Shown here: in pieces, positions 1 through 64,000 of the stretch | How positions within the stretch are numbered: the first letter of the stretch is position 1 | Layout of the letters: each line of letters begins with the position of its first letter | Origin: Flaccisagitta enflata | Taxonomy: Eukaryota | DNA length: 64,000 nt | Direction: 5' to 3' | NCBI GenBank assembly: GCA_965153355.1 | Contig: OZ231126.1 | Coordinates: forward strand, 38,440,001-38,504,000 | The notes under the pieces: generated by a model | Databases searched by the model: none | What the model was told of the DNA's origin: nothing | The model's input: only the letters and a program-made list of their open reading frames with translations | Translations under genes and position numbers: made by a program

Positions 1-123
1 GCCGCGGGAGAGGAACTAGCGGGAGCTGGAGTAGCGCTGAAGCAGATAAAAGGTTCTTCGCTGGATTTGGGCTGGATTTGGGCTGGCCACAGGCTGTCCA
101 TACCTCCATCATGGTCTTTGCAG
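1..123 (+). CDS. Possible upstream exon of the membrane-protein gene (partial at window edge)
   Basis: GC-richer, stop-free in frame 3 (RGRGTSGSW...IMVFA) and ends at CAG|GTACAA in phase 1, which matches the phase-1 acceptor at 1035. The donor is only moderate. Confidence 0.3.
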
Positions 124-1035
124 GTACAAAGAATTTAGTTAAAAAATTCAAACGTCGGTCGTCCATCCCTCTTCTAAAAATGGTTACAGGCAAATTTTAA
201 ATTACCACCTGTCCCTATCCATTTAACAAGTAGTCAATAAGTAGTCGCTTGCAGGTCGGCAGGGGCAGTAATTTGGGTGGGCAGGGGCAGTTTGTGGTTG
301 AGCGGGTGCAATAATGTGACTGGGCAGGGGCCTTAATGCTCAACAATTGCCATTACAGCCTATTTCGCACCTTTGATTTTCGCGTTATGGATCTTCCTCC
401 CTTCCAACTAAGGGACACACTATCTTTTAGAGTCACTTAGCAAGGGACTAAAAAGCGTACTAATGAGCTCAAGTTTATCCTCGCGAAACATGGCTGCCCG
501 AGCCTTGAATTAATCCTTTTTAGCGCCGACTGCGCTTTCTTTGACGTTAAGATACTCAAACACCATTTTTCTTGCCCATACTTTTTTTGGCAGCGGCCCC
601 AAAGGGCCAATGTCCTTTTAAACACAGGGGCAAAATTTGTATGTTTGTACCGTCTTTCCATCCCCCCTTGAGGCTTAAAGCTCTTTGCGGTCAGATACCA
701 GCCCAATTAGGCCTGAAATGAGCTCTCTCAGGCCTGAGATGAGCTCTCTCTGGCCTGAAATCAGCCCTTTCAGGCCTGAATTTAGCTGTCTTAGGTCTGA
801 AATTAGTTCCTCCAGACCTGAAATCATTCTTTGAGGCTTCAAATTTGCCTCCTCAGGATGTCTTGAAATTCACCCCTGTGTTCTACTAAACATTTGCCCT
901 TTAGAGCCACTGTCCTGCTCTTACTCTACTTCATCACTTAATAATTACTAGCAGAGCATCGGTTACCTCTGACCATGTGCAATCCTTGGAAGGTTTAGTT
1001 CTTGTCATTTCATCATCCCATTTTTGTTTCAACAG

Positions 1036-3185
1036 GAGAGGATAAACAGTGTTTACCGACTGAAAACTCAATCAATGCAACGGGAAATTGGTTGCTTGGA
1101 GAATCAAAGCGTGGCATTGACAATAATCTAGATGCGCCGTTGCCTCCCATAATAAAGGCAACACTATACTCATTAGAATCATTCGAGGCGACCGGGACAG
1201 ACTGCCAATGCGAACTTAAAAAGGTAGACGATTATATTCCAGAAATTAAATGCTCTTGGCCAATCGATCTCAATGATAGCTTCAAGTATGTCTCAGTGGC
1301 TTCGTCTACATTTTCCATCGCTCATGCTATCCTCAGTTACGGCTACAAAGAAATTGTTTACGACCATCTTTCCAGCAAAAAACGTATCTTGTTTCAAGGT
1401 TTCGGATTGTTAAATTTGATGTATGGTATGACGGTTGGTGTTTATCAAGTGTATATTGCTGGAATGACCAAAACTCCTTGGTTTTTCCTGCTCGTTTTCC
1501 CGCTTATTTTGCGCATGGCCCCCATCAATGTTTGGTACCGAATCTTTTCTGAAATTTTTCCTATACTAAAGAGCGTCAGATACTTTTCCTGCCTACCAAC
1601 GAGGTTCAAAACGGGGGTAATGGTTTGCTCGCTATTCTGGTTCGCAGGGTTGACACTGGGTCTGAACTGTCTGGCTGATTTACTGAGGAAATTATCTCGT
1701 GATGTACACGGCAAAGCCACCAGCTTCCCTTTCGAGTCTGTCTTTCCATCCATTGATCTACCCACCAAATGCATCGGTATGGAACAAAGGGAGTTGTTCG
1801 AATGTTTCCAGTTTCGTGGTTGGATTGATGAATCTATGGGAAGAAATCTACTCGAAAGAGCGTATCCCAAATATTTTGTGACTGCAACCAAACCCGACAT
1901 TCGTAATTTTGACGAGAAGGATTTTGATCGCGTCATGGATGGCATGACTTACTTTGAAAACCTCGTCCCCAGTTTGCGAATAATGTTCGGGAATTATTGG
2001 CTGTGGGACCTGATTTTCGCCAAAAGCAAAGATTTTCTATTCATCGATTTCGTTTTGGTGTTCATTTTTGAGCAGTTCCTCCTTCTGTCGGCGACCATCT
2101 CCCTAAAGGAAAAAGTCGCGACTTTCCTGATTTTGACGCTGCAGATTTCGCCGCTGCCGGTGTTGTATCGGAGAGACGAGGCGAATATCATTGGCGCGAC
2201 TCTGGCGCTGATGGTAGCGGCATTTGCCGTCATGACCGTCGTCATTACCGTTGGCTTTTCTCGTGGAAGAAATGGTCTTTCGTCAATGGCACATTCTTTC
2301 TTGAAATGGAGTTGTCTTTTTTCCTTCATTCTCATTCCGTTTTACTCATACGTAGAATCGTTTTATGCTTACCAAAATTTCCGTCAGACATTCGCGGAAT
2401 TTCGAGATTTTTGTCTGGTTTCTGAGAATCAGCGTGAGGATGTGATGTACATGGAAGCGCGGCAGTTCATCTTTTATGGACCCTTCTTGTCGCCGAGCCA
2501 ATTGGAATTCATCGATTCATTGAAATCGTTGGAAATCATGTTGTTCAAAGCCAATTATTTCAGCGTATTTTGCGCTATTTTCGGTCCCATTTTGTGGGTG
2601 GCAGCTTCTATTCCGCTACTTTCAATGGTCGCTGTAAGCGTATTCACTAGTGCGAGGTTCAGGCGAAGCGGTAATGTCTGGTTTCACGCCTTTTTCATCG
2701 CGTCCACGTTGGGGACATCGCTTTATCTGACAAAGATGAAGCCGCGTCATGTCGAGGTTTGGGACTGGCCGAGTCTTAAAAATCTAGAATTGAAGTACTT
2801 CCGATTCGAACTGAACTTGATATTCAAACTTTATGGTATTGATTTGGAAACGAAGCACCCTACTAATCAAGAGGAAATGCATTTCGCTCTTAACGAAGTT
2901 GATCTTGAAACGATCAACTCGACGGTTCGAGAAGCGATGCTCTACCAAGTCCGAAACAGGCTCGGACCCATAATTCACGACATCAATGGTTTAAATGGGT
3001 GCGGATTCTTATCCTTCAACGTACCTCACGCCTTTTATTTGTCGATCGTTTCTGGCGCGTTCTTCGATCTTCGAGTGCAGTATATAGCTTTGAGTTTATT
3101 CCGAGGCTACCCAGACATGTATTTTCTAGTCCTCATTCCATGCTCCATTTTGTTGGGCACATACTTCTTTGTGTGCAAATCCTGA
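1036..3185 (+). CDS. Large (probably terminal) coding exon of an uncharacterised multi-pass membrane protein
   Basis: Stop-free frame of more than 700 codons with non-repetitive composition and many hydrophobic segments. It is preceded by a pyrimidine-rich acceptor TTTTTGTTTCAACAG (AG 1034-1035, phase 1); the ORF-track start at 1002 is a TTG inside the likely intron. AATAAA at 3340-3345. Confidence 0.7.
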
Positions 3186-3648
3186 TTAGTTTTGGTGTCG
3201 GGCATGGAAAAATGTCAAGGAATCCTCTGATTCATTGTCGCTGTAGACTGTTCCACATTATGTCCCGTTCTTCCATGCCCAGGCGGAGATGGATTGGGCT
3301 TTTGCATTTGCGCAAATTTCCATTTGATACTTTTCAAATAATAAAACATTTTTTTTGTAATTAATTTTTTTTCCTCTGGAGCAAGAAAATGAAAGCTATG
3401 AACGGGAGATTTTCAACAATCTTGTAACATAAACATGATGCATCCCTCACAAACTATACTATCGTACCAATAAAGGCGGCTCTCGCCGACCGGAAAAAAG
3501 TCGTAAATGGGAGTCTTTTTTTTCATTGCATCTTGTTTTTGTTATTCAATCTGTCTCTCTGCGTCTCTTTTTTGGTCTTCCTTTGTCTTTTAGTGTGTGC
3601 GTGTGTGCTTGCGTGTGTGTGTGTCTCTCTCTCTTTCTCTCTCTCTCA

Positions 3649-3679
<31 letters not shown>

Positions 3680-5029
3680 GGGGGAGTGTGAGTCTCTCTC
3701 TGTCTTTTTCTTTCTCTTTCCCTTTCTATTTTCTTTCTCTCTCACTCTCTCTCTTTCTCTCTCTCAAGCAGAATAAAATGCAAAAGCTAGCGTCATAAAA
3801 CTCAGGGTCAATTTGTGTAACATCCTGACTCTTCTGTACTGTTACATAGAGGCCAAAAAATAGGATCAATGAAAAATCTCGATTTTCGCAAAAATGCGAA
3901 AAAATAAAAAACGATTAAAAAATTCATAGCGCCAAAACTAATGATCGTAGAGACTTCTGGTTGGCGCCATTTGAAAGAGAAAAATTAGCTCTTTCTTAGC
4001 TGTGAATATCAAAAAATGTATACTCCCAGCCCCAAAACTGCCCAACTTGCTAAAATTGCCTCAAACCGAAAATGGAAAACTTTATTTCTCCCCTACATTT
4101 CAAAAAGTCGAATTACGTAATTCGACTTTTTTCCAATGATCTTTTCTTAGATATTGATAAAATTCTAATTTCTATGCTAATTATATTCTAATCTTTTGTA
4201 CTGTCTTTGGTCCTGTAATTGTGAACGTGAGAACTGTAAATGAAAGTACATTGTAAAGTGTGGCTAGTGATGCGGGAGTAAGTATATGTGAAATGGCAAG
4301 ATAAGTAAAAAAGCATTGCAATGTTAGTCACGGGTATGTTTGGCTTACTAAAACAATCATCTGTCCCTAGTACCTGCCTCCCAATTTGTCATTTTCTATA
4401 ATTGCTCAAGTTATACAACACGCTTTGAATTGCTACGGACCACGAAAGTACTTCATCTTTTAAACCTTTGTCTCTGGCCTCTTTTCGCTTGACGTCATCC
4501 ACTATATGTACACTAATATGCGTGTAAATTTCGATATATTTGCTGGTTTCTGAAGAGCGCGCATTCTGTAAGAAACCCCCTTGATGAAGGCTATAGAATA
4601 AGGAGGTGAACCTCTTCCTACGGTCCTTTTTTCAAAAGGATAACTCCTCCCTCACACCCACCATCCAACCGGGCTCACGGTAAAAAATGAATGAATTTTC
4701 CTTTTTCCCGATCCCGACCTCTACCTCAACCTTCCTTTTCGTTTTATTGATTTATCCAAACAATTGCATATCATTGGTCGCGTGCACGCAAGTCTATAAC
4801 TTCTTTTTATCTCTTCCTGTCGGTCGCTTCGTCTGTTGGTCCATTCAATTCATGAAGGTCGAATCATTTTAGGTCATTCTAATCATTTTTGAGATTGTTG
4901 AGGTCAGTAAAGCCACTCATGAGATCAATCAAGATAAATCAGAATTTTAGGATGCGATCATGCGTGCTTACGACTTTTAAGGTGGTCACCAGCCGCTTTG
5001 TCAGTCTATCGGAAATTCTGTATACTTTA

Positions 5030-6790
<1,761 letters not shown>

Positions 6791-8338
6791 TCCTGCCTTC
6801 TCTTTAGCCTCTTCCTCTGATCCCTCACATTCTTCTTTTTTGGGGCGTCCTCGCGTCCCTTTTAAAACGGGTGAGACGGTAGTGAGGTCTGTAGGTCTGT
6901 GGGTAGTGGTAGGACCGGTAGGTACTTAAGTATATCGTTAATTCTTTCTTCCAAGACGACATTAAGAGGATTTTATCCTCATTTCTTCATCTCTTATCTC
7001 TAACTTTGCAAATAATACATAAAAAATCATCTATCCTATGGCAATATGGGTACGCATCTTTTCTACATCTCGTAGACCCGTTCTCCTCTCATTTTCTTCA
7101 CTCATCAAGCTGCCTGTTTAAACTTCCTCTCATCCATACATAAAAAGAATAAGGCTCTCCACTAAATTTCAAGTAGTCACAAATGGTTATGGAGGGTTTT
7201 AGTCAAACCAGGTGATAAAACCTTGTCAAATATCTGTCAGATTTTGAACGATCAATCAATAGCCCTCATTGAAAATCTTGAAGGCGCGACCGAAAAGTCG
7301 CTCGCCATCGTAACGGAGGGAGAAAGATCAACAGCTGTAAAATTTCGTTCATAACAAATATATTTTAATATCGCGAATTCAAGGTGTTGAGCTTTTCCCT
7401 TTCAAGTACGCAAAAGAATGCCGTAAAGGCGATCGCGAGGCGAGAAAAAGTTCCTAGCCTGTTTTGACAGGTTTTTCTTCGGAATTATAGGTCACGTTTC
7501 AAACGGTACGCGGTTGTGTAGGTCAGTCTGTTGCCCGATTTGTACAACTTACCGTCAATTAGTGGCGCTACGGCTTTGACGGGTAATGATTTTTCTATCC
7601 CCTCCCAGTGTACTTCTACGGCTGTATAAGTAGTATACTAGTATACTAACTCACCAACGCTTCTCTACGCTTGGGACAGATTAACGGCATATAAATGGAC
7701 ATGGTCGCTTACCCACAGACTCTTACAAAAGCGTGTAAAATCAGATCCGAATTGGGAAAGAACTGGATAAACTATAACCCATCCATGGTTGCATTACTTG
7801 CCCGTTATGAAGCTGAGTTACATTATAGAGCGAAAATGTTTGCGGTTTACCAATGAGGAAAGAAAAGACAATAAATTACTCAAGCATTCGTCGATCATAG
7901 GAAAATATATTTCTTGCACGACGGTGCCATATAAGCATGAAAAGTGGAACAATATCCCTGTACTTCGGACTCATTATAGCTGATTATGAAGTATTAAATT
8001 AGATGTCTTAGTTAATTGGGTACAATTTATGCAATGACTAAAGATAGTTTGAACACATATTACGTTTGTCAGGGTGCGTAAAAAGGCCAATATTGATCCT
8101 CGCCTGGCAATTTTTTTTTTCTTTACAAAAATTCTTTCAGATGAACTATAGCGCGATTTTCAAATCAGTCAAGAACCATCATTTGGGTGACTTTGAAATA
8201 TCCGAAGATCTGTAAGAGAGAGACAGAATTTGGATGATAGATATTTAGATTCCAATGATGATTCAATGCAATCTTTAACCTCACCCTAAAGATGGTTCCT
8301 GATTCATTTGAAAGTCGCGCAATGGCTTAATTGAAAGC

Positions 8339-8543
8339 ATTTTTAGTCGCGTGCACGCGACTCTACAACCCGCTTTGTCCGTCCGTCCGTCGGTCGGTCC
8401 GTCAAACTTTATTTTTTTTATTTTTTCGGCGTTTACGGGCGTTTACTGCATTACTGCTCCTGCCCAAATACACGGTTAGGCTTTTTTATCACTTCTCCTG
8501 CCCACCAGCGAACGACAAAGGTAGCCGTGTATCCAGCCTTGTT
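8339..8543 (+). mobile_element. Short interspersed non-autonomous repeat, family A (Helentron/HINE-like)
   Basis: Starts TTTTTAGTCGCGTGCACGCGACT (palindrome), has a (GTCC/GTCG)n tract and ends GTGTATCCRGCCTTGTT. Related copies at about 8925-9056(-), 24297-24500(-), 26764-27700(-, interrupted), 27838-28045(-), 34015-34170, 44461-44610, 48118-48274(-), 50170-50343(-) and 63575-63665. The class is inferred from structure. Confidence 0.65.
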
Positions 8544-10306
8544 GAATATACCTTCGGCTTTTTACGACTTGTAGAGAATTTAGTTTTCCTTTTTGGGCAG
8601 TGGGCCGTAGCTTATGCTTTTCCCTCTTCTCCGTTGCCCCCTGATATAAATCCTTGGGTCAAGGCCCAAGTCCCAGCTTCAACGTTTCATTCCAATTCAT
8701 AAAAGTTAAAACCAAAATACTAGCCTCAAGCGGGAATGGCAAGAGGGGGGTGCACCCTCATACAATATGGGGGCCTGGGCACCAGGGGGGCCCGGGAAGG
8801 ACCCTTAAGATGGGAAAGAGGAGAATTAAAAAAAAAAAAAGAAAAAAAAAAGAAAAGAAAGAAAAAAAAACAGAAGAACAAAAAAAAAAATTCAAAGCAA
8901 AAACTTGATGATTGGAAATTAACACATCCGGATACACGGCAATCCAGTCGCGGATGGTTGGGCAGGAGCTGAAAAGCAAAACCGCTCGCAAATTTAGAAA
9001 TATTTTGGACGGACCTACCGACGGACTGACGGACCGTCCGACACGGCGACTAAAAACTGAATGTTTAAAAAAATGGGGGGGGGGGACGGGTGGGCCAGTG
9101 GGGGAGGCCAGTGGGGGGGCATCGATTCTCGCGCCGTCTCTGGCCTCAAGGCCAGAATTTCAGTCAAAAAGCTCAATAAAATCTCCTACATTTACAATTT
9201 TTTCCTACGACCAAAGCTGTCTTTATTGGTAGAATCTACTTGTGAAATGTTATTCCTGATTCCTGAATTAAGATTCAATAGGAGTTCTAAACGACACTCG
9301 AAACTGGGGTCGACTAAGAGCTCTAACAAAATCAGGCAGGAAAATGCAGAAACATCAAAATTATAAACGCCATACTTCCCGTTGAGCTGAAATAAGGTGT
9401 TGATACCCTTCAGTTAAAATTTCATCACACTAGCCCGACTATGTAAAAATTTAGTTTCCATGTTTTGTTTTTTTTTTTACATCCGCATTTTTTATGCCTA
9501 TTTTTGTGAGAGATGTTAACGGCTTTAGTAACGGATAAGCATAAAAATCGCTAAGACGCGCGAGGCATGATTATCTCCACAACAACAAGAATAATCAACA
9601 TTCACAGGTCTAATGTGTACAAATGAACATATAACCTTCAAATTTCAAAACACACACACAGCATTATCAACGTCACCGTTACATGAGAAATTCCTTGAGA
9701 GCCGATGTCGATGCCTGAGATCGGAAACATCTGGCAGAAACCGAAGGCTGACCAAAGAAAAGACAAGGACGCGACAGTGACGTGGAAAAGTGAAAACCGA
9801 TTAAAACCGGGATTCCGGGAATTTACCAATTTGTAAATAATCGCAGGCAACTGTGGGATCAATTTGAAGAAAGTTGCGCAAAAGCTCTTTTGCTAGCTAA
9901 TTAGTTAAACAAATGAAAGAAAAAATATCTCAAAGAAAAAAGAATCTCCATTCTCCAACCAACCGACCGTCGAACTCATCTCTAGAGACTGAGGAATAGT
10001 TTGACTGGCTTTTAGTCTTTTTGCTAATCTATGTCTAGTCAATAAACCATGGTATTGACCGCTATGATTGGTATTTTTTTTCAGCCTGAAAACAATTAAC
10101 AAGCGTCAACATTGGAGGGGTGCTGCTCCTGAACGATTGTACCTAACAACCTCAAATTGGTCTCCTTTTAGAAAATTAAAATGGGACTCATCCTGTTATT
10201 GTTGTTTTGTCTTGGAGCTAAGACTAAGAGCCGCAATTGCAAGCAGTTTTAGGCATTACTGTCCGTGCCCAACCATCCGCGACTGTCTCGCCGTGTATCC
10301 GGCCTT

Positions 10307-10897
10307 GTTTTTGGGCAGCGGCCCCGAAGGGGTCGATGACCTATGCTTTCACACATATGGGGGATTTTCTCCTTCTTCTTCTCCTCCTACGTCCCCCCCC
10401 CTCAAATCCCAGTCTCGAGGCCCAAATTCCAGTCTCGAGGCCCAAATCCCAGTCTCGAGGCCCAAATCCCAGCCTCAAGGCCCAAATTCTGGCCTCAAGG
10501 CTTAAATCCTAGCCTGGAGGCCAAGATTTCAGTCTTGAAGCCCAAATCTCAGCCTCAACGTCAAAATCTCAGCCAAGAGGCCCAGATCCCGGCCTTGAGG
10601 CCCAAATCTCAGCCTCCAGGCTAGGATTTAGGCCTTGAGGCTAGGATTTGGGCCTTGAGGCTGGGATTTGGGCCTCGAGACTGGGATTTGGGCCTCGAGA
10701 CTGGAATTTGGGCCTCGAGACTGGGATTTGAGGGGGGGGGGGATGGAGGAGGAGGAGGTGGAGATAATCCATATGTGTGAAAGCATAGGTCATCGACCCC
10801 TTCGGGGCCGCTGCCCTGCTCCCCCCTCAACTTCAACCACAACCTACTTAGGCAGGGCACGGGTACCGCTGACCATCTAACGCTTTTGCGACTATTT
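10307..10897 (+). mobile_element. Short interspersed non-autonomous repeat, family B, with 48-bp subterminal inverted repeats and an internal 21-bp tandem repeat
   Basis: GGGCAGCGGCCCCGAAGGGGTCGATGACCTATGCTTTCACACATATGG at 10313-10360 is inverted at 10769-10816. The internal CCCAAATCCCAGTCTCGAGG-type units flip orientation midway, and the flanks are T-rich. Related copies at about 583-995, 8590-8740, 49060-49680(-), 59006-59520 and 63668-64000. Confidence 0.7.
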
Positions 10898-11145
10898 TTT
10901 TTTCTAAGTTATTATCATCAATTCCTCAAACAAAATCGTACCAAAGTGAATGATCGTGAGATCGTGAGAGATCGGAACACCCAAGTCGATGCTCCCACCC
11001 GCGCCGGGAATTACAACGTAGCAAATCGGGGATCGGGGCGGAGAAGTTAGTAATAATGCCAATTGCCAAACCGATTTCTAAACGCGTAAAAAAACGCGGA
11101 TTGGAAACGGAGAGAAAAATCGATTTGAGGGGGTTGGGGGCAGTG

Positions 11146-11206
<61 letters not shown>

Positions 11207-11718
11207 GGTTGGTGCCTGGGCGTCACTTTATTTGTCAGTCAGACTCAATGTCTGTTTTCCTGTCAGTTTGTCTAACTTGTATCGATTACTTGGATGACAG
11301 AAGTAGGCACCAACCATTTTGAGATCATCTGTCCGTCTATCTCTTTGGTCGTCCGATCATCCGACCGTTCACCCACTCATTCAAAGTTACGATTTGCCGT
11401 GGGCATTGTCTTTGCCTATTTCTCCTTGTTTTCCTTTTCCTCTCAGTCTTACTCATTCTTTCTCATTAATTAAGCTGCGATTTTTTACGTTTTCTGTGGC
11501 ATTTGAAATCTTCGATGATCCGTTGTGATCCGGTCTTCCAAAGTTGTTGTTATCCGGCTCTTATAGTTGTGATCCGGTAATTATTTTCCACTACCAGATG
11601 TCGATCGCTGTGAGAATCTCCACATTCCCCACCATCTCCAGGTCAAGAAGCGCTCGATCGGACGCATTCGACTCCGCGGATCCGGAGAATAGGAGGGGCT
11701 CTCTCGCCATCGAAAATC

Positions 11719-11870
11719 CAAGATGGCGTCCGCTCGACTGCAGAGTGGAGGAAATCGAGGAAGAAGGAGAGAGATCTTCGATCGACGGAGGAAGGGGAGG
11801 AACGCGCGCGCGCGCCGGAAGCGCTGACTTCCGGTTGAGAATTGATGAACTATATCTTCTCAACCGCTTA
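11719..11870 (+). promoter_or_regulatory. Candidate LTR promoter elements (YY1-like CAAGATGGCG, paired ETS-like CCGGAAG/ACTTCCGG, inverted repeat CGGTTGAGAA..TTCTCAACCG)
   Basis: Motif matches in the CpG-rich half of the LTR; the same motifs are retained in the diverged solo LTR at 30910-31697. Confidence 0.4.
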
Positions 11871-12129
11871 GAGGAGGAAAGACTTCGACCCCTCTATCGA
11901 ATTCCCACGACGTGACGAGTCTGTTTATTATTGTTTCATTGCTGCCAAATAATTTCAAATCTCGTGATGTTTTGACTCATTTTGCTATTTCCAGGTTAAG
12001 TAAAAGTAGCTTCCTGACTTTCTTTCTGACATTCGATTACACGATCTCAGTTAAAGACTCGATTTTTGATGCTTTTTCCCCGACTTCCCTGCCCTGCGCC
12101 TAGATTGGAAACCGTTAGACAACATCCGT

Positions 12130-12229
12130 GTAAGTCCTTGACCTTTTATCATTTTGGCGCCATATAGAAGTATCCTTCATTGATGTACAGAGCTTGTCTT
12201 AACTTTTTCCTTTTTTCTCTGTCCGTCAG
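12130..12229 (+). other. Putative 100-nt intron inside the LTR
   Basis: GTAAGT donor at 12130-12135, and a polypyrimidine tract plus CAG ending at 12229. Both are conserved in the 3' LTR and the solo LTR. Confidence 0.55.
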
Positions 12230-12393
12230 GATTCCACGAATAGACTGATTTCGTGGACAACTTGACCGCTCATCTCAACAATTCGTCCTAAGCGGGTGTG
12301 CGTTCCAAATCTTTAGCGCAGCTACGCAGTGGAGTCAGTTCTCGCGATTACGCATCAGGAGCTTGCTAAGAAACTAGACGCTAAACGCTCTCA

Positions 12394-12405
12394 ATTCGTG
12401 GAATC
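12394..12405 (+). promoter_or_regulatory. Non-tRNA primer-binding site, complementary to LTR nt 12230-12241
   Basis: ATTCGTGGAATC immediately follows the LTR-terminal CA and is the exact reverse complement of GATTCCACGAAT at 12230-12241. Confidence 0.7.
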
Positions 12406-12437
12406 AAAAACCATCAACGATCCACGCAACGTCAACG

Positions 12438-15400
12438 ATGTCGACCGCCAACAACAACGCCAACGCCGACGCGATGTCAATGCCGCCACCTTCGCTGCCC
12501 AATCAACGCAGAAAAGCCTTTCGTCCAGCCGACTGTGTGTCTGTCGTTTCCGACTCATCTGTCTACGCGGGCGCAATGGACCCCGTGGCTACGACGCTTC
12601 ACGGATTACGATTGGCGCTACGCAACACGCGCAACGCCTACATGTCGGCGTTGAAACAAGCCGATACCCTCGACGACGACGATATATTGGACTTTTACCA
12701 AGATATGGACTGCCTTCGAAAGGAGGTGTGGTTAGCGGCGTGGCGACTTGTCAACCAGACAAAGACTTACTCACATGCAGAGTCGACCAACAATCCCGAC
12801 AAAGCGGCGTCACTGTTATCGACTGCCGAAAGCTCATTGACGGAAGTACGAAACTGTGGGACCAATCATGCTTCCACGATAAAAACACTTTTGCGTCGCA
12901 TCTATTCCTGCCGACCTACCACGACATCCACGACGATTCACCAGAGACTGGAGCAAAACGCGCTCTCGAGATGACGATGGGGTCGTCGACGCATTTCGTC
13001 CAGTCCCTTTCACGACGACGCAAATCGACGCCGAACACAACCGGCGACGATGGAGACGCGGGAGAGGACGACTTGCCCGTCGGTACGGAAGCGGCGAATC
13101 TCAATGCAGCGGAACAACGCCACAACGCGCCGCCCCATACGCCAGGCGCGATACAAGACGCCGAGGAGATACGTATAAACTTTGAACCTCCGACGCCGGC
13201 GACGCCGGCGAGGTCGCGCTTCCTGTCGGCTAGAGACGATGGAGACGATGACGCCGACGACGCGATGGAAACGTCATGGCCGAACAACGACGCCGACCTC
13301 CCTCCAGGCGCCGTTGGCGGCGCCCCTCCCACACAAGATCTTCTCAACATGCTACAGCAGTCGATCGTCGACGGCGACAAAAACGCTCAAGGCGACGCGA
13401 TGGTGAACGTCGTCCAACGTCTTGTCAACGACGTCAACCAAGTCCGACGCTCGGTGGCGAGAGAAGCACGCGCAAACACGCGATTCCGTCTCAGCTCGCG
13501 ATCTGTATCTCAACAACGCGAAGAAAATGCCCGGCAGTTGACGGCAAACATCGCATTAGACGCAGCCGTTACTGCCCGGACAGACGCGGTCACTGCCGGA
13601 ATTGACGAGAGGAAAAAAGGGGAGGAGGAGGAGAGGAGGAAGAAAGAGAAGGAGGAGGAGGAGGAGAGACAACGCATCCACGCTGAAGAAGTGAGAAGGA
13701 AGGCAGAGGAGAGAGAAAGGAGCAGGAGGAGAAAAGGAGGACGAACTTGAAAAACAAGATCGCCCAGGAGAAAAGAGAGAAAGAGGAGAGAGAAGAAAAG
13801 AAAAGGAAGGAAGCAGAGAGGAAAGCAGAGGAGGAGAGAAGGAAGGCGGTGGCAAAAAGAGACGCGGAAGAAAGAAAGAGGATGGAGGAGAAGAAAAGAC
13901 GCGAAGAGAAGAAAAAGGAGGAAGAGAAGAAAAAGAAAGAGGAGGAGGAGAGGAAGAGGAGAGAGGCGCAAAAGAAAAGCCAGCAGAGACAACCACCTTC
14001 CAAGACGCCACCCCCAGCCGCACGTGAACATCCTCTCCACGAGCAACTGCGCACGAGACAAGATGCAGCGGAGCAAGAAAAGTATGCGATGGATCACGCG
14101 GACGCAATGGCAAGGGTCCAACAATTGATCAGCGACCTCAACCTGGAGGACAGCGTCGTTTTGCAGACACGTGTTCCACCGCGCAAATCGACGCCGCCAT
14201 CACCAAGCTCACCCGTCATCGTCCGCCAGATCGCGGGTGATCTTCCAGCTCCGCAAGCGGCCCGAAATGCACGCGGGAGTCAGCGCCCTCTGGTCGACGA
14301 CGTCTTCGATGACGAGGGGTTCGAACGCGTCGACAGACGGAAGTCGAGGAAGTCGCCACCCCCAACGCCGTCGCCTCCTATGTATCAAAGACGTCAAACC
14401 GGAAGTGACTCCGCGCGAAATGGCCTCGCACATTCGCAGTCCTTCGCCGAGAGGATGAACGCCGCCTCTTTCATCGACAACCCGATCGCCTACGACGCCC
14501 GCGTCAGAGCAAAGGACGTGGGATTGAGAGAAATGCGCGCAGCACGCCCAAGAGAAGCGTATGGATACCTCGAGCCGATCGACTACATCATCGCCAAGTC
14601 TAAATTCGAAAATGCCGCCTCCAACATCGAGCTAGACGAAATCGACAAAGTGACTGAATTGGCCAACGTCTTCGCGAATCCAGCGAAGGAAATTATCGAC
14701 GGTCAACAACTGATCATCAAGGCGCACAATATGCGCCGTGTCTACAGCACCTTGTGGAGACGCCTGGACGAGATGTTCAACACGAGCGCCAACCCATTCC
14801 AATCGGCCGTCGACAGCATCTGCAGGAAAGGAAAGGTCCCAGAAAACGATATGAGAGCCCATCAATCATTGATTGGCACGTTGTACAAACTGGAAAACGT
14901 CGCAGAATTGCTGAATGTACCCGGAGAGTGTGATCGTGACGTCCACATTCGCCGCATCATCAACGCGAGGGTGCCACACATCTCGACGGACTATTGGAAA
15001 GCAAGCGCGCGTGAACAAGCTCGCCATGGCACGGCTTACGGCTTCCAAGAACTCATCGAGGAAGTGAAACATTGGGTATCGTACAACAACCTCAAAGAAC
15101 CAACACGCATGGCGCCGAAACCGACGAAGGTTGCAGCGACTGCAGTTGGTCCGGCGACGTTTAAGGAACAGCTCGTCAACTCACCTCCGAAACAGCAACC
15201 CAACGACATCTGCAATATTTGTGGAGGTCGTCACAATTCTCATTCGTGCAATGTTTTGGAAGCCATCCCATCAGCAGAGGATCGAGTGAAGAAGTTGGCG
15301 GAGAAACGTCTATGTTTTCATTGTTTCTGCCCAAACCATTCGGCGCGCGACTGCAAAGACAAGCCAACATGCTCATCTTGCAACAAGAGACACGCAACTT

Positions 15401-15579
15401 TGCTGCACGACCGCCAATGGAAGCCAAAAGGGAATGGAGAAGGAATCACGTTCAAGACGCCGAATGCCGCCGCATTAGCCGCAGCCGCTGCCGCCGCCAA
15501 AACCGTTCCTCCAGCACCCCCAAGCAGCTCGTCGACGGATGACTCTGCATCTGATGAAGGAAGGGTGATGGAGGCATGA
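12438..15579 (+). CDS. gag: BEL/Pao gag (about two frameshifts in this copy or assembly)
   Basis: Joined from ORFs 12438-12974, 12329-13750 and 13747-15579. Long E/K/R coiled coil; C-terminal knuckles CNICGGRHNSHSC, CFHCFCPNHSARDC and CSSCNKRHATLLH. Confidence 0.85.
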
Positions 15580-18500
15580 CTCGCTGCCACCTCCGCGATG
15601 AGGACGGTGGTCGCGGAGGATGATGTCACGCGACCGATTGTTCCTGTAAAGATCACCAACGCATCGACGGGCCGTTCCACCGTAGTGTTGGGGATGATCG
15701 ACAGCGGTGCGGATCGTGACGTTTTATCGTTTCAAATCGTTAAAAAATTAGACTTACCAACTGAAAAGATGCTGATGCGCGTGCATACGGTCAATTGTGA
15801 GGTGGTGGAGGAGAAAGTTTTGGCGTCCTTCATCCTTTCATCGATTGACGAGGAATACAACGTCCACATCAGCAACGCACTTACGGGAGAATTATTGACG
15901 GGTGAAGCGGATATTGCTCCATGCCAACGCGACTTCACAAATCAATCTCATCTTCGCGATATTCCATTTCCAAAAGCAAATGGTCCTGTCCAATTGATCA
16001 TCGGCGCCGCCCATTACGACGCGACGATGCCCGTGGAGGCAAGAAGAGGTCCATCAGGATCTTTGACAGCCTTCAGATGCGGTTTTGGATGGACTGTAGC
16101 AGGGAAGAGTGGACGAAGATCAGATGATACCGCTGTCATTAACGCAATCCACGTGGATAACGCCGCATTGAGCAAATCTCTCGACCGCATGTTCTATCAC
16201 GACTTCGCCATGTGTCGGAGGAAGAAATGGGCCAGTCTGAAGAGAATCGTCGCGCGGTGAAACGAGTGATGGAGACGATATACTTCGACGAGAAACTCCA
16301 AAAATACGTCGTGGGACTTCCATGGCGCTATGACAAGGAGAAGATCATCGAGATTATCAAATCCGTTAACGCACGCGCGATGACGATTAAGAGGACAAAA
16401 AGTCTCCGATACAAACTCTCAAATAATCATGACCTCCGCGATCGCGTCTTCAAAGAAATGGACAAATTTGAGGATACGGGCGTGGCGATTGAGATTGATC
16501 CGACGAATGACGACGCAAGCATCTCATCGCCACGCTGGTACTTGCCTATCCATGTAGTGGAGGAAAGAAATAAAACGCGGATTTGTCACGATGGACGCGC
16601 GGAGACTGGCGGCATTTGCCTCAATGAACTACTGATTGGAGGTCCGAATATCATGAACGTCTTGACTGAAGTTCTTATGAAATTTCGCCTTTATAAAATC
16701 GGTCTGATGACTGATATAAAGGCGTTCTTTCATAATGTCCGCGTCCATCCTGAGGACGCGGACACGTTCAGATATATGTGGTTCACTGACAAAAGCATGA
16801 GAGAGGCAGTCGTGATGCTCTTCTTGGCGCACATTTTTGGATCTGTGTCATCGAGTCTCGTCACCAGCTATGTTTTACGCCATCACGCAGAGAAGATCAA
16901 GCCCGACTTCCCGGAAAACGTCTACGAAATGTTGAGACATGCCTTCTACGTCGATGATGGCTCTGGTGGTGCGGATTCAGTCGACGAAGCACTGCAGCTG
17001 AAGCAGGATCTCATCGCCGCCATGAAAAGCGGCGGATTTACGTTAACTAAATGGAAATCGAACGCGGTGGAGGTGATGGACGACGATCCGAATGTCGCAG
17101 TCGACTTGAGCGCCAAACTCGAGGAGCCGACGAAGGTCTTGGGAGTCCAATGGTTGCCGTCGACGGACTGCTTCATCTTCAGATGCGATCCAGAAGCATG
17201 CAAGAGGGTGGCAACGACTCCTCTGAATTGGTCTCCATGCAAGCCGACAACTATGATCCCTTAGGCTTCACTGCCCCCCGCGCCCTTGAAGGGAGGAGGT
17301 GTCTTCAGTTGACGAGAGCTTCCGAGAAGGGATGGGATTCGACGATGGAGGAGGCGTTAATCAAACGCTTCGCCAAATGGTACTCTGCGACTCCATTGCT
17401 GATCCAGATTGAAATTCCGCGCCACATTGAATGGGGCATTGTGAAGGCCGTTCGACGTGAAGTTCACATCTTCTGCGACGCCGCCATCCCTGGTTTTGGG
17501 GTAGTGGGCTAGTGGTTGGTGGAAGATGAGGATGGAACAATCCGCGTTACCATTTTGTGCGCCAAGGCTCACGTCGTCCCTCTTGATGCGTCAAAAGCGT
17601 CGCACCATAATTCAGTGCCGAGGTTAGAAATGACAGCGGCAGAGAAAGCGGTGAAACTCAAACTTTTCATCAAGAGGACCATTCCAAAGGTGACTGAGGA
17701 CATGGTGACGCTCTGGTCAGATTCAGAGGCGGTGCTGAAGATGATTTTCGACCATAAGTCTAAACGCCCAAGCTTCTTCGCAAACCGACTTTCAAAAATC
17801 CACAGCGGCTCAAGTGATTCCCAATGGAGGTGGGTTGATTCGGAGAATAACTCGCGGACTATTGTTCGCGGGGTATTGATGCCGGCTGACTATGAAAAAT
17901 GGGACATCTTCCATTTCGGTCCGAAGTTTCTCTACCTTCCCAAATCTGAGTGGCCGGTGATGAACATCGCGACGGCGCCGGAAGCGTCAATCAACGCCGT
18001 CGCGACGGAAACGGTGGAGGAGAAGGAAGGAGAGAAGGAAAAGGAGATGTTCGCTTATGCAGTCGCCGCCCGTCGCCAGGAGTGGGTGGCGAAATTGCGT
18101 TTGATCGCCGTGGTTGTGAAGTGCACGCAGCGATGGAGACAGAAGGTGAAGGCAAAAACTAGAACAGCGACAACGACGCTGCCAAATCCATACTCTGTAT
18201 CTATGGCTGAATTGTACGACGCACAACGCCGCTTGATCAACGCGATCCAGTTCAAACATTTCCATGGAGAAATAACCAAGTTGAAGGCGGTGGGAAAAAC
18301 GACGCCGCTGATCAACGACGCCGGCGCCAAAGTGATCTGCAAAACCTTACGCCATCACAATCCGTTGTCGACGAGAAAGGAACGATGCGTGTCGGGAGCA
18401 GACTCGTGAATGCGGATATCGGCCATGATGAAAAATACCCGATGATTCTCCCGTCGAAAGATCCAAACGTCGCTTCTCTGATTCGCCATGTCCATCATCA

Positions 18501-19593
18501 GGATCTTCATGCAGGCCCAAAACACGTCTTGTGCCAACTGCGACGCTTTGTGTGGATTCTTCGTGGTCTCCAGGCGGTGAAGACAGTCATCCACCATTGT
18601 GTTACGTGCCAAAGGAACTTTAAAGATCCTATGAAGCAGCAGATGGCGCCTCTTCCTCAACGTCGGCTTATTCCAACGGCCCCCTTCGAGGAGGTGGGAC
18701 TCGACTGCATGGGTCACTTCCTGGTGAAACTAAATGGAAGAGCGGATCACAAAGTCTGGGCAGTGGTGTTTACATGCATGGTTTCAAGGGCGGTGCATGT
18801 GGAGGTGTTGTTTAAAATGGACACAGAGGCAATGATCAACGCCATCATTAGATTCGCGGCGAGACGGCAAACGGTGCGTCGCTTCATATCAGACTGTGGT
18901 ACCAACCTAGTTGGGGCGAATCGCGTCATGAAGGAGGAGATGCAGTCGTGGAACGCGTCGTCGACGGTGGCTCTGCAGCAGCATGGACTCCAATGGGACT
19001 TCATTCCTCCGGGGACTCCTCATTACGGCGGCGTATGGGAAAGGGTCGTATCCCTTTTCAAAAAACATTTGGCGTCCATTACTTCCGGTCACGTGCTCCA
19101 TTATGACGTCTTCCAAACGGCGGTGATTGAGGTGGAAGGAATTCTCAACCGTCGACCTCTCACGCCTTTGAGCGACGATCCTAGCGATACATCAGCGCTG
19201 AGGCCGGTCAACATCTTGCATCCGTCGACGTTCTCACACTCGTCGGCAGCGATTCTTCCTCCAGAGACCGGAAACGACGCCGTGGGAACGAGATGCCGAT
19301 GGAGAAACGCACAGGCCCGCGTTGACGCCTTCTGGAAGGTATGGCGCGCTGAATACCTTCAGTTGCTGCACGCAAGGAGCAAATGGACAAAGTCGGAAGT
19401 TAACATCAAAAAAGATGCATTGGTCATCATCGTTGACGAGACGCTTCATCGGCATCAGTGGTCTTTGGGACGCGTCGTCGAAGTGGAAGGATCTGGTGGT
19501 CATGTCCGGAAAGCACAGATCCGACGCCCCGACGGCAAGATTGTCCTCAAAGATCGGTCGAAGATCGTCCGATTGGAGTTGGATTCAGATTAA
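15580..19593 (+). pseudogene. pol: BEL/Pao pol (protease, RT, RNase H, integrase), disrupted by frameshifts and one stop
   Basis: Protease MIDSGAD; RT DIKAFF, IFGSVSS and FYVDD; YDPLG; RNase H HIFCDA, VPRLE and WSDS; integrase HHCC finger plus GLDCMG, ISDCGTN and WERV. Frame breaks near 16210, 17220, 17850 and 18365, and a TAG at 17510-17512. Confidence 0.92.
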
Positions 19594-20135
19594 AAACGGA
19601 TAAGTGTGAAGAGAGAGAGAGAAAGTAGACCAGAGAGAAGCACAAGTGTTTCTATTTGTAAAGACTATGCAGAAAATGAGGATTTTTTTCTCATGATTAT
19701 TTTTTGGTCTTGTTTACTTTTTCTCAGTCGGTCTGTCTGATATGTCTTTGTGTGTAATGACAGGAGAGAGAGAGGTACATGGTGCCCCAGTCAGTTGAGA
19801 GTGTCCGCATGATTGACTGACAATCTAAATTTTGCCATGCCATTTCAATCTTGTATTGACCATATAAAGGCATTTGTTCGTCATTTTCTTTTCCGTTTTA
19901 TCCATATCATTGACTGTTGAGTATGGAGGTCATTTGAGGCGCTGATCGAAGAGTTTTATTTCTTTGTCTGCGTATACCATTTAATCTTCCTCAATGTTAA
20001 TGGATATGTCTTCCTCTTTCCGTTATGTTACATATCGAAATCTGAATTTTCTCCAAAAACAGGCGTTTACACTATCTTACGCTAAAAGCTTCCCCTTGTC
20101 GGTATCGTCGCATAACTGTTGCAGAAAGATCCATC

Positions 20136-22481
20136 ATGTCGCAGCAGAATAACCAAGGCACGCCGGACGAGATCCGCGAAGCGAGGAGGCAGCGAATGGC
20201 GCAAGCCCAGGCCGATTTGGTGAGGAGTCATGAGGAGGAGACGAGGAGGATGGAGGAGGAGCGGGCGAGAGTGGAAGAGGAGAAGAAGAAAGTGGAAGAA
20301 GAGAAGAAAGACCCGGAGAAGAAGAGGAGGAGACAGGAGCAGGAGGCCAGGGCAGCGTCCCTCAGAGAACAACGCAGGCTTCGCGGGTTGCACCAGTCCG
20401 TCGCTGGAGGAGCTGATGACGTCATCGACGGGGTCAGCCATCTCTTCAACGACTCGTCTTCCGGCGCGTGGACCGTTACGGACCCTCTTCCTGCTCGGGC
20501 CCTCAACGCGTTCGATGCCAACGCCTTTGCCGACAAGCGCGCCGCCGGTGAAGCGCGTCGTCAAGCCGACGATGCGCTCCGGGCGGCAAGAAAGGCGAAA
20601 CGACAACAAGCTGCCAACGAAAGCTTCGATACGGCAGTCTTGGGAGTGGAGGCGCTCATGGGGGAGTCGACGTCGACCTCCACCACGGACGCCCCCCCGC
20701 CGCCACGCGGAGCAGAGGAAGTGGAGCGACAGGATGTAAATGACCCTGACAACTTGGACTTTGACGATGACGACGACGACGACGACGACGATGACGATTA
20801 CGAGACTCAGGATGACAGTGAGGGCGATAAGATGGACACTAACGAACATGACGGAAGGGGAGAGGGACTTCCTCCCGGGGAGGTTGCTCGACCCGACTCT
20901 ACAGGCCCCCAAGGGGTACTTACTGCTCCTTCCCTTGCTCCCCCAATTCTGCCGCCGCCGCCGCAGACGTCGCAGGCGGTCGTGGAGTCGCCGACGTTAC
21001 AAGTAACGCCGGCCGCAGACTCGACCGCGCCGGCGCCGTTTCAAGCATCACCTGACGCGACGCTGGTGATCCCGCCGTACATCAGTGATCTGTCCTCCAT
21101 CTCGCAGGAACAAGCTGTCGAATTGGTGAAGATCTACAACGCCCAAGTCGACGCCCTCATCGAGCGGAAGCACACTGCGATATACCACGACACGCAGCGT
21201 CGCCTACGCGCGGAGAGAGATGCTCTTCATCCACAAGCCGAGCGAAGAGCATATGTTCCGACACAAAGAGTTAGAGACGAATTAGTTGAAGAGGACGGTG
21301 AGATTGCGACGGTTGAAACACGCGAGACGCTCCAATTGTGCAAGATCATCAACATCAGATCTATTGGAGCAACGGCGGACATGGGAAATGGGACTTTGAG
21401 TGACATTTCCAATGGAAAAGCCTCAAATCAGAGGAAAAGACGACGTGAAGGAGCTGCTCGTCGGATCGCAGAGGCTATTCGTTCGACCGGAAGTGGCAGC
21501 GATCAGCGTCAAACGCCCGCGACGCAGGATCCTCCACAACATCATCCAAGAGACGATCGACGAGCCAATGCTGGCGCCAACAATCTGCAAATCGAAGTGA
21601 GAGAGAAGAGACGTCGGGTGAGCAGGGGTGGACCGCCGGATGCATCCGCATCGTTATCATCGACGGTGATGGATGGTCCCGCGAGATTACCACATGATCC
21701 CGCTCCCCGGCCTCCTCCTCCTCAACGCCAGCGGTCACGTGACATTTCACCAATCCGTGTCCCAACTCAAACGACGACGACAACGAACAATCAAGGGGGT
21801 GTGCTCGCAGGGGCAGCCGCAAATCTGCCCCCACCTCCTCCTCCTCCCGTCAACGACGACCAACAGCGACGAGAGGAGCAAAACGCCAACAAAAAGAAGA
21901 AGAATCGTCGTCCAAAAAGGAAGCCTAGAGATGCGTCGACGTCCAACAGGTCGTCAACGTCGACGGCATCCGCTTCTTCTCCTTCACATCGCCCTCCCCG
22001 ATCGCCGGAGGACCTTCTGACCGAGGCGATGTTGGCCGTCGCCATCAAGTTGCCAAATCATCCTCGGTCAAAGGATATTCAAAAGGTTGTAGACATTCTT
22101 CCGGCGGCCTTCTATCCCAACTCATCTCCGATGGATCGCGCGATCTACGCTGCCGATCACGCCGTGGATAGAGCCAGATCGGCGAGGAAGCTCATCGAAC
22201 AATACAACTTTAGGATGAAGGTTGTCGGTGAGCACGACGCAAAGGTCGCTCAGATGGCCCAGCTGCTGTCCGACGCGAAGAAGGAAGCCGACCGCGTCCG
22301 CGCTGAGTTTTCTCAGTCCGACGGACAAATGCCGTCGACTTCCGGCACTCAACGCCACTCCGCGCCGTCGAGCGACCACGCGCCACCTTCCGGCAGAAAC
22401 CCCCCTCCACGCCACAGTAGGAAAGACGACGCGCCATCCTATCGTGGAGGAAAGGGCGGCAGGGGTAAAGGCCGGAAGTAG
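20136..22481 (+). CDS. Retrotransposon accessory ORF3, 781 aa, function unknown (not env-like)
   Basis: Intact ATG-to-TAG ORF between integrase and the 3' LTR with the same codon style as gag. It has coiled coils, a poly-Asp tract, Pro-rich regions, basic NLS-like runs and an RGG-like tail. Acceptor-like TTTTCTCCAAAAACAG ends at 20062. Confidence 0.85.
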   Translation: MSQQNNQGTPDEIREARRQRMAQAQADLVRSHEEETRRMEEERARVEEEKKKVEEEKKDPEKKRRRQEQEARAASLREQRRLRGLHQSVAGGADDVIDGVSHLFNDSSSGAWTVTDPLPARALNAFDANAFADKRAAGEARRQADDALRAARKAKRQQAANESFDTAVLGVEALMGESTSTSTTDAPPPPRGAEEVERQDVNDPDNLDFDDDDDDDDDDDDYETQDDSEGDKMDTNEHDGRGEGLPPGEVARPDSTGPQGVLTAPSLAPPILPPPPQTSQAVVESPTLQVTPAADSTAPAPFQASPDATLVIPPYISDLSSISQEQAVELVKIYNAQVDALIERKHTAIYHDTQRRLRAERDALHPQAERRAYVPTQRVRDELVEEDGEIATVETRETLQLCKIINIRSIGATADMGNGTLSDISNGKASNQRKRRREGAARRIAEAIRSTGSGSDQRQTPATQDPPQHHPRDDRRANAGANNLQIEVREKRRRVSRGGPPDASASLSSTVMDGPARLPHDPAPRPPPPQRQRSRDISPIRVPTQTTTTTNNQGGVLAGAAANLPPPPPPPVNDDQQRREEQNANKKKKNRRPKRKPRDASTSNRSSTSTASASSPSHRPPRSPEDLLTEAMLAVAIKLPNHPRSKDIQKVVDILPAAFYPNSSPMDRAIYAADHAVDRARSARKLIEQYNFRMKVVGEHDAKVAQMAQLLSDAKKEADRVRAEFSQSDGQMPSTSGTQRHSAPSSDHAPPSGRNPPPRHSRKDDAPSYRGGKGGRGKGRK

Positions 22482-23307
22482 AGGGTCTCGTCGCCATGAT
22501 CCCGGCCATCGTCTTCCCACTTCAATCGCGCGTATCATACCGACGTTTACGTCGTCGCGGAAGACTAGCGGTTGATCATCCAATGGCGACTCGAGATGCT
22601 TCCGGTGACGGACAGGCCGGCCGCCCTCGCTTCTCTAGAGGGCGGTCGGGGGAGGGGGTCCCACCGGGACCCCCCTGCGACTCTCCCCGTAAGTGTCGAG
22701 GGGTAGGGGGGTCTTGAATTGCTCATGAACCAATTGTACCAAATTAGAATATTAAGCGTATGATTTGTGGAATGAGAATCAGTTCTAACTCTCCTGATCC
22801 GTTTCTCCATACCCATTCCGGGTGTGGGGGAACCCCCCCCCCGCTTACATTTAAGAGACGTGCGTGCTGGAGTGATGGACAATCCTAACTGGGCGTCGGT
22901 ACGTAGTATAGTATAGTTTATACACTAGTATAGACCACTTAGCATATAGGCTAATTATTTATTTCAGTCCATCATTCCCGGGGATCTAGTATCGTTACCT
23001 TTTTTTCTTGTTTAGCATGAAGACTGGAGGCAGAATGGAGCGAGAGGAGCGATTCATGACCAGACCGTAGCGATAGCCCGGACGATCGACGGTGGTAGGT
23101 GTTTCTGCTCCTAGAACCCATTTTCTGAATCGTCTTATCCGCGCGAGATCCACGATATTTATAATGGTGTCTTTGTAATATTTAAAAATTTTTGTTTTTG
23201 AGATGAGCCCCGGATGTTGTCATAGCTTGTAAATTTTTAGAATGAACGGTATTCCCTGACAAGAAACTAGTTAGATACGAGATTTGAAATTTTTTATCAA
23301 ATATTTT

Positions 23308-23317
23308 AAAAGGTGGC
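23308..23317 (+). promoter_or_regulatory. Short polypurine-tract position (AAAAGGTGGC)
   Basis: Purine-rich run directly upstream of the 3' LTR TG; short and imperfect. Confidence 0.5.
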
Positions 23318-24103
23318 TGTGAGAATCTCCACATTCCCCACCATCTCCAGGTCAAGAAGCGCTCGATCGGACGCATTCGACTCCGCGGATCCGGAGAATA
23401 GGAGGGGCTCTCTCGCCATCGAAAATCCAAGATGGCGTCCGCTCGACTGCAGAGTGGAGGAAATCGAGGAAGAAGGAGAGAGATCTTCGATCGACGGAGG
23501 AAGGGGAGGAACGCGCGCGCGCGCCGGAAGCGCTGACTTCCGGTTGAGAATTGATGAACTATATCTTCTCAACCGCTTAGAGGAGGAAAGACTTCGACCC
23601 CTCTATCGAATTCCCACGACGTGACGAGTCTGTTTATTATTGTTTCATTGCTGCCAAATAATTTCAAATCTCGTGATGTTTTGACTCATTTTTGCTATTT
23701 CCAGGTTAAGTAAAAGTAGCTTCCCTGACTTTCTTTCTGACATTCGATTACACGATCTCAGTTAAAGACTCGATTTTTGATGCTTTTTCCCCGACTTCCC
23801 TGCCCTGCGCCTAGATTGGAAACCGTTCGACAACATCCGTGTAAGTCCTTGACCTTTTATCATTTTGGCGCCATATAGAAGTATCCTTCATTGATGTACA
23901 GAGCTTGTCTTAACCTTTTTCCTTTTTCTCTGTCCGTCAGGATTCCACGAATAGACTGATTTCGCGGACAACTTGACCGCTCATCTCAACAATTCGTTCT
24001 AAGCGGGTGTGCGATCCAAATCTTTAGCGCAGCTACGCAGTGGAGTCAGTTTCGCGATAACGCATCAGGAGCTTGCTAAGAAACTAGACGCTAAACGATC
24101 TCA
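23318..24103 (+). repeat. 3' LTR (786 bp)
   Basis: TGTGAGAATC...CGATCTCA, followed by the TSD ATCGC. Confidence 0.95.
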
Positions 24104-24511
24104 ATCGCGTAAATACATTCCGATCAAGATTTTTTGCTTCCGTCATTCGGTAACAAAAAACGGTTTTCCTCCATAGGGCCGTCGATAGGTCCGTCCGTTT
24201 GTCAAGCGTTCAGTTCCATAATTCCAAGTTGATATGCTTACTTCTATACTTTACCTTTCTTAGAAGTTTAAGCGTAACTGCCGCTTGTAGGCGTGGAACA
24301 AGGCCGGATACGCGGCTACCCCAGTCGCGTGCTGGTGAGCAGGGCAAATATTCAGGGTCACTACTCACTAGAGCATTTTGGCAGGAGCAGTAAGGCCTAA
24401 GACCCCCAAAACATAAAAAGTAAAAAGAGGACCGACCGACCAACCAACCGACGGACGGACGGACGGATAAAGCGGGTTGCAGGGCCTGCACGCGGAAAAT
24501 ACAATTACTTT

Positions 24512-24542
24512 ACCATGCAAATGTCCATTTTCCATGCAAATG

Positions 24543-24575
<33 letters not shown>

Positions 24576-24727
24576 GCAAATGTCCATTTTCCATGCAAAT
24601 GTCCATTTTCCATTTACCATGCAAATGTCCATTTTCGTTATCGATTGCCTGGTTCGTTATGATAGTAGCTTGCTAAGCGACTCTATAATATCAACATCAT
24701 TATCGTCACCGCCAACATCATCGTTAA

Positions 24728-24815
<88 letters not shown>

Positions 24816-24860
24816 GTCATCATCATCATCATCGTCGTCGTCCTCGTCATCATCATCGTG
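24512..24860. repeat. 19-bp tandem repeat (CCATGCAAATGTCCATTTT) followed by (CAT)n
   Basis: Directly visible. Confidence 0.9.
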
Positions 24861-25396
24861 ATCTTTTTTCTTTCTTTTTTTTTGTGGGAGGGGGGGGGAG
24901 TATCTTCTTCATGATCATGCCCATTTTCCAATCCCCATCGCCTCAACATTATTTTTCACATCATCTTTTTCATCAGGCAAATATTATCAATTCTCTCATC
25001 TTGAACTCGAGAGGTTTCTTCTGGTAAGAGAATGTTGGCAATGTCTTAACCTTTTTTTCTTGTTTTGCTCTGCCTCCTCATTATGACGCTTTTTCCTCAA
25101 ACTGACCCCCGTAAAACCCCTCTTCCCCTTTACCACCCCTCTCTCCGACACGCTTTGTAATAAAGTATTGCTTTTTCTTTTGTAGTAATTTATCGTTAAC
25201 ACTGCTACCATATCCCTTAGCCCTCCAACATCGAGGGAAACAACTCCATTCTCTTCCTGCTACTGTTTCTCTGTTTCTGTCTTTGTATCCCTGCCTCTCT
25301 GTCTTTGAATCTCCCCCAATCCCATGTCTGCCTGTCCGTTTGTCTGTATGTATGTCTGTCCCTCTGTCTGTTAGTCTGTCTGTCTGTCTGTCTGTC

Positions 25397-25506
<110 letters not shown>

Positions 25507-25788
25507 TCCCCCAATTCCCTGTCTATCTGACTGTCTGTCTCTCTCTCCCTGTTCTATTCTCTTCCTAGCATTGAGAGACCACACTAATGCAGGAAACGTG
25601 GTGGAGGAGGCGAAAGAGAAAACCGAAATTTATCAACTTGAAATCTTAGGTGTAGTTGTTTTTGTTTTCGACTAATGATAAGATTAACACCCACCATTTA
25701 CCAGTCTTTTTTAACGAAAAATTCAGTAAATGATGTTCTTCTTGGGCGGAGTGTAAAATGCATACAACGCATATTTTACACAGAAACA

Positions 25789-26752
25789 TGGCATCATGAA
25801 AAATGGCGGATTTTTAAAACCTTTTTTGAACAACTTAATTTGAAAGAAACTATGAGAAATCGGTGATGGTTAGAAAGATCTTCGAAAGATCTTTCATTTG
25901 AGCCGTGTCGCGACATTGTAGCTCAAATGGTTTAGAAGTTACAGTAATTTGAAAAACACTATACTTTTTTCACCCTTACATTGTATCATAAAAAGCAGTT
26001 TGCTAATAATTTTGTTGCTACAAAAATGATAGAAGACTTTGTCCGATTGCCTTGAAATTTTAGATGATGTCTAGCTTGTTTGTCTTTTGATACCATTTCA
26101 AATTTTGTGAGAATCGGAAATTGTTTTCTATGATTTTTGCATGATCCTTTACTATGACTTGTTAAAATTCCTGAAAAATGATGCATTTTTTAAAAAAACT
26201 TACATTTATTTCTGAATGGTTTGAGCTGATACTCAGATTTCTCCTTTGAAAGAGGGACCAAAATATAGATCAGTGAAAAGGGCTTCACGACAGTCTTAAA
26301 TTTCCCTATTTTTCAACCATATCTTCATAAACAAAACACTTAATGAATCCTAATCACTAATTCCTTCAAACCACAGTTTTGCAAACCAACATTAAAATCT
26401 TTTGTATGGTGAAAATGATAGTAAAAGTTGTCCGATTTGGATGAAATTTTAGAAGCTGTTAGAGGGAATTATGCTGTGCCTCCATGTCAATTTTTGTCTG
26501 AATCGGATGACATTAAGTATGGTTTTTAAAAGATTGTTTCCATGTTATGATCGCTTACTCACCGTAAGGGCAAAAAAAGTGTAGTGTTTTTCAAATTACT
26601 GTAGCTTCTAAACCATTTGAGCTACAATGTCGCGACACGGCTCGAATGAAAGATCTTTCGAAGATCTTTCTAACCATCACCGATTTTCCTTAGTTTCTTT
26701 CAAATTAAGTTGCTTAAAATAGGTTTTAAAAATCCGCCATTTTTTATGATAC
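25789..26752. mobile_element. Non-autonomous element with inverted arms of about 185 bp
   Basis: 25789-25975 is inverted at about 26570-26752 (e.g. CGGTGATGGTTAGAAAGATCTTCGAAAGATCTTTCAT). True termini and TSD are not resolved. Confidence 0.65.
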
Positions 26753-26827
26753 CAAGGTTAGCTGAACAAGGCCAAGTAGGCCAATAAGGTGCGACGTGTG
26801 GATCGTTGAACGAATGCGTTACCAACA

Positions 26828-27637
26828 CACGGCGTCCACGAACAAACCATAGGTCGAAAAAATGGTCAAGACTCCTTACCAAGAAAAATATCTTTTTTGA
26901 TGTATTAGCTACAAAATAATGGTAAAAATAAAAGAAATTGGCTTAGAAATATAAAATTAACAGTCAAATAATAGCAAAAAAAGGCATTTTTGAGCATTTT
27001 TTAGATGAAAAATTGTATTCATGGCTTCTAAATGTATGAAAAAAATATATAAAAAGTTTGGCTACAGTGGCTGCACTAATGCTTTTATCTACTTCAGTTT
27101 GTTTAAAGTGATTTTTCACGAATCAAGAAAAAAAACGTAAAAAACTATTGTAATATGACTATTTTTCACTGTTTTTTGATATTTTCAAGCTGTTATCCAA
27201 TGAATATTTTTTTAAAACTAGCTGGTTAATATTTCAGCATGTGTATCTCAACAATATTTATACACTTTTCATAACTTTCAAGAATTTTATAGAAGTATTT
27301 GTAAAAATAAACTGACAAAAATTAATTTGCTAGTTTAAATTAGTTTTTTTTCAGCTCATATCTGTAAAATAACCTTCTAAACTTACTAAATAGGTAAAAA
27401 CAATTTTACAGCAAGTGCTGCTACACTTTTTGGATATTCTTTAAACTGATGCAAGCTACAATCTTAATTTGAAACATAAAAAATATGTAAAAATACTTTA
27501 TTTTTGCTATCTGTAGGATTTAAATTCTATATTTCCAAGCCGATTTTTTAATTTTTGCCATAAATTGATAGCTAATGCATCCAAAAAGATAGTCTTGACC
27601 ATTTTTTTCGACCTATGGTTTGTTCCTGGACGCCGTG
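26828..27637. mobile_element. MITE with CAC..GTG termini and a 4-bp TSD (Chapaev-like)
   Basis: TIR CACGGCGTCCACGAACAAACCATAGGTCGAAAAAATGGTCAAGACT with its inverse at the right end; AACA on both sides; it splits a family-A repeat. Confidence 0.8.
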
Positions 27638-28713
27638 AACAGAGAGACAGACCAACCGACGGACACAGCCAGTTATAGAGGTGCTTTGTCGCACCCAAAA
27701 ACATTTCATAATGGACACTACATGATATCATAGAAAATAGAGCCAGAGTTTTGTAATTATTTTTTTTTCTATTTTTACTGTTATTTTTTTTTCTTTTTGT
27801 CATTTTTTACAGTACACTGGGAGCAAGGAGGTCCTCAGAAACAAGTGACGCGGGGTCACAATATCGTTGCCTGACGGGTGGGCGGGGGCATCCTACCTTC
27901 CTCCATACCCCATGCCCCACTCACATACACAAAAAAAGACATCTAAAACGCTCATTTTCGCACTTTTTGACTCATGTCCACAGACCGATGGACGAACTGA
28001 CCAACCGACGGACGGACAAAGCCTCTTATAGAGTTGCGTAACTCAAAGTCAAACTATGGTTATTCTGGAAGCTGACTATTGACCAAATTATTGCCTATTA
28101 ATTTATTGTCTGTTTTGTTTTTGATTGCTAAGCGTGGAATTATTATTCACTTGGGACTTAGACCATCATCCTTCAGAAAAACCAAAGTGTGAGGTTCCTC
28201 ATTCAAACAGTGAAACTGAAGGATCAAGGAGGCCCTCTTTGTACTGGCCCTATTGCTCATAACGCAATGTGGCAATTTTATTCGAAAAAGGCAACAACCT
28301 TCAAGTTCAAATTTCAGTTTCAGTTCGTGACGAATTTTGATAAGTTCTCCGCTCATCATTCCCCTATTCTCCTCTTCCCCCCTTCCCCCCTACCCCTCAT
28401 CTTTTACCTTTTGTTATATCGTCCTCTTTCTTTCGAAAGTGAAAATGTGAAACACTGGGGGATCCTGAGCACTTGAATCATGTTTGCACAACCCAACAAT
28501 CAGGTCCTCGACTTCCGTAGTTTTAGGAAACAACTGGATCAGTTGGAAGCCTGCTTCCTGCACGCGCCTGAGGCGGTCCAAGTAACAAAGGCAACTAAAG
28601 GCCTCTATCACGGCCAAGAATATCAAAGTGACGGTGCAACTAATAAAGCCAGTTTACAACAGGCCTCTTTCACTAATGAAGCCAGTAACAGGCCTCTCTC
28701 ACGGCCAAGAATA

Positions 28714-29289
28714 ACAGGGTGAGCAAAAAAACTCGTACTCGCCATCAAATCTACAAAAAAAAATGCCTGGACTGAGAGAATTTCTTAAAATTTGATATTC
28801 ATAGTTAAAATTGAGGTTATCTTTCATACTTTAGCTGAGAAAAAAGGATGGATGATAGACGGCAGATTGCATTTCTAGGCCCACAGAAGAAGGTTACAAA
28901 AGATTTCTTTATCTTATGAATGAATATTTATCTCTTGTTTAAATTTGATTTATATATCATTTTTGTTAACTGAAACCACTCTTAGTTGATAAAACTAACT
29001 TCCCACGATGCATTTCTTCCAAAAAAATGTATCAAGGGCCCAATATAGTTGCAAAATCCTGCATTTCTGAATAGACACTGCTCTGCAAATAAAATCATGT
29101 CAAAATCTGAATTTCTGTTTTTTCTTAAACACATGGTGTGGCCATGTATGGAAATCCTATCAGCTGTTCTTAGTTTCTACTTTTAGTATAACCAACTGAG
29201 ATACTCCGGTTCAAATTTGAGCTCATAACTCCTATAACTAGTATGTTTTCAAGCTATAGACTGAGTACGAAATTTTTTGCACACCCTGT
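28714..29289. mobile_element. TA-flanked MITE (Tc1/mariner-type)
   Basis: TA-ACAGGGTGAGCAAAAAAACTCGTACTC ... GAGTACGAAATTTTTTGCACACCCTGT-TA; removing it restores the array unit GGCCAAGAA-TA-TCAAA. Confidence 0.8.
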
Positions 29290-30604
29290 TATCAAAATGA
29301 CGGTCCAACTAATGGATACAGTAACCGGCTTCTATCACGGTCAAGAATATCAAAGTGACAGTCCAACTAATGAAGTCAGTAACATGCCTCTTTCACGGCC
29401 AAGTGACAATCCAACTAATAAAGCCAGTAACAGGCCTCTTTACAGCCACAAATATCAAAATGACAGTCCAACTGGTAAAGCCAGTAACAGGCCTCTTTTA
29501 AGGCCACAAATATCAAAGTGACGGTCCGACTAATCAAGCCAGTAACAAACCTCTTTCACCGCCATAAATATCAAAGTGACGGTCAAAATAATAAAGTCAG
29601 TAACCGGCCTCTTTCAAGGCCAAGAATATCAGAGTGGCGGCCCGAGTAACAGTGCCTATAACAGGCCTGTCTCACGGCCAAGAATATAAAGTGGCGGTTC
29701 AAGTAACAAAGTCAATTACATGCCTCTATCAGTCTATCACAGACACGAACATCAAAGTGGTGATTATTCAAACAAAGCCAATCACAGGCTTCTATCACGG
29801 CCATAAATGTTAGAGTGGCGGAACAAGTTTCAAAGCCTACAACAGGCTTCTGTGACAGTACAGTAGATGTCGTCTTGACTTGGAAATATGTGGAATTCAT
29901 TACAGGAAGACAGATAAACTTAAGAGACTGATATTTGAAATATAAACTAATAATAGGATGCTTTATTGCCCATGGGTGTTGGTTGCCATGGAAACACATT
30001 TGCATGTATTCACGCTAACGTATCAATATTTTGAGAATTTTTTTGAGGGAACATTTTTTAAAATAAAATTTGCAACAACTTTCCCACAATTTGTTCTATA
30101 AGAATATTGCTTGCATCACAGGGCTCTCACACATAGTCACGCTCCCTAGTAATGGCTACATGAGCAATATTCTTACTGAACAGATTGTGGGAAAGTTGTA
30201 GCAAATTTTATTTTAAACAATATTCCCTCAAAAAATCTCTATTGATATGTAAAAAATCTCTATTGATATATAAATATTTTTAATTGATATAAAAAAATTG
30301 ATGTATTGATCTATAAAAAAATCTTTATTGATATATAGAAAATTGATATATATTAATATATATATATTGATATGTTTTTAAAAATATGTTTTTTTAAAAA
30401 ATTATATATTGATATATTGATATATAAAAAATCTCTATTGATACATGAAAAATCTCTATTGATATATAAAAAATCTCTATTGATATTTTAGCGTGAATAC
30501 ATGAAAATGTGTTTCCATGGCAACCAACACCCATGGGCAATAAAACATTTTTTTATTAGTCTATATTCCAAATATCAGTCCCTTTAGTATATTTGTCCCC
30601 CTTT

Positions 30605-33600
30605 TAGTCCAGGCTTTTTAAAAAAAGCATCGGCGATTCTGCAGCAAAGTCTGAAAATTTGCATACAGGGTCAGTTTTTGATGCTGAACAAGACTAGGAT
30701 CGGTCCACGTCAAAATTTTTTATGGACCTACCTAAAAAATGCATTTTTTCTCAAAAAAAAATTTCAAAATTGCGCCAACGCCAAACCGTTTGACGGATCA
30801 TCATAAAAATTTAGTTGAAGCAAAATATAGGTTTTTTTTACTTCCATTTCAAATTTTATCAAAATTGGTTCACTAGAAGCGGAGATATAGCTGTTTAAAG
30901 TCTGGGCATTGAAAGCGTTTACGGTCTGATTTCCTATCAAGCTCCTGATGCGTAATTGCGAGAACTGACTCCACTGCCGAGCTGCGCTATTGAGTTGGAA
31001 CGTACACCCGCTTATAACGAATTGTTGAGATGAGCGGTCAAGTTGTCCGCGAAATCAGTCTATTCGTGGAATCCTGATGGACAGAGGAAAAGAAAAAGGT
31101 TAAGAACACACTGTACATCAATGATGGATACTACTGTAAATGCGCCAAAAAGAGTAAAAAGGTCAAGGACTTACATGGATGTTGTCGAACGGTTTCCAAT
31201 CTAGGCGCAGGACAGGGAAGTCGAGGGAAAAACATCAAAATCGAGTCTCTAATTGATATTGTGAAGTCAAATGTCAGTAAGAGAGTCGGGGAAGCCACTT
31301 TACTTAACCTATAAATAAATAACACAATAAATCAAAGCATCACGAGATTTGAAATTATTTGGCAGCAATGGAACAACAATAAACGTAAGCGTCGCGTCGT
31401 GGGAATTCGCCAGAGGGGTCGAAGTTGATTCTCCTCTAAGCGGTTGAGGAGATAAGTCCATCAATCCTCAACCGGAAGTCAGCGCTTCCGGGCGCGCGCG
31501 CGTGCCTCCTCTTCCTCCGTCGAGCGAAGATTCTCTCTCCTTTTCCTCGATTTCCTCCACTCGACTGCCGAATGGACGCCATCTTGGATCTTCGACGGCG
31601 AGATATCCTCTCCACTCCTTCGGGATCCGCGGAGTCGATTGCGTTTGATCGAAGGCTTCTTGACCTGAATATGGTGGGGAATGTGCAGAATGTCACAGGT
31701 ATGTTTTTCAAAAAAATGCTATATTTGATTTTTGGCAAAAAAAATTGAAAAAATCATCTTAAGACCCCCAAACTTTTTTTGGATATTACTTTGACCATTT
31801 GACACCTACTGAAAAAAAACGAATAAAAAAAATATTCAGTTTTGCTCCCATTATGGCTAAAAAAACAAAAAATTGGATATCAAAATCTACACCAAATTTT
31901 CAAAAAAAGCTATTTTTGTATAAATAGCCTAATTTTTGATGCCAGCTCCAGGAATCAGTCCTCTATAGGCATATTTACTTGACTGCAAAGTTTTAGAATG
32001 GTCCAAAACCAAAAAAACACAAAAAAACTGTTCAAAGTCTAAAAATTTGGGGCCCAAAATTTTGCATTTTTGGATACCTTTGGACATTTGGCATTGCTAC
32101 GGCCAAACCCTTAGAGCCAGTTGCACCAAATTTTGCATCCAAGTCGCCAATCACCTGGAGCATCTTCGTGCAAAATTTCAGGCCATATAGCCAAGTTTAA
32201 GTAACATTTTTGGGCTAAAAATACCCAAAAAACGCCCAAAAAATGCGAAAAAATGTTTTTTTAGCCATATAGGCTAAACTATGTGTCCCACTATCATGAA
32301 ATTTTGCATTGATGGACTTGACCTCAACATGTACCTGCATGAAAAATTTCATTGGCCTATGATAAGCGGTTTTCTCAAAATTCAATTTTGAATTTTTTCA
32401 AAATTTTGCATTTTCATTTTTGAAATACATTTTTAATTTTTTCAACAAAGATAGAGTGTATCATGATGCACACTATGAGAATTTATTCTTCATAAGCATA
32501 TTCACTTGAGTGCAAAATTTCACAATAGTCCTATAACTCAAAAAACCTAAAATCACTGCTCAAAATCATGATATTAGGGGTACAAAATTTTGCATTTTTG
32601 GACATCTTAGGACATTTTGGCTTGCTACAGTCTAACACCTTGGACTAGTGGCCCCAAATTTTGCATACAGTTTGTCAAGCACCAGGGCCATCTTCATGCA
32701 AAATTTCAGCCTAAAAATCAAATGATTGCAAAAAAATGTTTTTTTAGCCATGCTACAGCCAAACGCCTTGGACTGGTAGCCCCAAATTTTGCATACAGCT
32801 TGTCTAGCACCAGGGCCATCCTCATGCAAAATTTCCGCCTAAAAATCAAATGGTAAATAAGTTTTTTGGCTTAAAAATCCCCAAAAAATGCCCAAAAAAT
32901 GCAAAAAAATGTTTTTTTATTATGCTACAGCCAAACGCCTAAGACTAGTGGCCCCAAATTTGGCATATAGCTTGTCAAGCGCCAGGGCCATTTTCATGCA
33001 AAATTTCAGCCTAAAAATCAAACGATAAGTAGGTTTTTTGGCTTATAAGACCCAAAAAATGCCCAAAAAATGCAAAAAAATGTTTCTTTAGCCATGCTAC
33101 AGCCAAACGCCTTGGACTAGTGGCCCCAAATTTTGCTTACAGCTTTTGAAGCACCAGAGGCATCTTCATGCAAAATTTCAGCCTAGAAATCAAATGACAA
33201 GTAGGTTTTTTGGCTTAAAAATCCCCCAAAAATGCCAAAAAATTGTTTTTTTAGCCATGCTACCGCCAAATGCCTTGGACTAGTGGCCCCAAATTTTGCA
33301 TACAGCTTGTCAAGCACAAGGGCCATCTTCATGCAAAATTTCAGCCTAAAAATCAAATGATAAGTAGGTTTTTTGGCTTAAAAATCCCCCAAAAATGCAA
33401 AAAAATTGCAAAAAAATGTTTTTTTAGCCATGCTACAGCCAAACGCCTTGGACTAGTGGCCCCAAGTTTTGCATATAGCTTGTTAAGCACCAGGGCCATC
33501 CTCATGCCAAATTTCAGCCTGAAAATCAGATGATAAGTATGTTTCAATGCTTAAAAATGCCAAAAAAATGCCAAAAAAAAGCAAAAAAATGTTGTTTTAG

Positions 33601-36600
33601 CCAAAAAGGCCAAATTATGTGTCTCACTATCATAAGATTTTGCATATGTGGACTTGACCTCAACATGTACCTGCAGGAAAAAATTCATTGACCTGTGATA
33701 CACTGTTTTTTCAAAATTCAATCTCAAATTTTTTTCAAAATTTTGCATTTTTGGTCAAACGATTTATTGTTCTTTTATCAAGATAGAGTGTATTTTGATA
33801 CAGGCTTTCAGGATTTTTTCCTCATAACATATCTACTAAGGTGCAAAATTTTACAATGGTTCAATGGCTCAGAAACTCAAATTTGCTGCTCAAAGTCATG
33901 AAATTATGGGTCTGAAATATTGCATTTTTGGATATTTTAGGACATTTGGTCTTGCTATGACCAAGCATTTTGGGCCAGTGGCCCCAAATTTTGCACACAA
34001 GTTGCAAAGCATTAGGTCCATCGGTCTATCTGTCACACTTTACTTTTTTTGGGTTTTTGCGGTTTTTGGTCTCACTGGTCCTGCTTAAATGATCTGGTGG
34101 CCTCAATTACAGGCCTTGTCCACCTGCACGCGACTGGGGTAGCCGTGTAGCCATGTATCTGGCCTTGTTTTCTCTTACATAGCTTATATATTGTGTATAC
34201 CCACTGAGGCTGAGATCTAGTGCCTTGAGGCTGGGATTTGAGCATTGCAGCTGGATTTTGAGCTGTAAGGCTGTTATTGAGGCCTTGAGGCTGGGAATTG
34301 AGTTAAAAGAATCACTACATACCATATTCTTTTTTCTCTTTCATAGCTCACAGATTTTAGTATCATATAGAATCAAGTCTTCTTCGTGTCTACGTATCTT
34401 GGAGATGTTGACAAAGTCTTGGATTGATTAGTCTTCTGTTTTATTCACACATGAAGCGAAGTGAAGAAATATCAGCTCAAAAAGCAACAATTACAAAGAA
34501 GATGCATCAAAAGTATCTCCTTACTGTTTCTGAAGGAAACACTTATTTCTTTGCTGTAGTAATTGAAACTGATTTTGATATAAGACGGTATTTAAGAAAT
34601 CCAAAAGTCGCAGAAGCAATACAGCAATCTGTAAGAATCTTTGCAGAGATGATTAAGATTTCAAGAGCATTACAGAGAGAAAAACACAATGTTTTCTGAT
34701 AGAAACAGAGACATAGACATAGACTTGATCTTGTTTATGGCTTATGCAGAAAAAAAACACCTGCTTGCACTATAAAAGCGTAGGTATCATTAACAAGTAC
34801 CATGCTATCATACTACGTAATTAGTCTAATGCAACACTGCATCATCTTATTGGGCCCATAAATGATGCAGTGTTACCAAAGACTATGGTTCTTTACCTTC
34901 AAGGAAGTAAGTACATCTACATTTGAATAAAGCATCAAGAGTCAAGTTTCAGCTTGATCATATTTGAAAACGTAATAGCAACTATTCAGAAAAGAAACAA
35001 CCAAGTTGTAGTGATTTTTTATCAAATGATATCCTTCTAAAGTTGAAATTTTTCCAGGTGATGTTGCTTAGAATTTTTAAAAAAGTTTCAACTTGCCCAA
35101 AGTGCTTGGCCATAGCAAGACCAAATGTCCTAAAACATCCAAAAATGTAATATTTTGGACCCCTTATTTCATGACTTCGAGCAGCAAATTTGAGTTTCTG
35201 AGCCATTGAACCATTGTAAAATTTTGAACCTTAGTAAATATGCTTATGGGGAAAAAATTCTGAAAGCCTCTATCAAAATACACTCTATCTTGATAAAAGA
35301 ACAAAAAATCTTTTGACAAAAAATGCAAAATTTTGGAAAGATATTGAGATTGAATTTTGAAAAAAACAGTGTATCACAGGTCAATGAAATTTTTCCTGCT
35401 GGTACATGTTGAGGTCAAGTCCACATATGCAAAATCTTATGATAGCGAGACACATAGTTTGGCCTATTTGGCTTAAATAACATTTTTTTGCAATTTTTTG
35501 GCATTTTTTTGGCCTTTTTAGGCCTTGAAACATACTTATCATTTGATTTTCAGGCTGAAATTTGGCATAATGATGGTCCTGGTGCTTGACAAGCTGTATG
35601 CAAAATTTGGGGCCACTAGTCCAAGGCATTTGGCTGTTGCATGGCTAAAAAAAACATTTTTTTTTTTGCATTTTTTGGGCATTTTTTGGGGATTTTTAAG
35701 CCAAAAAACCTACTTATCATTTGATTTTTGGGCTGAAATTTTGCATGAAGACGGCCCTGGTGCTTGACAAGCTGTATGCAAAACTTGGGGCCACTAGTCC
35801 AAGGCGTTTGGCTGTAGCATGGCTAAAAAAAACATTTTTTTTCATTTTTTGGGGATTTTTAAGCCAGAAAACCTGCTTATCATTTGATTTTTATGCTGAA
35901 ATTTTGCATGAAGATGGCCCTGGTGCTTGACAAGCTGTATGCAAAATTTGGGGCCACTAGTCCAAGGCGTTTGGCTGAAGCATGGCTAAAAAAACTTTTT
36001 TTTGTGTTTTTTGCATTTTTGGGGGATTTTTAAGCCAGAAAACCTGCTTATCATTTGATTTTTAGGCTGAAATTTTGCATGAAGATGGCCCTGGTGCCTG
36101 ATAAGCTGTATGCAAAATTTGGGGCCACTAGTCCAAGGCGTTTGGCTGAAGCATGGCTAAAAAAAACATTTTTTTGCATTTTTGGGCATTTTTTGGGGAT
36201 TTTTAAACCAAAAATCTTACCATTTGATTTCTAGGCTGAAATTTTGCATAAAGATGGTCCTGGTGCTTGACAAGCTGGAAGCAAAATTTGGGGCCACTAG
36301 TCCAAGGCGTTTGGCTGTAGCATGGCTAAAAAACTATTTTTTTGCAATTTTTTTGCATTTTTGGGGGATTTTTAAGCCAAAAAACCTACTAATCATTTGA
36401 TTTTTAGGCTGAAATTTTGCATGAAGATGGCCCTGGTGCTTGACAAACTGTATGCAAAATTTGGGGCCACTAGTCCAAGGAGTTTGACTGTAGCAAGCCA
36501 AAATATCCTAAGATGTCCAAAAATGCAAAATTTTGTACCCCAAATATCCTGATTTTGAGCAGTGATTTTAGGTTTTTTGAGTTATTGGACCATTGTAAAA

Positions 36601-37718
36601 TTTTGCACTCAAGTGAATATGCTTATGAAGAATAAATTCTCATAGTGTGCATCATGATACACTCTATCTTTGTTGAAAAAATTAGAAATGTATTTCAAAA
36701 ATGAAAATGCAAAATTTTGAAAAAATTCAAAGTTGAATTTTGAGAAAACCGTTTATCATGGGCCAATGAAATTTTTTATGCAGGTACATGTTGAGGTCAA
36801 GTCCATCAATGCAAAATTTCATGATAGTGGGACACATAGTTTAGCCTATATGGCTAAAAAAACATTTTTTTGCATTTTTTGGGTGTTTTTTGGGTATTTT
36901 TAGCCCAAAAATGTTACTTAAACTTGGCTATATGGCTTGAAATTTTGCACGAAGATGCTCCAGGTGATTGGCGACTTGGATGCAAAATTTGGTGCAACTG
37001 GCTCTAAGGGTTTGGCTGTAGCAATGCCAAATGTCCAAAGGTATCCAAAAATGCAAAATTTCGGGCCCCAAATTTTTAGACTTTGAACAGTTTTTTTGTG
37101 TTTTTTTGGTTTTGGACCATTCTAAAACTTTGCAGTCAAGTAAATATGCCTATGGAGGACTGATACCTGGAGCTGGCATCAAAAATTAGGCTATTTTTAC
37201 AAAATTAGCTTTTTATGAAAATTTGGTGTAGATTTTGATATCCAATTTTTTGTTTTTTTAGCCATAACGGGAGCAAAACTGAATATTTTTTTGATCCGTT
37301 TTTTTCAGTAGGTGTCAAATGGTCAAAGTAATATCCAAAAAAAATTTGGTGGACAAAAAATGATTTTTTTAATTTTTTTTGCCAAGAATCAAACATAGCG
37401 TTTTTTTCAAAAACATACCCAGACTTTAAACAGCTATATCTCCGCTTCTAGCAAACCAATTTTGATAAAATTTGGAGTGGAAGTAAAAAAAACATATATT
37501 TTGCTTTTATGATGATCCGGCAAACGGTTTGGCGTTGGGGCAGTTTTGAAATTTTTTTTTGAGAAAAAATGCATTTTTTAGGTAGGTCCATAAAAGATTT
37601 TGACGTGGACCGATCCTAGTCTTGTTCAGCATCAATAACTGACCCTGTATGCAAATTTTCAGGCTTTCCTGCAGATTCGTCGATACTTATATTTTTATTC
37701 CTTTAGCAGCCGGGACTA
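30605..37718. mobile_element. 7.1-kb foldback DNA element with inverted arms of about 2.6 kb
   Basis: The left arm (30605 to about 33975, minus the solo LTR) is the reverse complement of about 35090-37718. Termini are TAGTCCAGGCT and AGCCGGGACTA with TTT on both sides. Each arm holds tandem subrepeats of about 180 bp, and the spacer is about 1.1 kb. Confidence 0.88.
30910..31697 (-). mobile_element. Solo LTR (788 bp) of a diverged subfamily of the same BEL element
   Basis: The reverse complement matches the 11609-12393 LTR end to end (TGTGACATTC...CGCTTTCA). Flanks are GGCAT and GGTAT, and the opposite foldback arm shows the empty site GGTAT. Confidence 0.92.
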
Positions 37719-37898
37719 TTTAATGAATAGCCCGTATTTCCAAGTCTAGACGACATCAACTGTATTTAAGTGGCGGTCCAACTAACAAAGCTAATAGCAG
37801 GCCACTATCACGGCTAAGAATATCAAAGTGGCGGTCCAAGTAACTAAGCGGCAAAGAATATAACAATGGTGGTCAAGATAACAGGCCTCTATCACGTA

Positions 37899-38460
37899 CA
37901 GTAGATGTCGTCTAGACTTGGAAATACGGGGGAATTCATTACAGGAAAACAGATAAATCTAAAAGACTAATATTTCAAATATAAACTGATAAAAGGATGG
38001 TTTATTGCCCATTGGTGTTGGTTGCCATGGAAACACATTTCTATGTATTCACGCTAAAGTATCAATATTTTGAGATATTTTTTTAGGGAACATAGTTTAA
38101 AATAAAATTTGCTACAACTTTCCCACAATATCTTCTGTAAGAATATCGCTCGTTTGGCGGTTGCTAAGAAGCATCACAGGGCTGTCACACATAGTAACGC
38201 TCCATAGCAACGGCTATATGAGCAATGTTCTTACAGAACATATTATGGGGAAGTTGTAGCAAATTTTATTTAAAACAACATTCCCTCAAAAAAATTCTCA
38301 AAATGTTGATACTGTTGTGTGAATACGTGGTAATGTGTTTCCATGGCAACCAACTGCCATGGGCGATAAAGCATCTTTTTATTAGCCTACATTTTAAATA
38401 TCAGTCTCTTAAGTATATTTGTCTTCCTGTGATGAATTCCCCCGTATATCCAAGTCTACT
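37899..38460. mobile_element. Second copy of the CAGTAGATGTCGTC palindromic MITE (right end eroded)
   Basis: Starts TA-CAGTAGATGTCGTCTAGACTTGG; internal palindrome; high similarity to 29861-30604. Confidence 0.78.
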
Positions 38461-38852
38461 GCTCATGAATATCAAACTGGCGGTTGAAGTATCAGAGGCG
38501 ACTAAAGGCCTCTATCATGGACAAAAATATCAAAGTATCGGTCCAAGTAACAAAGCCAATTACAGGTTTATTTCACAACGACAAATGCTGCAAAGGCGCC
38601 CAAGGCTGTCCAAGTAACAAAGGCAACGATAAAAAAAACAGAGCCCAGGACAACTCAAGTACAATATTTATCAATACGATACAATACATTGGTTGCTGCA
38701 TCTGCAGAAGAGGTACTCTAAATTCAGGGAGAACTAGGTATTCCTGAAAACAAATATGATTTCCTCATGTCATGGAAAGTTACCATGTAGCCTTGTTATG
38801 TTCCACGATAGTGGAACACTAAAGTTCCACAGTTTTCTCTGTGAGTAGATAC

Positions 38853-41380
38853 GTCTGTCACACACTCTAGAAATCTCCAATGTTTGTCACTGAACCCAGA
38901 ATTCTCCAATGTCCGTCACACAACCCAGAGTTCTCCAAATGTCTGTCTCACCACCCAGTTTTCTCCAAATGTCCGTCACACCACCCAGATTTCTCCAGAT
39001 GTCTATCTCACCACTCAGTTTTCTCCAATGTCTGTCACATTAGCCAAATTTCTCCTATGTCTGTCACACAACCCAAAATTCTCCAATGTCTGTCACACAA
39101 CCCAAGATTCTCCAATGTCTGTCACAAAACCTGAGATTCTCCAATGTCTGTCACACAACCAAAGATTCTCCATGTCTCCGATATCTGTCACACAACCCAA
39201 GATTCTCCAATGTCTGTCACACAACCTAAAATTCTCCCATGTCTGTCACACAGCCTAAGATTCTCCGATGTCTGTCACACAACCCAAAATTCTCCATTGT
39301 CTGTCATACAACCCCAGATTCTCCGATGTCTGTCACACAACCCAAGATTTTCCGATGTCTGTCTCACAACCCAAAATTCTCCTGTGTCTGTCACACAGCC
39401 CAAGATTCTCCGATGTCTGTCACATAACCCAAAATTCTCTTATGTCTTTCACACAACCCAAAATTTTTGGATGTCTGTCACACAGCCCAAGATTCTCCGA
39501 TGTCTGTCACACAACCCAAAACTCTCCGACGTCTGTCACACAGCCCAAGATTCTCCGATGTCTGTCACACAACCCAAGATTCTTTAATGTCTGTCACACA
39601 ACCCAAAATTCTCCAATGTCTGTCACACAGCTCAAGGTTCTCCGATGTCTGTCACATAACCCAAAATTCTCCGATGTCTGTCACACAACCCAAAATCCTC
39701 TGATGTCTGTCACACAGCCCAAGATTCTCCAATGTCTGTCACGCAACCCAAAATTTTTTTATGTCTGTCATACAGCCTAAGATTCTCTGATGTCTGTCAC
39801 ACAACCCAAAATTCTCGGATGTCAGTCACACAACCCAAAACTCTCCGATGTCTGTCACACAACCCAAAATTCTCAAATGTCTGTCACACAACCCAAGATT
39901 CTCTGATGTCTGTCACATAACCCAAAATTCTCTTACGTCTTTCACACAACCCAAAATTTTTGGATGTCTGTCACACAGCCCAAGATTCTCCGATGTCTGT
40001 CACACAACCCAAAATTCTCCGACGTCTTTCACACAGCCCAAGATTCTCCGATGTCTGTCACACAACCCAAGGTTCTCCGATGTCTGTCACACAACCCAAA
40101 ATTCTCCGATGTCTGTCACACAACCCAAAATTCTCTGATGTCTGTCACACAGCCCAAGATTCTCCAATGTCTGTCACACAACCCAAAATTTTTCGATGTC
40201 TGTCGTACAGCCTAAGATTCTCTGATGTCTGTCACACAACCCAAAATTCTCGGATGTCAGTCACACAACCCAAAACTCTCTGATGTCTGTCACACAACCC
40301 AAAATTCTCCAATGTCTGTCACACAACCCAAGATTCTCTGATGTCTGTCACACAACCCAAGATTCTCCAATGTCTGTCACACAACCCAAAATTCTCCGAT
40401 GTCTGTCACACAGCCCAAGATTCTCCGATGTCTGTCACACAACCCAAAATTTTCCAATGTCTGTCACAACCAAAAATTCTCTAATGTCTGTCACACAGCC
40501 CAAGATTCTCCAATGTCTGTCACACAAACCAAAATTCTCCGATGTCTGTCACACAACCCAAAATTCTTCAATGTCTGTCACAAACCCAAGATTCTCCCAT
40601 ATCTGTCACACAACCCAAGATTCTCCCATGTCTGTCAAACAACCCAAAATTCTCCAATGTCTGTCACACAGCCCAAGATTCTCCAATGTCTGTCACTCAA
40701 CGCAAAATTCTCCAATGTTTGTCACACAACCCAAACTTCTTCAATGTCTGTCACACAGCCCAAGATTCTCCAATGTCTGTCACACAACCCAAAATTCTGC
40801 GTTGTCTGTCACACTACCCCAGATTCTCGAATGTCTGTCACACAACCCAAGATTCTCCGATGTCTGTTACACAACCCAAAATTCTCCAATGTCTGTCACA
40901 CAACCCAAGATTCCCCAATGTTTGTCTCACAACCCAAGATTCTCCAATGTCTGTCACACATCCAAAAATTCTTCGATGTCTGTCACACAACCCAAGATTC
41001 TCGGATGTCTTTCACATGACCGAAAATTATCCAATGTCTGTCATACAACCCAAAATTCTCCAATGTCTGTCACACAGCCTACGATTCTCCGATGTCTGTT
41101 ACACAACCCAAGATTCTCTGATGTCTCTCGCACAACTCAAGTCTCTGATGTCTGTCACACAACCCAAAATTCTCCAATGTCTGTCACACAACCCCAGATT
41201 CTCCGATGTCTGTCACACAACCTAAGATTTTCCAATGTCTGTTACACAACCCAATATTCTCCAATGTCTGTCACACAACCCAAAATTCTCCAAATTTATG
41301 TCACACAACCCAGTTTTCTCCAATGTTTGTCACACAGCCTAGAATTCTCCAATGTATGTCACACCACCCAGTTTCACCCA
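38853..41380 (+). repeat. 29-bp minisatellite, about 85 units
   Basis: Consensus ATGTCTGTCACACAACCCAARATTCTCCR; the 29-aa period of the translations equals three units. Confidence 0.95.
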
Positions 41381-41391
41381 GTCAGACTAAG

Positions 41392-41572
41392 AAGGCAGTG
41401 GGCCGCTCGCAAGTGGCAGTGAGACCGCCTACAGGCGGCAGTAGGACGGCCCACACGCGGCAGTGGGACTGCCCACAGGCGGCTGTGGGACCGCCCACAG
41501 GCGGCTGTGGGACCGCCCACAAGCGGCAGTGAGGTCGCCTATGGGTCGTGGTTAGGCCGCCCACAGGCGGCC
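41392..41572 (+). repeat. GC-rich tandem repeat of about 22 bp (GGCGGCTGTGGGACCGCCCACA)
   Basis: Directly visible next to the minisatellite end; each unit is partly self-complementary (TGTGGG/CCCACA). Confidence 0.8.
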
Positions 41573-41981
41573 ATTATTTACAACACAGATTTGTCTGGAT
41601 ACAAATACTAGAAAATTTTTATGAATTATTGCCTTTTTTTTTCATGCCCAATCAAGTTTTCGTGGAACACATTATGGCGAACGCCACTTGTTCCTTCTCG
41701 GATGGCATTGGACTGCCTCGAATCGGGACACTCGGAATTCCCGGAGCGCGCAGAGGACGGCTACGAAGGCGAGAGAGGCCTGCGAGAGGGCGGCCCCCGT
41801 GGAGCGCGGGGCGGCCTCGAGGGCGCGGGTTCTGTCCGAATCCAACGGAGCCAAGATACCGTAACGAAATGGACGATGGTCAATTTACTTCCTTTTTCGG
41901 CTAATCGCGGCCGACGATCTGGAAAAAGGAGTACATTTAAGGGGAACCGAGATCACAGAAACAGATATGCTAATGACTCAA

Positions 41982-42074
<93 letters not shown>

Positions 42075-42837
42075 CAAGCATTACAGACAGAGACAGACAA
42101 AGACAGGCAGAGACAGAGACAGACAGAGACAAACAGGGACTGACAGAGACAGGCCAAGACAGAGACAAACTGAGATAGACTGAGACAGACAGAGACAGAC
42201 AGATAGATAGAGACAGAGCATGGAATGCTCTCCGTCGTTTATGTATGAAAGATTGTAAATATGCGTTTATGGAAAAGGGTTTTGCAACTGAAACGACAGA
42301 GGGCGCATTCTTGTGCCTCTTGCGTTCGGATTAGCAGGCCGAATGAATCGCGATTTTAGTATGGCCACGCTTCGCTTTGGGCCTGTACTCAACCACTTTG
42401 CCGTTGATTTGAATGAATGCCCAAAAAGATTTTCAGGGAACGACATCCTCCATAACAGTCGAATTGGTATCTGTTGAAAAACATGGACTTTCAATGGCAA
42501 TGATTTGAATTGGATTACATTATCCATCTCGTTGTAATCCTGACGGTAAGAACTATGATCAGCAACGGACGCATTGGGTTTTTTTTTTACTTTTTTTTTC
42601 TATCTCTTTCAGAAACAAAAAGTACTTTTTTTTTTTTTTTTTTTTTTGCGCGCGCGATGACGATTGTATCTCGGAGAAATCAGGCGGAAGACCCAGACGT
42701 GGGGAAAAGCAGACACTAAAGAGAAAAAGACTCAAAAGACTCAAAAGACATGCGGAGATGATCTTGTCTCTCATTTTCCACTTGTTTGACGGTCAAACAC
42801 ACTCCAGACCGATGGTGACACTGATAAGGATATCATT

Positions 42838-42924
<87 letters not shown>

Positions 42925-43075
42925 AGGTAGACAGATCGAGAGACAGACTAAAAGATAAAGACCTTTCAATTTTTCTGCATCGAGACAGACAGAGAAGCAT
43001 CTCAAATAACCCTACCGCTGGTCTGGGTCGTCGTGAAGATGATGCGTATTGATTTCTACAACTTTGTTTCTGGTA

Positions 43076-43677
43076 CAGTGGGGTTCGTGGAATAACAGCC
43101 TAAACTGGAGGAAGGTATTTAAGTGTCTTAATTTTATTTGACAAACTTGATATTTGAAATATAAGTTGTTCACTCGATGCTTTTGTCCTTGAATTTTTTG
43201 GTTGCTATGGAAACTAGAATTATTTTTTCAAACATTAATAACCACTAGAATATCAATATTTTGAGAAATATTCTCAGGGAACATTGCTCAAAATTAAATT
43301 TGCTACAACTTTCCCACAGTATGTTCTGTAAAAATATTGCTCGTTTGGCCGTTGCTAGGGGGCATCACACCTAGCAACCGCTAAATGATGCTCCCTAGCA
43401 ACGGCTAAACGAGCAATATTTTTACAGGACATACTGTGGGAAAGTTGTAGCAAATTTAATTCTGAGCAATGTTCCCTGATAATATTTGTCAAAATATTGA
43501 TATTCTAGTTGTTATAAATGTTCAAAAAAATAGTTTTGGTTTCCATAGCAACCTAAAAACTCAGGGACAAAAGCATCAAGTGAACAACTTAAATTTCAAA
43601 TATCAAGTTTTTCAAATGATATTAAAACACTTAAATACCTTCCTCCAGTTTAGGCTGTTATTCCACGAACCCCACTG
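43076..43677. mobile_element. TA-flanked near-perfect palindromic MITE (602 bp)
   Basis: TA-CAGTGGGGTTCGTGGAATAACAGCC ... GGCTGTTATTCCACGAACCCCACTG-TA; the interior resembles the 29861/37899 MITE family. Confidence 0.88.
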
Positions 43678-45076
43678 TACTGTTGTCCAGTTCTACTACT
43701 TGGGCTCTGAGGTCTGGTAATCGACGATTGGGTCTGTTAACTCGTATGGTTAACTTTTTGATTCTTTCCGATTGAATCAATGCCACGGCTCAACCAATAT
43801 GATTCAGTAACTACAGGAGAAAACGCCAGCAATGTTATAAGAATCGATGACGCTATGTCACTGCCTCCATTTCAATTTCTCACCCTCATCCTCGGCCAAA
43901 ATAGGTGCCCTCATCTCTTCCCCTCCTCTCGAATCCTTTGATTATCTCAACCACACTGGCACTTGCCTCAGTACCCTCATGCCCCAGCCCCCAATTTCAT
44001 TCGTTTTTCGACATCTCATCGAACTAACTCATGCTCAGATCCCGATGTTACAATATACACGAAGGTCTAAACAAAAGAAAAGGAAAAGTTCCGCACCTTC
44101 TTTGTTGTTGTTGGATGGAGAATGATGATGAAAAAGACACAAAAATGCCCCGAGCCAATTTCGTGTTGTTGCGCTTTGAAAGAAAGGAGGTTCATCCCCC
44201 GTTTCTCCTACGTCTTCCCTGTGTACATGTACGCGGTTCGAGTTACACAACCCCTTTCTTTTTTTGTTTTTACTCACTCAAAACGGATTCACATCGATAT
44301 GTAAAAATTGTTACGATGCACATGTGCCTTTCCAAACATCGCCCTAGGCCTAGGAGAGAAGGGAGAACCATTGTTAGTTCACACGCACAGGGCCATCAAC
44401 CCACACTGTTCATTTTTAAGTTTGACTAGCAGGGGTAAAAATTCTTCCAAAGCGTATGGGTTTTTAGTCGCGGACGCGCGACTCTACACCATGCCACGTT
44501 GTTGGTACGTTGGTGTGTCATTAACAAATATTTTTGAAAGTTGAGCGGTTTTTGCATTGCAGCCCCTGCCCAACCATCCGCGACTGTCTTGCCATGTATC
44601 TGGCCTTGTTTATATAGGAATATCAATAAGATTTCAAACATTTCCGAGAAGCGCCGCTGCTTGCTTCTCCACTATTTAAATACCTGTTGACTAGCCATTC
44701 CTGATCATCTCTATATTGCTCTTTGATAACAATCATGTGCATTTGTACAGCACATAGAAATCAAATTGCTGGAGGACAATTTCACTTTTTGTCCTGTTAT
44801 TGGTCTAGAACTTATATCATGAAGCATCATGTAATCTTGTGGCTCAACTTCATATATTTTGTCCATTACCTCATTGCGGAATCCCCTTAATATCATTGAA
44901 GATTTTTGGTTTATGGAAGTTGAAACAACATTGCCTTTATAACAAAACGCCTCACAAGCTTCCAAGTGGTGGAAGAACTGACACTAGCAACATTGATCAA
45001 AAAAACCTTTGAGACAGGAATCGAGGAACAACCAACTAGGACTGCCTGCATTCTCTACCAAGGTGGTGATACTTAA

Positions 45077-46463
45077 CAGGGTGTGCAAAATTATACACAA
45101 TTGCTTCATAGAAAGAAAACTACTCTTGAATCTGACCTAGCATCATGAAATTTGGACCTGAGTGCAGCAGTTAGTTATTTTAGAAGCTAAACTTGATTGC
45201 AGGTCTTTTTCGTACCCTTTGTCACATCAAGAGTCAAATGATTTGAAGCAAAGATTTTGATTATGACAGGATTTTATTCCATGGGCAAAATAGGTTACAA
45301 AATTATAAATTTTTGTACTTGTATCTACTCAATAATGATTTTCTTTGCCTGACACACGCTCACCATATGACGTATTAGAATGAATCTTAGACAGTTCACG
45401 TTGTTTAATGTCTATGAATGTCGCATACCGTAGAAATTGAATAGAAGATAATATTCTTGGTCAGATTTTTTTCTTTCTCATTTTTGTGTTTTCTATTTGC
45501 ACTGACAGAATCTAAAACGCTTTGACAGTGGCGCGATTAAAAACAAGATCAAGTTATGACCAATATGCGCGCCTCATTGATTAAGAATAAGTGAATAAAT
45601 GACTGAATGAATGAAAGAATGAATGAATGAATGAATGACAGAATAAAAGTAAATGTGGGGAGGCAAGAGAGGTGACAGAATGAAAGATGCCGAAGTAGAC
45701 ATGCTAGGTTTTAACACATGCGTAACAGACCAACAGACAGACCAACCAACCAACGGACCAACGGACAGACATGAACTGTTATAGATGTGGGAAGATATAC
45801 ATGAAAAGAATTTTGTACTTTTTTGCCTTCCTGCGTCATTCTCATTTATGCAAAAATGTACATCAACTCAATATGGCTCCTCACCACTATCAGTCTACTC
45901 TCAACTATTGGGGCAACGTTTCATCCTTAGAAGAATGCCCTTACTACAAATTGAGTGAACAATCACCAACTAAATTGACTTCATTCCAAAAAATGTGGAT
46001 TTGATTTCAGTATGCAAATACATATAAATGTGGCGAGCGTGGACACACATTATGCTGAAGGAGGTAAAATATATCAACATGAATAGAGTTCAGCAAAGAG
46101 AGAAAGAGAGAGTGAGAACAGAAAAAAAATGAGAAGGGAAAGAGAGTGGGGAGGTTCTTTTGGTATTTTGCAATGAGTCGAGTGTACTTTGGAGGGTACG
46201 GTCTAGTAGGCCTAAGATACTAGGCCTAAAGAGCAAGAAAAACTAATGACAGAATATCAGATTATTCTAAAAAAAAATTTAAAGGAGTTTTTTATTAGAA
46301 TAAAATATACCTGAAAGGTTTTATTACTGACTTTATGAATTTTAATTTTGAATACTAAAAAGGATATTATTTCAAACCTACTTCTCATGCTTTGATAAAT
46401 CATTATCTTCTTGGGTTAGTAACAAAAGTAGGTGCTAATTGCGGATAATTCTGCATACCCTAT
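45077..46463. mobile_element. Possible old TA-flanked DNA element
   Basis: TA-ACAGGGTGTGCAAAATTAT at the left and a degenerate inverse ATAATTCTGCATACCCTAT-TA at the right; same terminus type as 28714-29289. Confidence 0.4.
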
Positions 46464-47136
46464 TATGAAAGTTAAAACTACAAAAGGATGCAAATTTTTA
46501 ATGGTGAATACTCACAACTATACTTTGTACTGAAACAAACATTTTTCTTACCTGACAAAAGCTTAAAATCAACTTAGGGTGGGGCAGTTCCTAAACTGAA
46601 TTGTAAACACAAAATCTATTACCAAGAACAAAAAATAATCAAAGATTACTTATATACTGGTGGAAAGGCTGACACTAGCATTATATCATTAGTTCATTAC
46701 TAGTGTTTACAGTCTAAAGTTACAATACATTGTATACAATTAAAAAAAAATCCAGCCAATGAAAAAAATAGAATAATTTTGTTTCTTCAGGTATAAAAGC
46801 ACCCTGAAAAAACAGTCAATAGATTTTCGCAATTTGTAAAATTATACTGATTACTCTGTAGCGTAATGTAAAACGCTTAGCACAATACGGTTCATTGAAG
46901 GTAAATTAATAGAATAACGAATAAGAGCATATACGTACAATTTCGATTGAGGGGGAACAGTATTTAAAGTGATAAGAACCCAATGTGCGGGCAATGCCAT
47001 TCTTTCCAAAACCAAGATGTTACAAGCTGTTCAAAATCTGCGGGTTTTTCACCTGAGGCAAATGAGAGAAACAGCCGTTTCTGGTCTTGTATCACATCTC
47101 TCGCAACATAGCTTACATACTTTTACGATTAGAAGT

Positions 47137-47219
<83 letters not shown>

Positions 47220-47811
47220 GACAGACAGACACAAAGACACAAAGAGCGGCATAAAGACATAGGCAGACATAGACAGATAATTTGGCGAGATAGACACAGA
47301 CTAACACAGACAGACGCAGAGAATGCCAGAGATACACAATTACACATACAGAGAGACATCAAAACGGCCAGGTTTGCAGAACGACCTGCTAAAAACAAGG
47401 CCGGATACGGCTGAAGATCGACAACAAATTTCTTTTGCAAAGCAATAAAAACAACAAAAACAAAAACAAAAAACGGCAAAAGGCCAAAATCTTGATGTGA
47501 AGAAGGCGTTGGTTGAAAATATCCGCCCTCGTACATGTACGTACAGCATACATATCTGATGATTGTTTCAAAACAAATAAATGCTAGAATCCAATGTGAT
47601 AAAGAGCTGAACATTGCGTCACTTAAAATTTTCTTTAACAAATATCAACACTCGTTCTCTCACTTTCTCACATCTTCAACTGGCTCCTCCCCGCTTCAAC
47701 GAAGTGACCGTGATTTTACAAAAGCTAAACAGCTGTTGTTATCCATTCCAAGGCTCCAAATACTTAGTTTTTAACTGTCAAAATTTAAAAGGAAAGTAAC
47801 TTAATATTCAA

Positions 47812-47849
<38 letters not shown>

Positions 47850-48469
47850 ACAGAATCGGACAACAAGGCCGATTACACGACTGCCCTGGCCGCGTTCGAG
47901 TGGTCGAAGGGCAGGGGCAACGATGAACTAGTCACAATGTTTTTTTTATTTTAATATGCGCATTTCGACTTGAATCTGACACAGTCGCCTCTGTTCTACA
48001 GGCCCTTCAGAACCGCTGCTCAAAAAGGTTAATCAAGCATTTGGGCAGGGTCACGGATGAAACCCAGCCAGCCCAAAATGCAAAAAAGCAGTCTTACAGA
48101 CCGACCAAAAGCCGTAGAAACAAGGCCGGATACACGGCCACCAGTTGCGGACGGGTGGGCAGGGGCGGAAATGCGCGTGTTCCCACTTTTCGACTCGATC
48201 ATTACGGACCAACGGACGGACAGACGGACGGACGGACATAGCCTCTTATAGAGTTGCGTATCCGCAACTAAAAATTCACCCCATACTAAAAATTCACCCC
48301 ATACTAAAAATTCACCGCATACCAGTCATCCACAGATCGCGCATGGTCAGGGGTAACGGTTGCCTTCCTTGATGTGCTGAAGCCAAGAATTAGAATGAAT
48401 AGCAGCGGCTCCAAAAATATTTGTCACGTGGAATTCTAGGCTTGAGCATCCTGATAATGGCTGTAGAGG

Positions 48470-48979
48470 TCGGGTGTGTCAATATGCAAAAGTATTTTTG
48501 ATCAGATCATCAACATCAGGGAATATAAACAAAAAAATACTAAGACTTTTAGCATTTTTGTTTTTTTGAAATTCATTTATCTTCGTTTTTTTAGCGAAGG
48601 AAAGATTGATAAGAATATATATACTTCCAGCATTTGCGCTTAGATTTGGTGAAAATGATACATATGATTTCTACAAAAAAGATTAGTTTTTGTCTCTTTC
48701 TATAGATTTGGTGATAAATGAACACATTATCCCATGTACAACAAGAATTAGCACTAAGATAGCTATACATGAAAACTTGATCATATTCCTGAGCAATAAT
48801 GCTGATATAAAATCATCAACACAGCAATATACAAATTACCAGCTAGAAAAGGGTTTTGGAAAAAACTGGAGATGAATGAAATTTGACAAAAAAACGCTAA
48901 AGGTCTTAAAATTTAGTATCTAATGCTGTCTGATATTGATGGTCTCATTAAAAAACCTTTTGCATATTGACACAACCGA
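48470..48979. mobile_element. MITE with a 7-9 bp TSD
   Basis: TIR TCGGGTGTGTCAATATGCAAAAG / CTTTTGCATATTGACACAACCGA, flanked by the direct repeat CTGTAGAGG. The exact TIR/TSD boundary is ambiguous. Confidence 0.8.
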
Positions 48980-50990
48980 CTGTAGAGGCCTTTTCTAAGG
49001 TCAGAGGCGTAATTCGTTGCATCACCCTCTACCATGTTTCTTATGATAATTGTGAGTTATGACCACAGCAGGGCAGTAGCCAAGGTTTGGGGCCTGAGCC
49101 CAATTTCAGACTAGAGGGCAAATTCCAAATTTGAGGTACCTGTATTGAGGCCCCAGTGAGCCTTGACAAGATTTGATTCTCATTGCTCAGGAACTCTTGA
49201 GACTGATTCGAGACCTGAGGAGGCATATATGAGGCCTGAAAAGTTTGATTTGATTTGAGTCCAATAAAGGTAGATTTTGAGACCTGAAAAGCTGATATGA
49301 GACCCACAATAGCTGATATGAAGGTTGAGAGGATAAACTTGATGTCTGAGGGGGCTGATTTGAGGCTTGAGATGGCTATTTCCTGAGAGGGTTAATTTCA
49401 AGCCTGAAAGGGCTGATTAGGGGGTAGATAGACAATAAAATTTTCAGAGGCAAGGGTAGGTTGAGAGATGTACAGACTAAATTTGATCCATTGTCCTTCA
49501 TAATGTTCCCTCATGGAGGCTGTTGCCCCAAAAAGACATATGAATTCATATTGAAGGATTTACAGATAAAAATTTTATCTATTGTCTTAAAGGATATCGC
49601 CCCGATGGAGACCACTGCCCAAAAGAACTCATGACCTTATGTTCTACAAGACTTAGTCCCCTTCAGCCTTCAGGGATGGCGTTCCGAAAACAGAAAAAAG
49701 AGGGAGACCAATTTGGATGAGTGTGGGTATGGAAGCAGACAAGAAAAAAAAGACAGTAAGACAGAGAGAGAAGGGGAATCATTTTCATTTCTGAAATTTG
49801 CGGCTAAAGTGGGCAATGAAGGTTCGGATTTGGCCCTCAAGACTGAAATTTAGTCATATAAGTAGAGTTTGTTTCGTTTTTTTTTTCTTATAAATTCAAA
49901 TCGTTTTTCATGTATCGTCTCATTCGTATTCTTGACACAGTTGAGCTAAAAATGAATTAATCGATGATAGAACAGCTGTTAAAGAACAAAATACAGAATT
50001 AGTACCAATTAGATAAGTTTTGTACGCTTTAAATTCATCTCTGCGTTCATCTTTATTCTCGTAGATTTTATGTTATAAACATCAGTTTGATGAGTTTTTA
50101 ATGGTCTTCGTTGCTGCTCAGGTTGTTGACGTGGCTAAATGAGGAATTGTGTCAGAAAGCAATTCAGTCATCCGAAGTCGCGTGCGGGTGGGCAGGGGCC
50201 ATATTTGAGGTCACTAAACAACGTGGGCAGGAGCAGTGAGGTCCAAGAAATAAAATCATACAAAAAATTGTGACGGACCAACCGCCCAACCAACCAACCA
50301 ACGGACAAAGCGGGTTATAGAGTCATGTGCACGCGACTAAAAACAATCTTCAATCCAGTTAAGGGACCGCGAGTTAGGTTTGTTCATCACAACTCTGAGG
50401 ACTTAAAAGGTGGTAGTGGGAAATACAATAGATTTTGGTCATTTTGGCTGTAAAATTGAGCAACTTCTTTTTATAAATTTGACTAAAAATCCATGAGATT
50501 CTTATACTAAAGTTCAAGCGCTAACCAGTGGTGCAATCCGCATGTTTCTAGCATTTCTTGGTAAAATTTGAGAGCATTTTATTTCTAAAGATAGAAGGGT
50601 TGGAGAAAAAATAAATTCTACTTTTTTGCCATTTTTGAAAGTACGTGATCAACTTCAAACTTATGGCATTTCTAAATGGTTTGATGCACAGAAACGAGAT
50701 TGGACTCAGATTAAAGATTTTTTGACGTAGATTAAAATGCTCAAATTTTATTTACTTATCTTAACGAGAAGTTGAGATATGTCTCTTTAAGGGTGTTGCC
50801 AAACATATTTCCTAGGTAGTATAGAATTACTATGAGGGAAATTTCTCTCATGACTCCAGTCATCAATTCTATACAACTACAGCATTGAATAAGTCATGAT
50901 CGCTGCAATGACTCTGTCTTTGTTCTGTATTTCTCTTTCAATTTTTCTATAGATTGATCTCTCCGTCACTGTCTCTATTACATACTGTCA

Positions 50991-51076
<86 letters not shown>

Positions 51077-51469
51077 GTCTTCCTTTTGTGTTCTCCTCAA
51101 CCCCCACCAGCCAATTCGGGATTTCCCTTAAGCTGCGTCCTTACCCTGGGGGTCTTTCACCCCTTCACCGATGGCGGGATGAACCAAACAGCTTCTTGTC
51201 GTAAGAAGAGTGATGCTCTTCCTCCGCCTCCTTCCCAGAAACCCTTCCTACCTCCCCCCCCCTCCCCTTCCAAACCCCCATCCCCATTTCATCTTTATGT
51301 ATTGTCTTTAGATTAATACAAGTTGAAAATCTCTTCTCATCTCCTCCTATATTTTCGATCTTTTCCACCACGCCGACGTGGGGGGAGGCGGAGGAGGTCG
51401 AGGAGGAGGAGGAGGAGGGAATGGCCAGATGTGACGACGACGTTGAAGACGACGATATGGTCGTTGAGA

Positions 51470-51574
<105 letters not shown>

Positions 51575-51852
51575 GCCGTCGCAGTCTCCATCGTCGTCAT
51601 CTCCACTTTCATCGTCATCGACCAACTGCAAGAAACCGATTAAACGACGATTCGGATTTTCGATTCCAGATGCAGATTCGCTTGTATGACAACAACCACG
51701 GCAATCACAACAACAACAACAACAACACCGCTACCAAGAGCATTTGCAACGCGGAGACAACGTCACCAAGGGAGTGAGAAAAGCGGTAAATTGAATCACT
51801 CCAATCTCTCACTCTCACTCTTTCCCTTTCTCTTCCTCCTTTGGCTTTTGGG

Positions 51853-51890
51853 TATAAATACAAATCTGCGTTCGTCTCTCACTCAGACAC
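51853..51890 (+). promoter_or_regulatory. Candidate core promoter for ADMP (TATA plus initiator)
   Basis: TATAAATA at 51853-51860 with TCAGAC about 30 bp downstream (51883-51888), 1.3 kb upstream of the ATG. Confidence 0.4.
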
Positions 51891-52551
51891 AAACACACAC
51901 AAGCAGGCACTCAAACGCTCAAACGTCGAATCTTCTGCTCCGTCTGTGTCTAAATCTTACTTGAAACGCTTCTTCTGCCACGCGTCTACAGAAACACGTT
52001 CATCTTCTCTCTCTTTTTCCCCCATCTCATCATCGTCATCGTCGTCTTCAGCATCGATTATCTCTCTTAAAGAAGGAAAAAAAATCATATTTCTCCCAAA
52101 CTCTCATTCTCACTCTCGATTCGAACGTTTATCATATGTATTGAGAGGTCCACACCAACAAAAATCGACTGACATTGATTCCTCTCTTTTTTTTTCCTCT
52201 GTCTCTCACTCATTCTCACTCCATATCGTCTTCCTCTCTACGATTGGCAAAAAATAAAGAAAAGGAAGAAGAAGAGGAAAACGAAACAAAACAATAGCGC
52301 ACGGCCTTCCCACGTTTTTTGAAAAAATTGCCGTATTGCGATTCATTCATGAATTGTCTTCATCAAGATTATTAAGAAACATAAACGTTTTTTTTACAAA
52401 TACCTTCCTCAAAACAAATGGAAAGAAGAAAATAAACAAATAAAAAAAAGAGACACAAATGAAAAAATAAGATGGAATTTGTATTGGGAGTAGTAACACG
52501 TGGTGCGTCACACCTGCGCGGTTCTCTGAGAAAAAACTCTTTTGTCCTTTG

Positions 52552-52654
<103 letters not shown>

Positions 52655-53211
52655 ACCGAGAGAGGACAAATAATTTTCTTCCCCCTTACTTCGGCCATAC
52701 CAACTAAATCTGGTTTCACCGCCACCGGCTCTCTCTCTCTCTCATTCTCCATTTCTCTTTTCTTTCTCTCTCTCTCTCGCTTTTCTCTGTTCTTTCTCTC
52801 TCCGGCAATCAAGAAAGAGAAAACACGGAAAAATTACGCTGAGTCTTTTTCCTCTCTGGCCTCTCCTCTGTCATTCCGTCTTTTTTGCGAGCAACGGGAA
52901 GCAAAAAGAGAGATAAAAAAAAACTTTTTTCTTCCAATGAACACGAATAAAAATTCGCCCCTCCTCATTGACTAAGAGATAACAACGAGAAAGATGGAAT
53001 CATCATCATCAACTTCAAAGAGAAAAATCTAAAAATAGACAACAAAAAAGATTCTGTTGAGAAAAAAGAAAGACATAAGAAGAGAAATTCAACACCCGAA
53101 TTGCGAAACTTTCGGTATCGGGAACCAAACACAAAGAAAACAATTCTCTTCTTTTTTTCTGAGGAGAGAACTTAAACAAGAAAAAAAAAAACTTTGGTCC
53201 TAATACCAAAA

Positions 53212-55938
53212 ATGGCATTCAAAGTCGAATGCGGTTGGTGCCATCGCACGACGACGACGATGACGACCGAAAACGACGCCACGGACGCCGCAGTCGGCGC
53301 TGAAATCGGCGCCGCTTGCCCTCTACACGATTCCCGTCATAAACTGACTTCCGTCTTCGTCACGCGCAAACGATGCGACGATGACATCACGTCTGATTAC
53401 GCTCTTTCATCGTCATCGTCGTTTTCCTGTGGCTGTCATCGACATCTCATCTCTTCTTCTTCATCTCATACAGACAATGTTTCTCGGCCATGCCGAACGC
53501 CATCTCATCAAAACCGTCGCCATCACCGTCATCCTAACGCCGCGCTTTCTTTCACAAACCCTTCTCAATCTCTGTCATCTTCTTCTTCTTCTTCTTCGAG
53601 GTCGTCATCGTTATCTTTATCGCGACAAACCAACTCGTGTCTTCCGACGAGGCGGCGTTCATCGATCGCTTCCTCCTCTTCTTCCTCCTCGCCATCTTTA
53701 CTGTTGCAAACTTGTTTGGTCTTGTTCTCTCTGTGTTTCGCCTCCGTGATAAGCAAGCCGATGATGTCGTCGACTCGACTGCAGCAACAGCTTCACAAAC
53801 TCCGACCTGACGCCCCATCCGTCGTTGACGATATCGCCGTCGCTGCCGCCTCCAATGTTGAATCCGTTCCTCCGCCTTCGATTACCGTTGATTCTTCCGC
53901 TTCCGCTTCCGCCGTCGTCGACGTGAATGACAACCAGCCTCCTCAACCGCCTCCGATCTACGCCGCCTGGGATGAAGGTCGCGGCGTCGTTTATGAAGAA
54001 AAACAACCTTCAAAGATCGAAGCCGCACCGAAAAAGATTCATCGCCATCAGCAGCATCAACAACAAAACAAGGAAGATTCCGTCAAGGTGATTCGTCAAC
54101 AGCAAATGCAACCGAAAAGTCAACAGGATGAGGACGCAACTAAGCGTCGTCAACAACAACGTCAACAACAGCCAAAGCAACAGCAACAACAACCACGTCG
54201 GGAAGAGAAAGCTGCTAACATGCAACAAAGACAACAACAGCCACAACAACAACAACAACAACAGCAAGCGCCACCAAGAAAACCAACTCAGCAACAACAA
54301 CAACAACCGCGTCGTAGGAAGCATGAGGCGCCGGCCGTTTCCAAGTACACCGCCAGCGCCTCTCACTCCGCTCTCGATCTCCCCGAGGGTTTCGATTACG
54401 ATAATTACGACGACGACGGTTTCAACGACACGGCCGCCTTGGAGCGTCTGCTGCACGTCTTCGGCCTCGGGGAGGGCGTGTCGCCGGAGGACGCGCGCCA
54501 CCGCGCCACGCGGCTCCGCCACAAGACGCCGCCGCAGTACATGATGGAACTCTACGACGCCGTTTCTGACGGGAAAACTGGCGTGACGACGGGTAAGAAT
54601 CCTTACGACGCCGACGTCGTTCGCGGGTTCCCAGATAAAGAAAAGAAATTCCAACAATTCAGTTATCAATTCAAAGTCACGCGTCAAAACGTTCCTTGGG
54701 ACGAAGAAGTCATCGCCGCCGAATTCCACGTGTTCAAGATGAAGCCGCGGCCGGGAGACCACGCCTCCTGGATCAACGAGAACAGTCCGCGAAGACGCCG
54801 CTGGCACATCGTCGAGATTCAACTTTTTCAAGTCGTCGATCCTTCAGACAGAAACGACCCGACCAAACAGCGTCTCATCCACACTCGCCGCATCAGTAGC
54901 CACACCATCGGCTGGGAGGTGTTTAACGTCACCCTGCCGGTCAAGAGCTGGATGAACGACACGACGCAGAACCACGGCTTCTTACTCCTGGGCAGAACGT
55001 TGAGAGGCGAGTACATCAACAGCTCTCACTTCCGCATCGCTCAAAGGGCCGAACATCACGACAGCAAGCAACCCATCCTCGTCCTGTTCACCAAAGAGCG
55101 ACAAAAGATGTACCACTACGTCTCTCCCTTTGGCGCCCCCGAAGACGCCTCGAAAATGGTGCCCGACTACACAAGGTACATCTACAAGGCCCGAGGAACC
55201 AATCAAAACGCGCATTTCCTCAACGAAAATTATTCCGTCAAGGAACAGAAAGATAAGGAACTCAAGAAGCAGCAATCCACCACCACGAAGCAAGTGGAAG
55301 AACGCGTGGGCGGCGGAAAATTGGCGTCTCCTTCCTCCAACTCTTTCGTCGATCCGGCGCCGGTTGCCGGTAAAGGCTCCTCTTCTTCTCCATCCTCCTC
55401 TTCCTCCTCCTCATCTCAAGTAGTATACGACGATAACGACGCGGCGTCTGAAGGCAACGGCTGGGAGTTGGACATCATCTCCCACGACAATGGTTACGAA
55501 GTCACCAACAACAACGACGACGACTCTTGGGACTTTTTGGCCGACGACCCCGTCGCGGCATCCTCGCCTCATAGACGCGTTCGAAGAGGCACAAATTACA
55601 AATTCCCTAAACATCGAAAACCGACTTGCGCTCGACACGAACTCTACGTAGACTTTGAAGAGATCGGTTGGTCCGGTTGGATCATTTCTCCGAAGGGTTA
55701 CAACGCGTATCATTGCAAAGGCGCGTGTCCGTTCCCTCTTGGGCAGAATCAAAAACCGACCAATCACGCGACGGTGCAGAGCATCGTTAACGCCCTTAGA
55801 CTAGGCAAGGGAGTCGAAACTCCCTGCTGCGTGCCCAACAAACTATATTCCATCAGTTTATTATATTTCGACGACGATGAAAATGTCGTCTTGAAACAAT
55901 ATGACGATATGGTAGCGGCTAGCTGCGGTTGTCACTGA
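53212..55938 (+). CDS. ADMP: Anti-dorsalizing morphogenetic protein (TGF-beta/BMP family), 908-aa precursor in one uninterrupted ORF
   Basis: TGF-beta propeptide motifs (PPQYMMELY, AEFHVFK, GWEVFNV, NHGF, PILVLF), furin site RRVRR ending at 55587, and a 7-Cys mature domain with the ADMP-type YVDFEEIGWSGWIISPKGYNAYHCKG...PTNHATVQSI...LLYFDDDENVVLKQYDDMVAASCGCH. AATAAA at 56564 and 56651. Confidence 0.93.
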   Translation: MAFKVECGWCHRTTTTMTTENDATDAAVGAEIGAACPLHDSRHKLTSVFVTRKRCDDDITSDYALSSSSSFSCGCHRHLISSSSSHTDNVSRPCRTPSHQNRRHHRHPNAALSFTNPSQSLSSSSSSSSRSSSLSLSRQTNSCLPTRRRSSIASSSSSSSPSLLLQTCLVLFSLCFASVISKPMMSSTRLQQQLHKLRPDAPSVVDDIAVAAASNVESVPPPSITVDSSASASAVVDVNDNQPPQPPPIYAAWDEGRGVVYEEKQPSKIEAAPKKIHRHQQHQQQNKEDSVKVIRQQQMQPKSQQDEDATKRRQQQRQQQPKQQQQQPRREEKAANMQQRQQQPQQQQQQQQAPPRKPTQQQQQQPRRRKHEAPAVSKYTASASHSALDLPEGFDYDNYDDDGFNDTAALERLLHVFGLGEGVSPEDARHRATRLRHKTPPQYMMELYDAVSDGKTGVTTGKNPYDADVVRGFPDKEKKFQQFSYQFKVTRQNVPWDEEVIAAEFHVFKMKPRPGDHASWINENSPRRRRWHIVEIQLFQVVDPSDRNDPTKQRLIHTRRISSHTIGWEVFNVTLPVKSWMNDTTQNHGFLLLGRTLRGEYINSSHFRIAQRAEHHDSKQPILVLFTKERQKMYHYVSPFGAPEDASKMVPDYTRYIYKARGTNQNAHFLNENYSVKEQKDKELKKQQSTTTKQVEERVGGGKLASPSSNSFVDPAPVAGKGSSSSPSSSSSSSSQVVYDDNDAASEGNGWELDIISHDNGYEVTNNNDDDSWDFLADDPVAASSPHRRVRRGTNYKFPKHRKPTCARHELYVDFEEIGWSGWIISPKGYNAYHCKGACPFPLGQNQKPTNHATVQSIVNALRLGKGVETPCCVPNKLYSISLLYFDDDENVVLKQYDDMVAASCGCH

Positions 55939-56915
55939 TGGAGAATGAGAATTGTGTATGTATGTGTGTAAGTGTCTAAGTATGTATTTGTTTGTTGATG
56001 TGTTTTTGAGTGCGTGCTTTGTTATAGTGTTGCATTGTTTGATTGATCTGAAAAAGGGTTTCGTGATTCAAAGCGGGGATTGAAATCGCGTTGTTTTAGC
56101 GTGTCATTGCCTTCTATTTGAAAAAAAGCCAAGTCAAACGTGAATCTAATAATTTAGACAGTTGTTATCGTTGTTGTACTTTGACCGCGATGTACAGACC
56201 CACTTCTAGAGAAAAACAAATTTTAGATTTACAAGAAACAAATGCCATCTCTCTCTCTTTTACTTCGTAATTGAAATATAACTTGTTTTTACAATTGTTT
56301 TAATGATTCCCATGGTTGGTCCCACGTCCCTCCACTCCTTACCCGCCTCCCCCCCCCCCCCACTAGATCCTCCTCCCTCTCATATAGTTTTTTTTTTTTA
56401 AGTACTACCCGCACCCCACACACAAACAACCCCCACCACCCCACTTCCTCAATTTCCCTCCCCTTGTTTTCGCTCCTCTCGTCTTTCCGTGCGATTGCTA
56501 TTGAAATTGAATGTATATTTATAAAATTATAACCTAATGATAGCTCAAAACAAATGCCTTGTAAATAAAATGCCATTGACCTTTCTGTTAGTGTATATAT
56601 AAGATTATCTTTGTCGGGTTATATCAAAGATTGAATTTTTGCGAATCATTAATAAAAAAATTGTCGAAAAAATGAATCTTAAAACGGTCTTTCAATTCCT
56701 TGTCGGGTTTATAAAGTAGCAGTTAGAGAAATGGGAAAGGGAAATAATGGTTTCCCACATGATCATTAGTCAGTCTGGATTGTTTTACACGTCGCGAGTG
56801 GCCGAAGATCAAAGATCTCAAGTATCTTCGTATAACTTCGTGTCAGATATATATTCGTCTTCAAATGTAGAATTATAAATAAATCGTTTTTGAAGAGGCA
56901 GTGAGCGAGAGCGAG

Positions 56916-57014
<99 letters not shown>

Positions 57015-57339
57015 AGGGAGAATGAGAGAAACCGAGAAAAAAAAACTTAATTTCAAAATAGTTTCAACACCTCACTTTTTTTTATTCTCAAAAAATGAGG
57101 GCTTGTTCTTGAAACATTCAAATCCAGTATCCATCTTTCTTTCACAAAACAAAAAAAGGAAAGATAAAAAAGTAGGAAAAAAAAAGAAAGAATGAAAATT
57201 CTTTTGATTGAGAAAAATAAAAAATGGAAGAAAGAATTTGGAAACTTTGAAGACCGACAGTTGCCAGTTAGTACCGAGAATAGGATGTGGATTCGAAAAA
57301 AAGAACATTAGAAAAAAATGTGCAAAAAACCTTTCTCGC

Positions 57340-57670
<331 letters not shown>

Positions 57671-59575
57671 CTTTCTTTCCTTTGTCATTGCTTTTTCTAT
57701 TTTCTTTTTCCTTATCTTGCTTTTTCTTTCTATAAGAGGCTTTGTCCATTGGTCCTTCCATTGGTCCGTCACTCTCGAGTTAAAAAGGCAAAAAACGCGC
57801 ATTTATGATACTGCTGTTGTTACCGGGTGATCAGCCGGAAGTGAGTAAATGTACGGTGCCATTACTCATAAACTACCAAAGAAAATTTAGCGGGGATGAT
57901 CTGGAATTGATAAACGTTTGCTTATCCAAAAAGAAATCGTCCCATGATATTGAGAAACAGCCGTCAAAGTTATATCTCAGTATCAGTCGATTTAAGGAAG
58001 TGCTGCAATTTTGCGCAAAATCCTCATCCAATTTCAAGTCCTTGAAATTTAAGAGGAGACATTTTAGGTAAAGAAATGCCATTCTCATGATTTTCTTTTC
58101 TAAACTGGATGAAAAACCTGTCATTTTGGTACCATAAATCGCATTTTCGGGTTATCCAATTAACATATATACTTTAAACACCATTGACATTAAGTAGATG
58201 GAAAAATGTCAATCATCTAAATGACCTCAAACCCATATCTTTAATAAAAGCGATTACAGCCATTACTTGCAAGAATTTTGGACAACATTATCCATCTTTG
58301 TCTTTGATTAAACGTTCAGTCATAAACTTTCTAATGAACCATTGCCCAAAATTCAATTATCAGTTATTTAGTGTCAGCGTCCAGAGAGATTTTCTCAGTT
58401 CCGGCAGATCATCCGGTATTGTGTGTGTGGGTGTGTTAGTGCGTGGTAGGAGTGGTTGAGGGTGGGGTTGGGGTGAGGCTGGGGGTTGGATGCCCCTGTC
58501 TACCCGTCCACAACGTTATTGTGGCCCCGCGTCACTTGATTTTATTCTCTCTGTCTTTCTTTCTGTCTTTCTTACTTTCTTGCATTCTTTTTTTTTCCTT
58601 TCCTCGGTCCTTTATTTTTCTCTCCTTTTCTCTTCCACCCCTCTCTTTGAGTCGCGGACACGCAGTCCGACGATCTGTCCGTAGCATTTTTGAGTCCTAA
58701 GGAGTGTTCTAGATATGTTTATTTTTTGCAGTACTGCCCCTGGCCAACCGTCCGCAACTTTTGCCCTATTTTGGGTTTTTTCTTTACTTTTCCGCTTTTT
58801 AGTTGGGGACGCTTTGTCCGTTCGTCGGTCCTTCAGTCAAAAAGTGTGTGTCTGTGTGCGTGTGTGTGTGTGGAGAGGTTGGGGTTGGGGTGTGGATGAG
58901 GTTCGGACGCCCCTGCCCACCCGTCCGCAACGATATTGCGACCCCGCGTCACTTGTCTGTAATTTTTTTTCCTTTGCATTGTCTCTTTCCCTAAGATATT
59001 CTATCTTTTTGGGCAGCGGCCCCAAAGGGCCGATGTCCTGTAGGACACAGGGTTGAATTTCTAGATACCCATCCGTCCATCTGTTTGTCCATCCATCCAT
59101 ACATCCATCCCCCCCAAGGCTTCACCAGCTCCTCTTAGGCCTATATCAGTCCCCCAGACCCTAAATCAGCCCTCTCAGGCCCTAAATCCGCCCTCCCAAG
59201 CCTAAAATCAACCCTTCTAGATCCAAATTTAGCTATCAAACCTAAAATCAACCCTCTTAGGCCTTGAATCAGCCCTCAAATTTTCCCTCCCAACTCTTTA
59301 AGCTGCTTTCATCCCTGATCTCATATAAGCCCTTGGACCCCCTGCTCCAAGCAATCAATTGCCCTCAAATATGCCCTCTCAGGATATCTGGAAATTCTCT
59401 CCTACAGGACATTGGCCCTTTAGGGTGGCTGCCGTGCTCTCACTCCACTCCTTCAGCGGATCACTCCAAGCAGGGCATCAGGTACCACTAACCATGTATG
59501 ACCCTTTGATGACTAGTTAATTCTATTTCACTTTCTCTGGCTCTCTGTCTATCTCTGTCTATCTCTGCCAGTCTG

Positions 59576-59670
<95 letters not shown>

Positions 59671-59858
59671 TTTTTCTTCGCACTAATGGCAATGCGTTAA
59701 AACACTGTGGAACAACAAGGACTTAGTTTCAACATTTGTTCGTTTCCTTTATTTTAAGTTCTTCTTCTCTCTCACTCTCTCGACTCCATCTTTCGAAACT
59801 GAACTTCCTTTTTAAAAGGACCTCCCAAAGTATTGACTAAAGATATCCTGTAACAATT

Positions 59859-59916
<58 letters not shown>

Positions 59917-60340
59917 CCGTAATTCAGAGGAAAAACGGGCAGAAATTTCAGAGATTTCTACGGACTTTACCTCTCGATTCCTCAGTGGATTCAAATATTC
60001 CTTTGTTATCATCGGCACCGAATCTTTTTTTCACTGCGAATATAACACTTCAACACTTACTTTTCCCTGAGAAAAAAAGCTGCGTCGACAAGGGCCACCA
60101 TTCATCTCTACACAGTCGACCCTCGTCAGAGCATCCTAACACATAGATATTACTTATGTTCACACATGAGGTGACAAATTAAACAAAACAGAAGAACAAT
60201 ATTAGAAGGTTATGATTACTCTTCCTCATTAATCAATATGTTATTGGAAAAAAAATGAGCAAAAACTGAGTCTTCACAGATTAAGAGAATTTGTCCTTTT
60301 AGCGGAAGTGCACTAACGCGAATACGCGATGCATCAGTAA

Positions 60341-60955
60341 CACTGTGCTTTTAAAAATATTCTCAGTGGAAAGTCATATAACTCTGGGTTTTTCTGCATT
60401 TTTTAGCAGTATTGGGATGTAAGAGCATGTAACTAGTAAAAATAAAATCATTCCCCGAGCGTTTTCTGAGTAATCTTCAAAATAGAAAAAAATTGAGCCT
60501 ATGTGTTTTGCAGATTCTAATGAGTTGTATTGGCTCATTTTTTGATTCCATATTGTTATTCTATACAAAATTTCCTTTCATTTGATAGGTCACACTATAT
60601 GGTTTTATATAGAAATTAGGTTTTCATATTTTGAGCCACCGTTACTTTTTGTAACGGTGACTCAAAAAATGAAAATTTCAATTCTTTGCAAAAGTATAGA
60701 GTGCGACCTATCAAATAAAAGGAAATTTTGCATAGATTAAAAATATAGAATCAGAAATTTAGTCAACACATCCCAGAAGAATCTGCATTGAAGTTAGGTC
60801 TATTTTTTTCTGATTTTGAAGGTTACTCAAAAAGCGCTCAGGGAATGATTTTGTTTTTGCTAGTTACATGCTCTTACTCCCCAATATTGCTCAAAAATGC
60901 AGAAAAACCCACAGTTATATGATTTTTCACTCAGGACTGTTTTAAAAGCACAGTG
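60341..60955. mobile_element. Palindromic MITE with CAC..GTG termini and a 4-bp TSD (Chapaev-like)
   Basis: CACTGTGCTTTTAAAA ... TTTTAAAAGCACAGTG, with GTAA on both sides; the whole 615 bp is an imperfect palindrome. Confidence 0.85.
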
Positions 60956-61242
60956 GTAAGTAAATCTTTTTCTCCCAGGCCTTGGGATGTGGTAGTTGGG
61001 AACAGGGGAGCGGGGGGGGGGGGGGGCTCCATTTGATTACGTAATTGACCGCAAAAATGGTTATTTAGCCAAATGAGAGTCATTTTAACCTCGACATTAA
61101 GACAAAGGTGAGACTAACAATAGAAAATTCTCAAAATAACTACAAATGAATTAATTGTCAGAAAAAAGAATTGCAAGATGAGACCATTCTTAGAGGACAG
61201 AATGCAGTCTTTTTTTCAATGTGAAAAAGAAATCAGAATTTA

Positions 61243-61349
<107 letters not shown>

Positions 61350-61673
61350 TGAAAAGGCGAGGGTCGTCCGACGAAGAAGGAAAAGGATAAAGGAGCAATT
61401 TAGTTGGGATTAGATACCTTAATAGTTCACAAGGGCAGCAGCTGTGCCTATCCGTTGAGAGACACAAACACAAATCTCACTACCGATAGTCATCGACCAA
61501 GAAAGGACAAATTCAAACTACTTCTTTCCCAGTCTCGGGTGTGTGTGAGTGTGTCCGTCCATGGATGGTGTCAAAATTCCAATGTCTTCATGCATATGAT
61601 TTTGTATTGCTAAGGGAGAAAAATCGCAAACAACCCCAACTACTGCAATGGTCGATCACCTAGAAGTGCGAGG

Positions 61674-61831
<158 letters not shown>

Positions 61832-62184
61832 TTAAAGGCTAGCAAGCATTTGCACCATGTCAGAATTTTCAATAGCCGCCCAATGGTCTGCACAGTGCGT
61901 GTGTTGCTTACTTCAATACAGTAGAGTCCGACTAAAACTGAAATAAGAGGGAAGTCAAAACTCTAATAAAGCTAATTGTATCAATCGGGAAAAAAGTCGA
62001 AGTCAGTCTTGGACTTTTTGACATATTCGAGAGAAACATGATTTTCATTTTCTTGTAAGAAAGTTGTAGATAATTCTCTTTCATTTGGCGCCAAGCAGAA
62101 TGCTCTACAACAAATATTTTTTGCATTATGATTTTTTAAAGATTTATTTACGAAAAATTCAAATTGAATTTATGTTTTTTCGAG

Positions 62185-62595
62185 CATGCAAATACAAAAA
62201 AAAACATGTTTGTGAGCATAGCTGCTCATATGTGAGGATGTTTTTGAGCATTTTAGCTCATTTAGCTCATTTTGTTTAATTTCTTTTCTTATTTCAAATA
62301 CGATAAATGAATAAATATTTTGATACATGTTTAAGCAGGCAGATACAAAAAAGCATGTCAGCGAGCATAACTGCTTTTCTGTGAGGGTGTTTTTGAGTAT
62401 TCTTGCTCACTAAGCTCATTTAGCTCAGTCTTTTTTTTTTCCTGATTTTTAATAGGATAAATAAATAAGTATTTGATGTGAGCTTGCAAATACAAAAAAA
62501 CATGTCTGTGAGCATAGCTGGTTATTTGGTTGAGTGATTTTGAGCATTTTAGCTCATCGAGCTCATTTGGCTCAGTCGTATCTTTCTCTGATTTT
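62185..62595 (+). repeat. Three degenerate tandem copies of about 150 bp
   Basis: GCAAATACAAAAAAACATGT...GAGCATAGCTG...TTTTGAGCATTTTAGCTCAT recurs at about 62188, 62338 and 62486. Confidence 0.65.
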
Positions 62596-64000
62596 CAGTG
62601 CAATCAATACATACAATGGCTCTTGATTTGATCAAACAAATAAAAAGATTTGCAGTCACTGGAGACGAAAGCTTGGTGAAAAGTGACCAATGCTTACGAC
62701 TTTTTTCCTCACGGCGACAGCCGCCATTACTGGTATGCTCTTTTCGACCTAATCATTACGAACAGACAGACAGACTGATAAACATTCATATGGATAGATA
62801 GGTGGACGGATAGACAAACAAATGCATCGACAAACGGAAGGACGAACAGACGAAAGGACGGACAAGGCGATTCTGCAATGGGTAACATCTAATTGGGCTA
62901 AAAAAAGTGCCCAAATTTTGTGATGGCCAAAATACCTGTAAAAATAGCTTCTTTTTTTAAGATCATATGAAATTTGTCAAAAATCAAATCGAGCATGTTA
63001 AAATGTTAACCTGTTAACAGGTTAAAACGCCAGGAGGGAATTCTTGGATTTGTTCTAACATGAAGGCTAGAGACCCAGAGATCCCATCACCCATCCCAGG
63101 CCATCCCTTTCTGCAGTTTTGGTTGTAATATTAACCCCGCCAACTTAACCTTTATGCCCTTTCTTCTAATTTTTTTTCATTACTGAAGCTATCATATACC
63201 AGGATTGAACCCATTCCTCTCCAGGTTCGATATTATGTAGTTGGTGGGTGAACCGAACCAACCAACCAACCAACCAACCAAAAAATGGTGTGTGGGCAAC
63301 TTAAACTGAACCGCAAACTCAAGATTGGGTTCGCTTTAAGCTTTTTCATATTGTCACTGTTGAAAAAAAGATATGAAGAAACACTTATACAGGACTGATA
63401 CAGGACATCAACATTCTGAGGCTGCTCCATTAGAAGTTGATCTCGCTGGGCAAGACGTTGGAACCACTTACCAGTTGGCAGTTACCATCTCCGATCCATG
63501 TACGACTGGTTTCCTTCCGGCTATTTCAATTTCTTTACCTTTTCTTTGCCTTTTTCCCACTTTTCCGACCTTTATAGCCGCGTGCTACGCGACTCTACAC
63601 CCCGCTTTGTTGGTCGGTCGGTCGGTCGGTCGGTCGGTCGGTTGGTCGGTCAGTCGGTCGGTACCCATTTTGGACAGCGGCCCCAAAGGGCTCGATGACC
63701 TATGCTTTTACACGGGGAAATTTGTTCCTTATTCTTCTTTGTCCCCCCCCCCCCCCCCAAACTCCAGGATCATATTTCAGCCTCGAGGCCCATATCCCAG
63801 AGTCGAGGCTAAAATCCCATCTTAAGGCCAAAATCCCATCTTCAAGACCCAAATCCCAGCCTCAAGGGATTTGGGCCTCAAGACTGGGATTTGGGTCTTG
63901 AGGCTGGGATATGGGCCTTGAGGCTGAGATATGGGTTTAGAGGTTGGGGGAGGGGGGGACGGAAGAGTAGGAGAAGAAGGAGAAAATTCCCCTGTGTGAA

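Follow-up and report, generated by a model that had tools for sequence, protein, structure and literature searches.

The primer of Tf1 is the very 5' end of its RNA. The major splice donor of HTLV-1 and BLV lies within the LTR (R region), and outron spliced-leader acceptors occur in nematodes, tunicates, flatworms, and others. Self-primed reverse transcription, as outlined in PMC6317226, is documented for the Tf1/sushi chromoviruses and predicted for the Tcn1 chromoviruses, the TAR copia elements, and a few plant lineages. In foamy viruses, the major splice donor of the LTR suppresses polyadenylation in a U1-dependent manner, as outlined in PMC3694450. For the BARE retrotransposon, distinct RNA pools for translation and for replication are described in the relevant part of PMC3735527. 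Our search of the literature on Pao self-priming and Pao primer binding sites, which covered parts of PMC13524379 and PMC3601003 among others, yielded no description of self-priming in BEL/Pao elements. The search on LTR introns, in the portions of papers that it covered, yielded no paper on an intron inside a retrotransposon LTR.

The window (the whole 64,000-nucleotide stretch of DNA that was analyzed) contains a 12.5-kb LTR retrotransposon with two LTRs and a 5-bp target duplication, ATCGC, at 11604-11608 and 24104-24108, bordering the TG...CA ends of the LTRs. The 98.5% identity between the 5' and 3' LTRs corresponds to 6 substitutions and 5 single-base indels. The Pfam domains along 16161-19593 follow the order RVT_1, Peptidase_A17 (Pao), Integrase_H2C2, rve, and DUF5641. 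Since the internal ORFs carry these domains, the element was assigned to BEL/Pao (Semotivirus), and both the order of the Pol domains and the paired TG...CA LTRs with a short target duplication agree with that family. The features used below are as follows.

11609-12393, + strand: 5' LTR (TGTGAG...CTCTCA), 785 bp, 98.5% identical to 23318-24103.
11980-12003 (AG at 11993-11994), + strand: second acceptor-like site, 13/17 pyrimidines, overlapping a weak donor-like CAG/GTTAAGT.
12087-12103, + strand: further acceptor-like site CTTCCCTGCCCTGCGCCTAG, 14/17 pyrimidines, 26 nt before the donor.
12130-12135, + strand: donor-like GTAAGT with CGT on the exon side, unchanged in the 3' LTR (23841) and in the solo LTR.
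12130-12229, + strand: intron-like interval of 100 nt, GC content 0.38 versus 0.46 and 0.49 in the flanks.
12199-12203, + strand: branch-point-like TTAAC whose A, at 12202, precedes the AG by 27 nt; the solo LTR retains CTTAAC.
12204-12229, + strand: acceptor-like pyrimidine tract plus CAG; TCAGG doubles as an initiator-like motif.
12230-12241, + strand: putative self-primer GATTCCACGAAT, directly after the CAG ending at 12229.
12394-12405, + strand: primer-binding site (PBS) ATTCGTGGAATC, from the first base after the terminal CA of the LTR onward.
12438-13750, + strand: gag ORF, counted from its ATG; the leader 12230-12437 is free of ATG.
20046-20062, + strand: weak acceptor-like site AAAAACAG/G, before ORF3, 9/17 pyrimidines.
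20136-22481, + strand: ORF3 (ATG at 20136), a charged, proline-rich, low-complexity protein.
23318-24103, + strand: 3' LTR with an identical module (GTAAGT at 23841, CAG ending at 23940, 12-mer at 23941-23952).
30910-31697, - strand: solo LTR belonging to this family (85% identity), with the module at 31074-31174 (101 nt) and the 12-mer at 31062-31073.

The pol region of the window copy (13687-19593) was broken into at least six frames, with frame shifts near 16161-16260, 17051-17264, and 18211-18409 and an in-frame stop at 17510-17512. This copy looks defective despite the LTR identity of 98.5%. Another in-frame stop, at 15577-15579, was matched by a stop at 4965-4967 in a related element, L001 (see below); it may serve for read-through from gag-protease into pol and have been conserved as such. 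The ORF3 protein matched no Pfam family and, by eye, was not envelope-like. Outside the element, an uninterrupted open frame (53176-55938) encodes a TGF-beta propeptide and ligand domain. When the TGF-beta ligand domain only was considered, the closest named relatives of its product were ADMP/BMP2/BMP7-like proteins of spiralians (nemertean, brachiopod, mollusc, and annelid). As to the host, this gene points to a bilaterian and no further. Large tandem arrays at 38850-41000, 5400-6550, and 41900-43000 comprise about 66 or more units of a 29-nt satellite, together with several arrays of 8- to 12-nt repeats.

As in the Tf1/sushi elements, to the extent that PMC6317226 outlines them, the PBS right after the 5' LTR is complementary to a stretch of 11 to 12 nt located about 160 nt upstream in the same LTR, and the two arms are predicted to pair. 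In the window element, 12230-12241 is the exact reverse complement of 12394-12405 (12/12 nt). Apart from the PBS and the three LTR copies, the window contains no further match to the 12-mer; these 4 matches compare with 0.52 expected, and none of 100 shuffles reached 4. No TGG-type tRNA site was seen at the LTR edge itself; the first TGG lies 5 nt past the LTR and is followed by AATCAAAAACC. A tRNA scan of the window found no genes. Unlike the Tf1/sushi elements, the window element belongs to BEL/Pao (Peptidase_A17, DUF5641) and is not a Ty3/gypsy chromovirus; it may work like Tf1 without being a member of the Tf1/sushi clade. It also differs from Tf1 in what lies ahead of its primer, namely, a full 3' splice-site signal and, 100 nt upstream, a donor. 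A model in which an RNA 3' end serves as the primer did not fit, as there is no poly(A) signal 10 to 30 nt upstream of 12241.

Thermodynamic folding predicted primer:PBS pairing with a probability of 0.96 to 0.98 for an RNA starting at 12228 or 12230 (0.98 at 12230). With the interval 12130-12229 removed and a first exon of 24 to 30 nt, the predicted probability was 0.94 to 0.96, and it dropped to about 0 for starts at least 48 nt upstream, whether spliced or unspliced; L001 gave similar results. The z-scores of these predicted folds were unremarkable. An RNA competent for priming is predicted to carry the primer within about 30 nt of its 5' end. We also noticed that TCCACGAA and TTCGTGGA (12232-12255) can form a local 8-bp hairpin, a competitor of the PBS for the primer. 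The hairpin is perfect in the 5' LTR only; the 3' and solo LTRs carry a C at the position of T12254.

The preliminary description had placed GTAAGT at 12130-12135, the end of the pyrimidine tract and its CAG at 12229, the 12-mer at 12230-12241, and TTTTGCTATTTCCAG with its AG at 11993-11994, and all of these positions proved right. The branch-point consensus is yUnAy, and the module holds the complete set of spliceosomal GT-AG signals, namely, a donor, a branch site, a pyrimidine tract, and a YAG. With a generic donor matrix, whose weights are approximate, the donor at 12130 ranked in the top 1.3% of 2991 GT sites. Its score of 3.1 is modest, with at least 15 sites in the window scoring higher, and its weak point is the poor exon side (CGT/GT). 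GTAAGT by itself was not unusual in number: the + strand of the 64 kb has 7 and the - strand 11. Within the window element, GTRAGT was found on the sense strand only three times, at 12130, at 22689, and in the 3' LTR copy. The acceptor-like site at 12229 has 15/17 pyrimidines, a level reached by 23 of the 2826 YAG sites on both strands of the window (0.8%).

The distance from donor to acceptor was 100, 100, and 101 nt in the 5', 3', and solo LTRs, respectively. When the 5' LTR was compared with the solo LTR, identity was 93% upstream of the donor (12085-12129), 77% across the interval, and 94% over 12230-12300. The interval contained 5 gap columns in this comparison, with a net length change of just +1. 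The solo LTR retained GTAAGT, CTTAAC, CAG, and the 12-mer unchanged, and its tract was changed in sequence yet pyrimidine-rich. The 40 nt ahead of 12230 were the least conserved part of the LTR relative to the solo LTR (65 to 70%), and only the pyrimidine content was kept. The tract had 22, 22, 21, and 20 pyrimidines out of 25 in the 5' LTR, the 3' LTR, the solo LTR, and L001, respectively, despite low sequence identity. As far as sequence comparison goes, the pattern between the window element and the solo LTR, with the flanks and the signals kept and the interior varying, is that of an intron. Sequences in the interval that resemble Sm and YY1 sites were set aside for want of support.

To find relatives, metagenome contigs were scanned with an integrase alignment, which gave 80 BEL/Pao loci. 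The closest of these that includes a 5' region is L001, whose pol is colinear with that of the window element (48% amino acid identity for integrase and 45% for RT). BLAST detected no nucleotide similarity between the L001 5' region and the window LTR, and a global alignment of the two LTRs gave noise outside the acceptor/primer and PBS areas. Upstream of gag, L001 reads ...AACTCCAAACG/GTGAGT (1651), then a 101-nt AT-rich interval, and then TTTCCTTCCTTGTTCTGCCTCAG/GATTAAATC, the acceptor junction being CAG/GATT. Its 9-mer GGATTAAAT (1751-1759) is the reverse complement of ATTTAATCC (1889-1897), which lies right behind ...CTTTTACA (TTTTACA). Comparison of the pair GGATTAAAT/ATTTAATCC with the 12-mer pair of the window indicates, therefore, that primer and PBS differ between the elements yet stay complementary. 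GTRAGT was present on the sense strand of L001 only at 453, 1651, and 7102.

From its termini and layout, we infer that the L001 LTR, available as a single copy, extends from TGTGAAAATG (1227; termini TGTGAAAA...TTTTACA) to 1888. These limits were chosen because the window LTR start TGTGAGAATC resembles TGTGAAAATG, because the L001 termini form an imperfect inverted repeat, and because the end of an ORF3-like frame at the contig start, about 965 nt upstream, mirrors the 837-nt spacer in the window. Both elements also carry a short direct repeat, with one copy just ahead of the donor and the other downstream of the primer: GACAAC in the window (12116-12121 and 12256-12261) and ACAACTC in L001 (about 1640 and 1808). 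When the 101-nt interval was removed from L001 1631-1957, an ATG 20 nt before the donor opened an 80-codon frame through the primer and PBS. This frame has no counterpart in the window and is probably due to chance.

A strict module was then defined as GTRAGT followed after 95 to 105 nt by a YAG with at least 15/17 pyrimidines. In 1,127,900 nt (the 80 loci plus the window, both strands), it occurred 4 times, in the 5', 3', and solo LTRs of the window and in L001, with no background case. Among 1066 acceptor-like sites tested, 11 had at least 9 nt, within 2 nt of the AG, that were complementary to a sequence 80 to 320 nt downstream, and 2 of these 11 were the focal sites. These statistics favor homology of function between the module of the window element and that of L001. 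A resemblance to splice signals by coincidence would fit the abundance of loosely defined donor/acceptor pairs, of which there were 46 on the + strands of 564 kb, and the lack of GTAAGT enrichment in the window. However, the strict module was confined to four LTRs, and it abuts a co-varying primer in two elements whose LTRs share no nucleotide similarity, so coincidence appears extremely unlikely. The donor/acceptor pair adjoining the primer is probably a selected feature with a function. The proposal that this pair is not a chance arrangement was thus borne out: its spacing is 100 to 101 nt in the three window LTRs and L001, and primer and PBS have co-varied. The same applies to the suggestion to look for the splice motifs across the family, as they were kept both in the solo LTR and in L001, at 48% integrase identity.

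More distant BEL/Pao loci showed other arrangements. L055 (36 to 37% integrase identity) has an 11-nt inverted match between 753-763 and 915-925, with the starts of the arms 162 nt apart. Its downstream arm spans the 4th to 14th bases after the verified LTR end, about 159 nt separate the start of its upstream arm from the LTR end, and the gag ATG lies just downstream. L055 is possibly an independent self-primer without a splice-like context. The self-primers of L022 and L007 are less certain than that of L055, and none of these three possible self-primers has an acceptor-like context. By eye, L065 and L041 have TGG-type tRNA sites. Since the distant loci have tRNA sites or acceptor-free primers, the module belongs to the sub-lineage of the window element and L001 and not to BEL/Pao at large.

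Broader searches for inverted pairs were less informative. Among 12 loci with LTR pairs, an inverted match of at least 9 nt was found in 2, L036 (9 nt, probably by chance) and L055 (11 nt). L058 contains CAG/GATT, and it was rejected, having neither a complement nor a donor. An agnostic search of the 80 loci for inverted pairs of at least 11 nt returned 63 pairs in 500 kb, which is about the chance level and unusable alone. In a gag-anchored search, the best inverted match was at least 10 nt in 2 of 39 loci, compared with 17 of 760 random anchors, showing no general enrichment. This search missed the window's own pair because the anchor fell upstream of the PBS, and it is therefore insensitive. 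An exact 22-mer of the primer region had no match in the metagenome contigs, and the integrase alignment run against viral contigs gave 50 pattern matches and no relatives.

We therefore consider as the main reading that GTAAGT...CAG is a functional leader intron whose donor is the main 5' splice site of the element, with a probability of roughly 0.4. The signals were observed directly, as were their conservation and the way in which primer and PBS co-vary; splicing at these sites, the place of the transcription start, and priming are what we infer. Transcription would start a few tens of bases upstream of 12130, and GTAAGT would be the major 5' splice site. Its joining to the proximal acceptor at 12229 would fuse a short first exon straight onto the primer, and the spliced leader, with the primer near its 5' end, would fold onto the PBS as in Tf1. 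The same donor, joined to the acceptor just upstream of ORF3, would give a subgenomic ORF3 mRNA. With an internally cut self-primer, minus-strand strong-stop DNA would end inside R, whatever sits 5' of the primer. Because strong-stop DNA would be independent of that sequence, an element with a spliced leader could still replicate. Some considerations speak against an intron. The second strand transfer should suffer if the primer kept a 5' exon, and an intron inside R would vanish from the progeny if the 3' copy were spliced in the packaged RNA.

The pairing predicted for RNAs starting at 12228 or 12230 (0.96 to 0.98) would also be expected if TCAGG were a transcription start as in Tf1, the border between 12229 and 12230 being that of U3 and R, the RNA starting at A12228 to G12230, and the primer lying at its 5' end. 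The pyrimidine tract would then reflect core-promoter composition, and GTRAGT 100 nt upstream would act in DNA or not at all. TCAGGATT behind a pyrimidine tract is common to the window element and L001, the leader 12230-12437 contains no ATG, and such a start is the cleanest and simplest design for second strand transfer. Poly(A)-signal-like hexamers, AATAGA in the window and ATTAAA in L001, overlap the primer, as would suit a short R beginning there. In addition, 11 copies of TCGA fall in 11609-12229 and none in 12230-12393, a distribution expected of an enhancer-like U3. The TCAG of the window (TCAGGA) fits 4/6 positions of the LTR initiator consensus TCAKTY, as given in the pertinent part of PMC3601003. 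Concerning the putative U3 itself, the 11 copies of TCGA compare with about 2.4 expected from the overall rate in the window, and the putative U3 of L001 has about five TTATGCAA(C/T) repeats in place of TCGA; both look like lineage-specific arrays of factor-binding sites.

Several observations do not agree with such a start. It leaves no role for a GTRAGT fixed at 100 to 101 nt in four LTRs with no background case in 1.13 Mb. Intron pyrimidine tracts keep their composition while the sequence drifts, which is not usual for core promoters; the 40 nt ahead of the proposed start, least conserved at 65 to 70% with composition alone kept, are unlike a core promoter. TATA at -30 is absent, and GGACA at +28, presumably DPE-like, is present in the window and not in L001. 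ORF3 would need another donor or an internal promoter. On balance, a transcription start at the primer, the main rival of the leader intron, is somewhat unlikely. For a start upstream of the donor, as an intron in the leader would call for, the 60 nt of the window that precede 12130 contain no TATA-like motif.

The position of the donor resembles that in foamy viruses, where, as outlined in PMC3694450, a single consensus 5' splice site lies in an LTR-derived leader upstream of the PBS; as there, the window donor could serve a subgenomic mRNA for a third ORF. The foamy virus LTR (same source, in outline) is also a precedent for donor-like sites that only bind U1 snRNP and suppress premature cleavage and polyadenylation in the LTR, without splicing to 12229. 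In line with this function, the two donor-like sites of the window are preceded by AATAAT (11949) and AGTAAA (12001). Nevertheless, U1 binding alone would explain neither the conservation of the acceptor, nor the constant spacing, nor the complementarity across the junction, and we consider it quite unlikely. Unlike in foamy viruses, the proximal acceptor of the window element lies 100 nt downstream, inside the LTR, and would complete an LTR-internal putative intron ending at the primer.

The pyrimidine tract plus CAG at 12229 is like an outron acceptor in that it would define a new 5' end of the mature RNA. A host leader could be trans-spliced at 12229 and at the site before ORF3, operon-style, since both elements have acceptor-like sites exactly where separate 5' ends would be needed, and with a short leader the primer would stay close to the 5' end, as favored by the fold predictions. 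Unlike an outron acceptor, however, the window site has a conserved donor 100 nt upstream, which would be superfluous for trans-splicing, and Rfam gave no family and no leader RNA gene in the window. Such trans-splicing is very unlikely. The preliminary description had considered spliced-leader addition at an acceptor without a donor; at 12229, it is not favored because the conserved GTRAGT sits 100 nt upstream. For the site at 11994, it was correct that no donor, at least none scoring 1.5 or more, lies upstream inside the LTR and that the site is kept in the solo LTR, as TTATTTATAG/GTTAAGT. Its use as an acceptor or trans-splice site gained no support: conservation of the site is limited to the copies in the window, and its sequence could just as well be a weak donor (CAG/GTTAAGT, donor score 0.38). 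It has no positional counterpart in L001.

The joining of the 12130 donor to the acceptor at 20062, which had been suggested to give an ORF3 mRNA, is plausible. The ATG of ORF3 at 20136 is the first one past 20062, with none in 20063-20136. L001 has an acceptor-like site at 9294 with 17/17 pyrimidines, 90 nt ahead of the ORF3 ATG and with no ATG in between; this site and the scarcity of GTRAGT on both sense strands support the suggestion. The acceptor at 20062 itself is weak (9/17 pyrimidines).

If the interval is removed, the complement of the PBS becomes longer in both elements. In the window, pairing of U12129 with A12406 would extend the helix from 12 to 13 bp. In L001, ACG/GAUUAAAU would pair with AUUUAAUCCGU and extend it from 9 to 11 bp, with A1648-C1649-G1650 opposite C1897-G1898-U1899. 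This extension across the putative junction was noticed post hoc, with a chance of about 1 in 50 to 1 in 250, and is only suggestive. It would be expected if the primer were built by splicing, so that the PBS complement runs across the junction of the two exons (13 bp for the window element and 11 bp for L001, versus 12 and 9 unspliced), a proposal that we regard as unlikely. If it held, only intron-free RNA would carry the full self-primer near its 5' end, and splicing would license reverse transcription in a BEL/Pao lineage that has given up tRNA priming.

A precedent for one LTR yielding RNAs that differ in their start or processing, with replication limited to some of them, is provided by BARE, as described in the relevant part of PMC3735527. 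Unlike the window element, BARE is a plant copia element primed by tRNA. If transcription started at the primer, the window element would bring a U3/R border of the Tf1 type to a new superfamily, which even so would extend what is known to a modest degree. If an intron in the leader is real, an LTR intron ending at the primer would link splicing, that is, the making of mRNA, with the choice of the replication template, two processes that are usually separate in retroelements. It would also show how an element tolerates a spliced 5' leader, strong-stop DNA being independent of the upstream sequence.

Follow-up and report, generated by a model that had tools for sequence, protein, structure and literature searches.

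In Tf1 of S. pombe, a Ty3/gypsy element, the first 11 nt of the RNA anneal to its primer binding site (PBS) and are cleaved in an RNase H-dependent step. Self-priming of this kind has been shown for Tf1 and inferred for Tj1 and other Tf1/sushi elements, with the PBS pairing with the mRNA's 5' end (PMC4600332, in extract). It has also been predicted from sequence for the plant lineages Tcn1 (gypsy) and TAR (copia), in 12% of the plant elements surveyed, with the criterion that Neumann et al. 2019 set for self-primers, namely complementarity to the LTR over at least 10 bp, beginning 0-5 bp past the 5' LTR (PMC6317226, in extract). The Tcn1 and TAR cases, as given in that extract, show that self-priming is already polyphyletic. 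The ICTV profile describes the Belpaoviridae as elements of 4.2-10 kb that are primed by tRNA-Arg or tRNA-Gly at an 18-nt PBS (PMC8742986, in extract), and the words primer, tRNA and priming are absent from the 2011 survey of BEL/Pao (PMC3118150). The preliminary description of the present locus knew of no self-priming BEL/Pao element; full-text literature searches, which did not extend to the supplementary PBS tables of PMC13524379 and PMC6317226, likewise gave self-priming in other groups only.

The element described here lies in a 64-kb window (the whole stretch of DNA that was analyzed, to which all coordinates refer). We lean towards the reading that this BEL/Pao element would start minus-strand DNA synthesis with its own RNA, and not with a tRNA, in a Tf1-like manner. 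Like Tf1 and Tf2 (S. pombe) and Tj1 (S. japonicus), it lacks a tRNA PBS and has, in its 5' LTR, a perfect complement of the bases directly past the LTR; the complementarity spans 12 nt in this element and 11 nt in Tf1. Unlike Tf1 and Tj1, which are Ty3/gypsy elements of the Tf1/sushi type, the element is a member of BEL/Pao and is known from sequence alone. Since BEL/Pao is a different superfamily, an origin independent of that of Tf1 is plausible. The element resembles Tcn1 and TAR in that it is called by the same criterion, as a prediction from sequence (PMC6317226, in extract), and it differs from them in that they are plant elements of other superfamilies.

Anatomy and class of the element

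The element is 12.5 kb long and falls, by Pfam analysis, into the BEL/Pao class. Its parts, and those of a related solo LTR, are as follows.

11604-11608, + strand: left copy of the TSD, ATCGC, the same five bases as at 24104-24108
11609-12393, + strand: 5' LTR, 785 nt, TG...CA, 98.6% identical to 23316-24105 by BLAST against the window; its ends and the TSD were read directly
12438-12974, + strand: start of gag, with the ATG at 12438, from translation
15580-19593, + strand: pol, with protease, RT, Pao-type domain and integrase with DUF5641, from the ORF list and Pfam
20136-22481, + strand: third long ORF, 781 aa from its first ATG, downstream of the integrase and family-restricted
23308-23317, + strand: purine-rich tract AAAAGGTGGC, adjoining the 3' LTR, from sequence
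23318-24103, + strand: 3' LTR, 786 nt, TG...CA, from BLAST and alignment, with the 12-mer discussed below at 23941-23952
24104-24108, + strand: right copy of the TSD, ATCGC, matching 11604-11608
30910-31697, - strand: solo LTR, a diverged relative that is about 86% identical, flanked by ATACC and ATGCC, with an intact 12-mer at 31062-31073

The assignment to BEL/Pao made in the preliminary description was borne out by Pfam. Internal ORFs gave Peptidase_A17 (Pao; in two adjoining ORFs) and RVT_1, while the integrase ORF gave Integrase_H2C2, rve and DUF5641; PF18701 and/or PF17921 were present in all relatives of the integrase. The features that define the group are thus present: a Pao-type domain (PF05380), RT, an integrase with a DUF5641 tail, TG...CA LTRs and a short TSD. 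Members of the Tf1/sushi clade have a Ty3/gypsy-type pol, usually with an integrase chromodomain, and Pfam instead gave Peptidase_A17 and DUF5641. Any likeness to Tf1 would thus be one of mechanism only; the element is not a member of the Tf1/sushi clade. It shares with canonical Belpaoviridae the domain set, the TG...CA LTRs, the 5-bp duplication and the purine tract before the 3' LTR, and departs from them in having no 18-nt tRNA PBS, a length of 12.5 kb compared with 4.2-10 kb, and the additional ORF of 781 aa (PMC8742986, in extract).

This copy is decayed, with gag and pol spread over several frames and an in-frame stop at 17510-17512. The perfect 5-bp duplication and the paired LTRs indicate that it is the product of a complete retrotransposition, and as a finished product it carries a PBS that worked at least once. 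The third ORF has no Pfam family and no Atlas match. Only 15 proteins among 1.84 billion representative proteins were similar to it at E ≤ 0.001, all of them close relatives. The open frame (20046-22481) appears as a family-restricted extra gene in which an envelope-protein signal was looked for and none was found.

The ATG of gag lies only 44 nt past the 5' LTR. Protein relatives of the element occur in ENA, MERC and Logan. The N-terminal part of gag has six metagenome protein relatives with 59-96% identity. Five of these align from the N-terminus with the same start methionine, and the sixth (P0085) is a C-terminal piece; because the gag relatives start at this methionine, they carry no information on the PBS. 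No DNA of related elements was found in metagenome or viral contigs using the integrase protein or the gag alignment, and none in viral contigs using the integrase alignment or a 25-nt LTR pattern. When the gag alignment was compared with prokaryote genome contigs, a single match of 29% identity was obtained in a bacterial MAG (L001), which was taken as spurious. The host is a marine animal; among public runs, many marine metagenomes contain parts of the window, and five RNA runs contain 6-20% of its words.

Complementarity between the LTR and the bases that follow it

The TG...CA termini and the 5-bp ATCGC duplication fix the ends of the LTR, such that base 12394 is the first after the 5' LTR. 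Two features are defined from this point.

12230-12241, + strand: candidate self-primer GATTCCACGAAT, the exact reverse complement of 12394-12405, whose last base, 12241, would face 12394 in the duplex
12394-12405, + strand: candidate PBS ATTCGTGGAATC, beginning at the first base past the 5' LTR

The preliminary description had reported an exact 12-nt reverse complementarity that begins directly after the LTR, is unchanged in the two other LTR copies and would place a primer at the LTR terminus. Each of these points held on re-examination. Reading of the sequence gave 12 of 12 paired bases between ATTCGTGGAATC and GATTCCACGAAT. With the LTR end secured by the termini and the duplication, pairing starts at the first post-LTR base, and it ends on both sides (G12229 stands opposite A12406, and A12242 opposite A12393). 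An RNA 3' end at 12241 would first copy 12393, the last base of the LTR; in this respect the element is like Tf1 and Tj1, where cleavage at the duplex end would likewise leave a 3' end able to prime at the terminus of the LTR (PMC4600332, in extract). With 12 of 12 bases at offset 0, the site falls within the operational definition of at least 10 bp at 0-5 bp past the 5' LTR.

The 12-mer occurs only four times in the 64-kb window: on the + strand at 12230 and 23941, and as its reverse complement at 12394 and 31062. It is the same in the 3' LTR (23941) and in the diverged solo LTR (31062-31073), and so is invariant across all three LTR copies. It also lies at the head of the longest block without differences between the element family and the solo LTR (12226-12287, 62 nt). 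As the solo LTR has no PBS, its retained 12-mer is silent on co-variation between primer and PBS.

A PBS of the tRNA type was not found. The leader between the LTR and gag (12394-12437, 44 nt) contains a single TGG, at 12399 (+6), in agreement with the earlier observation that the PBS does not begin with TGG; likewise, a direct search past the 5' LTR for an 18-nt tRNA-Arg or tRNA-Gly PBS gave no TGG-first site. A tRNA PBS at +6 (TGGAATC...) was considered and rejected on tRNA invariants: the RNA that it implies would combine an A at position 61 with U73 and an A/U-rich acceptor arm, and is presumably not a cytosolic tRNA. ARAGORN found no tRNA genes in the 64-kb window, and no Rfam family matched the window at the gathering score. 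Around the LTR, the search for Rfam families gave one match far below threshold, a 12-bit lncRNA match at 11583-11654.

The likelihood of such a match arising by chance was estimated in several ways. When the LTR was put through 20,000 dinucleotide shuffles, an anchored reverse-complement match of at least 12 nt at +1 arose in four of them. Under the looser published criterion of 10 bp or more at offset 0-5, 160 of 20,000 shuffles gave a match. When interior positions of the element were each compared with their own preceding 785 nt, a match of at least 12 nt was found at none of 10,109. Scanning the interior (12394 to about 23290) with the real LTR gave three sites of at least 12 nt, at 12394, 19140 and 23277. 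Across the whole window the rate of such matches was 0.9% of 63,185 positions, a figure that is inflated by the satellites and hairpins of this repeat-rich window. The chance of an anchored 12-nt match is thus about 2e-4 per element. The match was, however, singled out by eye in a very extensive scan with many LTR elements, in which some event of this probability is expected by chance somewhere.

A proposed self-priming model and its alternatives

In the proposed model, bases 12230-12241 of the LTR would fold back on 12394-12405, the 12 nt adjoining the LTR. The RNA would then be cut after 12241, and reverse transcriptase would extend the new 3' end, with 12393 as the first templated base. In the simple form of the model the RNA would have its 5' end at or near 12228-12230, giving an R-U5 of approximately 164 nt and a primer that consists of the first 12-14 nt. 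Annealing in vivo, the cut, the cutting agent and the RNA start are the parts of this model that we infer. According to the established retroviral scheme, the 3' end of the primer serves as template for the new PBS. As this copy completed reverse transcription, a PBS copied in this way means that the primer ended in ...GAUUCCACGAAU, as encoded by the element's own LTR. Plus-strand strong-stop DNA copies the primer up to its 5' end, and for this reason the RNA must begin near 12230 in the simple Tf1-like model; the sharp end of the complementarity at 12230 fits this requirement.

Predicted RNA folding bears on both the pairing and the position of the RNA start. The duplex between the LTR 12-mer and the PBS was calculated at -16.6 to -17.3 kcal/mol, compared with -12.2 kcal/mol for the next-best LTR site, such that the 12-mer is by far the best partner for the PBS anywhere in the LTR. 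For an RNA starting at 12228 or 12230, the 12-bp stem has a predicted probability of 0.87-1.0 and forms part of the MFE structure as well as of the centroid structure. For an RNA starting at 12100 the probability is approximately 0.3, and for one starting at 11880 it is 0. The stem is lost from this last RNA because a local hairpin (12232-12239 with 12250-12257) wins, involving the following feature.

12250-12257, + strand: PBS-like octamer TTCGTGGA, forming a competing local hairpin with 12232-12239

The competing hairpin has a predicted energy of -12.1 kcal/mol in the 5' LTR and of -8.2 kcal/mol in the 3' LTR and the solo LTR, both of which have C at the position of 12254. The fold of the whole 176 nt is not unusually stable (z -1.34; 16 of 200 shuffles were equally stable), and overall fold stability was rejected as evidence. 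The Tf1-like self-priming put forward in the preliminary description stands in part: it retains the lack of a TGG-first PBS, an exact complementarity beyond chance and agreement with the criterion of Neumann et al., whereas the predicted fold does not contain the pairing if the RNA starts far upstream.

Other sequence signals around a possible start at 12230 were also considered. Against the model, no TATA-like motif was found in the sequence about 30 nt upstream of 12230, and past 12230 the hexamers resembling poly(A) signals are limited to weak variants: AATAGA, which overlaps the 12-mer at 12239, and AAGAAA at 12368. In its favour, no ATG occurs from 12186 to the gag ATG at 12438. The stretch directly before the 12-mer has the appearance of an intron.

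12130-12229, + strand: intron-like stretch in the LTR, with GTAAGT at 12130, CTTAAC at about 12199, a pyrimidine tract and CAG at 12227-12229, from sequence

The CAG boundary noted in the preliminary description is real: a 25-nt run that is 88% pyrimidines leads into the CAG, which ends at 12229. This looks like a textbook 3' splice signal, and the 12-mer begins exactly behind it; GTAAGT lies 100 nt upstream and the branch-like CTTAAC approximately 27 nt upstream. On the + strand of the window there are 35 acceptor-like sites, only two of which have a GTAAGT 60-250 nt upstream; these two are the LTR copies of the element. Both ends of the intron-like stretch are conserved, and the part of the LTR most diverged from the solo LTR is 12143-12219, within the 80 nt that precede the conserved block at 12226-12287 and that form the most diverged part of the LTR. 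Such conservation resembles an exon-intron-exon arrangement. The 5' end of the mRNA serves as the primer in Tf1 and Tj1 (PMC4600332, in extract), whereas the 12-mer of the BEL/Pao element follows an intron-like 3' splice signal. Such a signal directly before the 12-mer points to an RNA start further upstream. Alternatively, by the initiator consensus, TCAG at 12226-12229 could be an initiator at which the RNA itself starts.

The foremost alternative to self-priming is that the element is primed by a host RNA, either an internal tRNA fragment or another small RNA that ends in ...GAUUCCACGAAU. The LTR 12-mer would then mimic the host RNA, and the stem would mask or regulate the PBS, as retroviral U5-PBS stems do. 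We consider this unlikely. The PBS is not TGG-first and the TGG at +6 implies an RNA that, by tRNA invariants, would be a non-canonical tRNA; a perfect 12-nt copy of the 3' end of a host primer inside the LTR would still need explaining; and the Rfam search placed no family in the window and a single sub-threshold match around the site. A host primer does accord with the description of BEL/Pao elements as tRNA-primed (PMC8742986, in extract) and with the occurrence of half-tRNA primers in Ty1/copia (PMC6317226, in extract). It would also gain from an RNA start upstream, as the 12-mer would then be internal to the RNA and more like a structural partner of the PBS.

A purely structural role for the stem, which would close the 5' leader for packaging, translation or splicing control while priming takes another route, is in our view rather improbable. 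Nothing would oblige a structural stem to begin at the first post-LTR base; about 30 other registers are available in the leader, and these 44 nt hold no alternative PBS. Nevertheless, the second PBS-like octamer at 12250-12257 would suit a structural role, Ty1 uses 5'-3' cyclization sequences, and the LTR takes part in other long-range complementarities, among them one between 23277-23295 and 11947-11965 (18 of 19 bases), as follows.

23277-23295, + strand: stretch just upstream of the polypurine tract, complementary at 18 of 19 bases to LTR 11947-11965 (E 0.005 in a small search)

The intron-like signal also allows a variant of self-priming, to which we give little credence, in which a working 3' splice site (in cis or for a spliced leader) lies before the self-primer. 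The 5' edge of the primer would then be set by RNA processing and not by the transcription start. Any transcript spliced onto 12230, including host read-through, could then prime at the LTR end after a cut at 12241, and the sequence upstream of 12242 would be regenerated from the 3' LTR. If true, this splice-coupled reading would mean promoter-independent self-priming in a third LTR superfamily.

Finally, a chance match is very improbable: the scan covered many thousands of LTR elements, two further reverse-complement LTR matches of at least 12 nt occur in the interior (19140 and 23277) and 0.9% of positions match in the repeat-rich window as a whole, but the exact register was reproduced in only 4 of 20,000 shuffles, and the match coincides with a missing tRNA-type PBS and with the most conserved block of the LTR.

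The case for self-priming comes from one locus and from its sequence only. If true, it would place self-priming in all three large LTR superfamilies, with Ty3/gypsy shown, Ty1/copia predicted and BEL/Pao added, and would argue that escape from the tRNA primer evolves easily and repeatedly. It would likewise correct the textbook view of the Belpaoviridae as tRNA-primed, and would serve as a warning that annotation pipelines that call a PBS by tRNA match alone miss such elements. That the primer coincides with a splice-like signal poses a concrete question for RNA 5'-end mapping.

LTR divergence and other features of the window

The 5' and 3' LTRs differ at 12 alignment columns, none of which is in the first 371 nt. 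When the solo LTR was used as an outgroup, all eight changes private to the 5' LTR were located at or before 12287, and all four changes private to the 3' LTR at or after 12303. By simple arithmetic, a full separation of this kind has a chance of about 2 in 495. The uneven distribution suggests gene conversion rather than simple ageing, and with gene conversion the identity of the LTRs may misdate the insertion.

The LTR partner of 23277-23295 is present in both LTRs, at 11947-11965 and at 23656-23674. The first of these falls in a 33-nt block (11937-11969) containing AAATAAT, with no differences in the solo LTR. The pairing could be a 5'-3' cyclization signal or a control element for the poly(A) signal.

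The upstream half of the LTR (11715-11860) contains AAGATGGCG, a palindromic CCGGAAG/CTTCCGG pair and TATATC near 11850. The palindromic pair lies within a 25-nt block (11815-11839) that is identical in the solo LTR. We take this half of the LTR to look like a housekeeping-type promoter.

Tandem arrays are found in the window at 39049-41000, 32000-37100 and 5400-6550, with a 29-nt unit present at least 66 times, units of approximately 170 nt, and 8-12-nt microsatellite-like units at many places. The window also carries, at 53176-55938, a single open frame of 920 codons that encodes a TGF-beta family protein with both the propeptide and the mature domain (Pfam E-values: 1e-21 and 3e-35). Its named relatives include BMP2/7-like proteins and ADMP, and its best matches are nemertean, brachiopod and mollusc (spiralian) proteins.

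Follow-up and report, generated by a model that had tools for sequence, protein, structure and literature searches.

A stop codon kept between gag and pol in a BEL/Pao retrotransposon clade and its probable bypass by UGA readthrough

Introduction

Retroviruses and their kin need far more coat protein than enzyme, a demand solved by frameshifting, by readthrough of a stop codon or by a single polyprotein, and BEL/Pao elements are taken to be users of the single polyprotein. The window analysed here (the whole 64-kb stretch of DNA) harbors a 12.5-kb BEL/Pao LTR retrotransposon, the only copy found in it by tblastn, in which gag and pol are separated by an in-frame TGA. Is this stop a lesion of a decaying copy, or is it a regulated recoding signal, as a preliminary description of the locus had proposed?

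Results

Structure of the element and its assignment to BEL/Pao

The features of the element were as follows:

11604..11608, + strand, 5' target-site duplication ATCGC (read directly; repeated after the 3' LTR)
11609..12393, + strand, 5' LTR, TG...CA (blastn against the 3' LTR; ends read from the sequence)
12438..15576, + strand, gag (tblastn with the intact 1049-aa relative P0030, 92-95% identical, in three frames)
15577..15579, + strand, in-frame TGA with C at 15580, the gag/pol border (sequence)
15580..19590, + strand, pol: protease, RT, RNase H, integrase and DUF5641 (Pfam and tblastn)
15588..15622, + strand, predicted RNA hairpin, +12 from the stop (folding)
15677..15683, + strand, CCACCGT, candidate but unsupported pseudoknot partner of the loop at 15604-15610 (sequence match only)
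19591..19593, + strand, pol stop TAA, followed by A (sequence)
20133..22481, + strand, ORF3, 782 aa, charged and of low complexity, ending in TAG followed by A (open reading frame)
23318..24103, + strand, 3' LTR (blastn), with the purine-rich tract AAAAGGTGG directly before it
24104..24108, + strand, 3' target-site duplication ATCGC (sequence)

The two LTRs (TG...CA) were 98.6% alike by blastn over 792 columns (6 mismatches and 5 gap openings) and, with the short ATCGC target-site duplication, had the form expected for BEL/Pao. In pol, Peptidase_A17 (PF05380, 30 bits; cut-off 22.3) was detected, RVT_1 scored 29.4 bits (just below its cut-off of 29.6), and Integrase_H2C2, rve and DUF5641 came after in that order, which is the BEL/Pao domain order; an intact relative, P0029, carried PF05380, PF00078, PF00665, PF17921 and PF18701. 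The gag, with three Cys/His knuckles and an Ala/Ser-rich tail, was matched by no Pfam family, including the BEL/Pao-type Gag domain DUF1759 (PF03564). PF03564 was recorded solely in distant fused relatives, with which the C-terminal knuckle region of gag aligned at 23-28% identity. ORF3 was likewise matched by no Pfam family; it had intact relatives (761-815 aa, 55-93% identity).

The element thus shared with typical BEL/Pao members (Atlas virus and the 82 fused relatives described below) the LTRs, the PR-RT-IN order, Peptidase_A17, DUF5641 and the Gag Cys/His knuckles. Typical members encode one uninterrupted polyprotein (the 82 fused relatives, and Atlas virus in the account of PMC9094657), consistent with the earlier remark that gag and pol are fused in most BEL/Pao elements, whereas in the clade studied here a stop lies 41 codons ahead of the protease active site, Gag measures 1049 aa and ORF3 is conserved.

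The present copy was broken in six places besides the gag TGA (five frame changes and one TAG). Two frame changes were located in gag (near 12851 and between 13684 and 13714) and three in pol (near 16212, 17224 and 18364-18379), together with the TAG at 17510-17512; tblastn with P0029, an intact Pol of 1332 aa, aligned pol in four pieces, 93-99.8% identical.

The gag-pol junction

The TGA at 15577-15579 and the C at 15580 were confirmed in the sequence, and gag (the frame of 13687..15579) and the protease ORF (15580..16260) were found to share one frame with no other stop in between, as had been reported. A single in-frame stop therefore separates two required coding regions, the arrangement expected for readthrough. 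Its context, UGA-C, differed from those of the other stops of the element (UAA-A for pol and UAG-A for ORF3). The junction hexanucleotide was UGA CUC and thus neither of the characterised leaky hexanucleotides, UGA CUA and UGA CGG (PMC13517186). The peptide letters LAATSA, encoded just after the stop, and the motifs to which they had been likened (VAATAV, INAIHV and INAVAT) were present in the polyprotein.

Separate Gag and Pol proteins among relatives

An exhaustive search for relatives among 1.84 billion representatives gave 190 matched proteins. Ninety-nine of them were cut at the gag/pol boundary: 63 pol-only proteins, whose match started at their N-terminus, and 36 gag-only proteins, whose match ended at their C-terminus. 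Fused forms made up 82 of the 190, at 25-32% identity, and no fused relative above approximately 33% identity was found in this search.

Relatives had separate ORFs, encoding an intact 1049-aa Gag and Pols of 1300-1360 aa. Eight Gag relatives (P0010-P0014, P0016, P0018 and P0030), 59-92% identical, stopped exactly at this codon; their ends were ...EA or ...NA, with an invariant last Ala and an otherwise variable tail, and P0030 terminated at the same residue as the window gag (...VMEA). Intact Gags with as little as about 45% identity shared the stop position, and the distance from the HATLLH motif to the end was 40-68 residues in 35 of 37 Gag tails (56 in the window). On the other side of the junction, pol-only proteins extended no further than 38 residues ahead of the D[ST]G active site, compared with 41 codons for the window stop. 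In 16 of the 63 the first Met immediately preceded the active site, which is too late for the protease to work, and these included three Pols (1300-1312 aa, from contigs of 5-6 kb). In the protease tree, all 50 split rows fell on one side of one branch (FastTree 99, IQ-TREE SH-aLRT 98), and a single change sufficed for the split/fused label, whereas shuffled labels needed 40 on average. The stop was thus conserved in intact relatives, as expected for readthrough, at the protein level and, in near copies, at the DNA level (among the rows listed).

Near copies at the DNA level

The preliminary description had proposed a comparison of copies, in which a fixed TGA and copy-specific disruptions elsewhere would speak for a regulated signal, and copies in four sequencing runs favored that reading. 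The TAG at 17510 was a sense codon in the other copies, in all contigs of all 4 runs, and other copies lacked the two pol frameshifts compared, as shown by length differences near 16210 and at 17223/17224, the sole length differences among the rows listed, none being near the junction. At 15577-15579 no variant was present among the 40 of 249 variant rows listed, minority variants being possible. In a diverged lineage, one contig (X2 record 19) matched the tail of P0018 upstream of 15574 and aligned without gaps from 15574 to 15710 (85% identity), so that lineage is also in frame.

Two matches from searches for the DNA of relatives were rejected: a single locus in metagenome contigs (bacterial, matched by chance through KLAEKRLCF read in an alternative frame) and a 19-residue chance match in a bacterial MAG among genome contigs. 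Nothing was found in the viral contigs searched.

Judged from these comparisons, the TGA at 15577 represents the natural terminus of gag for a deep BEL/Pao (Belpaoviridae-type) clade, and not a copy-specific mutation. An ancestral and maintained stop, as opposed to decay, is well supported by the comparison, because Gag ends are shared, no close relative is fused and the split corresponds to a single branch of the tree. The earlier proposal of a regulated signal rather than decay was supported in the same way, the TAG being private and the position of the gag stop shared by relatives.

The predicted hairpin

The 9-bp stem noted previously was verified: CCTCCGCGA (15590-15598) was the exact reverse complement of TCGCGGAGG (15611-15619). 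Folding lengthened it by a U15599-G15610 wobble and, beyond a bulged A15620, by the pairs A15589-U15621 and C15588-G15622; with the extended stem, the predicted structure therefore starts 8 nt past the stop, at +12, and provides the stable 3' structure about 8 nt past the stop that is expected for readthrough. The 41-nt hairpin had a folding energy of -21.5 kcal/mol (z -3.64), equaled by 2 of 200 dinucleotide shuffles and by 62 of 5000 versions that encode this peptide with synonymous codons. It ranked 9th among the distinct local hairpins of the 10.9-kb internal region, where approximately 9 were of similar strength, and an equally strong hairpin was present at +6 to +15 downstream of 161 of 10868 positions (1.5%). 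The wider 124-nt stretch after the stop was not unusual in structure (z -0.69; equaled by 45 of 200 shuffles). No variant row fell at 15577-15698 among the 40 of 249 listed; approximately 1.8 of 40 were expected there, not a significant difference, and the absence was therefore not counted as conservation of the hairpin.

For the loop pseudoknot suggested earlier, the complementarity between ACGGTGG (15604-15610) and CCACCGT (15677-15683) was confirmed, but the pseudoknot is not supported, the partner being at chance level. A 7-nt complement of the loop occurred within 150 nt downstream in 262 of 5000 shuffles (5.2%), and CCACCGT was paired elsewhere in the minimum-energy fold. No compact H-type pseudoknot of the MuLV kind was found, the sole loop complement lying 57 nt past the stem. 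An Rfam search of 11500-24200 (E up to 1) gave no family above threshold, and a snoRNA-like match at 21478-21551 was sub-threshold and dismissed as chance.

Comparison with known recoding systems

In Moloney MuLV, a single in-frame stop also lies between gag and protease-pol and the structure begins at +12, as predicted here (PMC13517186, PMC4178896). The 8-nt spacer and a protease N-terminal region encoded across the stop are common to both, and only some ribosomes yield Gag-Pol in MuLV, as is proposed for the present element. The signals themselves differ: UAG-G with a compact H-type pseudoknot in MuLV, UGA-C with a predicted simple 35-nt hairpin here, in another family (BEL/Pao) and without an Rfam match.

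Type II signals (the alphaviruses VEEV and SINV and the coltivirus CTFV) share with this junction a UGA followed by C (PMC13517186, PMC3159437). The account of PMC13517186 places the start of readthrough structures at +12 in MoMLV, VEEV and CTFV, with a required spacer of at least 8 nt, and the stem-loops of VEEV and CTFV thus begin where the hairpin is predicted here. Type II signals, however, consist of UGA CGG or UGA CUA with structures of 78-177 nt, compared with UGA CUC and 35 nt here, and they belong to RNA-virus replicase genes and not to a retroelement gag-pol.

The LTR retrotransposon Tca2 (Ty1/copia, Candida albicans) likewise has gag and pol in one frame with a UGA between them and a predicted structure on the 3' side, and its Pol is translated from gag-pol RNA (PMC2194720). 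According to the same source, the Tca2 junction, with its predicted pseudoknot, gave no readthrough in an S. cerevisiae reporter and holds a promoter. Tca2 belongs to a different superfamily with a fungal host, and serves as a warning that such junction signals can mislead.

Discussion

Programmed UGA readthrough is the best explanation for this junction, and bypass of the stop by this means appears likely. The stop has been kept across the lineage, so it is most likely a deliberately leaky signal setting the amount of enzyme. Most ribosomes would terminate at the TGA, giving Gag; in a small share, a near-cognate tRNA would decode the UGA and translation would carry on into the protease without a change of frame, giving Gag-Pol. 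The leakiness would arise from the UGA-C context together with the stable hairpin at +12, which would be located at the mRNA entry channel when the stop is in the A site, and the outcome would be a fixed Gag:Gag-Pol ratio, as in gammaretroviruses. Readthrough as the route past the stop, its stimulation by the hairpin and its efficiency are inferences.

The six other breaks in the present copy might suggest a decaying element whose TGA arose by nonsense mutation, private to it or to its subfamily, like the TAG at 17510; this is very improbable in view of the stop position shared by intact Gags (to about 45% identity) and by the clade of 50 protease rows, of the search of 1.84 billion representatives in which no close fused relative appeared, and of the TAG itself, which by contrast is a sense codon in every contig of the 4 runs. 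A UGA with a nearby 3' hairpin also resembles selenocysteine redefinition elements. Decoding of the UGA as selenocysteine, the hairpin being such an element, has a next to negligible probability, since no SECIS family was found in 11500-24200 (Rfam, E up to 1) and we know of no retroelement that uses selenocysteine recoding.

Production of Pol apart from Gag, with a conserved stop that merely ends gag, is unlikely. Translation could begin at AUG 15598 by reinitiation or internal initiation, or Pol could have an RNA of its own, whether subgenomic, spliced or driven by an internal promoter. In foamy viruses a dedicated spliced mRNA serves for Pol; close relatives of the element (81-97% identity) all retain the Met at MRTVV, 7 codons past the stop; and among more distant relatives a Met was often called 20-38 residues before the active site (33 of the 63 pol-only proteins). 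The minor promoter within the Tca2 gag-pol junction (PMC2194720) points in the same direction. Against this, the position of the Met varies (-20 to -38) and the 16 of 63 proteins with a first Met directly at the active site include three full-length Pols; the called Mets carry little weight, since gene callers may write alternative starts as M. No UGGGA-type motif was present within 60 nt before the stop, and reinitiation after a 1049-codon ORF is not expected in eukaryotes. A contig from an RNA library (run X15) spans the junction from 15526 to 16470, which argues weakly against a separate Pol, as transcription is not proven by it. Bypass of the stop by a non-canonical route beyond the local signals, or frameshifting in part of the clade, is quite improbable: Tca2 offers a precedent, since its junction alone gave no readthrough yet its Pol comes from gag-pol RNA (PMC2194720), but UGA-C and the predicted +12 hairpin match canonical signals (PMC13517186), and pol follows in the zero frame past a single stop, both in the window and in every copy compared, so frameshifting is not needed.

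If readthrough is indeed used, the clade-wide fixed stop means that BEL/Pao elements also evolved translational recoding. On balance, we lean slightly towards the broader view that a deep, hitherto undescribed BEL/Pao clade, common in marine plankton data, replaced the ancestral fused Gag-Pol by programmed readthrough of a UGA with a simple hairpin at +12; the strategy of gammaretroviruses would then have arisen independently in a third reverse-transcribing virus family. A literature search gave no account of stop-codon readthrough for BEL/Pao, although the survey of Gao et al. 2003 (RNA 9:1422) may cover BEL elements. A term search of de la Chaux and Wagner 2011 (PMC3118150) found no mention of frameshift, stop codon or readthrough.

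For annotation, an in-frame stop at the gag-pol border does not mark a dead copy in the split clade. The junction, UGA-C with a predicted 35-nt hairpin, offers a compact natural signal for studies of readthrough in invertebrates. The readthrough layout would be accompanied by a giant Gag of 1049 aa and by a third gene that is also conserved.

Structure of the element and of the gag-pol junction

The gag-pol TGA lies within an LTR retrotransposon of 12.5 kb (11609-24103), flanked by a 5-bp duplication (ATCGC). Aligned over 792 columns, its two LTRs are 98.6% identical, differing by 6 mismatches and 5 gap openings, and each runs from TG to CA. The main features, in window positions, were:

11609-12393: first LTR
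12438-15576: gag
15577-15579: TGA, followed by C at 15580
15588-15622: predicted hairpin
20133-22481: ORF3, 3' of pol
23318-24103: second LTR

The Pfam domains of pol were, in order, RVT_1, Peptidase_A17 (the Pao peptidase), Integrase_H2C2, rve and DUF5641, and by this set and order the element was assigned to BEL/Pao. The window gag, which matched no Pfam family, still aligned with the knuckle region of fused BEL/Pao relatives. No second copy of the element was found within the window. The element is longer than the 4.2-10 kb quoted for BEL/Pao in PMC3118150, and its Gag, with a Lys/Glu-rich stretch, is very long (1049 aa in the intact relative P0030). ORF3 encodes 782 aa, charged, of low complexity and not env-like in sequence; it matched no Pfam family and was intact in relatives (761-815 aa, 55-93% identity).

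The copy in the window is damaged. Against P0030, gag has two frame changes (near 12851 and between 13684 and 13714); against P0029, an intact Pol of 1332 aa which is 97% identical to the window over the junction query, pol has three (near 16212, 17224 and 18364-18379) and a TAG at 17510.

The preliminary description had placed gag and protease in one frame separated only by the TGA, and this was confirmed by the ORFs (stop-to-stop 13687..15579 for gag, 15580..16260 for protease). The letters and positions that it gave also proved correct on re-reading: the TGA and its C, the stem arms CCTCCGCGA (15590-15598) and TCGCGGAGG (15611-15619), which are exact reverse complements, and the loop ACGGTGG (15604-15610), complementary to CCACCGT (15677-15683). 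Gag ends in the leaky context UGA-C, in contrast to UAA-A for pol and UAG-A for ORF3. Two of the motifs first pointed out there, VAATAV within PTKVAATAVGPATFKEQLV (15100-15160) and INAI after protease (pol 16150-16170), were conserved across relatives and may be protease cleavage sites.

The gag/pol boundary in related proteins

A junction-spanning peptide (P0002), in which X stood for the stop, served as query. Word-indexed searching gave 26 matches of 203-648 aa, each to the gag or the pol half (query coverage at most 56%). Among proteins of 649-2000 aa, the 8 with at least 45% identity also matched over one half only, whereas 9 of 11 distant proteins (23-28% identity) were fused polyproteins with coverages of 75-91%. 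Eight Gag relatives (P0010-P0014, P0016, P0018 and P0030; 59-92% identity) ended exactly at the aligned residue, in ...EA or ...NA, with an invariant final Ala after an otherwise variable tail.

Exhaustive searching of 1.84 billion representatives with HMMER yielded 4659 hits, and all 190 matching proteins fetched were classed. Sixty-three were pol-only with the match beginning at the N-terminus, 36 were gag-only with the match reaching the C-terminus, a further 6 gag-only proteins extended 23 to 1198 aa past the match, 3 were pol-only with 37-79 residues upstream of it, and 82 carried both halves, matched as one stretch in 41 and as two in the other 41. No close fused relative was found in this search, the best fused match having 28% identity. 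A HATLLH-type motif was present in 37 of the 42 gag-only proteins, and the tail after it measured 40-68 residues in 35 of these (56 in the window). On the other side, 33 of the 63 pol-only starts lay 20-38 residues ahead of the D[ST]G[AS] active site, with no start further upstream; the window stop is 41 codons ahead of it. By these comparisons, the gag/pol boundary is fixed.

The split has a single origin on the tree of the protease region. This tree had 132 rows (50 split, 80 fused, 2 other), after leaving out those with no match over most of the protease half or a region below 120 aa. A single branch separated all 50 split rows (support of 99 in FastTree, SH-like, and 98 in IQ-TREE, SH-aLRT), and 1 change was enough to explain the split/fused label, where shuffled labels needed 40 on average and 0 of 500 shuffles were as low. 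Because the rows had been selected for resemblance to the window, some clustering is expected; what counts is that label and branch coincide exactly. End branches on the split side reached about 1 change per column, and the stop has thus been retained through long divergence in lineages that have retained intact Gag and Pol as well.

Other copies of the junction

Contigs from four public runs were aligned to 14900-17600 at a likeness of at least 85%: X1, from a named organism (1909 contigs), the marine metagenomes X2 (50) and X3 (151), and the marine RNA library X15 (77). The family is highly repeated in X1 over this region (summed word depth of 10^4 to 10^5). At 17512, the third letter of the TAG, another letter restored a sense codon in every contig of all four runs (10 contigs and the entire depth in X1, one contig in each of the others). 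Length differences from the window were found in X1 at 16210 (4 contigs, depth 10528 of 24012) and 17223 (3 contigs, 8351 of 24287), and over the whole depth in X2 and X15 (16210 and 17223/17224) and in X3 (16210 and 17224). Part of the X1 depth shares the window's state at 16210, which may reflect amplification of a defective subfamily.

At 15576, the synonymous third position of the final gag codon, most X1 depth (21870 of 27772) and the whole of X2 and X3 departed from the window; the junction itself was thus covered by contigs. Neither a variant at 15577-15579 nor a length difference near the junction was present among the 40 variant rows listed of 249; minority variants at the stop may be among the others. 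The contrast sought in the preliminary description, a fixed TGA and copy-specific lesions elsewhere, was borne out within those rows, the TAG being absent from the other copies and the two pol frame changes from all or part of their depth. The protein evidence on the stop is stronger than that from contigs.

One contig (X2 record 19) extended the frame beyond the window's family. Upstream of 15574 it translates to the tail of the Gag relative P0018 (...EQDIQN) and the preceding gag tail is unalignable; likeness to the window starts exactly at the last gag codon and runs ungapped to 15710 (85% identity over 137 nt). Sequence 3' of the stop is far better conserved than that 5' of it, and the ungapped alignment places pol in the zero frame in this roughly 60%-identical lineage too, as far as a single contig can tell.

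Predicted RNA structure downstream of the stop

The predicted hairpin (C15588 to G15622) has 9 Watson-Crick pairs, one G-U and two pairs beyond a bulged A, and folds at -21.5 kcal/mol (z -3.64; equalled by 2 of 200 shuffles). When the peptide was recoded with synonymous codons, only 62 of 5000 versions folded as well, so the structure is stronger than the encoded protein demands. The hairpin was the 9th strongest local hairpin of the 10.9-kb internal region, and 1.5% of positions had an equally strong one starting +6 to +15 downstream. Its start at +12 (U of UGA as +1) is also that listed for the MoMLV pseudoknot and the VEEV and CTFV stem-loops in a 2026 review (PMC13517186), which also states a need for spacers of at least 8 nt. 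The hexanucleotide is UGA CUC, where the characterised ones have CUA or CGG; the wider region of 124 nt was not unusually structured (z -0.69), and Rfam gave no match, SECIS included. The loop pseudoknot suggested earlier was not supported: a partner such as 15677-15683 is expected in 5.2% of shuffles, and this one pairs elsewhere in the minimum-energy fold.

Proposed translation across the stop

Programmed UGA readthrough is the most economical reading and probably the right one: at a low fixed rate, it would yield a Gag-Pol fusion. A private nonsense mutation is effectively excluded. In a needed polyprotein, a nonsense mutation would not survive such divergence, so the stop must be bypassed. 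The main rival, separate initiation of Pol at AUG 15598 or from another RNA, is unlikely; this AUG is conserved among close relatives but not clade-wide. Sixteen of the 63 pol-only proteins (17 with P0076, which has a variant motif), begin at a Met directly ahead of the active site, among them three Pols of 1300-1312 aa whose contigs measure 5-6 kb. With such a start the protease would be missing its N-terminal strand, so translation must enter from upstream. Some share, smaller still, was kept for a non-canonical bypass because of Tca2, a Ty1/copia element of Candida albicans with the same layout and a predicted structure, whose junction alone gave no readthrough in the reporter described in PMC2194720.

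The readthrough mechanism proposed matches that of MoMLV gag-pol and of the type II UGA-C signals of alphaviruses and CTFV. Typical BEL/Pao elements have a single polyprotein, as in Atlas virus (PMC9094657) and the 82 fused forms found here, in contrast to the split gag and pol of the window's clade. No paper on readthrough in BEL/Pao was found in a literature search that stopped short of the Gao et al. 2003 survey; the mechanism is familiar, and its use by a whole BEL/Pao clade seems to be unreported. Annotation of such element copies should change.

Other repeats in the window

A 29-nt unit forms a long tandem array at 38853-41000, where some 66 copies are in register, and a repeat of about 170 nt (families D11-D13, D16, D17 and D20; 60-90% alike) makes up two arrays, at 31970-34022 and 35338-37111. 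A 20-nt repeat (GGATTTGGGCCTTGAGGCTG-like) occurs at 10564-10744, 34214-34314 and 63847-63967, one of these sites being about 860 nt upstream of the element.

Follow-up and report, generated by a model that had tools for sequence, protein, structure and literature searches.

What is encoded by the long open reading frame that separates the integrase domain from the 3′ LTR in a BEL/Pao retrotransposon of Flaccisagitta enflata? The available portions of the literature describe BEL/Pao elements as having gag and pol, at times with an env-like gene in addition (PMC8742986; other BEL/Pao literature). The initial annotation of the 64,000-nucleotide stretch analysed here (the window) had placed this frame, ORF3, in the env position and had proposed that it specifies no envelope protein and instead a nuclear, largely disordered, nucleic-acid-binding one.

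The element and its third open reading frame

The element is 12.5 kb long (11609–24103; all coordinates refer to the window, and features lie on the forward strand unless stated) and is flanked by a 5-bp target-site duplication, ATCGC (11604–11608, with the 3′ copy at 24104–24108). The 5′ LTR (11609–12393), which contains a pyrimidine-CAG site at 12229, and the 3′ LTR (23318–24103) share 98.6% identity across 792 aligned columns. The TG...CA ends of the two LTRs, the short duplication and a Pol order of PR-RT-RH-IN with Pao-type domains identify the element as BEL/Pao; the Pfam order in pol is RVT_1, Peptidase_A17, Integrase_H2C2, rve and DUF5641, and relatives with the same Pfam set were found. 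Its length exceeds the 4.2–10 kb range of the family in the ICTV Belpaoviridae profile, which also describes a primer-binding site of 18 nt that pairs with the 3′ terminus of tRNA-Arg or tRNA-Gly (PMC8742986).

The gag gene (12438–15579, from translations and tblastn mapping of P0133; about 1049 codons in intact relatives) encodes three zinc knuckles and is extended far at its N terminus, where a helical region rich in E/K/R lies. The in-frame stop at 15577–15579 is the natural gag terminator, because P0133 terminates at exactly that point. The pol gene follows at 15598–19593 (protease with DSGA, RT, RNase H, integrase and DUF5641, from Pfam and mapping of P0052). An earlier count of about seven gag-pol disruptions proved nearly right: relative to P0133, gag carries two frameshifts (near 12851 and within 13597–14026), and relative to P0052, pol carries three (near 16212, 17225–17294 and 18364–18379) and one clear premature stop (17510–17512), giving five frameshifts and one stop. 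Since the family includes an intact Gag (P0133; 1049 aa; 93% identical; cluster size 43) and an intact Pol (P0052; 1332 aa; cluster size 69), its coding capacity is complete.

ORF3 (20136–22481; 781 codons plus stop) is intact, as had been annotated, and runs from the first ATG, at 20136, to a stop at 22479–22481. The stop-to-stop frame (20046–22481) spans 811 codons. At the stop probability of 0.035 per codon given by composition, such a frame is expected with P about 4e-13, and the longest frame among 300 shuffles was 284 codons. A frame of 304 codons is present on the antisense strand at 20082–20996. The contrast between an intact ORF3 and a broken gag-pol, to which attention had been drawn, is weak evidence on its own: were ORF3 disrupted as often as gag-pol, its 2.35 kb would escape every hit with a probability of about 0.12.

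Conservation and character of the ORF3 protein

Relatives of ORF3 were compared as protein sequences. Three intact homologues, P0001, P0002 and P0003, show 93%, 78% and 55% BLASTP identity (about 60% for P0003 in the alignment). The P0001 cluster has 82 members and, among those listed, 11 of 15 are intact at 761 aa; decayed copies with frameshifted tails were also found (P0007, P0012, P0015, P0017 and P0026). All 11 internal indel events that separate ORF3 from P0003, the most distant lineage, are in frame, and the invariant columns are clustered (161 runs, versus 165–213 in 2000 permutations). Other copies thus neither lack ORF3 nor show it in neutral decay. An exhaustive phmmer search of 1.84 billion representatives returned 15 proteins, all of its own family at 50% identity or above, and no homologue outside it. 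Pfam, with E up to 10, gave no family except two chance-level rows; a PDB profile search gave no match (best E 1.3); and Foldseek returned 0 matches to the ORF3 model, a missing fold match not excluding a fold, such as the disulphide-rich ectodomain of fusogens. We consider it very likely that ORF3 is a genuine third gene of an active marine-animal BEL/Pao family, maintained by selection.

Related elements carry frames in the same place. Three related loci (L002, L005 and L007), whose Pol is 43–44% identical to that of the window element, extend 650 nt or more beyond pol, and all three have a spacer of 334–407 nt followed by a hydrophilic ORF. These post-pol ORFs contain no membrane segment, gave no Pfam hit and have no detectable similarity to ORF3 or to one another. 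No RGG occurs in the L002 ORF or in the 82-aa L007 fragment, and the L005 ORF has a single internal RGG and no RGG/RG tail. The cluster headed by the L005 ORF has 33 members, at least four of which are intact copies; within the ORF 15 of 612 columns are variable, whereas the translated spacer varies at 27 of its 135 columns (Fisher p = 8e-12). Because the sister ORFs are unlike ORF3 and mostly lack RGG, the role of ORF3 may differ between lineages or depend on composition rather than on specific motifs.

The protein contains one Cys and one Trp, 31% D/E/K/R and 9% Pro, with charge blocks of net −22 in aa 201–240 and +7 in aa 561–600. A signal peptide and transmembrane segment had been reported missing, and the scarcity of Cys and Trp had been remarked on; hydropathy agrees, the first 30 residues averaging −1.48 and the highest 19-residue Kyte-Doolittle mean being 0.65. 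ORF3 could alternatively be an envelope protein of degenerate or novel type, or part of a host gene captured recently, but only its position, as in roo, Tas and Cer7, and five N-x-S/T sequons suggest this. Neither the signal peptide nor the C-terminal membrane anchor of BEL/Pao env-like glycoproteins is present, the Pfam and PDB profile searches revealed no similarity to a known env or fusogen family, no host paralogue was seen by phmmer, and codon use, a weak indicator, is nearest to that of pol (correlation 0.66, versus 0.50 and 0.16 for two host ORFs). Membrane features, Cys content, searches and codon use therefore largely refute this reading, which we regard as scarcely credible; that ORF3 is not an envelope protein is close to certain. 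A functionless frame, open by chance or through recent copying, would be in keeping with the non-significant contrast to gag-pol and with the tendency of low-complexity, GC-rich sequence to favour long frames, of which the antisense frame is one. Against this, the probability of 811 open codons is minute, the frame is open at 60% identity with every indel in frame, conservation is clustered and includes invariant motifs, and the sister lineage shows a sharp contrast between spacer and ORF. These observations largely refute a functionless frame and make it extremely improbable.

An AlphaFold2 model of ORF3 consists of long isolated helices, lacks a globular domain and has a pTM of 0.20; 484 of 781 residues (62%) have pLDDT below 50, in agreement with the suggestion that the protein is largely disordered. 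Two helical islands had been postulated, and both are backed by confident helices, at aa 324–364 (21105–21227; pLDDT about 77–91) and aa 665–725 (22128–22310; pLDDT 74–91). A second helix of island 1, aa 377–414, is a low-confidence prediction. The second island, a helix of about 61 residues against which three short helices pack, is the best-conserved and most confidently modelled part of ORF3. Near the N terminus, aa 10–85 (20163–20390) are modelled as one long helix (pLDDT about 70–83) that is 55% E/R/K and, by heptad count, has few heptad hydrophobics; it is preceded by a GTP..(I/L)R..R.QR start whose GTP..R.QR core is kept in 10 of 10 covering rows of the alignment. An Ala/Arg-rich helix, FADKRAA...ALRAARKAKR (aa 129–161; 20520–20618; pLDDT 73–90), is conserved in 13 of 13 covering rows. 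The acidic tract (aa 203–231; 20742–20828), defined by composition and repeat scan, includes 12 consecutive Asp (aa 210–221; GAC repeat at 20763–20797). Its length differs between lineages, with a 25-residue indel relative to P0003, and with 17–37% invariant columns nearby it is the least conserved part of the protein.

The motifs listed at the outset were all found: the 12-Asp run, RKRRR (at residue 433), KRRR (at 491), KKKKNRRPKRKPR and the RGGKGGRGKGRK tail. The arginine-rich helix SNQRKRRREGAARRIAEA (aa 428–450; 21417–21485; pLDDT about 69) has a core, SNQRKRRREGAARR, that is predicted to be helical and is identical in 13 of 14 covering rows; from its sequence, the helix is a candidate RNA-binding motif and nuclear localisation signal. 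The basic cluster KKKKNRRPKRKPR (aa 586–598; 21891–21929) is kept in 12 of 12 covering rows and is followed by an invariant Ser/Thr run, DASTSNRSSTS. Equally retained, in 12 of 12 rows, is PEDLLTEAMLAVAIKLP (aa 624–640; 22005–22055), within which aa 628–637 provide the sole match to the class-1a leucine-rich NES consensus; the match is present in all lineages, although a count of one is not above that of shuffles (mean 2.6). RGG/RG-motif RNA-binding proteins are defined by clustered RGG/RG repeats in a disordered region. The C-terminal YRGGKGGRGKGRK tail (aa 769–781; 22440–22478), located by alignment, has motifs of this type and pLDDT below 50, and may bind RNA, although it is short (one RGG plus RG and KG repeats); its core is identical in 14 of 17 covering rows and variant in one more. 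DGQ.PSTSGTQR is kept in 17 of 17 covering rows, and Ser/Thr-Pro patches are also present.

Expression layout and possible roles

A T-rich spacer (19594–20135; 36% T) precedes ORF3, a layout shared with L002, L005 and L007. It contains 13 ATGs up to 20025, after which 111 nt (20026 to 20136) are free of ATG. Acceptor-like sites lie at 19728, with a strong tract, and at 20062 and 20124; the one at 20062, singled out by the initial annotation, exists (AATTTTCTCCAAAAACAG followed by G), but its pyrimidine tract is weak. All four lineages have 82–236 nt without ATG ahead of the third-ORF ATG, a pyrimidine-YAG site in this stretch and A at −3. One GTAAGT donor-like site is found in the leader, at 12130 within the 5′ LTR. 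GTRAGT and YAG sites are common by chance, L002 having two GTRAGT in 2300 nt with about one expected. Four RNA-derived runs from one study contain 22–24% of the sampled words from 19594–23315, which is weak support for expression of the ORF3 region. Downstream, the untranslated region between ORF3 and the 3′ LTR (22482–23317; 836 nt) folds as RNA at −282.5 kcal/mol, whereas shuffled versions average −252.0 and none of 20 was as stable (z −4.4). The region contains hairpins rich in G/C, has an inverted repeat at 22668–22713, is closed by the purine tract AAAAGGTGG (23308–23316) and gave no match in an Rfam search.

We tentatively propose, by analogy, that ORF3 may be a Rev-/CERV-like nuclear RNA-binding adaptor made from a subgenomic mRNA, a reading that we favour without holding it to be probable. 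The first ATG of that mRNA would be 20136, and the mRNA would most likely be spliced from the leader donor to a spacer acceptor. The basic motifs would carry the protein into the nucleus, where it would use the arginine-rich helices and RGG tail to bind unspliced genomic RNA of the element, multimerise through its long helices and permit export of the intron-containing RNA, followed by its use for Gag-Pol. We only infer the splicing, nuclear localisation, RNA binding, multimerisation and export role, and the words "nuclear" and "nucleic-acid-binding" express solely what the conserved basic, arginine-rich and RGG motifs suggest. The arginine-rich helices, basic clusters, RGG tail, conserved NES match, confident helices and structured downstream RNA favour the adaptor. 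Counting against it are the NES count, the weak tract at 20062, the chance frequency of splice-like sites, a size of 781 aa, far larger than Rev, Rex or Rec, and the lack of CERV-type globular domains.

The initial annotation had put forward an RNA chaperone for self-priming, an export factor or an anti-silencing factor as possible roles. Several of these properties would also suit other roles. Foamy-virus Tas and HTLV Tax are LTR transcriptional transactivators, and ORF3, lying between pol and the 3′ LTR and combining NLS-like basic clusters with an acidic stretch that has 12 Asp and a net charge of −22 across 40 residues, could be one too, using poly-Asp as activation domain and basic helices to bind DNA. 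We think this improbable: the acidic tract is the part that varies most, neither Pfam nor the AlphaFold2 model contains a recognisable DNA-binding domain, and the RGG tail and arginine-rich helices suggest RNA over DNA. A cytoplasmic scaffold or RNA chaperone, forming a condensate or viroplasm-like matrix that concentrates Gag, Pol and genomic RNA for assembly and reverse transcription, much as caulimovirus P6 forms inclusion bodies, would draw on the extensive disorder, opposite-charge blocks, long helices and RGG tail, and Gag of the same element likewise has a long E/K/R-rich extension. Composition and position are kept across lineages and sequence is not, as expected if bulk properties matter. 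However, the invariant short motifs within the family speak for specific partners and not just for bulk properties, the basic clusters resemble nuclear import signals, and no Pfam Cauli_VI match was obtained with E up to 10, so that we regard a scaffold as unlikely, if worth serious attention. ORF3 may also antagonise a host defence (for example a piRNA/RNAi pathway or a restriction factor) and evolve in an arms race. Post-pol ORFs that are unrecognisable at 43–44% Pol identity, yet constrained within a lineage, follow the pattern typical of conflict genes, and short linear motifs in a disordered chain lend themselves to mimicking host partners; rapid turnover of these ORFs fits a host-conflict role at least as well as it fits an adaptor. 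Pfam, PDB and fold searches gave no motif or fold that ties ORF3 to a known suppressor, and fast divergence is also reported, in the available part of the CERV study, for that export factor (PMC10309623); an antagonist therefore seems rather doubtful to us.

Whichever role applies, ORF3 represents a conserved BEL/Pao third gene that is clearly not env and whose protein family has no detectable relatives, and at the corresponding position sister elements encode other proteins of like character. Each lineage offers built-in comparators, a spacer and a constrained ORF, and several lineages are at hand. When animal retrotransposons are annotated, a long ORF after pol that lacks env features should be neither dismissed nor called env by position alone.

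Comparison with known systems

Caulimovirus P6 (transactivator/viroplasmin) is a multifunctional, non-structural inclusion-body protein encoded downstream of pol and expressed from its own mRNA. Its helices self-associate, and it carries regions for RNA binding as well as signals for nuclear shuttling. P6 and ORF3, the latter perhaps expressed by splicing or from an internal promoter, can be likened as large proteins of reverse-transcribing elements encoded after pol; the hosts of P6 are plants, whereas that of ORF3 is an animal, and ORF3 falls outside the Pfam family Cauli_VI (P6/TAV; E up to 10).

HIV Rev, HTLV Rex, HERV-K Rec and MMTV Rem are retroviral RNA-export adaptors. Judged by sequence, ORF3 appears to share with them an arginine-rich motif with potential for RNA binding and nuclear import, an NES-like motif of the leucine-rich kind and helices that could support multimerisation; its gene likewise lies 3′ of pol, close to an RNA region predicted to be structured. 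In contrast to them, it is five to seven times larger, mostly disordered and equipped with an additional acidic tract and RGG tail; sequence searches found no homology between ORF3 and these proteins.

The third genes of the BEL/Pao elements roo, Tas and Cer7 and a mosquito gB-like gene are env-like in the available parts of the sources (PMC8742986; PMC3118150, PMC13524379). They occupy the same position as ORF3, between pol and the 3′ LTR, but their products are glycoprotein- or fusogen-like, whereas ORF3 has one Cys and no signal peptide, anchor or fusogen similarity. Plant LTR retrotransposons carry aORFs between pol and the 3′ LTR that are often lineage-specific, according to the portions available (PMC7264820, PMC11963269). 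These too are extra ORFs in long elements; they belong, in those portions, to Ty3/gypsy lineages, ORF3 to an animal BEL/Pao element, and no sequence relation between the two was found.

A close parallel to the proposed adaptor is CERV of the C. elegans element Cer1, which the accessible part of the report describes, beside the RNA-export factor HIV Rev, as a nuclear non-env protein made from a spliced mRNA and required for export of unspliced genomic RNA (PMC10309623). The same part assigns it a helix of coiled-coil type and candidate signals for nuclear import (KRKK) and export, and reports fast divergence between species; CERV has 517 aa, structured H, M and G-protein-like G domains, a Cys-rich loop and N-terminal exons shared with gag (PMC10309623). 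Both are accessory proteins of LTR retrotransposons beyond gag and pol, diverge fast and, as far as that part of the report goes, have no homologues outside a narrow host group. ORF3 has apparently analogous basic and NES-like motifs and a plausible spliced-mRNA layout. Cer1, however, is a Ty3/gypsy element. ORF3 comprises 781 aa with one Cys and shows neither the Cys-rich loop nor the three domains in its model (pTM 0.20); it forms an ORF of its own after pol, starts at its own ATG and has no similarity to gag, and the DNA reading frames give no sign of the gag-shared exons that the available text describes for CERV. The exhaustive phmmer search, which returned only ORF3's own family, found no relationship to CERV.

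More broadly, it is possible, though on balance doubtful, that a clade of marine-animal BEL/Pao elements are "complex" retroelements, with a giant Gag, stop-codon readthrough at gag-pol and their own fast-evolving, disordered, non-env regulator from a subgenomic mRNA, ORF3 being an independently evolved Rev-/CERV-like export adaptor. If so, no regulatory accessory gene would have been described for Belpaoviridae before ORF3, and such regulators would arise repeatedly in retrotransposons, perhaps de novo. As an RNA regulator it would offer a tractable case for the birth and turnover of disordered accessory proteins under host conflict. Regulation by ORF3 of its element's own RNA would extend the "complex" organisation of retroviruses to a third LTR lineage, beyond the retroviruses themselves and Cer1 of Ty3/gypsy.

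The element and the coding state of gag and pol

A complete LTR retrotransposon of 12,495 bp occupies positions 11609–24103. Its LTRs (11609–12393 and 23318–24103) are 98.6% identical to each other and have TG…CA termini; the 5-bp duplication on either side of the element, ATCGC, is perfect. The order of Pfam domains (RVT_1, Peptidase_A17, Integrase_H2C2, rve, DUF5641) assigns the element to BEL/Pao; a DSGA protease and three zinc knuckles precede these pol domains. An intron-like pair about 100 nt apart, GTAAGT at 12130 and a pyrimidine tract with CAG ending at 12229, lies inside the LTR and recurs in the 3′ LTR. Directly after the 5′ LTR, where a primer-binding site is expected (12394–12415), the sequence reads TGG and then becomes A/T-rich; it does not resemble a stretch that would pair with the 3′ end of a typical tRNA. 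Another LTR of this family, solo and more diverged (86% identical to the element's LTRs), is found at 30908–31698 on the minus strand. The surroundings, in what is a metazoan host, also contain a TGF-beta family gene with propeptide and ligand domains (53176–55938, plus strand; one frame of 920 codons, its N-terminal half acidic and of low complexity), a 728-codon open frame for an apparent multi-pass membrane protein with no Pfam match (999–3185, plus strand), and long (ATC)n and (TC)n/(TCTG)n microsatellites (24669–24887 and 25303–25516) at 0.6–1.4 kb from the 3′ LTR.

Lesions in gag and pol were defined by mapping an intact Gag of the family (P0133, 1049 aa, cluster of 43 members) and an intact Pol (P0052, 1332 aa, cluster of 69 members) onto the window. 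The gag gene of this copy carries two frameshifts (near 12851 and within 13597–14026), and pol carries three (near 16212, 17225–17294 and 18364–18379) together with a premature stop (17510–17512). The initial annotation had counted about seven disruptions. Six are real lesions; the seventh, an in-frame stop at 15577–15579, is natural and not damage, because P0133 terminates precisely at this stop and P0052 begins immediately downstream. All five frameshifts shift the frame in the same direction, for which we found no explanation. An origin in homopolymer assembly errors was unsupported, as three of the five sites have no homopolymer of five or more nearby; assembly error is thus not the obvious cause.

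The same single in-frame stop separates gag from pol in the related BEL/Pao loci L002, L004 and L008 (gag regions: 2226–4967, 2–1990 and 205–3354, respectively, and 12438–15579 in the window). Its presence in all four lineages suggests that the junction is crossed by stop-codon readthrough rather than by frameshifting. Gag is very long in this clade (1049 aa in P0133; 896–1049 aa in L002 and L008). In the window family it is extended at its N-terminus by several hundred residues, among them a long E/K/R-rich helical region.

Conservation of ORF3

ORF3 (20136–22481, plus strand) lies between pol and the 3′ LTR. Its frame is open for 811 codons (20046–22481), and the first ATG, at 20136, gives 781 residues. 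Since the base composition of the region predicts a stop every 29 codons, the probability of 811 open codons is ∼4e-13; the longest frame in 300 shuffles had 284 codons. Antisense to the start of ORF3 is a 304-codon stop-free frame (20082–20996, minus strand), which probably arises from the high GC content and purine skew of the coding strand. The contrast between an unbroken ORF3 and a disrupted gag-pol, to which the initial annotation had drawn attention, is present, but 2.35 kb would escape lesions at the gag-pol rate with a probability of ∼0.12, so that within one copy it proves little.

The comparative sequence evidence that ORF3 is a gene is strong. A word-indexed search placed its relatives in five clusters at 55–93% BLASTP identity, of which three are full length. 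The closest cluster has 82 members; among the 15 that are listed, 11 are intact proteins of 761 aa, on contigs of 2.5–10 kb. An exhaustive phmmer search of 1.84 billion representatives returned only 15 proteins, every one with at least 50% identity, which indicates a family that is real but narrowly distributed. When metagenome contigs were searched with the ORF3 alignment, none of 581 pattern matches was a relative. Between the ORF3 of the window and the family member P0003 (60% identity over 775 aligned residues), all 11 internal indel events are in frame and no stop occurs. Invariant columns over four lineages (392 of 759) are clustered, forming 161 runs compared with 165–213 in 2000 permutations. 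The block SNQRKRRREGA is identical in 13 of 14 rows while its surroundings change. SRDISPIR is found in 12 of 13 rows (PRDISPIR in the remaining one), DASTSNRSSTS in 12 of 12, DGQ.PSTSGTQR in 17 of 17 and the tail YRGGKGGRGKG in 14 of 17. Decayed copies with frameshifted tails (P0007, P0012, P0015, P0017 and P0026) accompany the intact ones, as expected of a transposon family. Loss or neutral decay in other copies had been named beforehand as an outcome that would speak against an accessory gene; with intact relatives, in-frame indels and invariant blocks, ORF3 is neither missing nor merely decaying.

Many short contigs (0.6–2.7 kb; clusters P0001, P0002, P0003, P0005 and P0148, from both ORF3 families) encode only the C-terminal 150/154 or 121 aa, with an internal Met start. 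These may reflect 3′-biased transcript coverage or a shorter product.

Third ORFs of related elements and the layout for expression

Searching metagenome contigs with a Pol alignment yielded eight loci, three of which extend at least 650 nt beyond pol; all three continue as a spacer followed by an ORF. In L002 (Pol 43% identical to that of the window), gag, the in-frame stop and pol are followed by a T-rich spacer of 334 nt, after which an ORF starts at 9385 and runs for 392 codons to the contig end. In L005 (Pol 44% identical) the spacer measures 358 nt and the ORF 612 codons (2969–4807), and in L007 a 407-nt spacer leads to an ORF cut after 82 codons. The encoded proteins are hydrophilic, poor in Cys and Trp, and have no membrane segment (maximum KD19 ≤1.0) and no Pfam match. 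No similarity was detectable between these ORFs and the ORF3 of the window, or among them. Remote homology of ORF3 to the L002 and L005 ORFs was not detected, with nothing found by blastp or hmmsearch and an hhalign probability of 1.9%.

The cluster headed by the L005 ORF has 33 members, of which at least four are intact. Across four intact copies, the translated spacer varies at 27 of 135 columns and the ORF at 15 of 612 (Fisher p = 8e-12), which is a direct sign of constraint. Taken with the post-pol ORFs of all three loci, this makes a post-pol gene for a non-env, disordered protein a feature of the clade. This third gene is constrained within lineages and, between them, has been replaced or has diverged beyond recognition.

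The 13 ATGs in the spacer of the window (19594–20135) extend to 20025, and its last 111 nt are free of them. ATG-free stretches also precede the ORFs of L005 (236 nt), L002 (116 nt) and L007 (82 nt), and each stretch holds a pyrimidine-tract YAG site (20062 in the window, 2808 in L005, 9294 in L002 and 2498 in L007). The acceptor-like site noted at 20062 in the initial annotation is there, but its pyrimidine tract is weak. The ORF3 ATG has an A at −3, and the leader contains a single GTAAGT, at 12130. This layout agrees with a transcript that would have an exon start or its 5′ end shortly before the ORF, with 20136 as the first ATG; an internal promoter would fit as well. Because YAG and GTRAGT are common by chance and the tract at 20062 is weak, the splice sites remain pattern matches, and donor-site counts in related leaders are at chance level. 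In four RNA-derived runs from one study, 22–24% of sampled words of 19594–23315 were present (counted in unaligned reads), which is no more than a hint that near-identical sequence is transcribed; runs with shares below 0.2, down to 0.00, were left out of account.

The stretch of 836 nt that separates ORF3 from the 3′ LTR (22482–23317) is predicted to fold far more stably than shuffled sequence (z = −4.4) and might serve as a cis-acting RNA element. Rfam gave nothing significant for it. G-run/C-run hairpins lie around 22615–22720 and 22820–22845.

The ORF3 protein, its possible role and known systems

The ORF3 protein contains one Cys and one Trp; 31% of its residues are charged and 9% are Pro. 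Hydropathy over 19 residues peaks at 0.65 and the N-terminus is strongly hydrophilic, so the protein has neither a signal peptide nor a membrane segment. Hydropathy and composition agree here with the initial annotation, and every motif it quoted is found in the protein. An AlphaFold2 model built on a 25-row family alignment has a mean pLDDT of 51.5 and a pTM of 0.20; pLDDT is below 50 in 484 of 781 residues, in line with the largely disordered protein that had been proposed. Five predicted helices stand out (aa 10–85, 129–161, 324–364, 428–450 and 665–725), and those at aa 324–364 and 665–725 bear out the two helical islands described earlier. The supposed N-terminal coiled coil (aa 10–85) is indeed a predicted E/R/K-rich helix (55% Glu/Arg/Lys), but its heptad hydrophobicity is low, and it resembles a single stable helix more than a classical coiled coil. 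When residues 615–726 were modelled alone (pLDDT 74–86), three short helices were placed beside one 62-residue helix; the tail is disordered. A two-copy complex prediction for aa 615–730 scored 0.00, a value that speaks neither for nor against self-association.

Pfam searches at E up to 10 returned chance-level rows only, and a profile search of PDB sequences gave a best E of 1.3, in low-complexity stretches. The ESM Atlas held no usable match to whole ORF3 or to aa 615–781. Against the PDB, Foldseek found 0 matches for the whole model and none at E up to 0.001 for the C-terminal model. An independent PDB search with the latter was uninformative (best Z 5.8, ∼50 tied rows, the long helix alone aligned). 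Shared E/K/R helices, acidic patches, an LPPG-type stretch and Asn-rich N-termini prompted the idea that ORF3 is a gag duplicate; this was rejected when tblastn, hmmsearch, hhalign and blastp gave low-complexity matches only. Gag and ORF3 proteins of different lineages (starting at 12438 and 20136 in the window and 2277 in L002; P0003, P0047 and P0133) have similar Asn-rich N-termini, with Met, Ala or Ser followed by Asn runs and no other detectable similarity.

ORF3 is a conserved, non-env, helix-plus-disorder protein with basic and RGG segments; any function beyond this we infer. Among the roles considered, a Rev- or CERV-like one is preferred and is put forward tentatively. The protein would enter the nucleus via its basic clusters, bind the unspliced RNA of the element via an invariant arginine-rich helix, an Ala/Arg helix and the RGG tail, multimerise via its long helices, and then permit export and use of that RNA. 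An exporter would be needed because an element whose ORF3 mRNA arises by removal of gag-pol through splicing must also export unspliced RNA. The reading is favoured by the structured 836-nt RNA, by the CERV precedent and by a conserved NES-consensus match (aa 628–637), the only one in ORF3. Against it, the number of NES matches does not exceed chance, ORF3 is far larger than Rev-type factors, and sister lineages do not have an RGG/RG tail.

The same disordered, basic protein might instead be a condensate or viroplasm scaffold, or an RNA chaperone, which we consider unlikely. Turnover of the ORF between lineages favours an antagonist of host defence, a role that nevertheless seems less likely again. 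An LTR transactivator is improbable, being weakened by the poor conservation of the acidic tract. An env or captured host gene, for a protein with no membrane segment, is scarcely credible, and we give as little weight to a functionless frame, given the comparative evidence for a gene.

The ICTV profile describes Belpaoviridae with gag, pol and an env-like gene, in genomes of 4.2–10 kb (PMC8742986). The extra genes of BEL/Pao mentioned in the available portions of de la Chaux and Wagner, 2011 (PMC3118150) and of a 2026 eLife study of env-carrying elements (PMC13524379) are env-like only. Searches of the main texts of the open-access literature turned up no BEL/Pao element described with a non-env third gene. 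The closest precedent for the proposed role is CERV of Cer1, which is likewise non-env and retrotransposon-encoded; it is described as a novel nuclear protein, translated from a spliced mRNA of the retrotransposon, on which export of the genomic RNA depends and which diverges strongly from species to species (PMC10309623). Plant aORFs, as portrayed in excerpts of two reports, are accessory non-env genes outside BEL/Pao (PMC7264820, PMC11963269). What is new here is the protein family and the host lineage of the elements; the concept of an accessory non-env gene is already established. Complex retroviruses also carry such genes. Alongside these, CERV and the plant aORFs, ORF3 represents a new family for an established concept.
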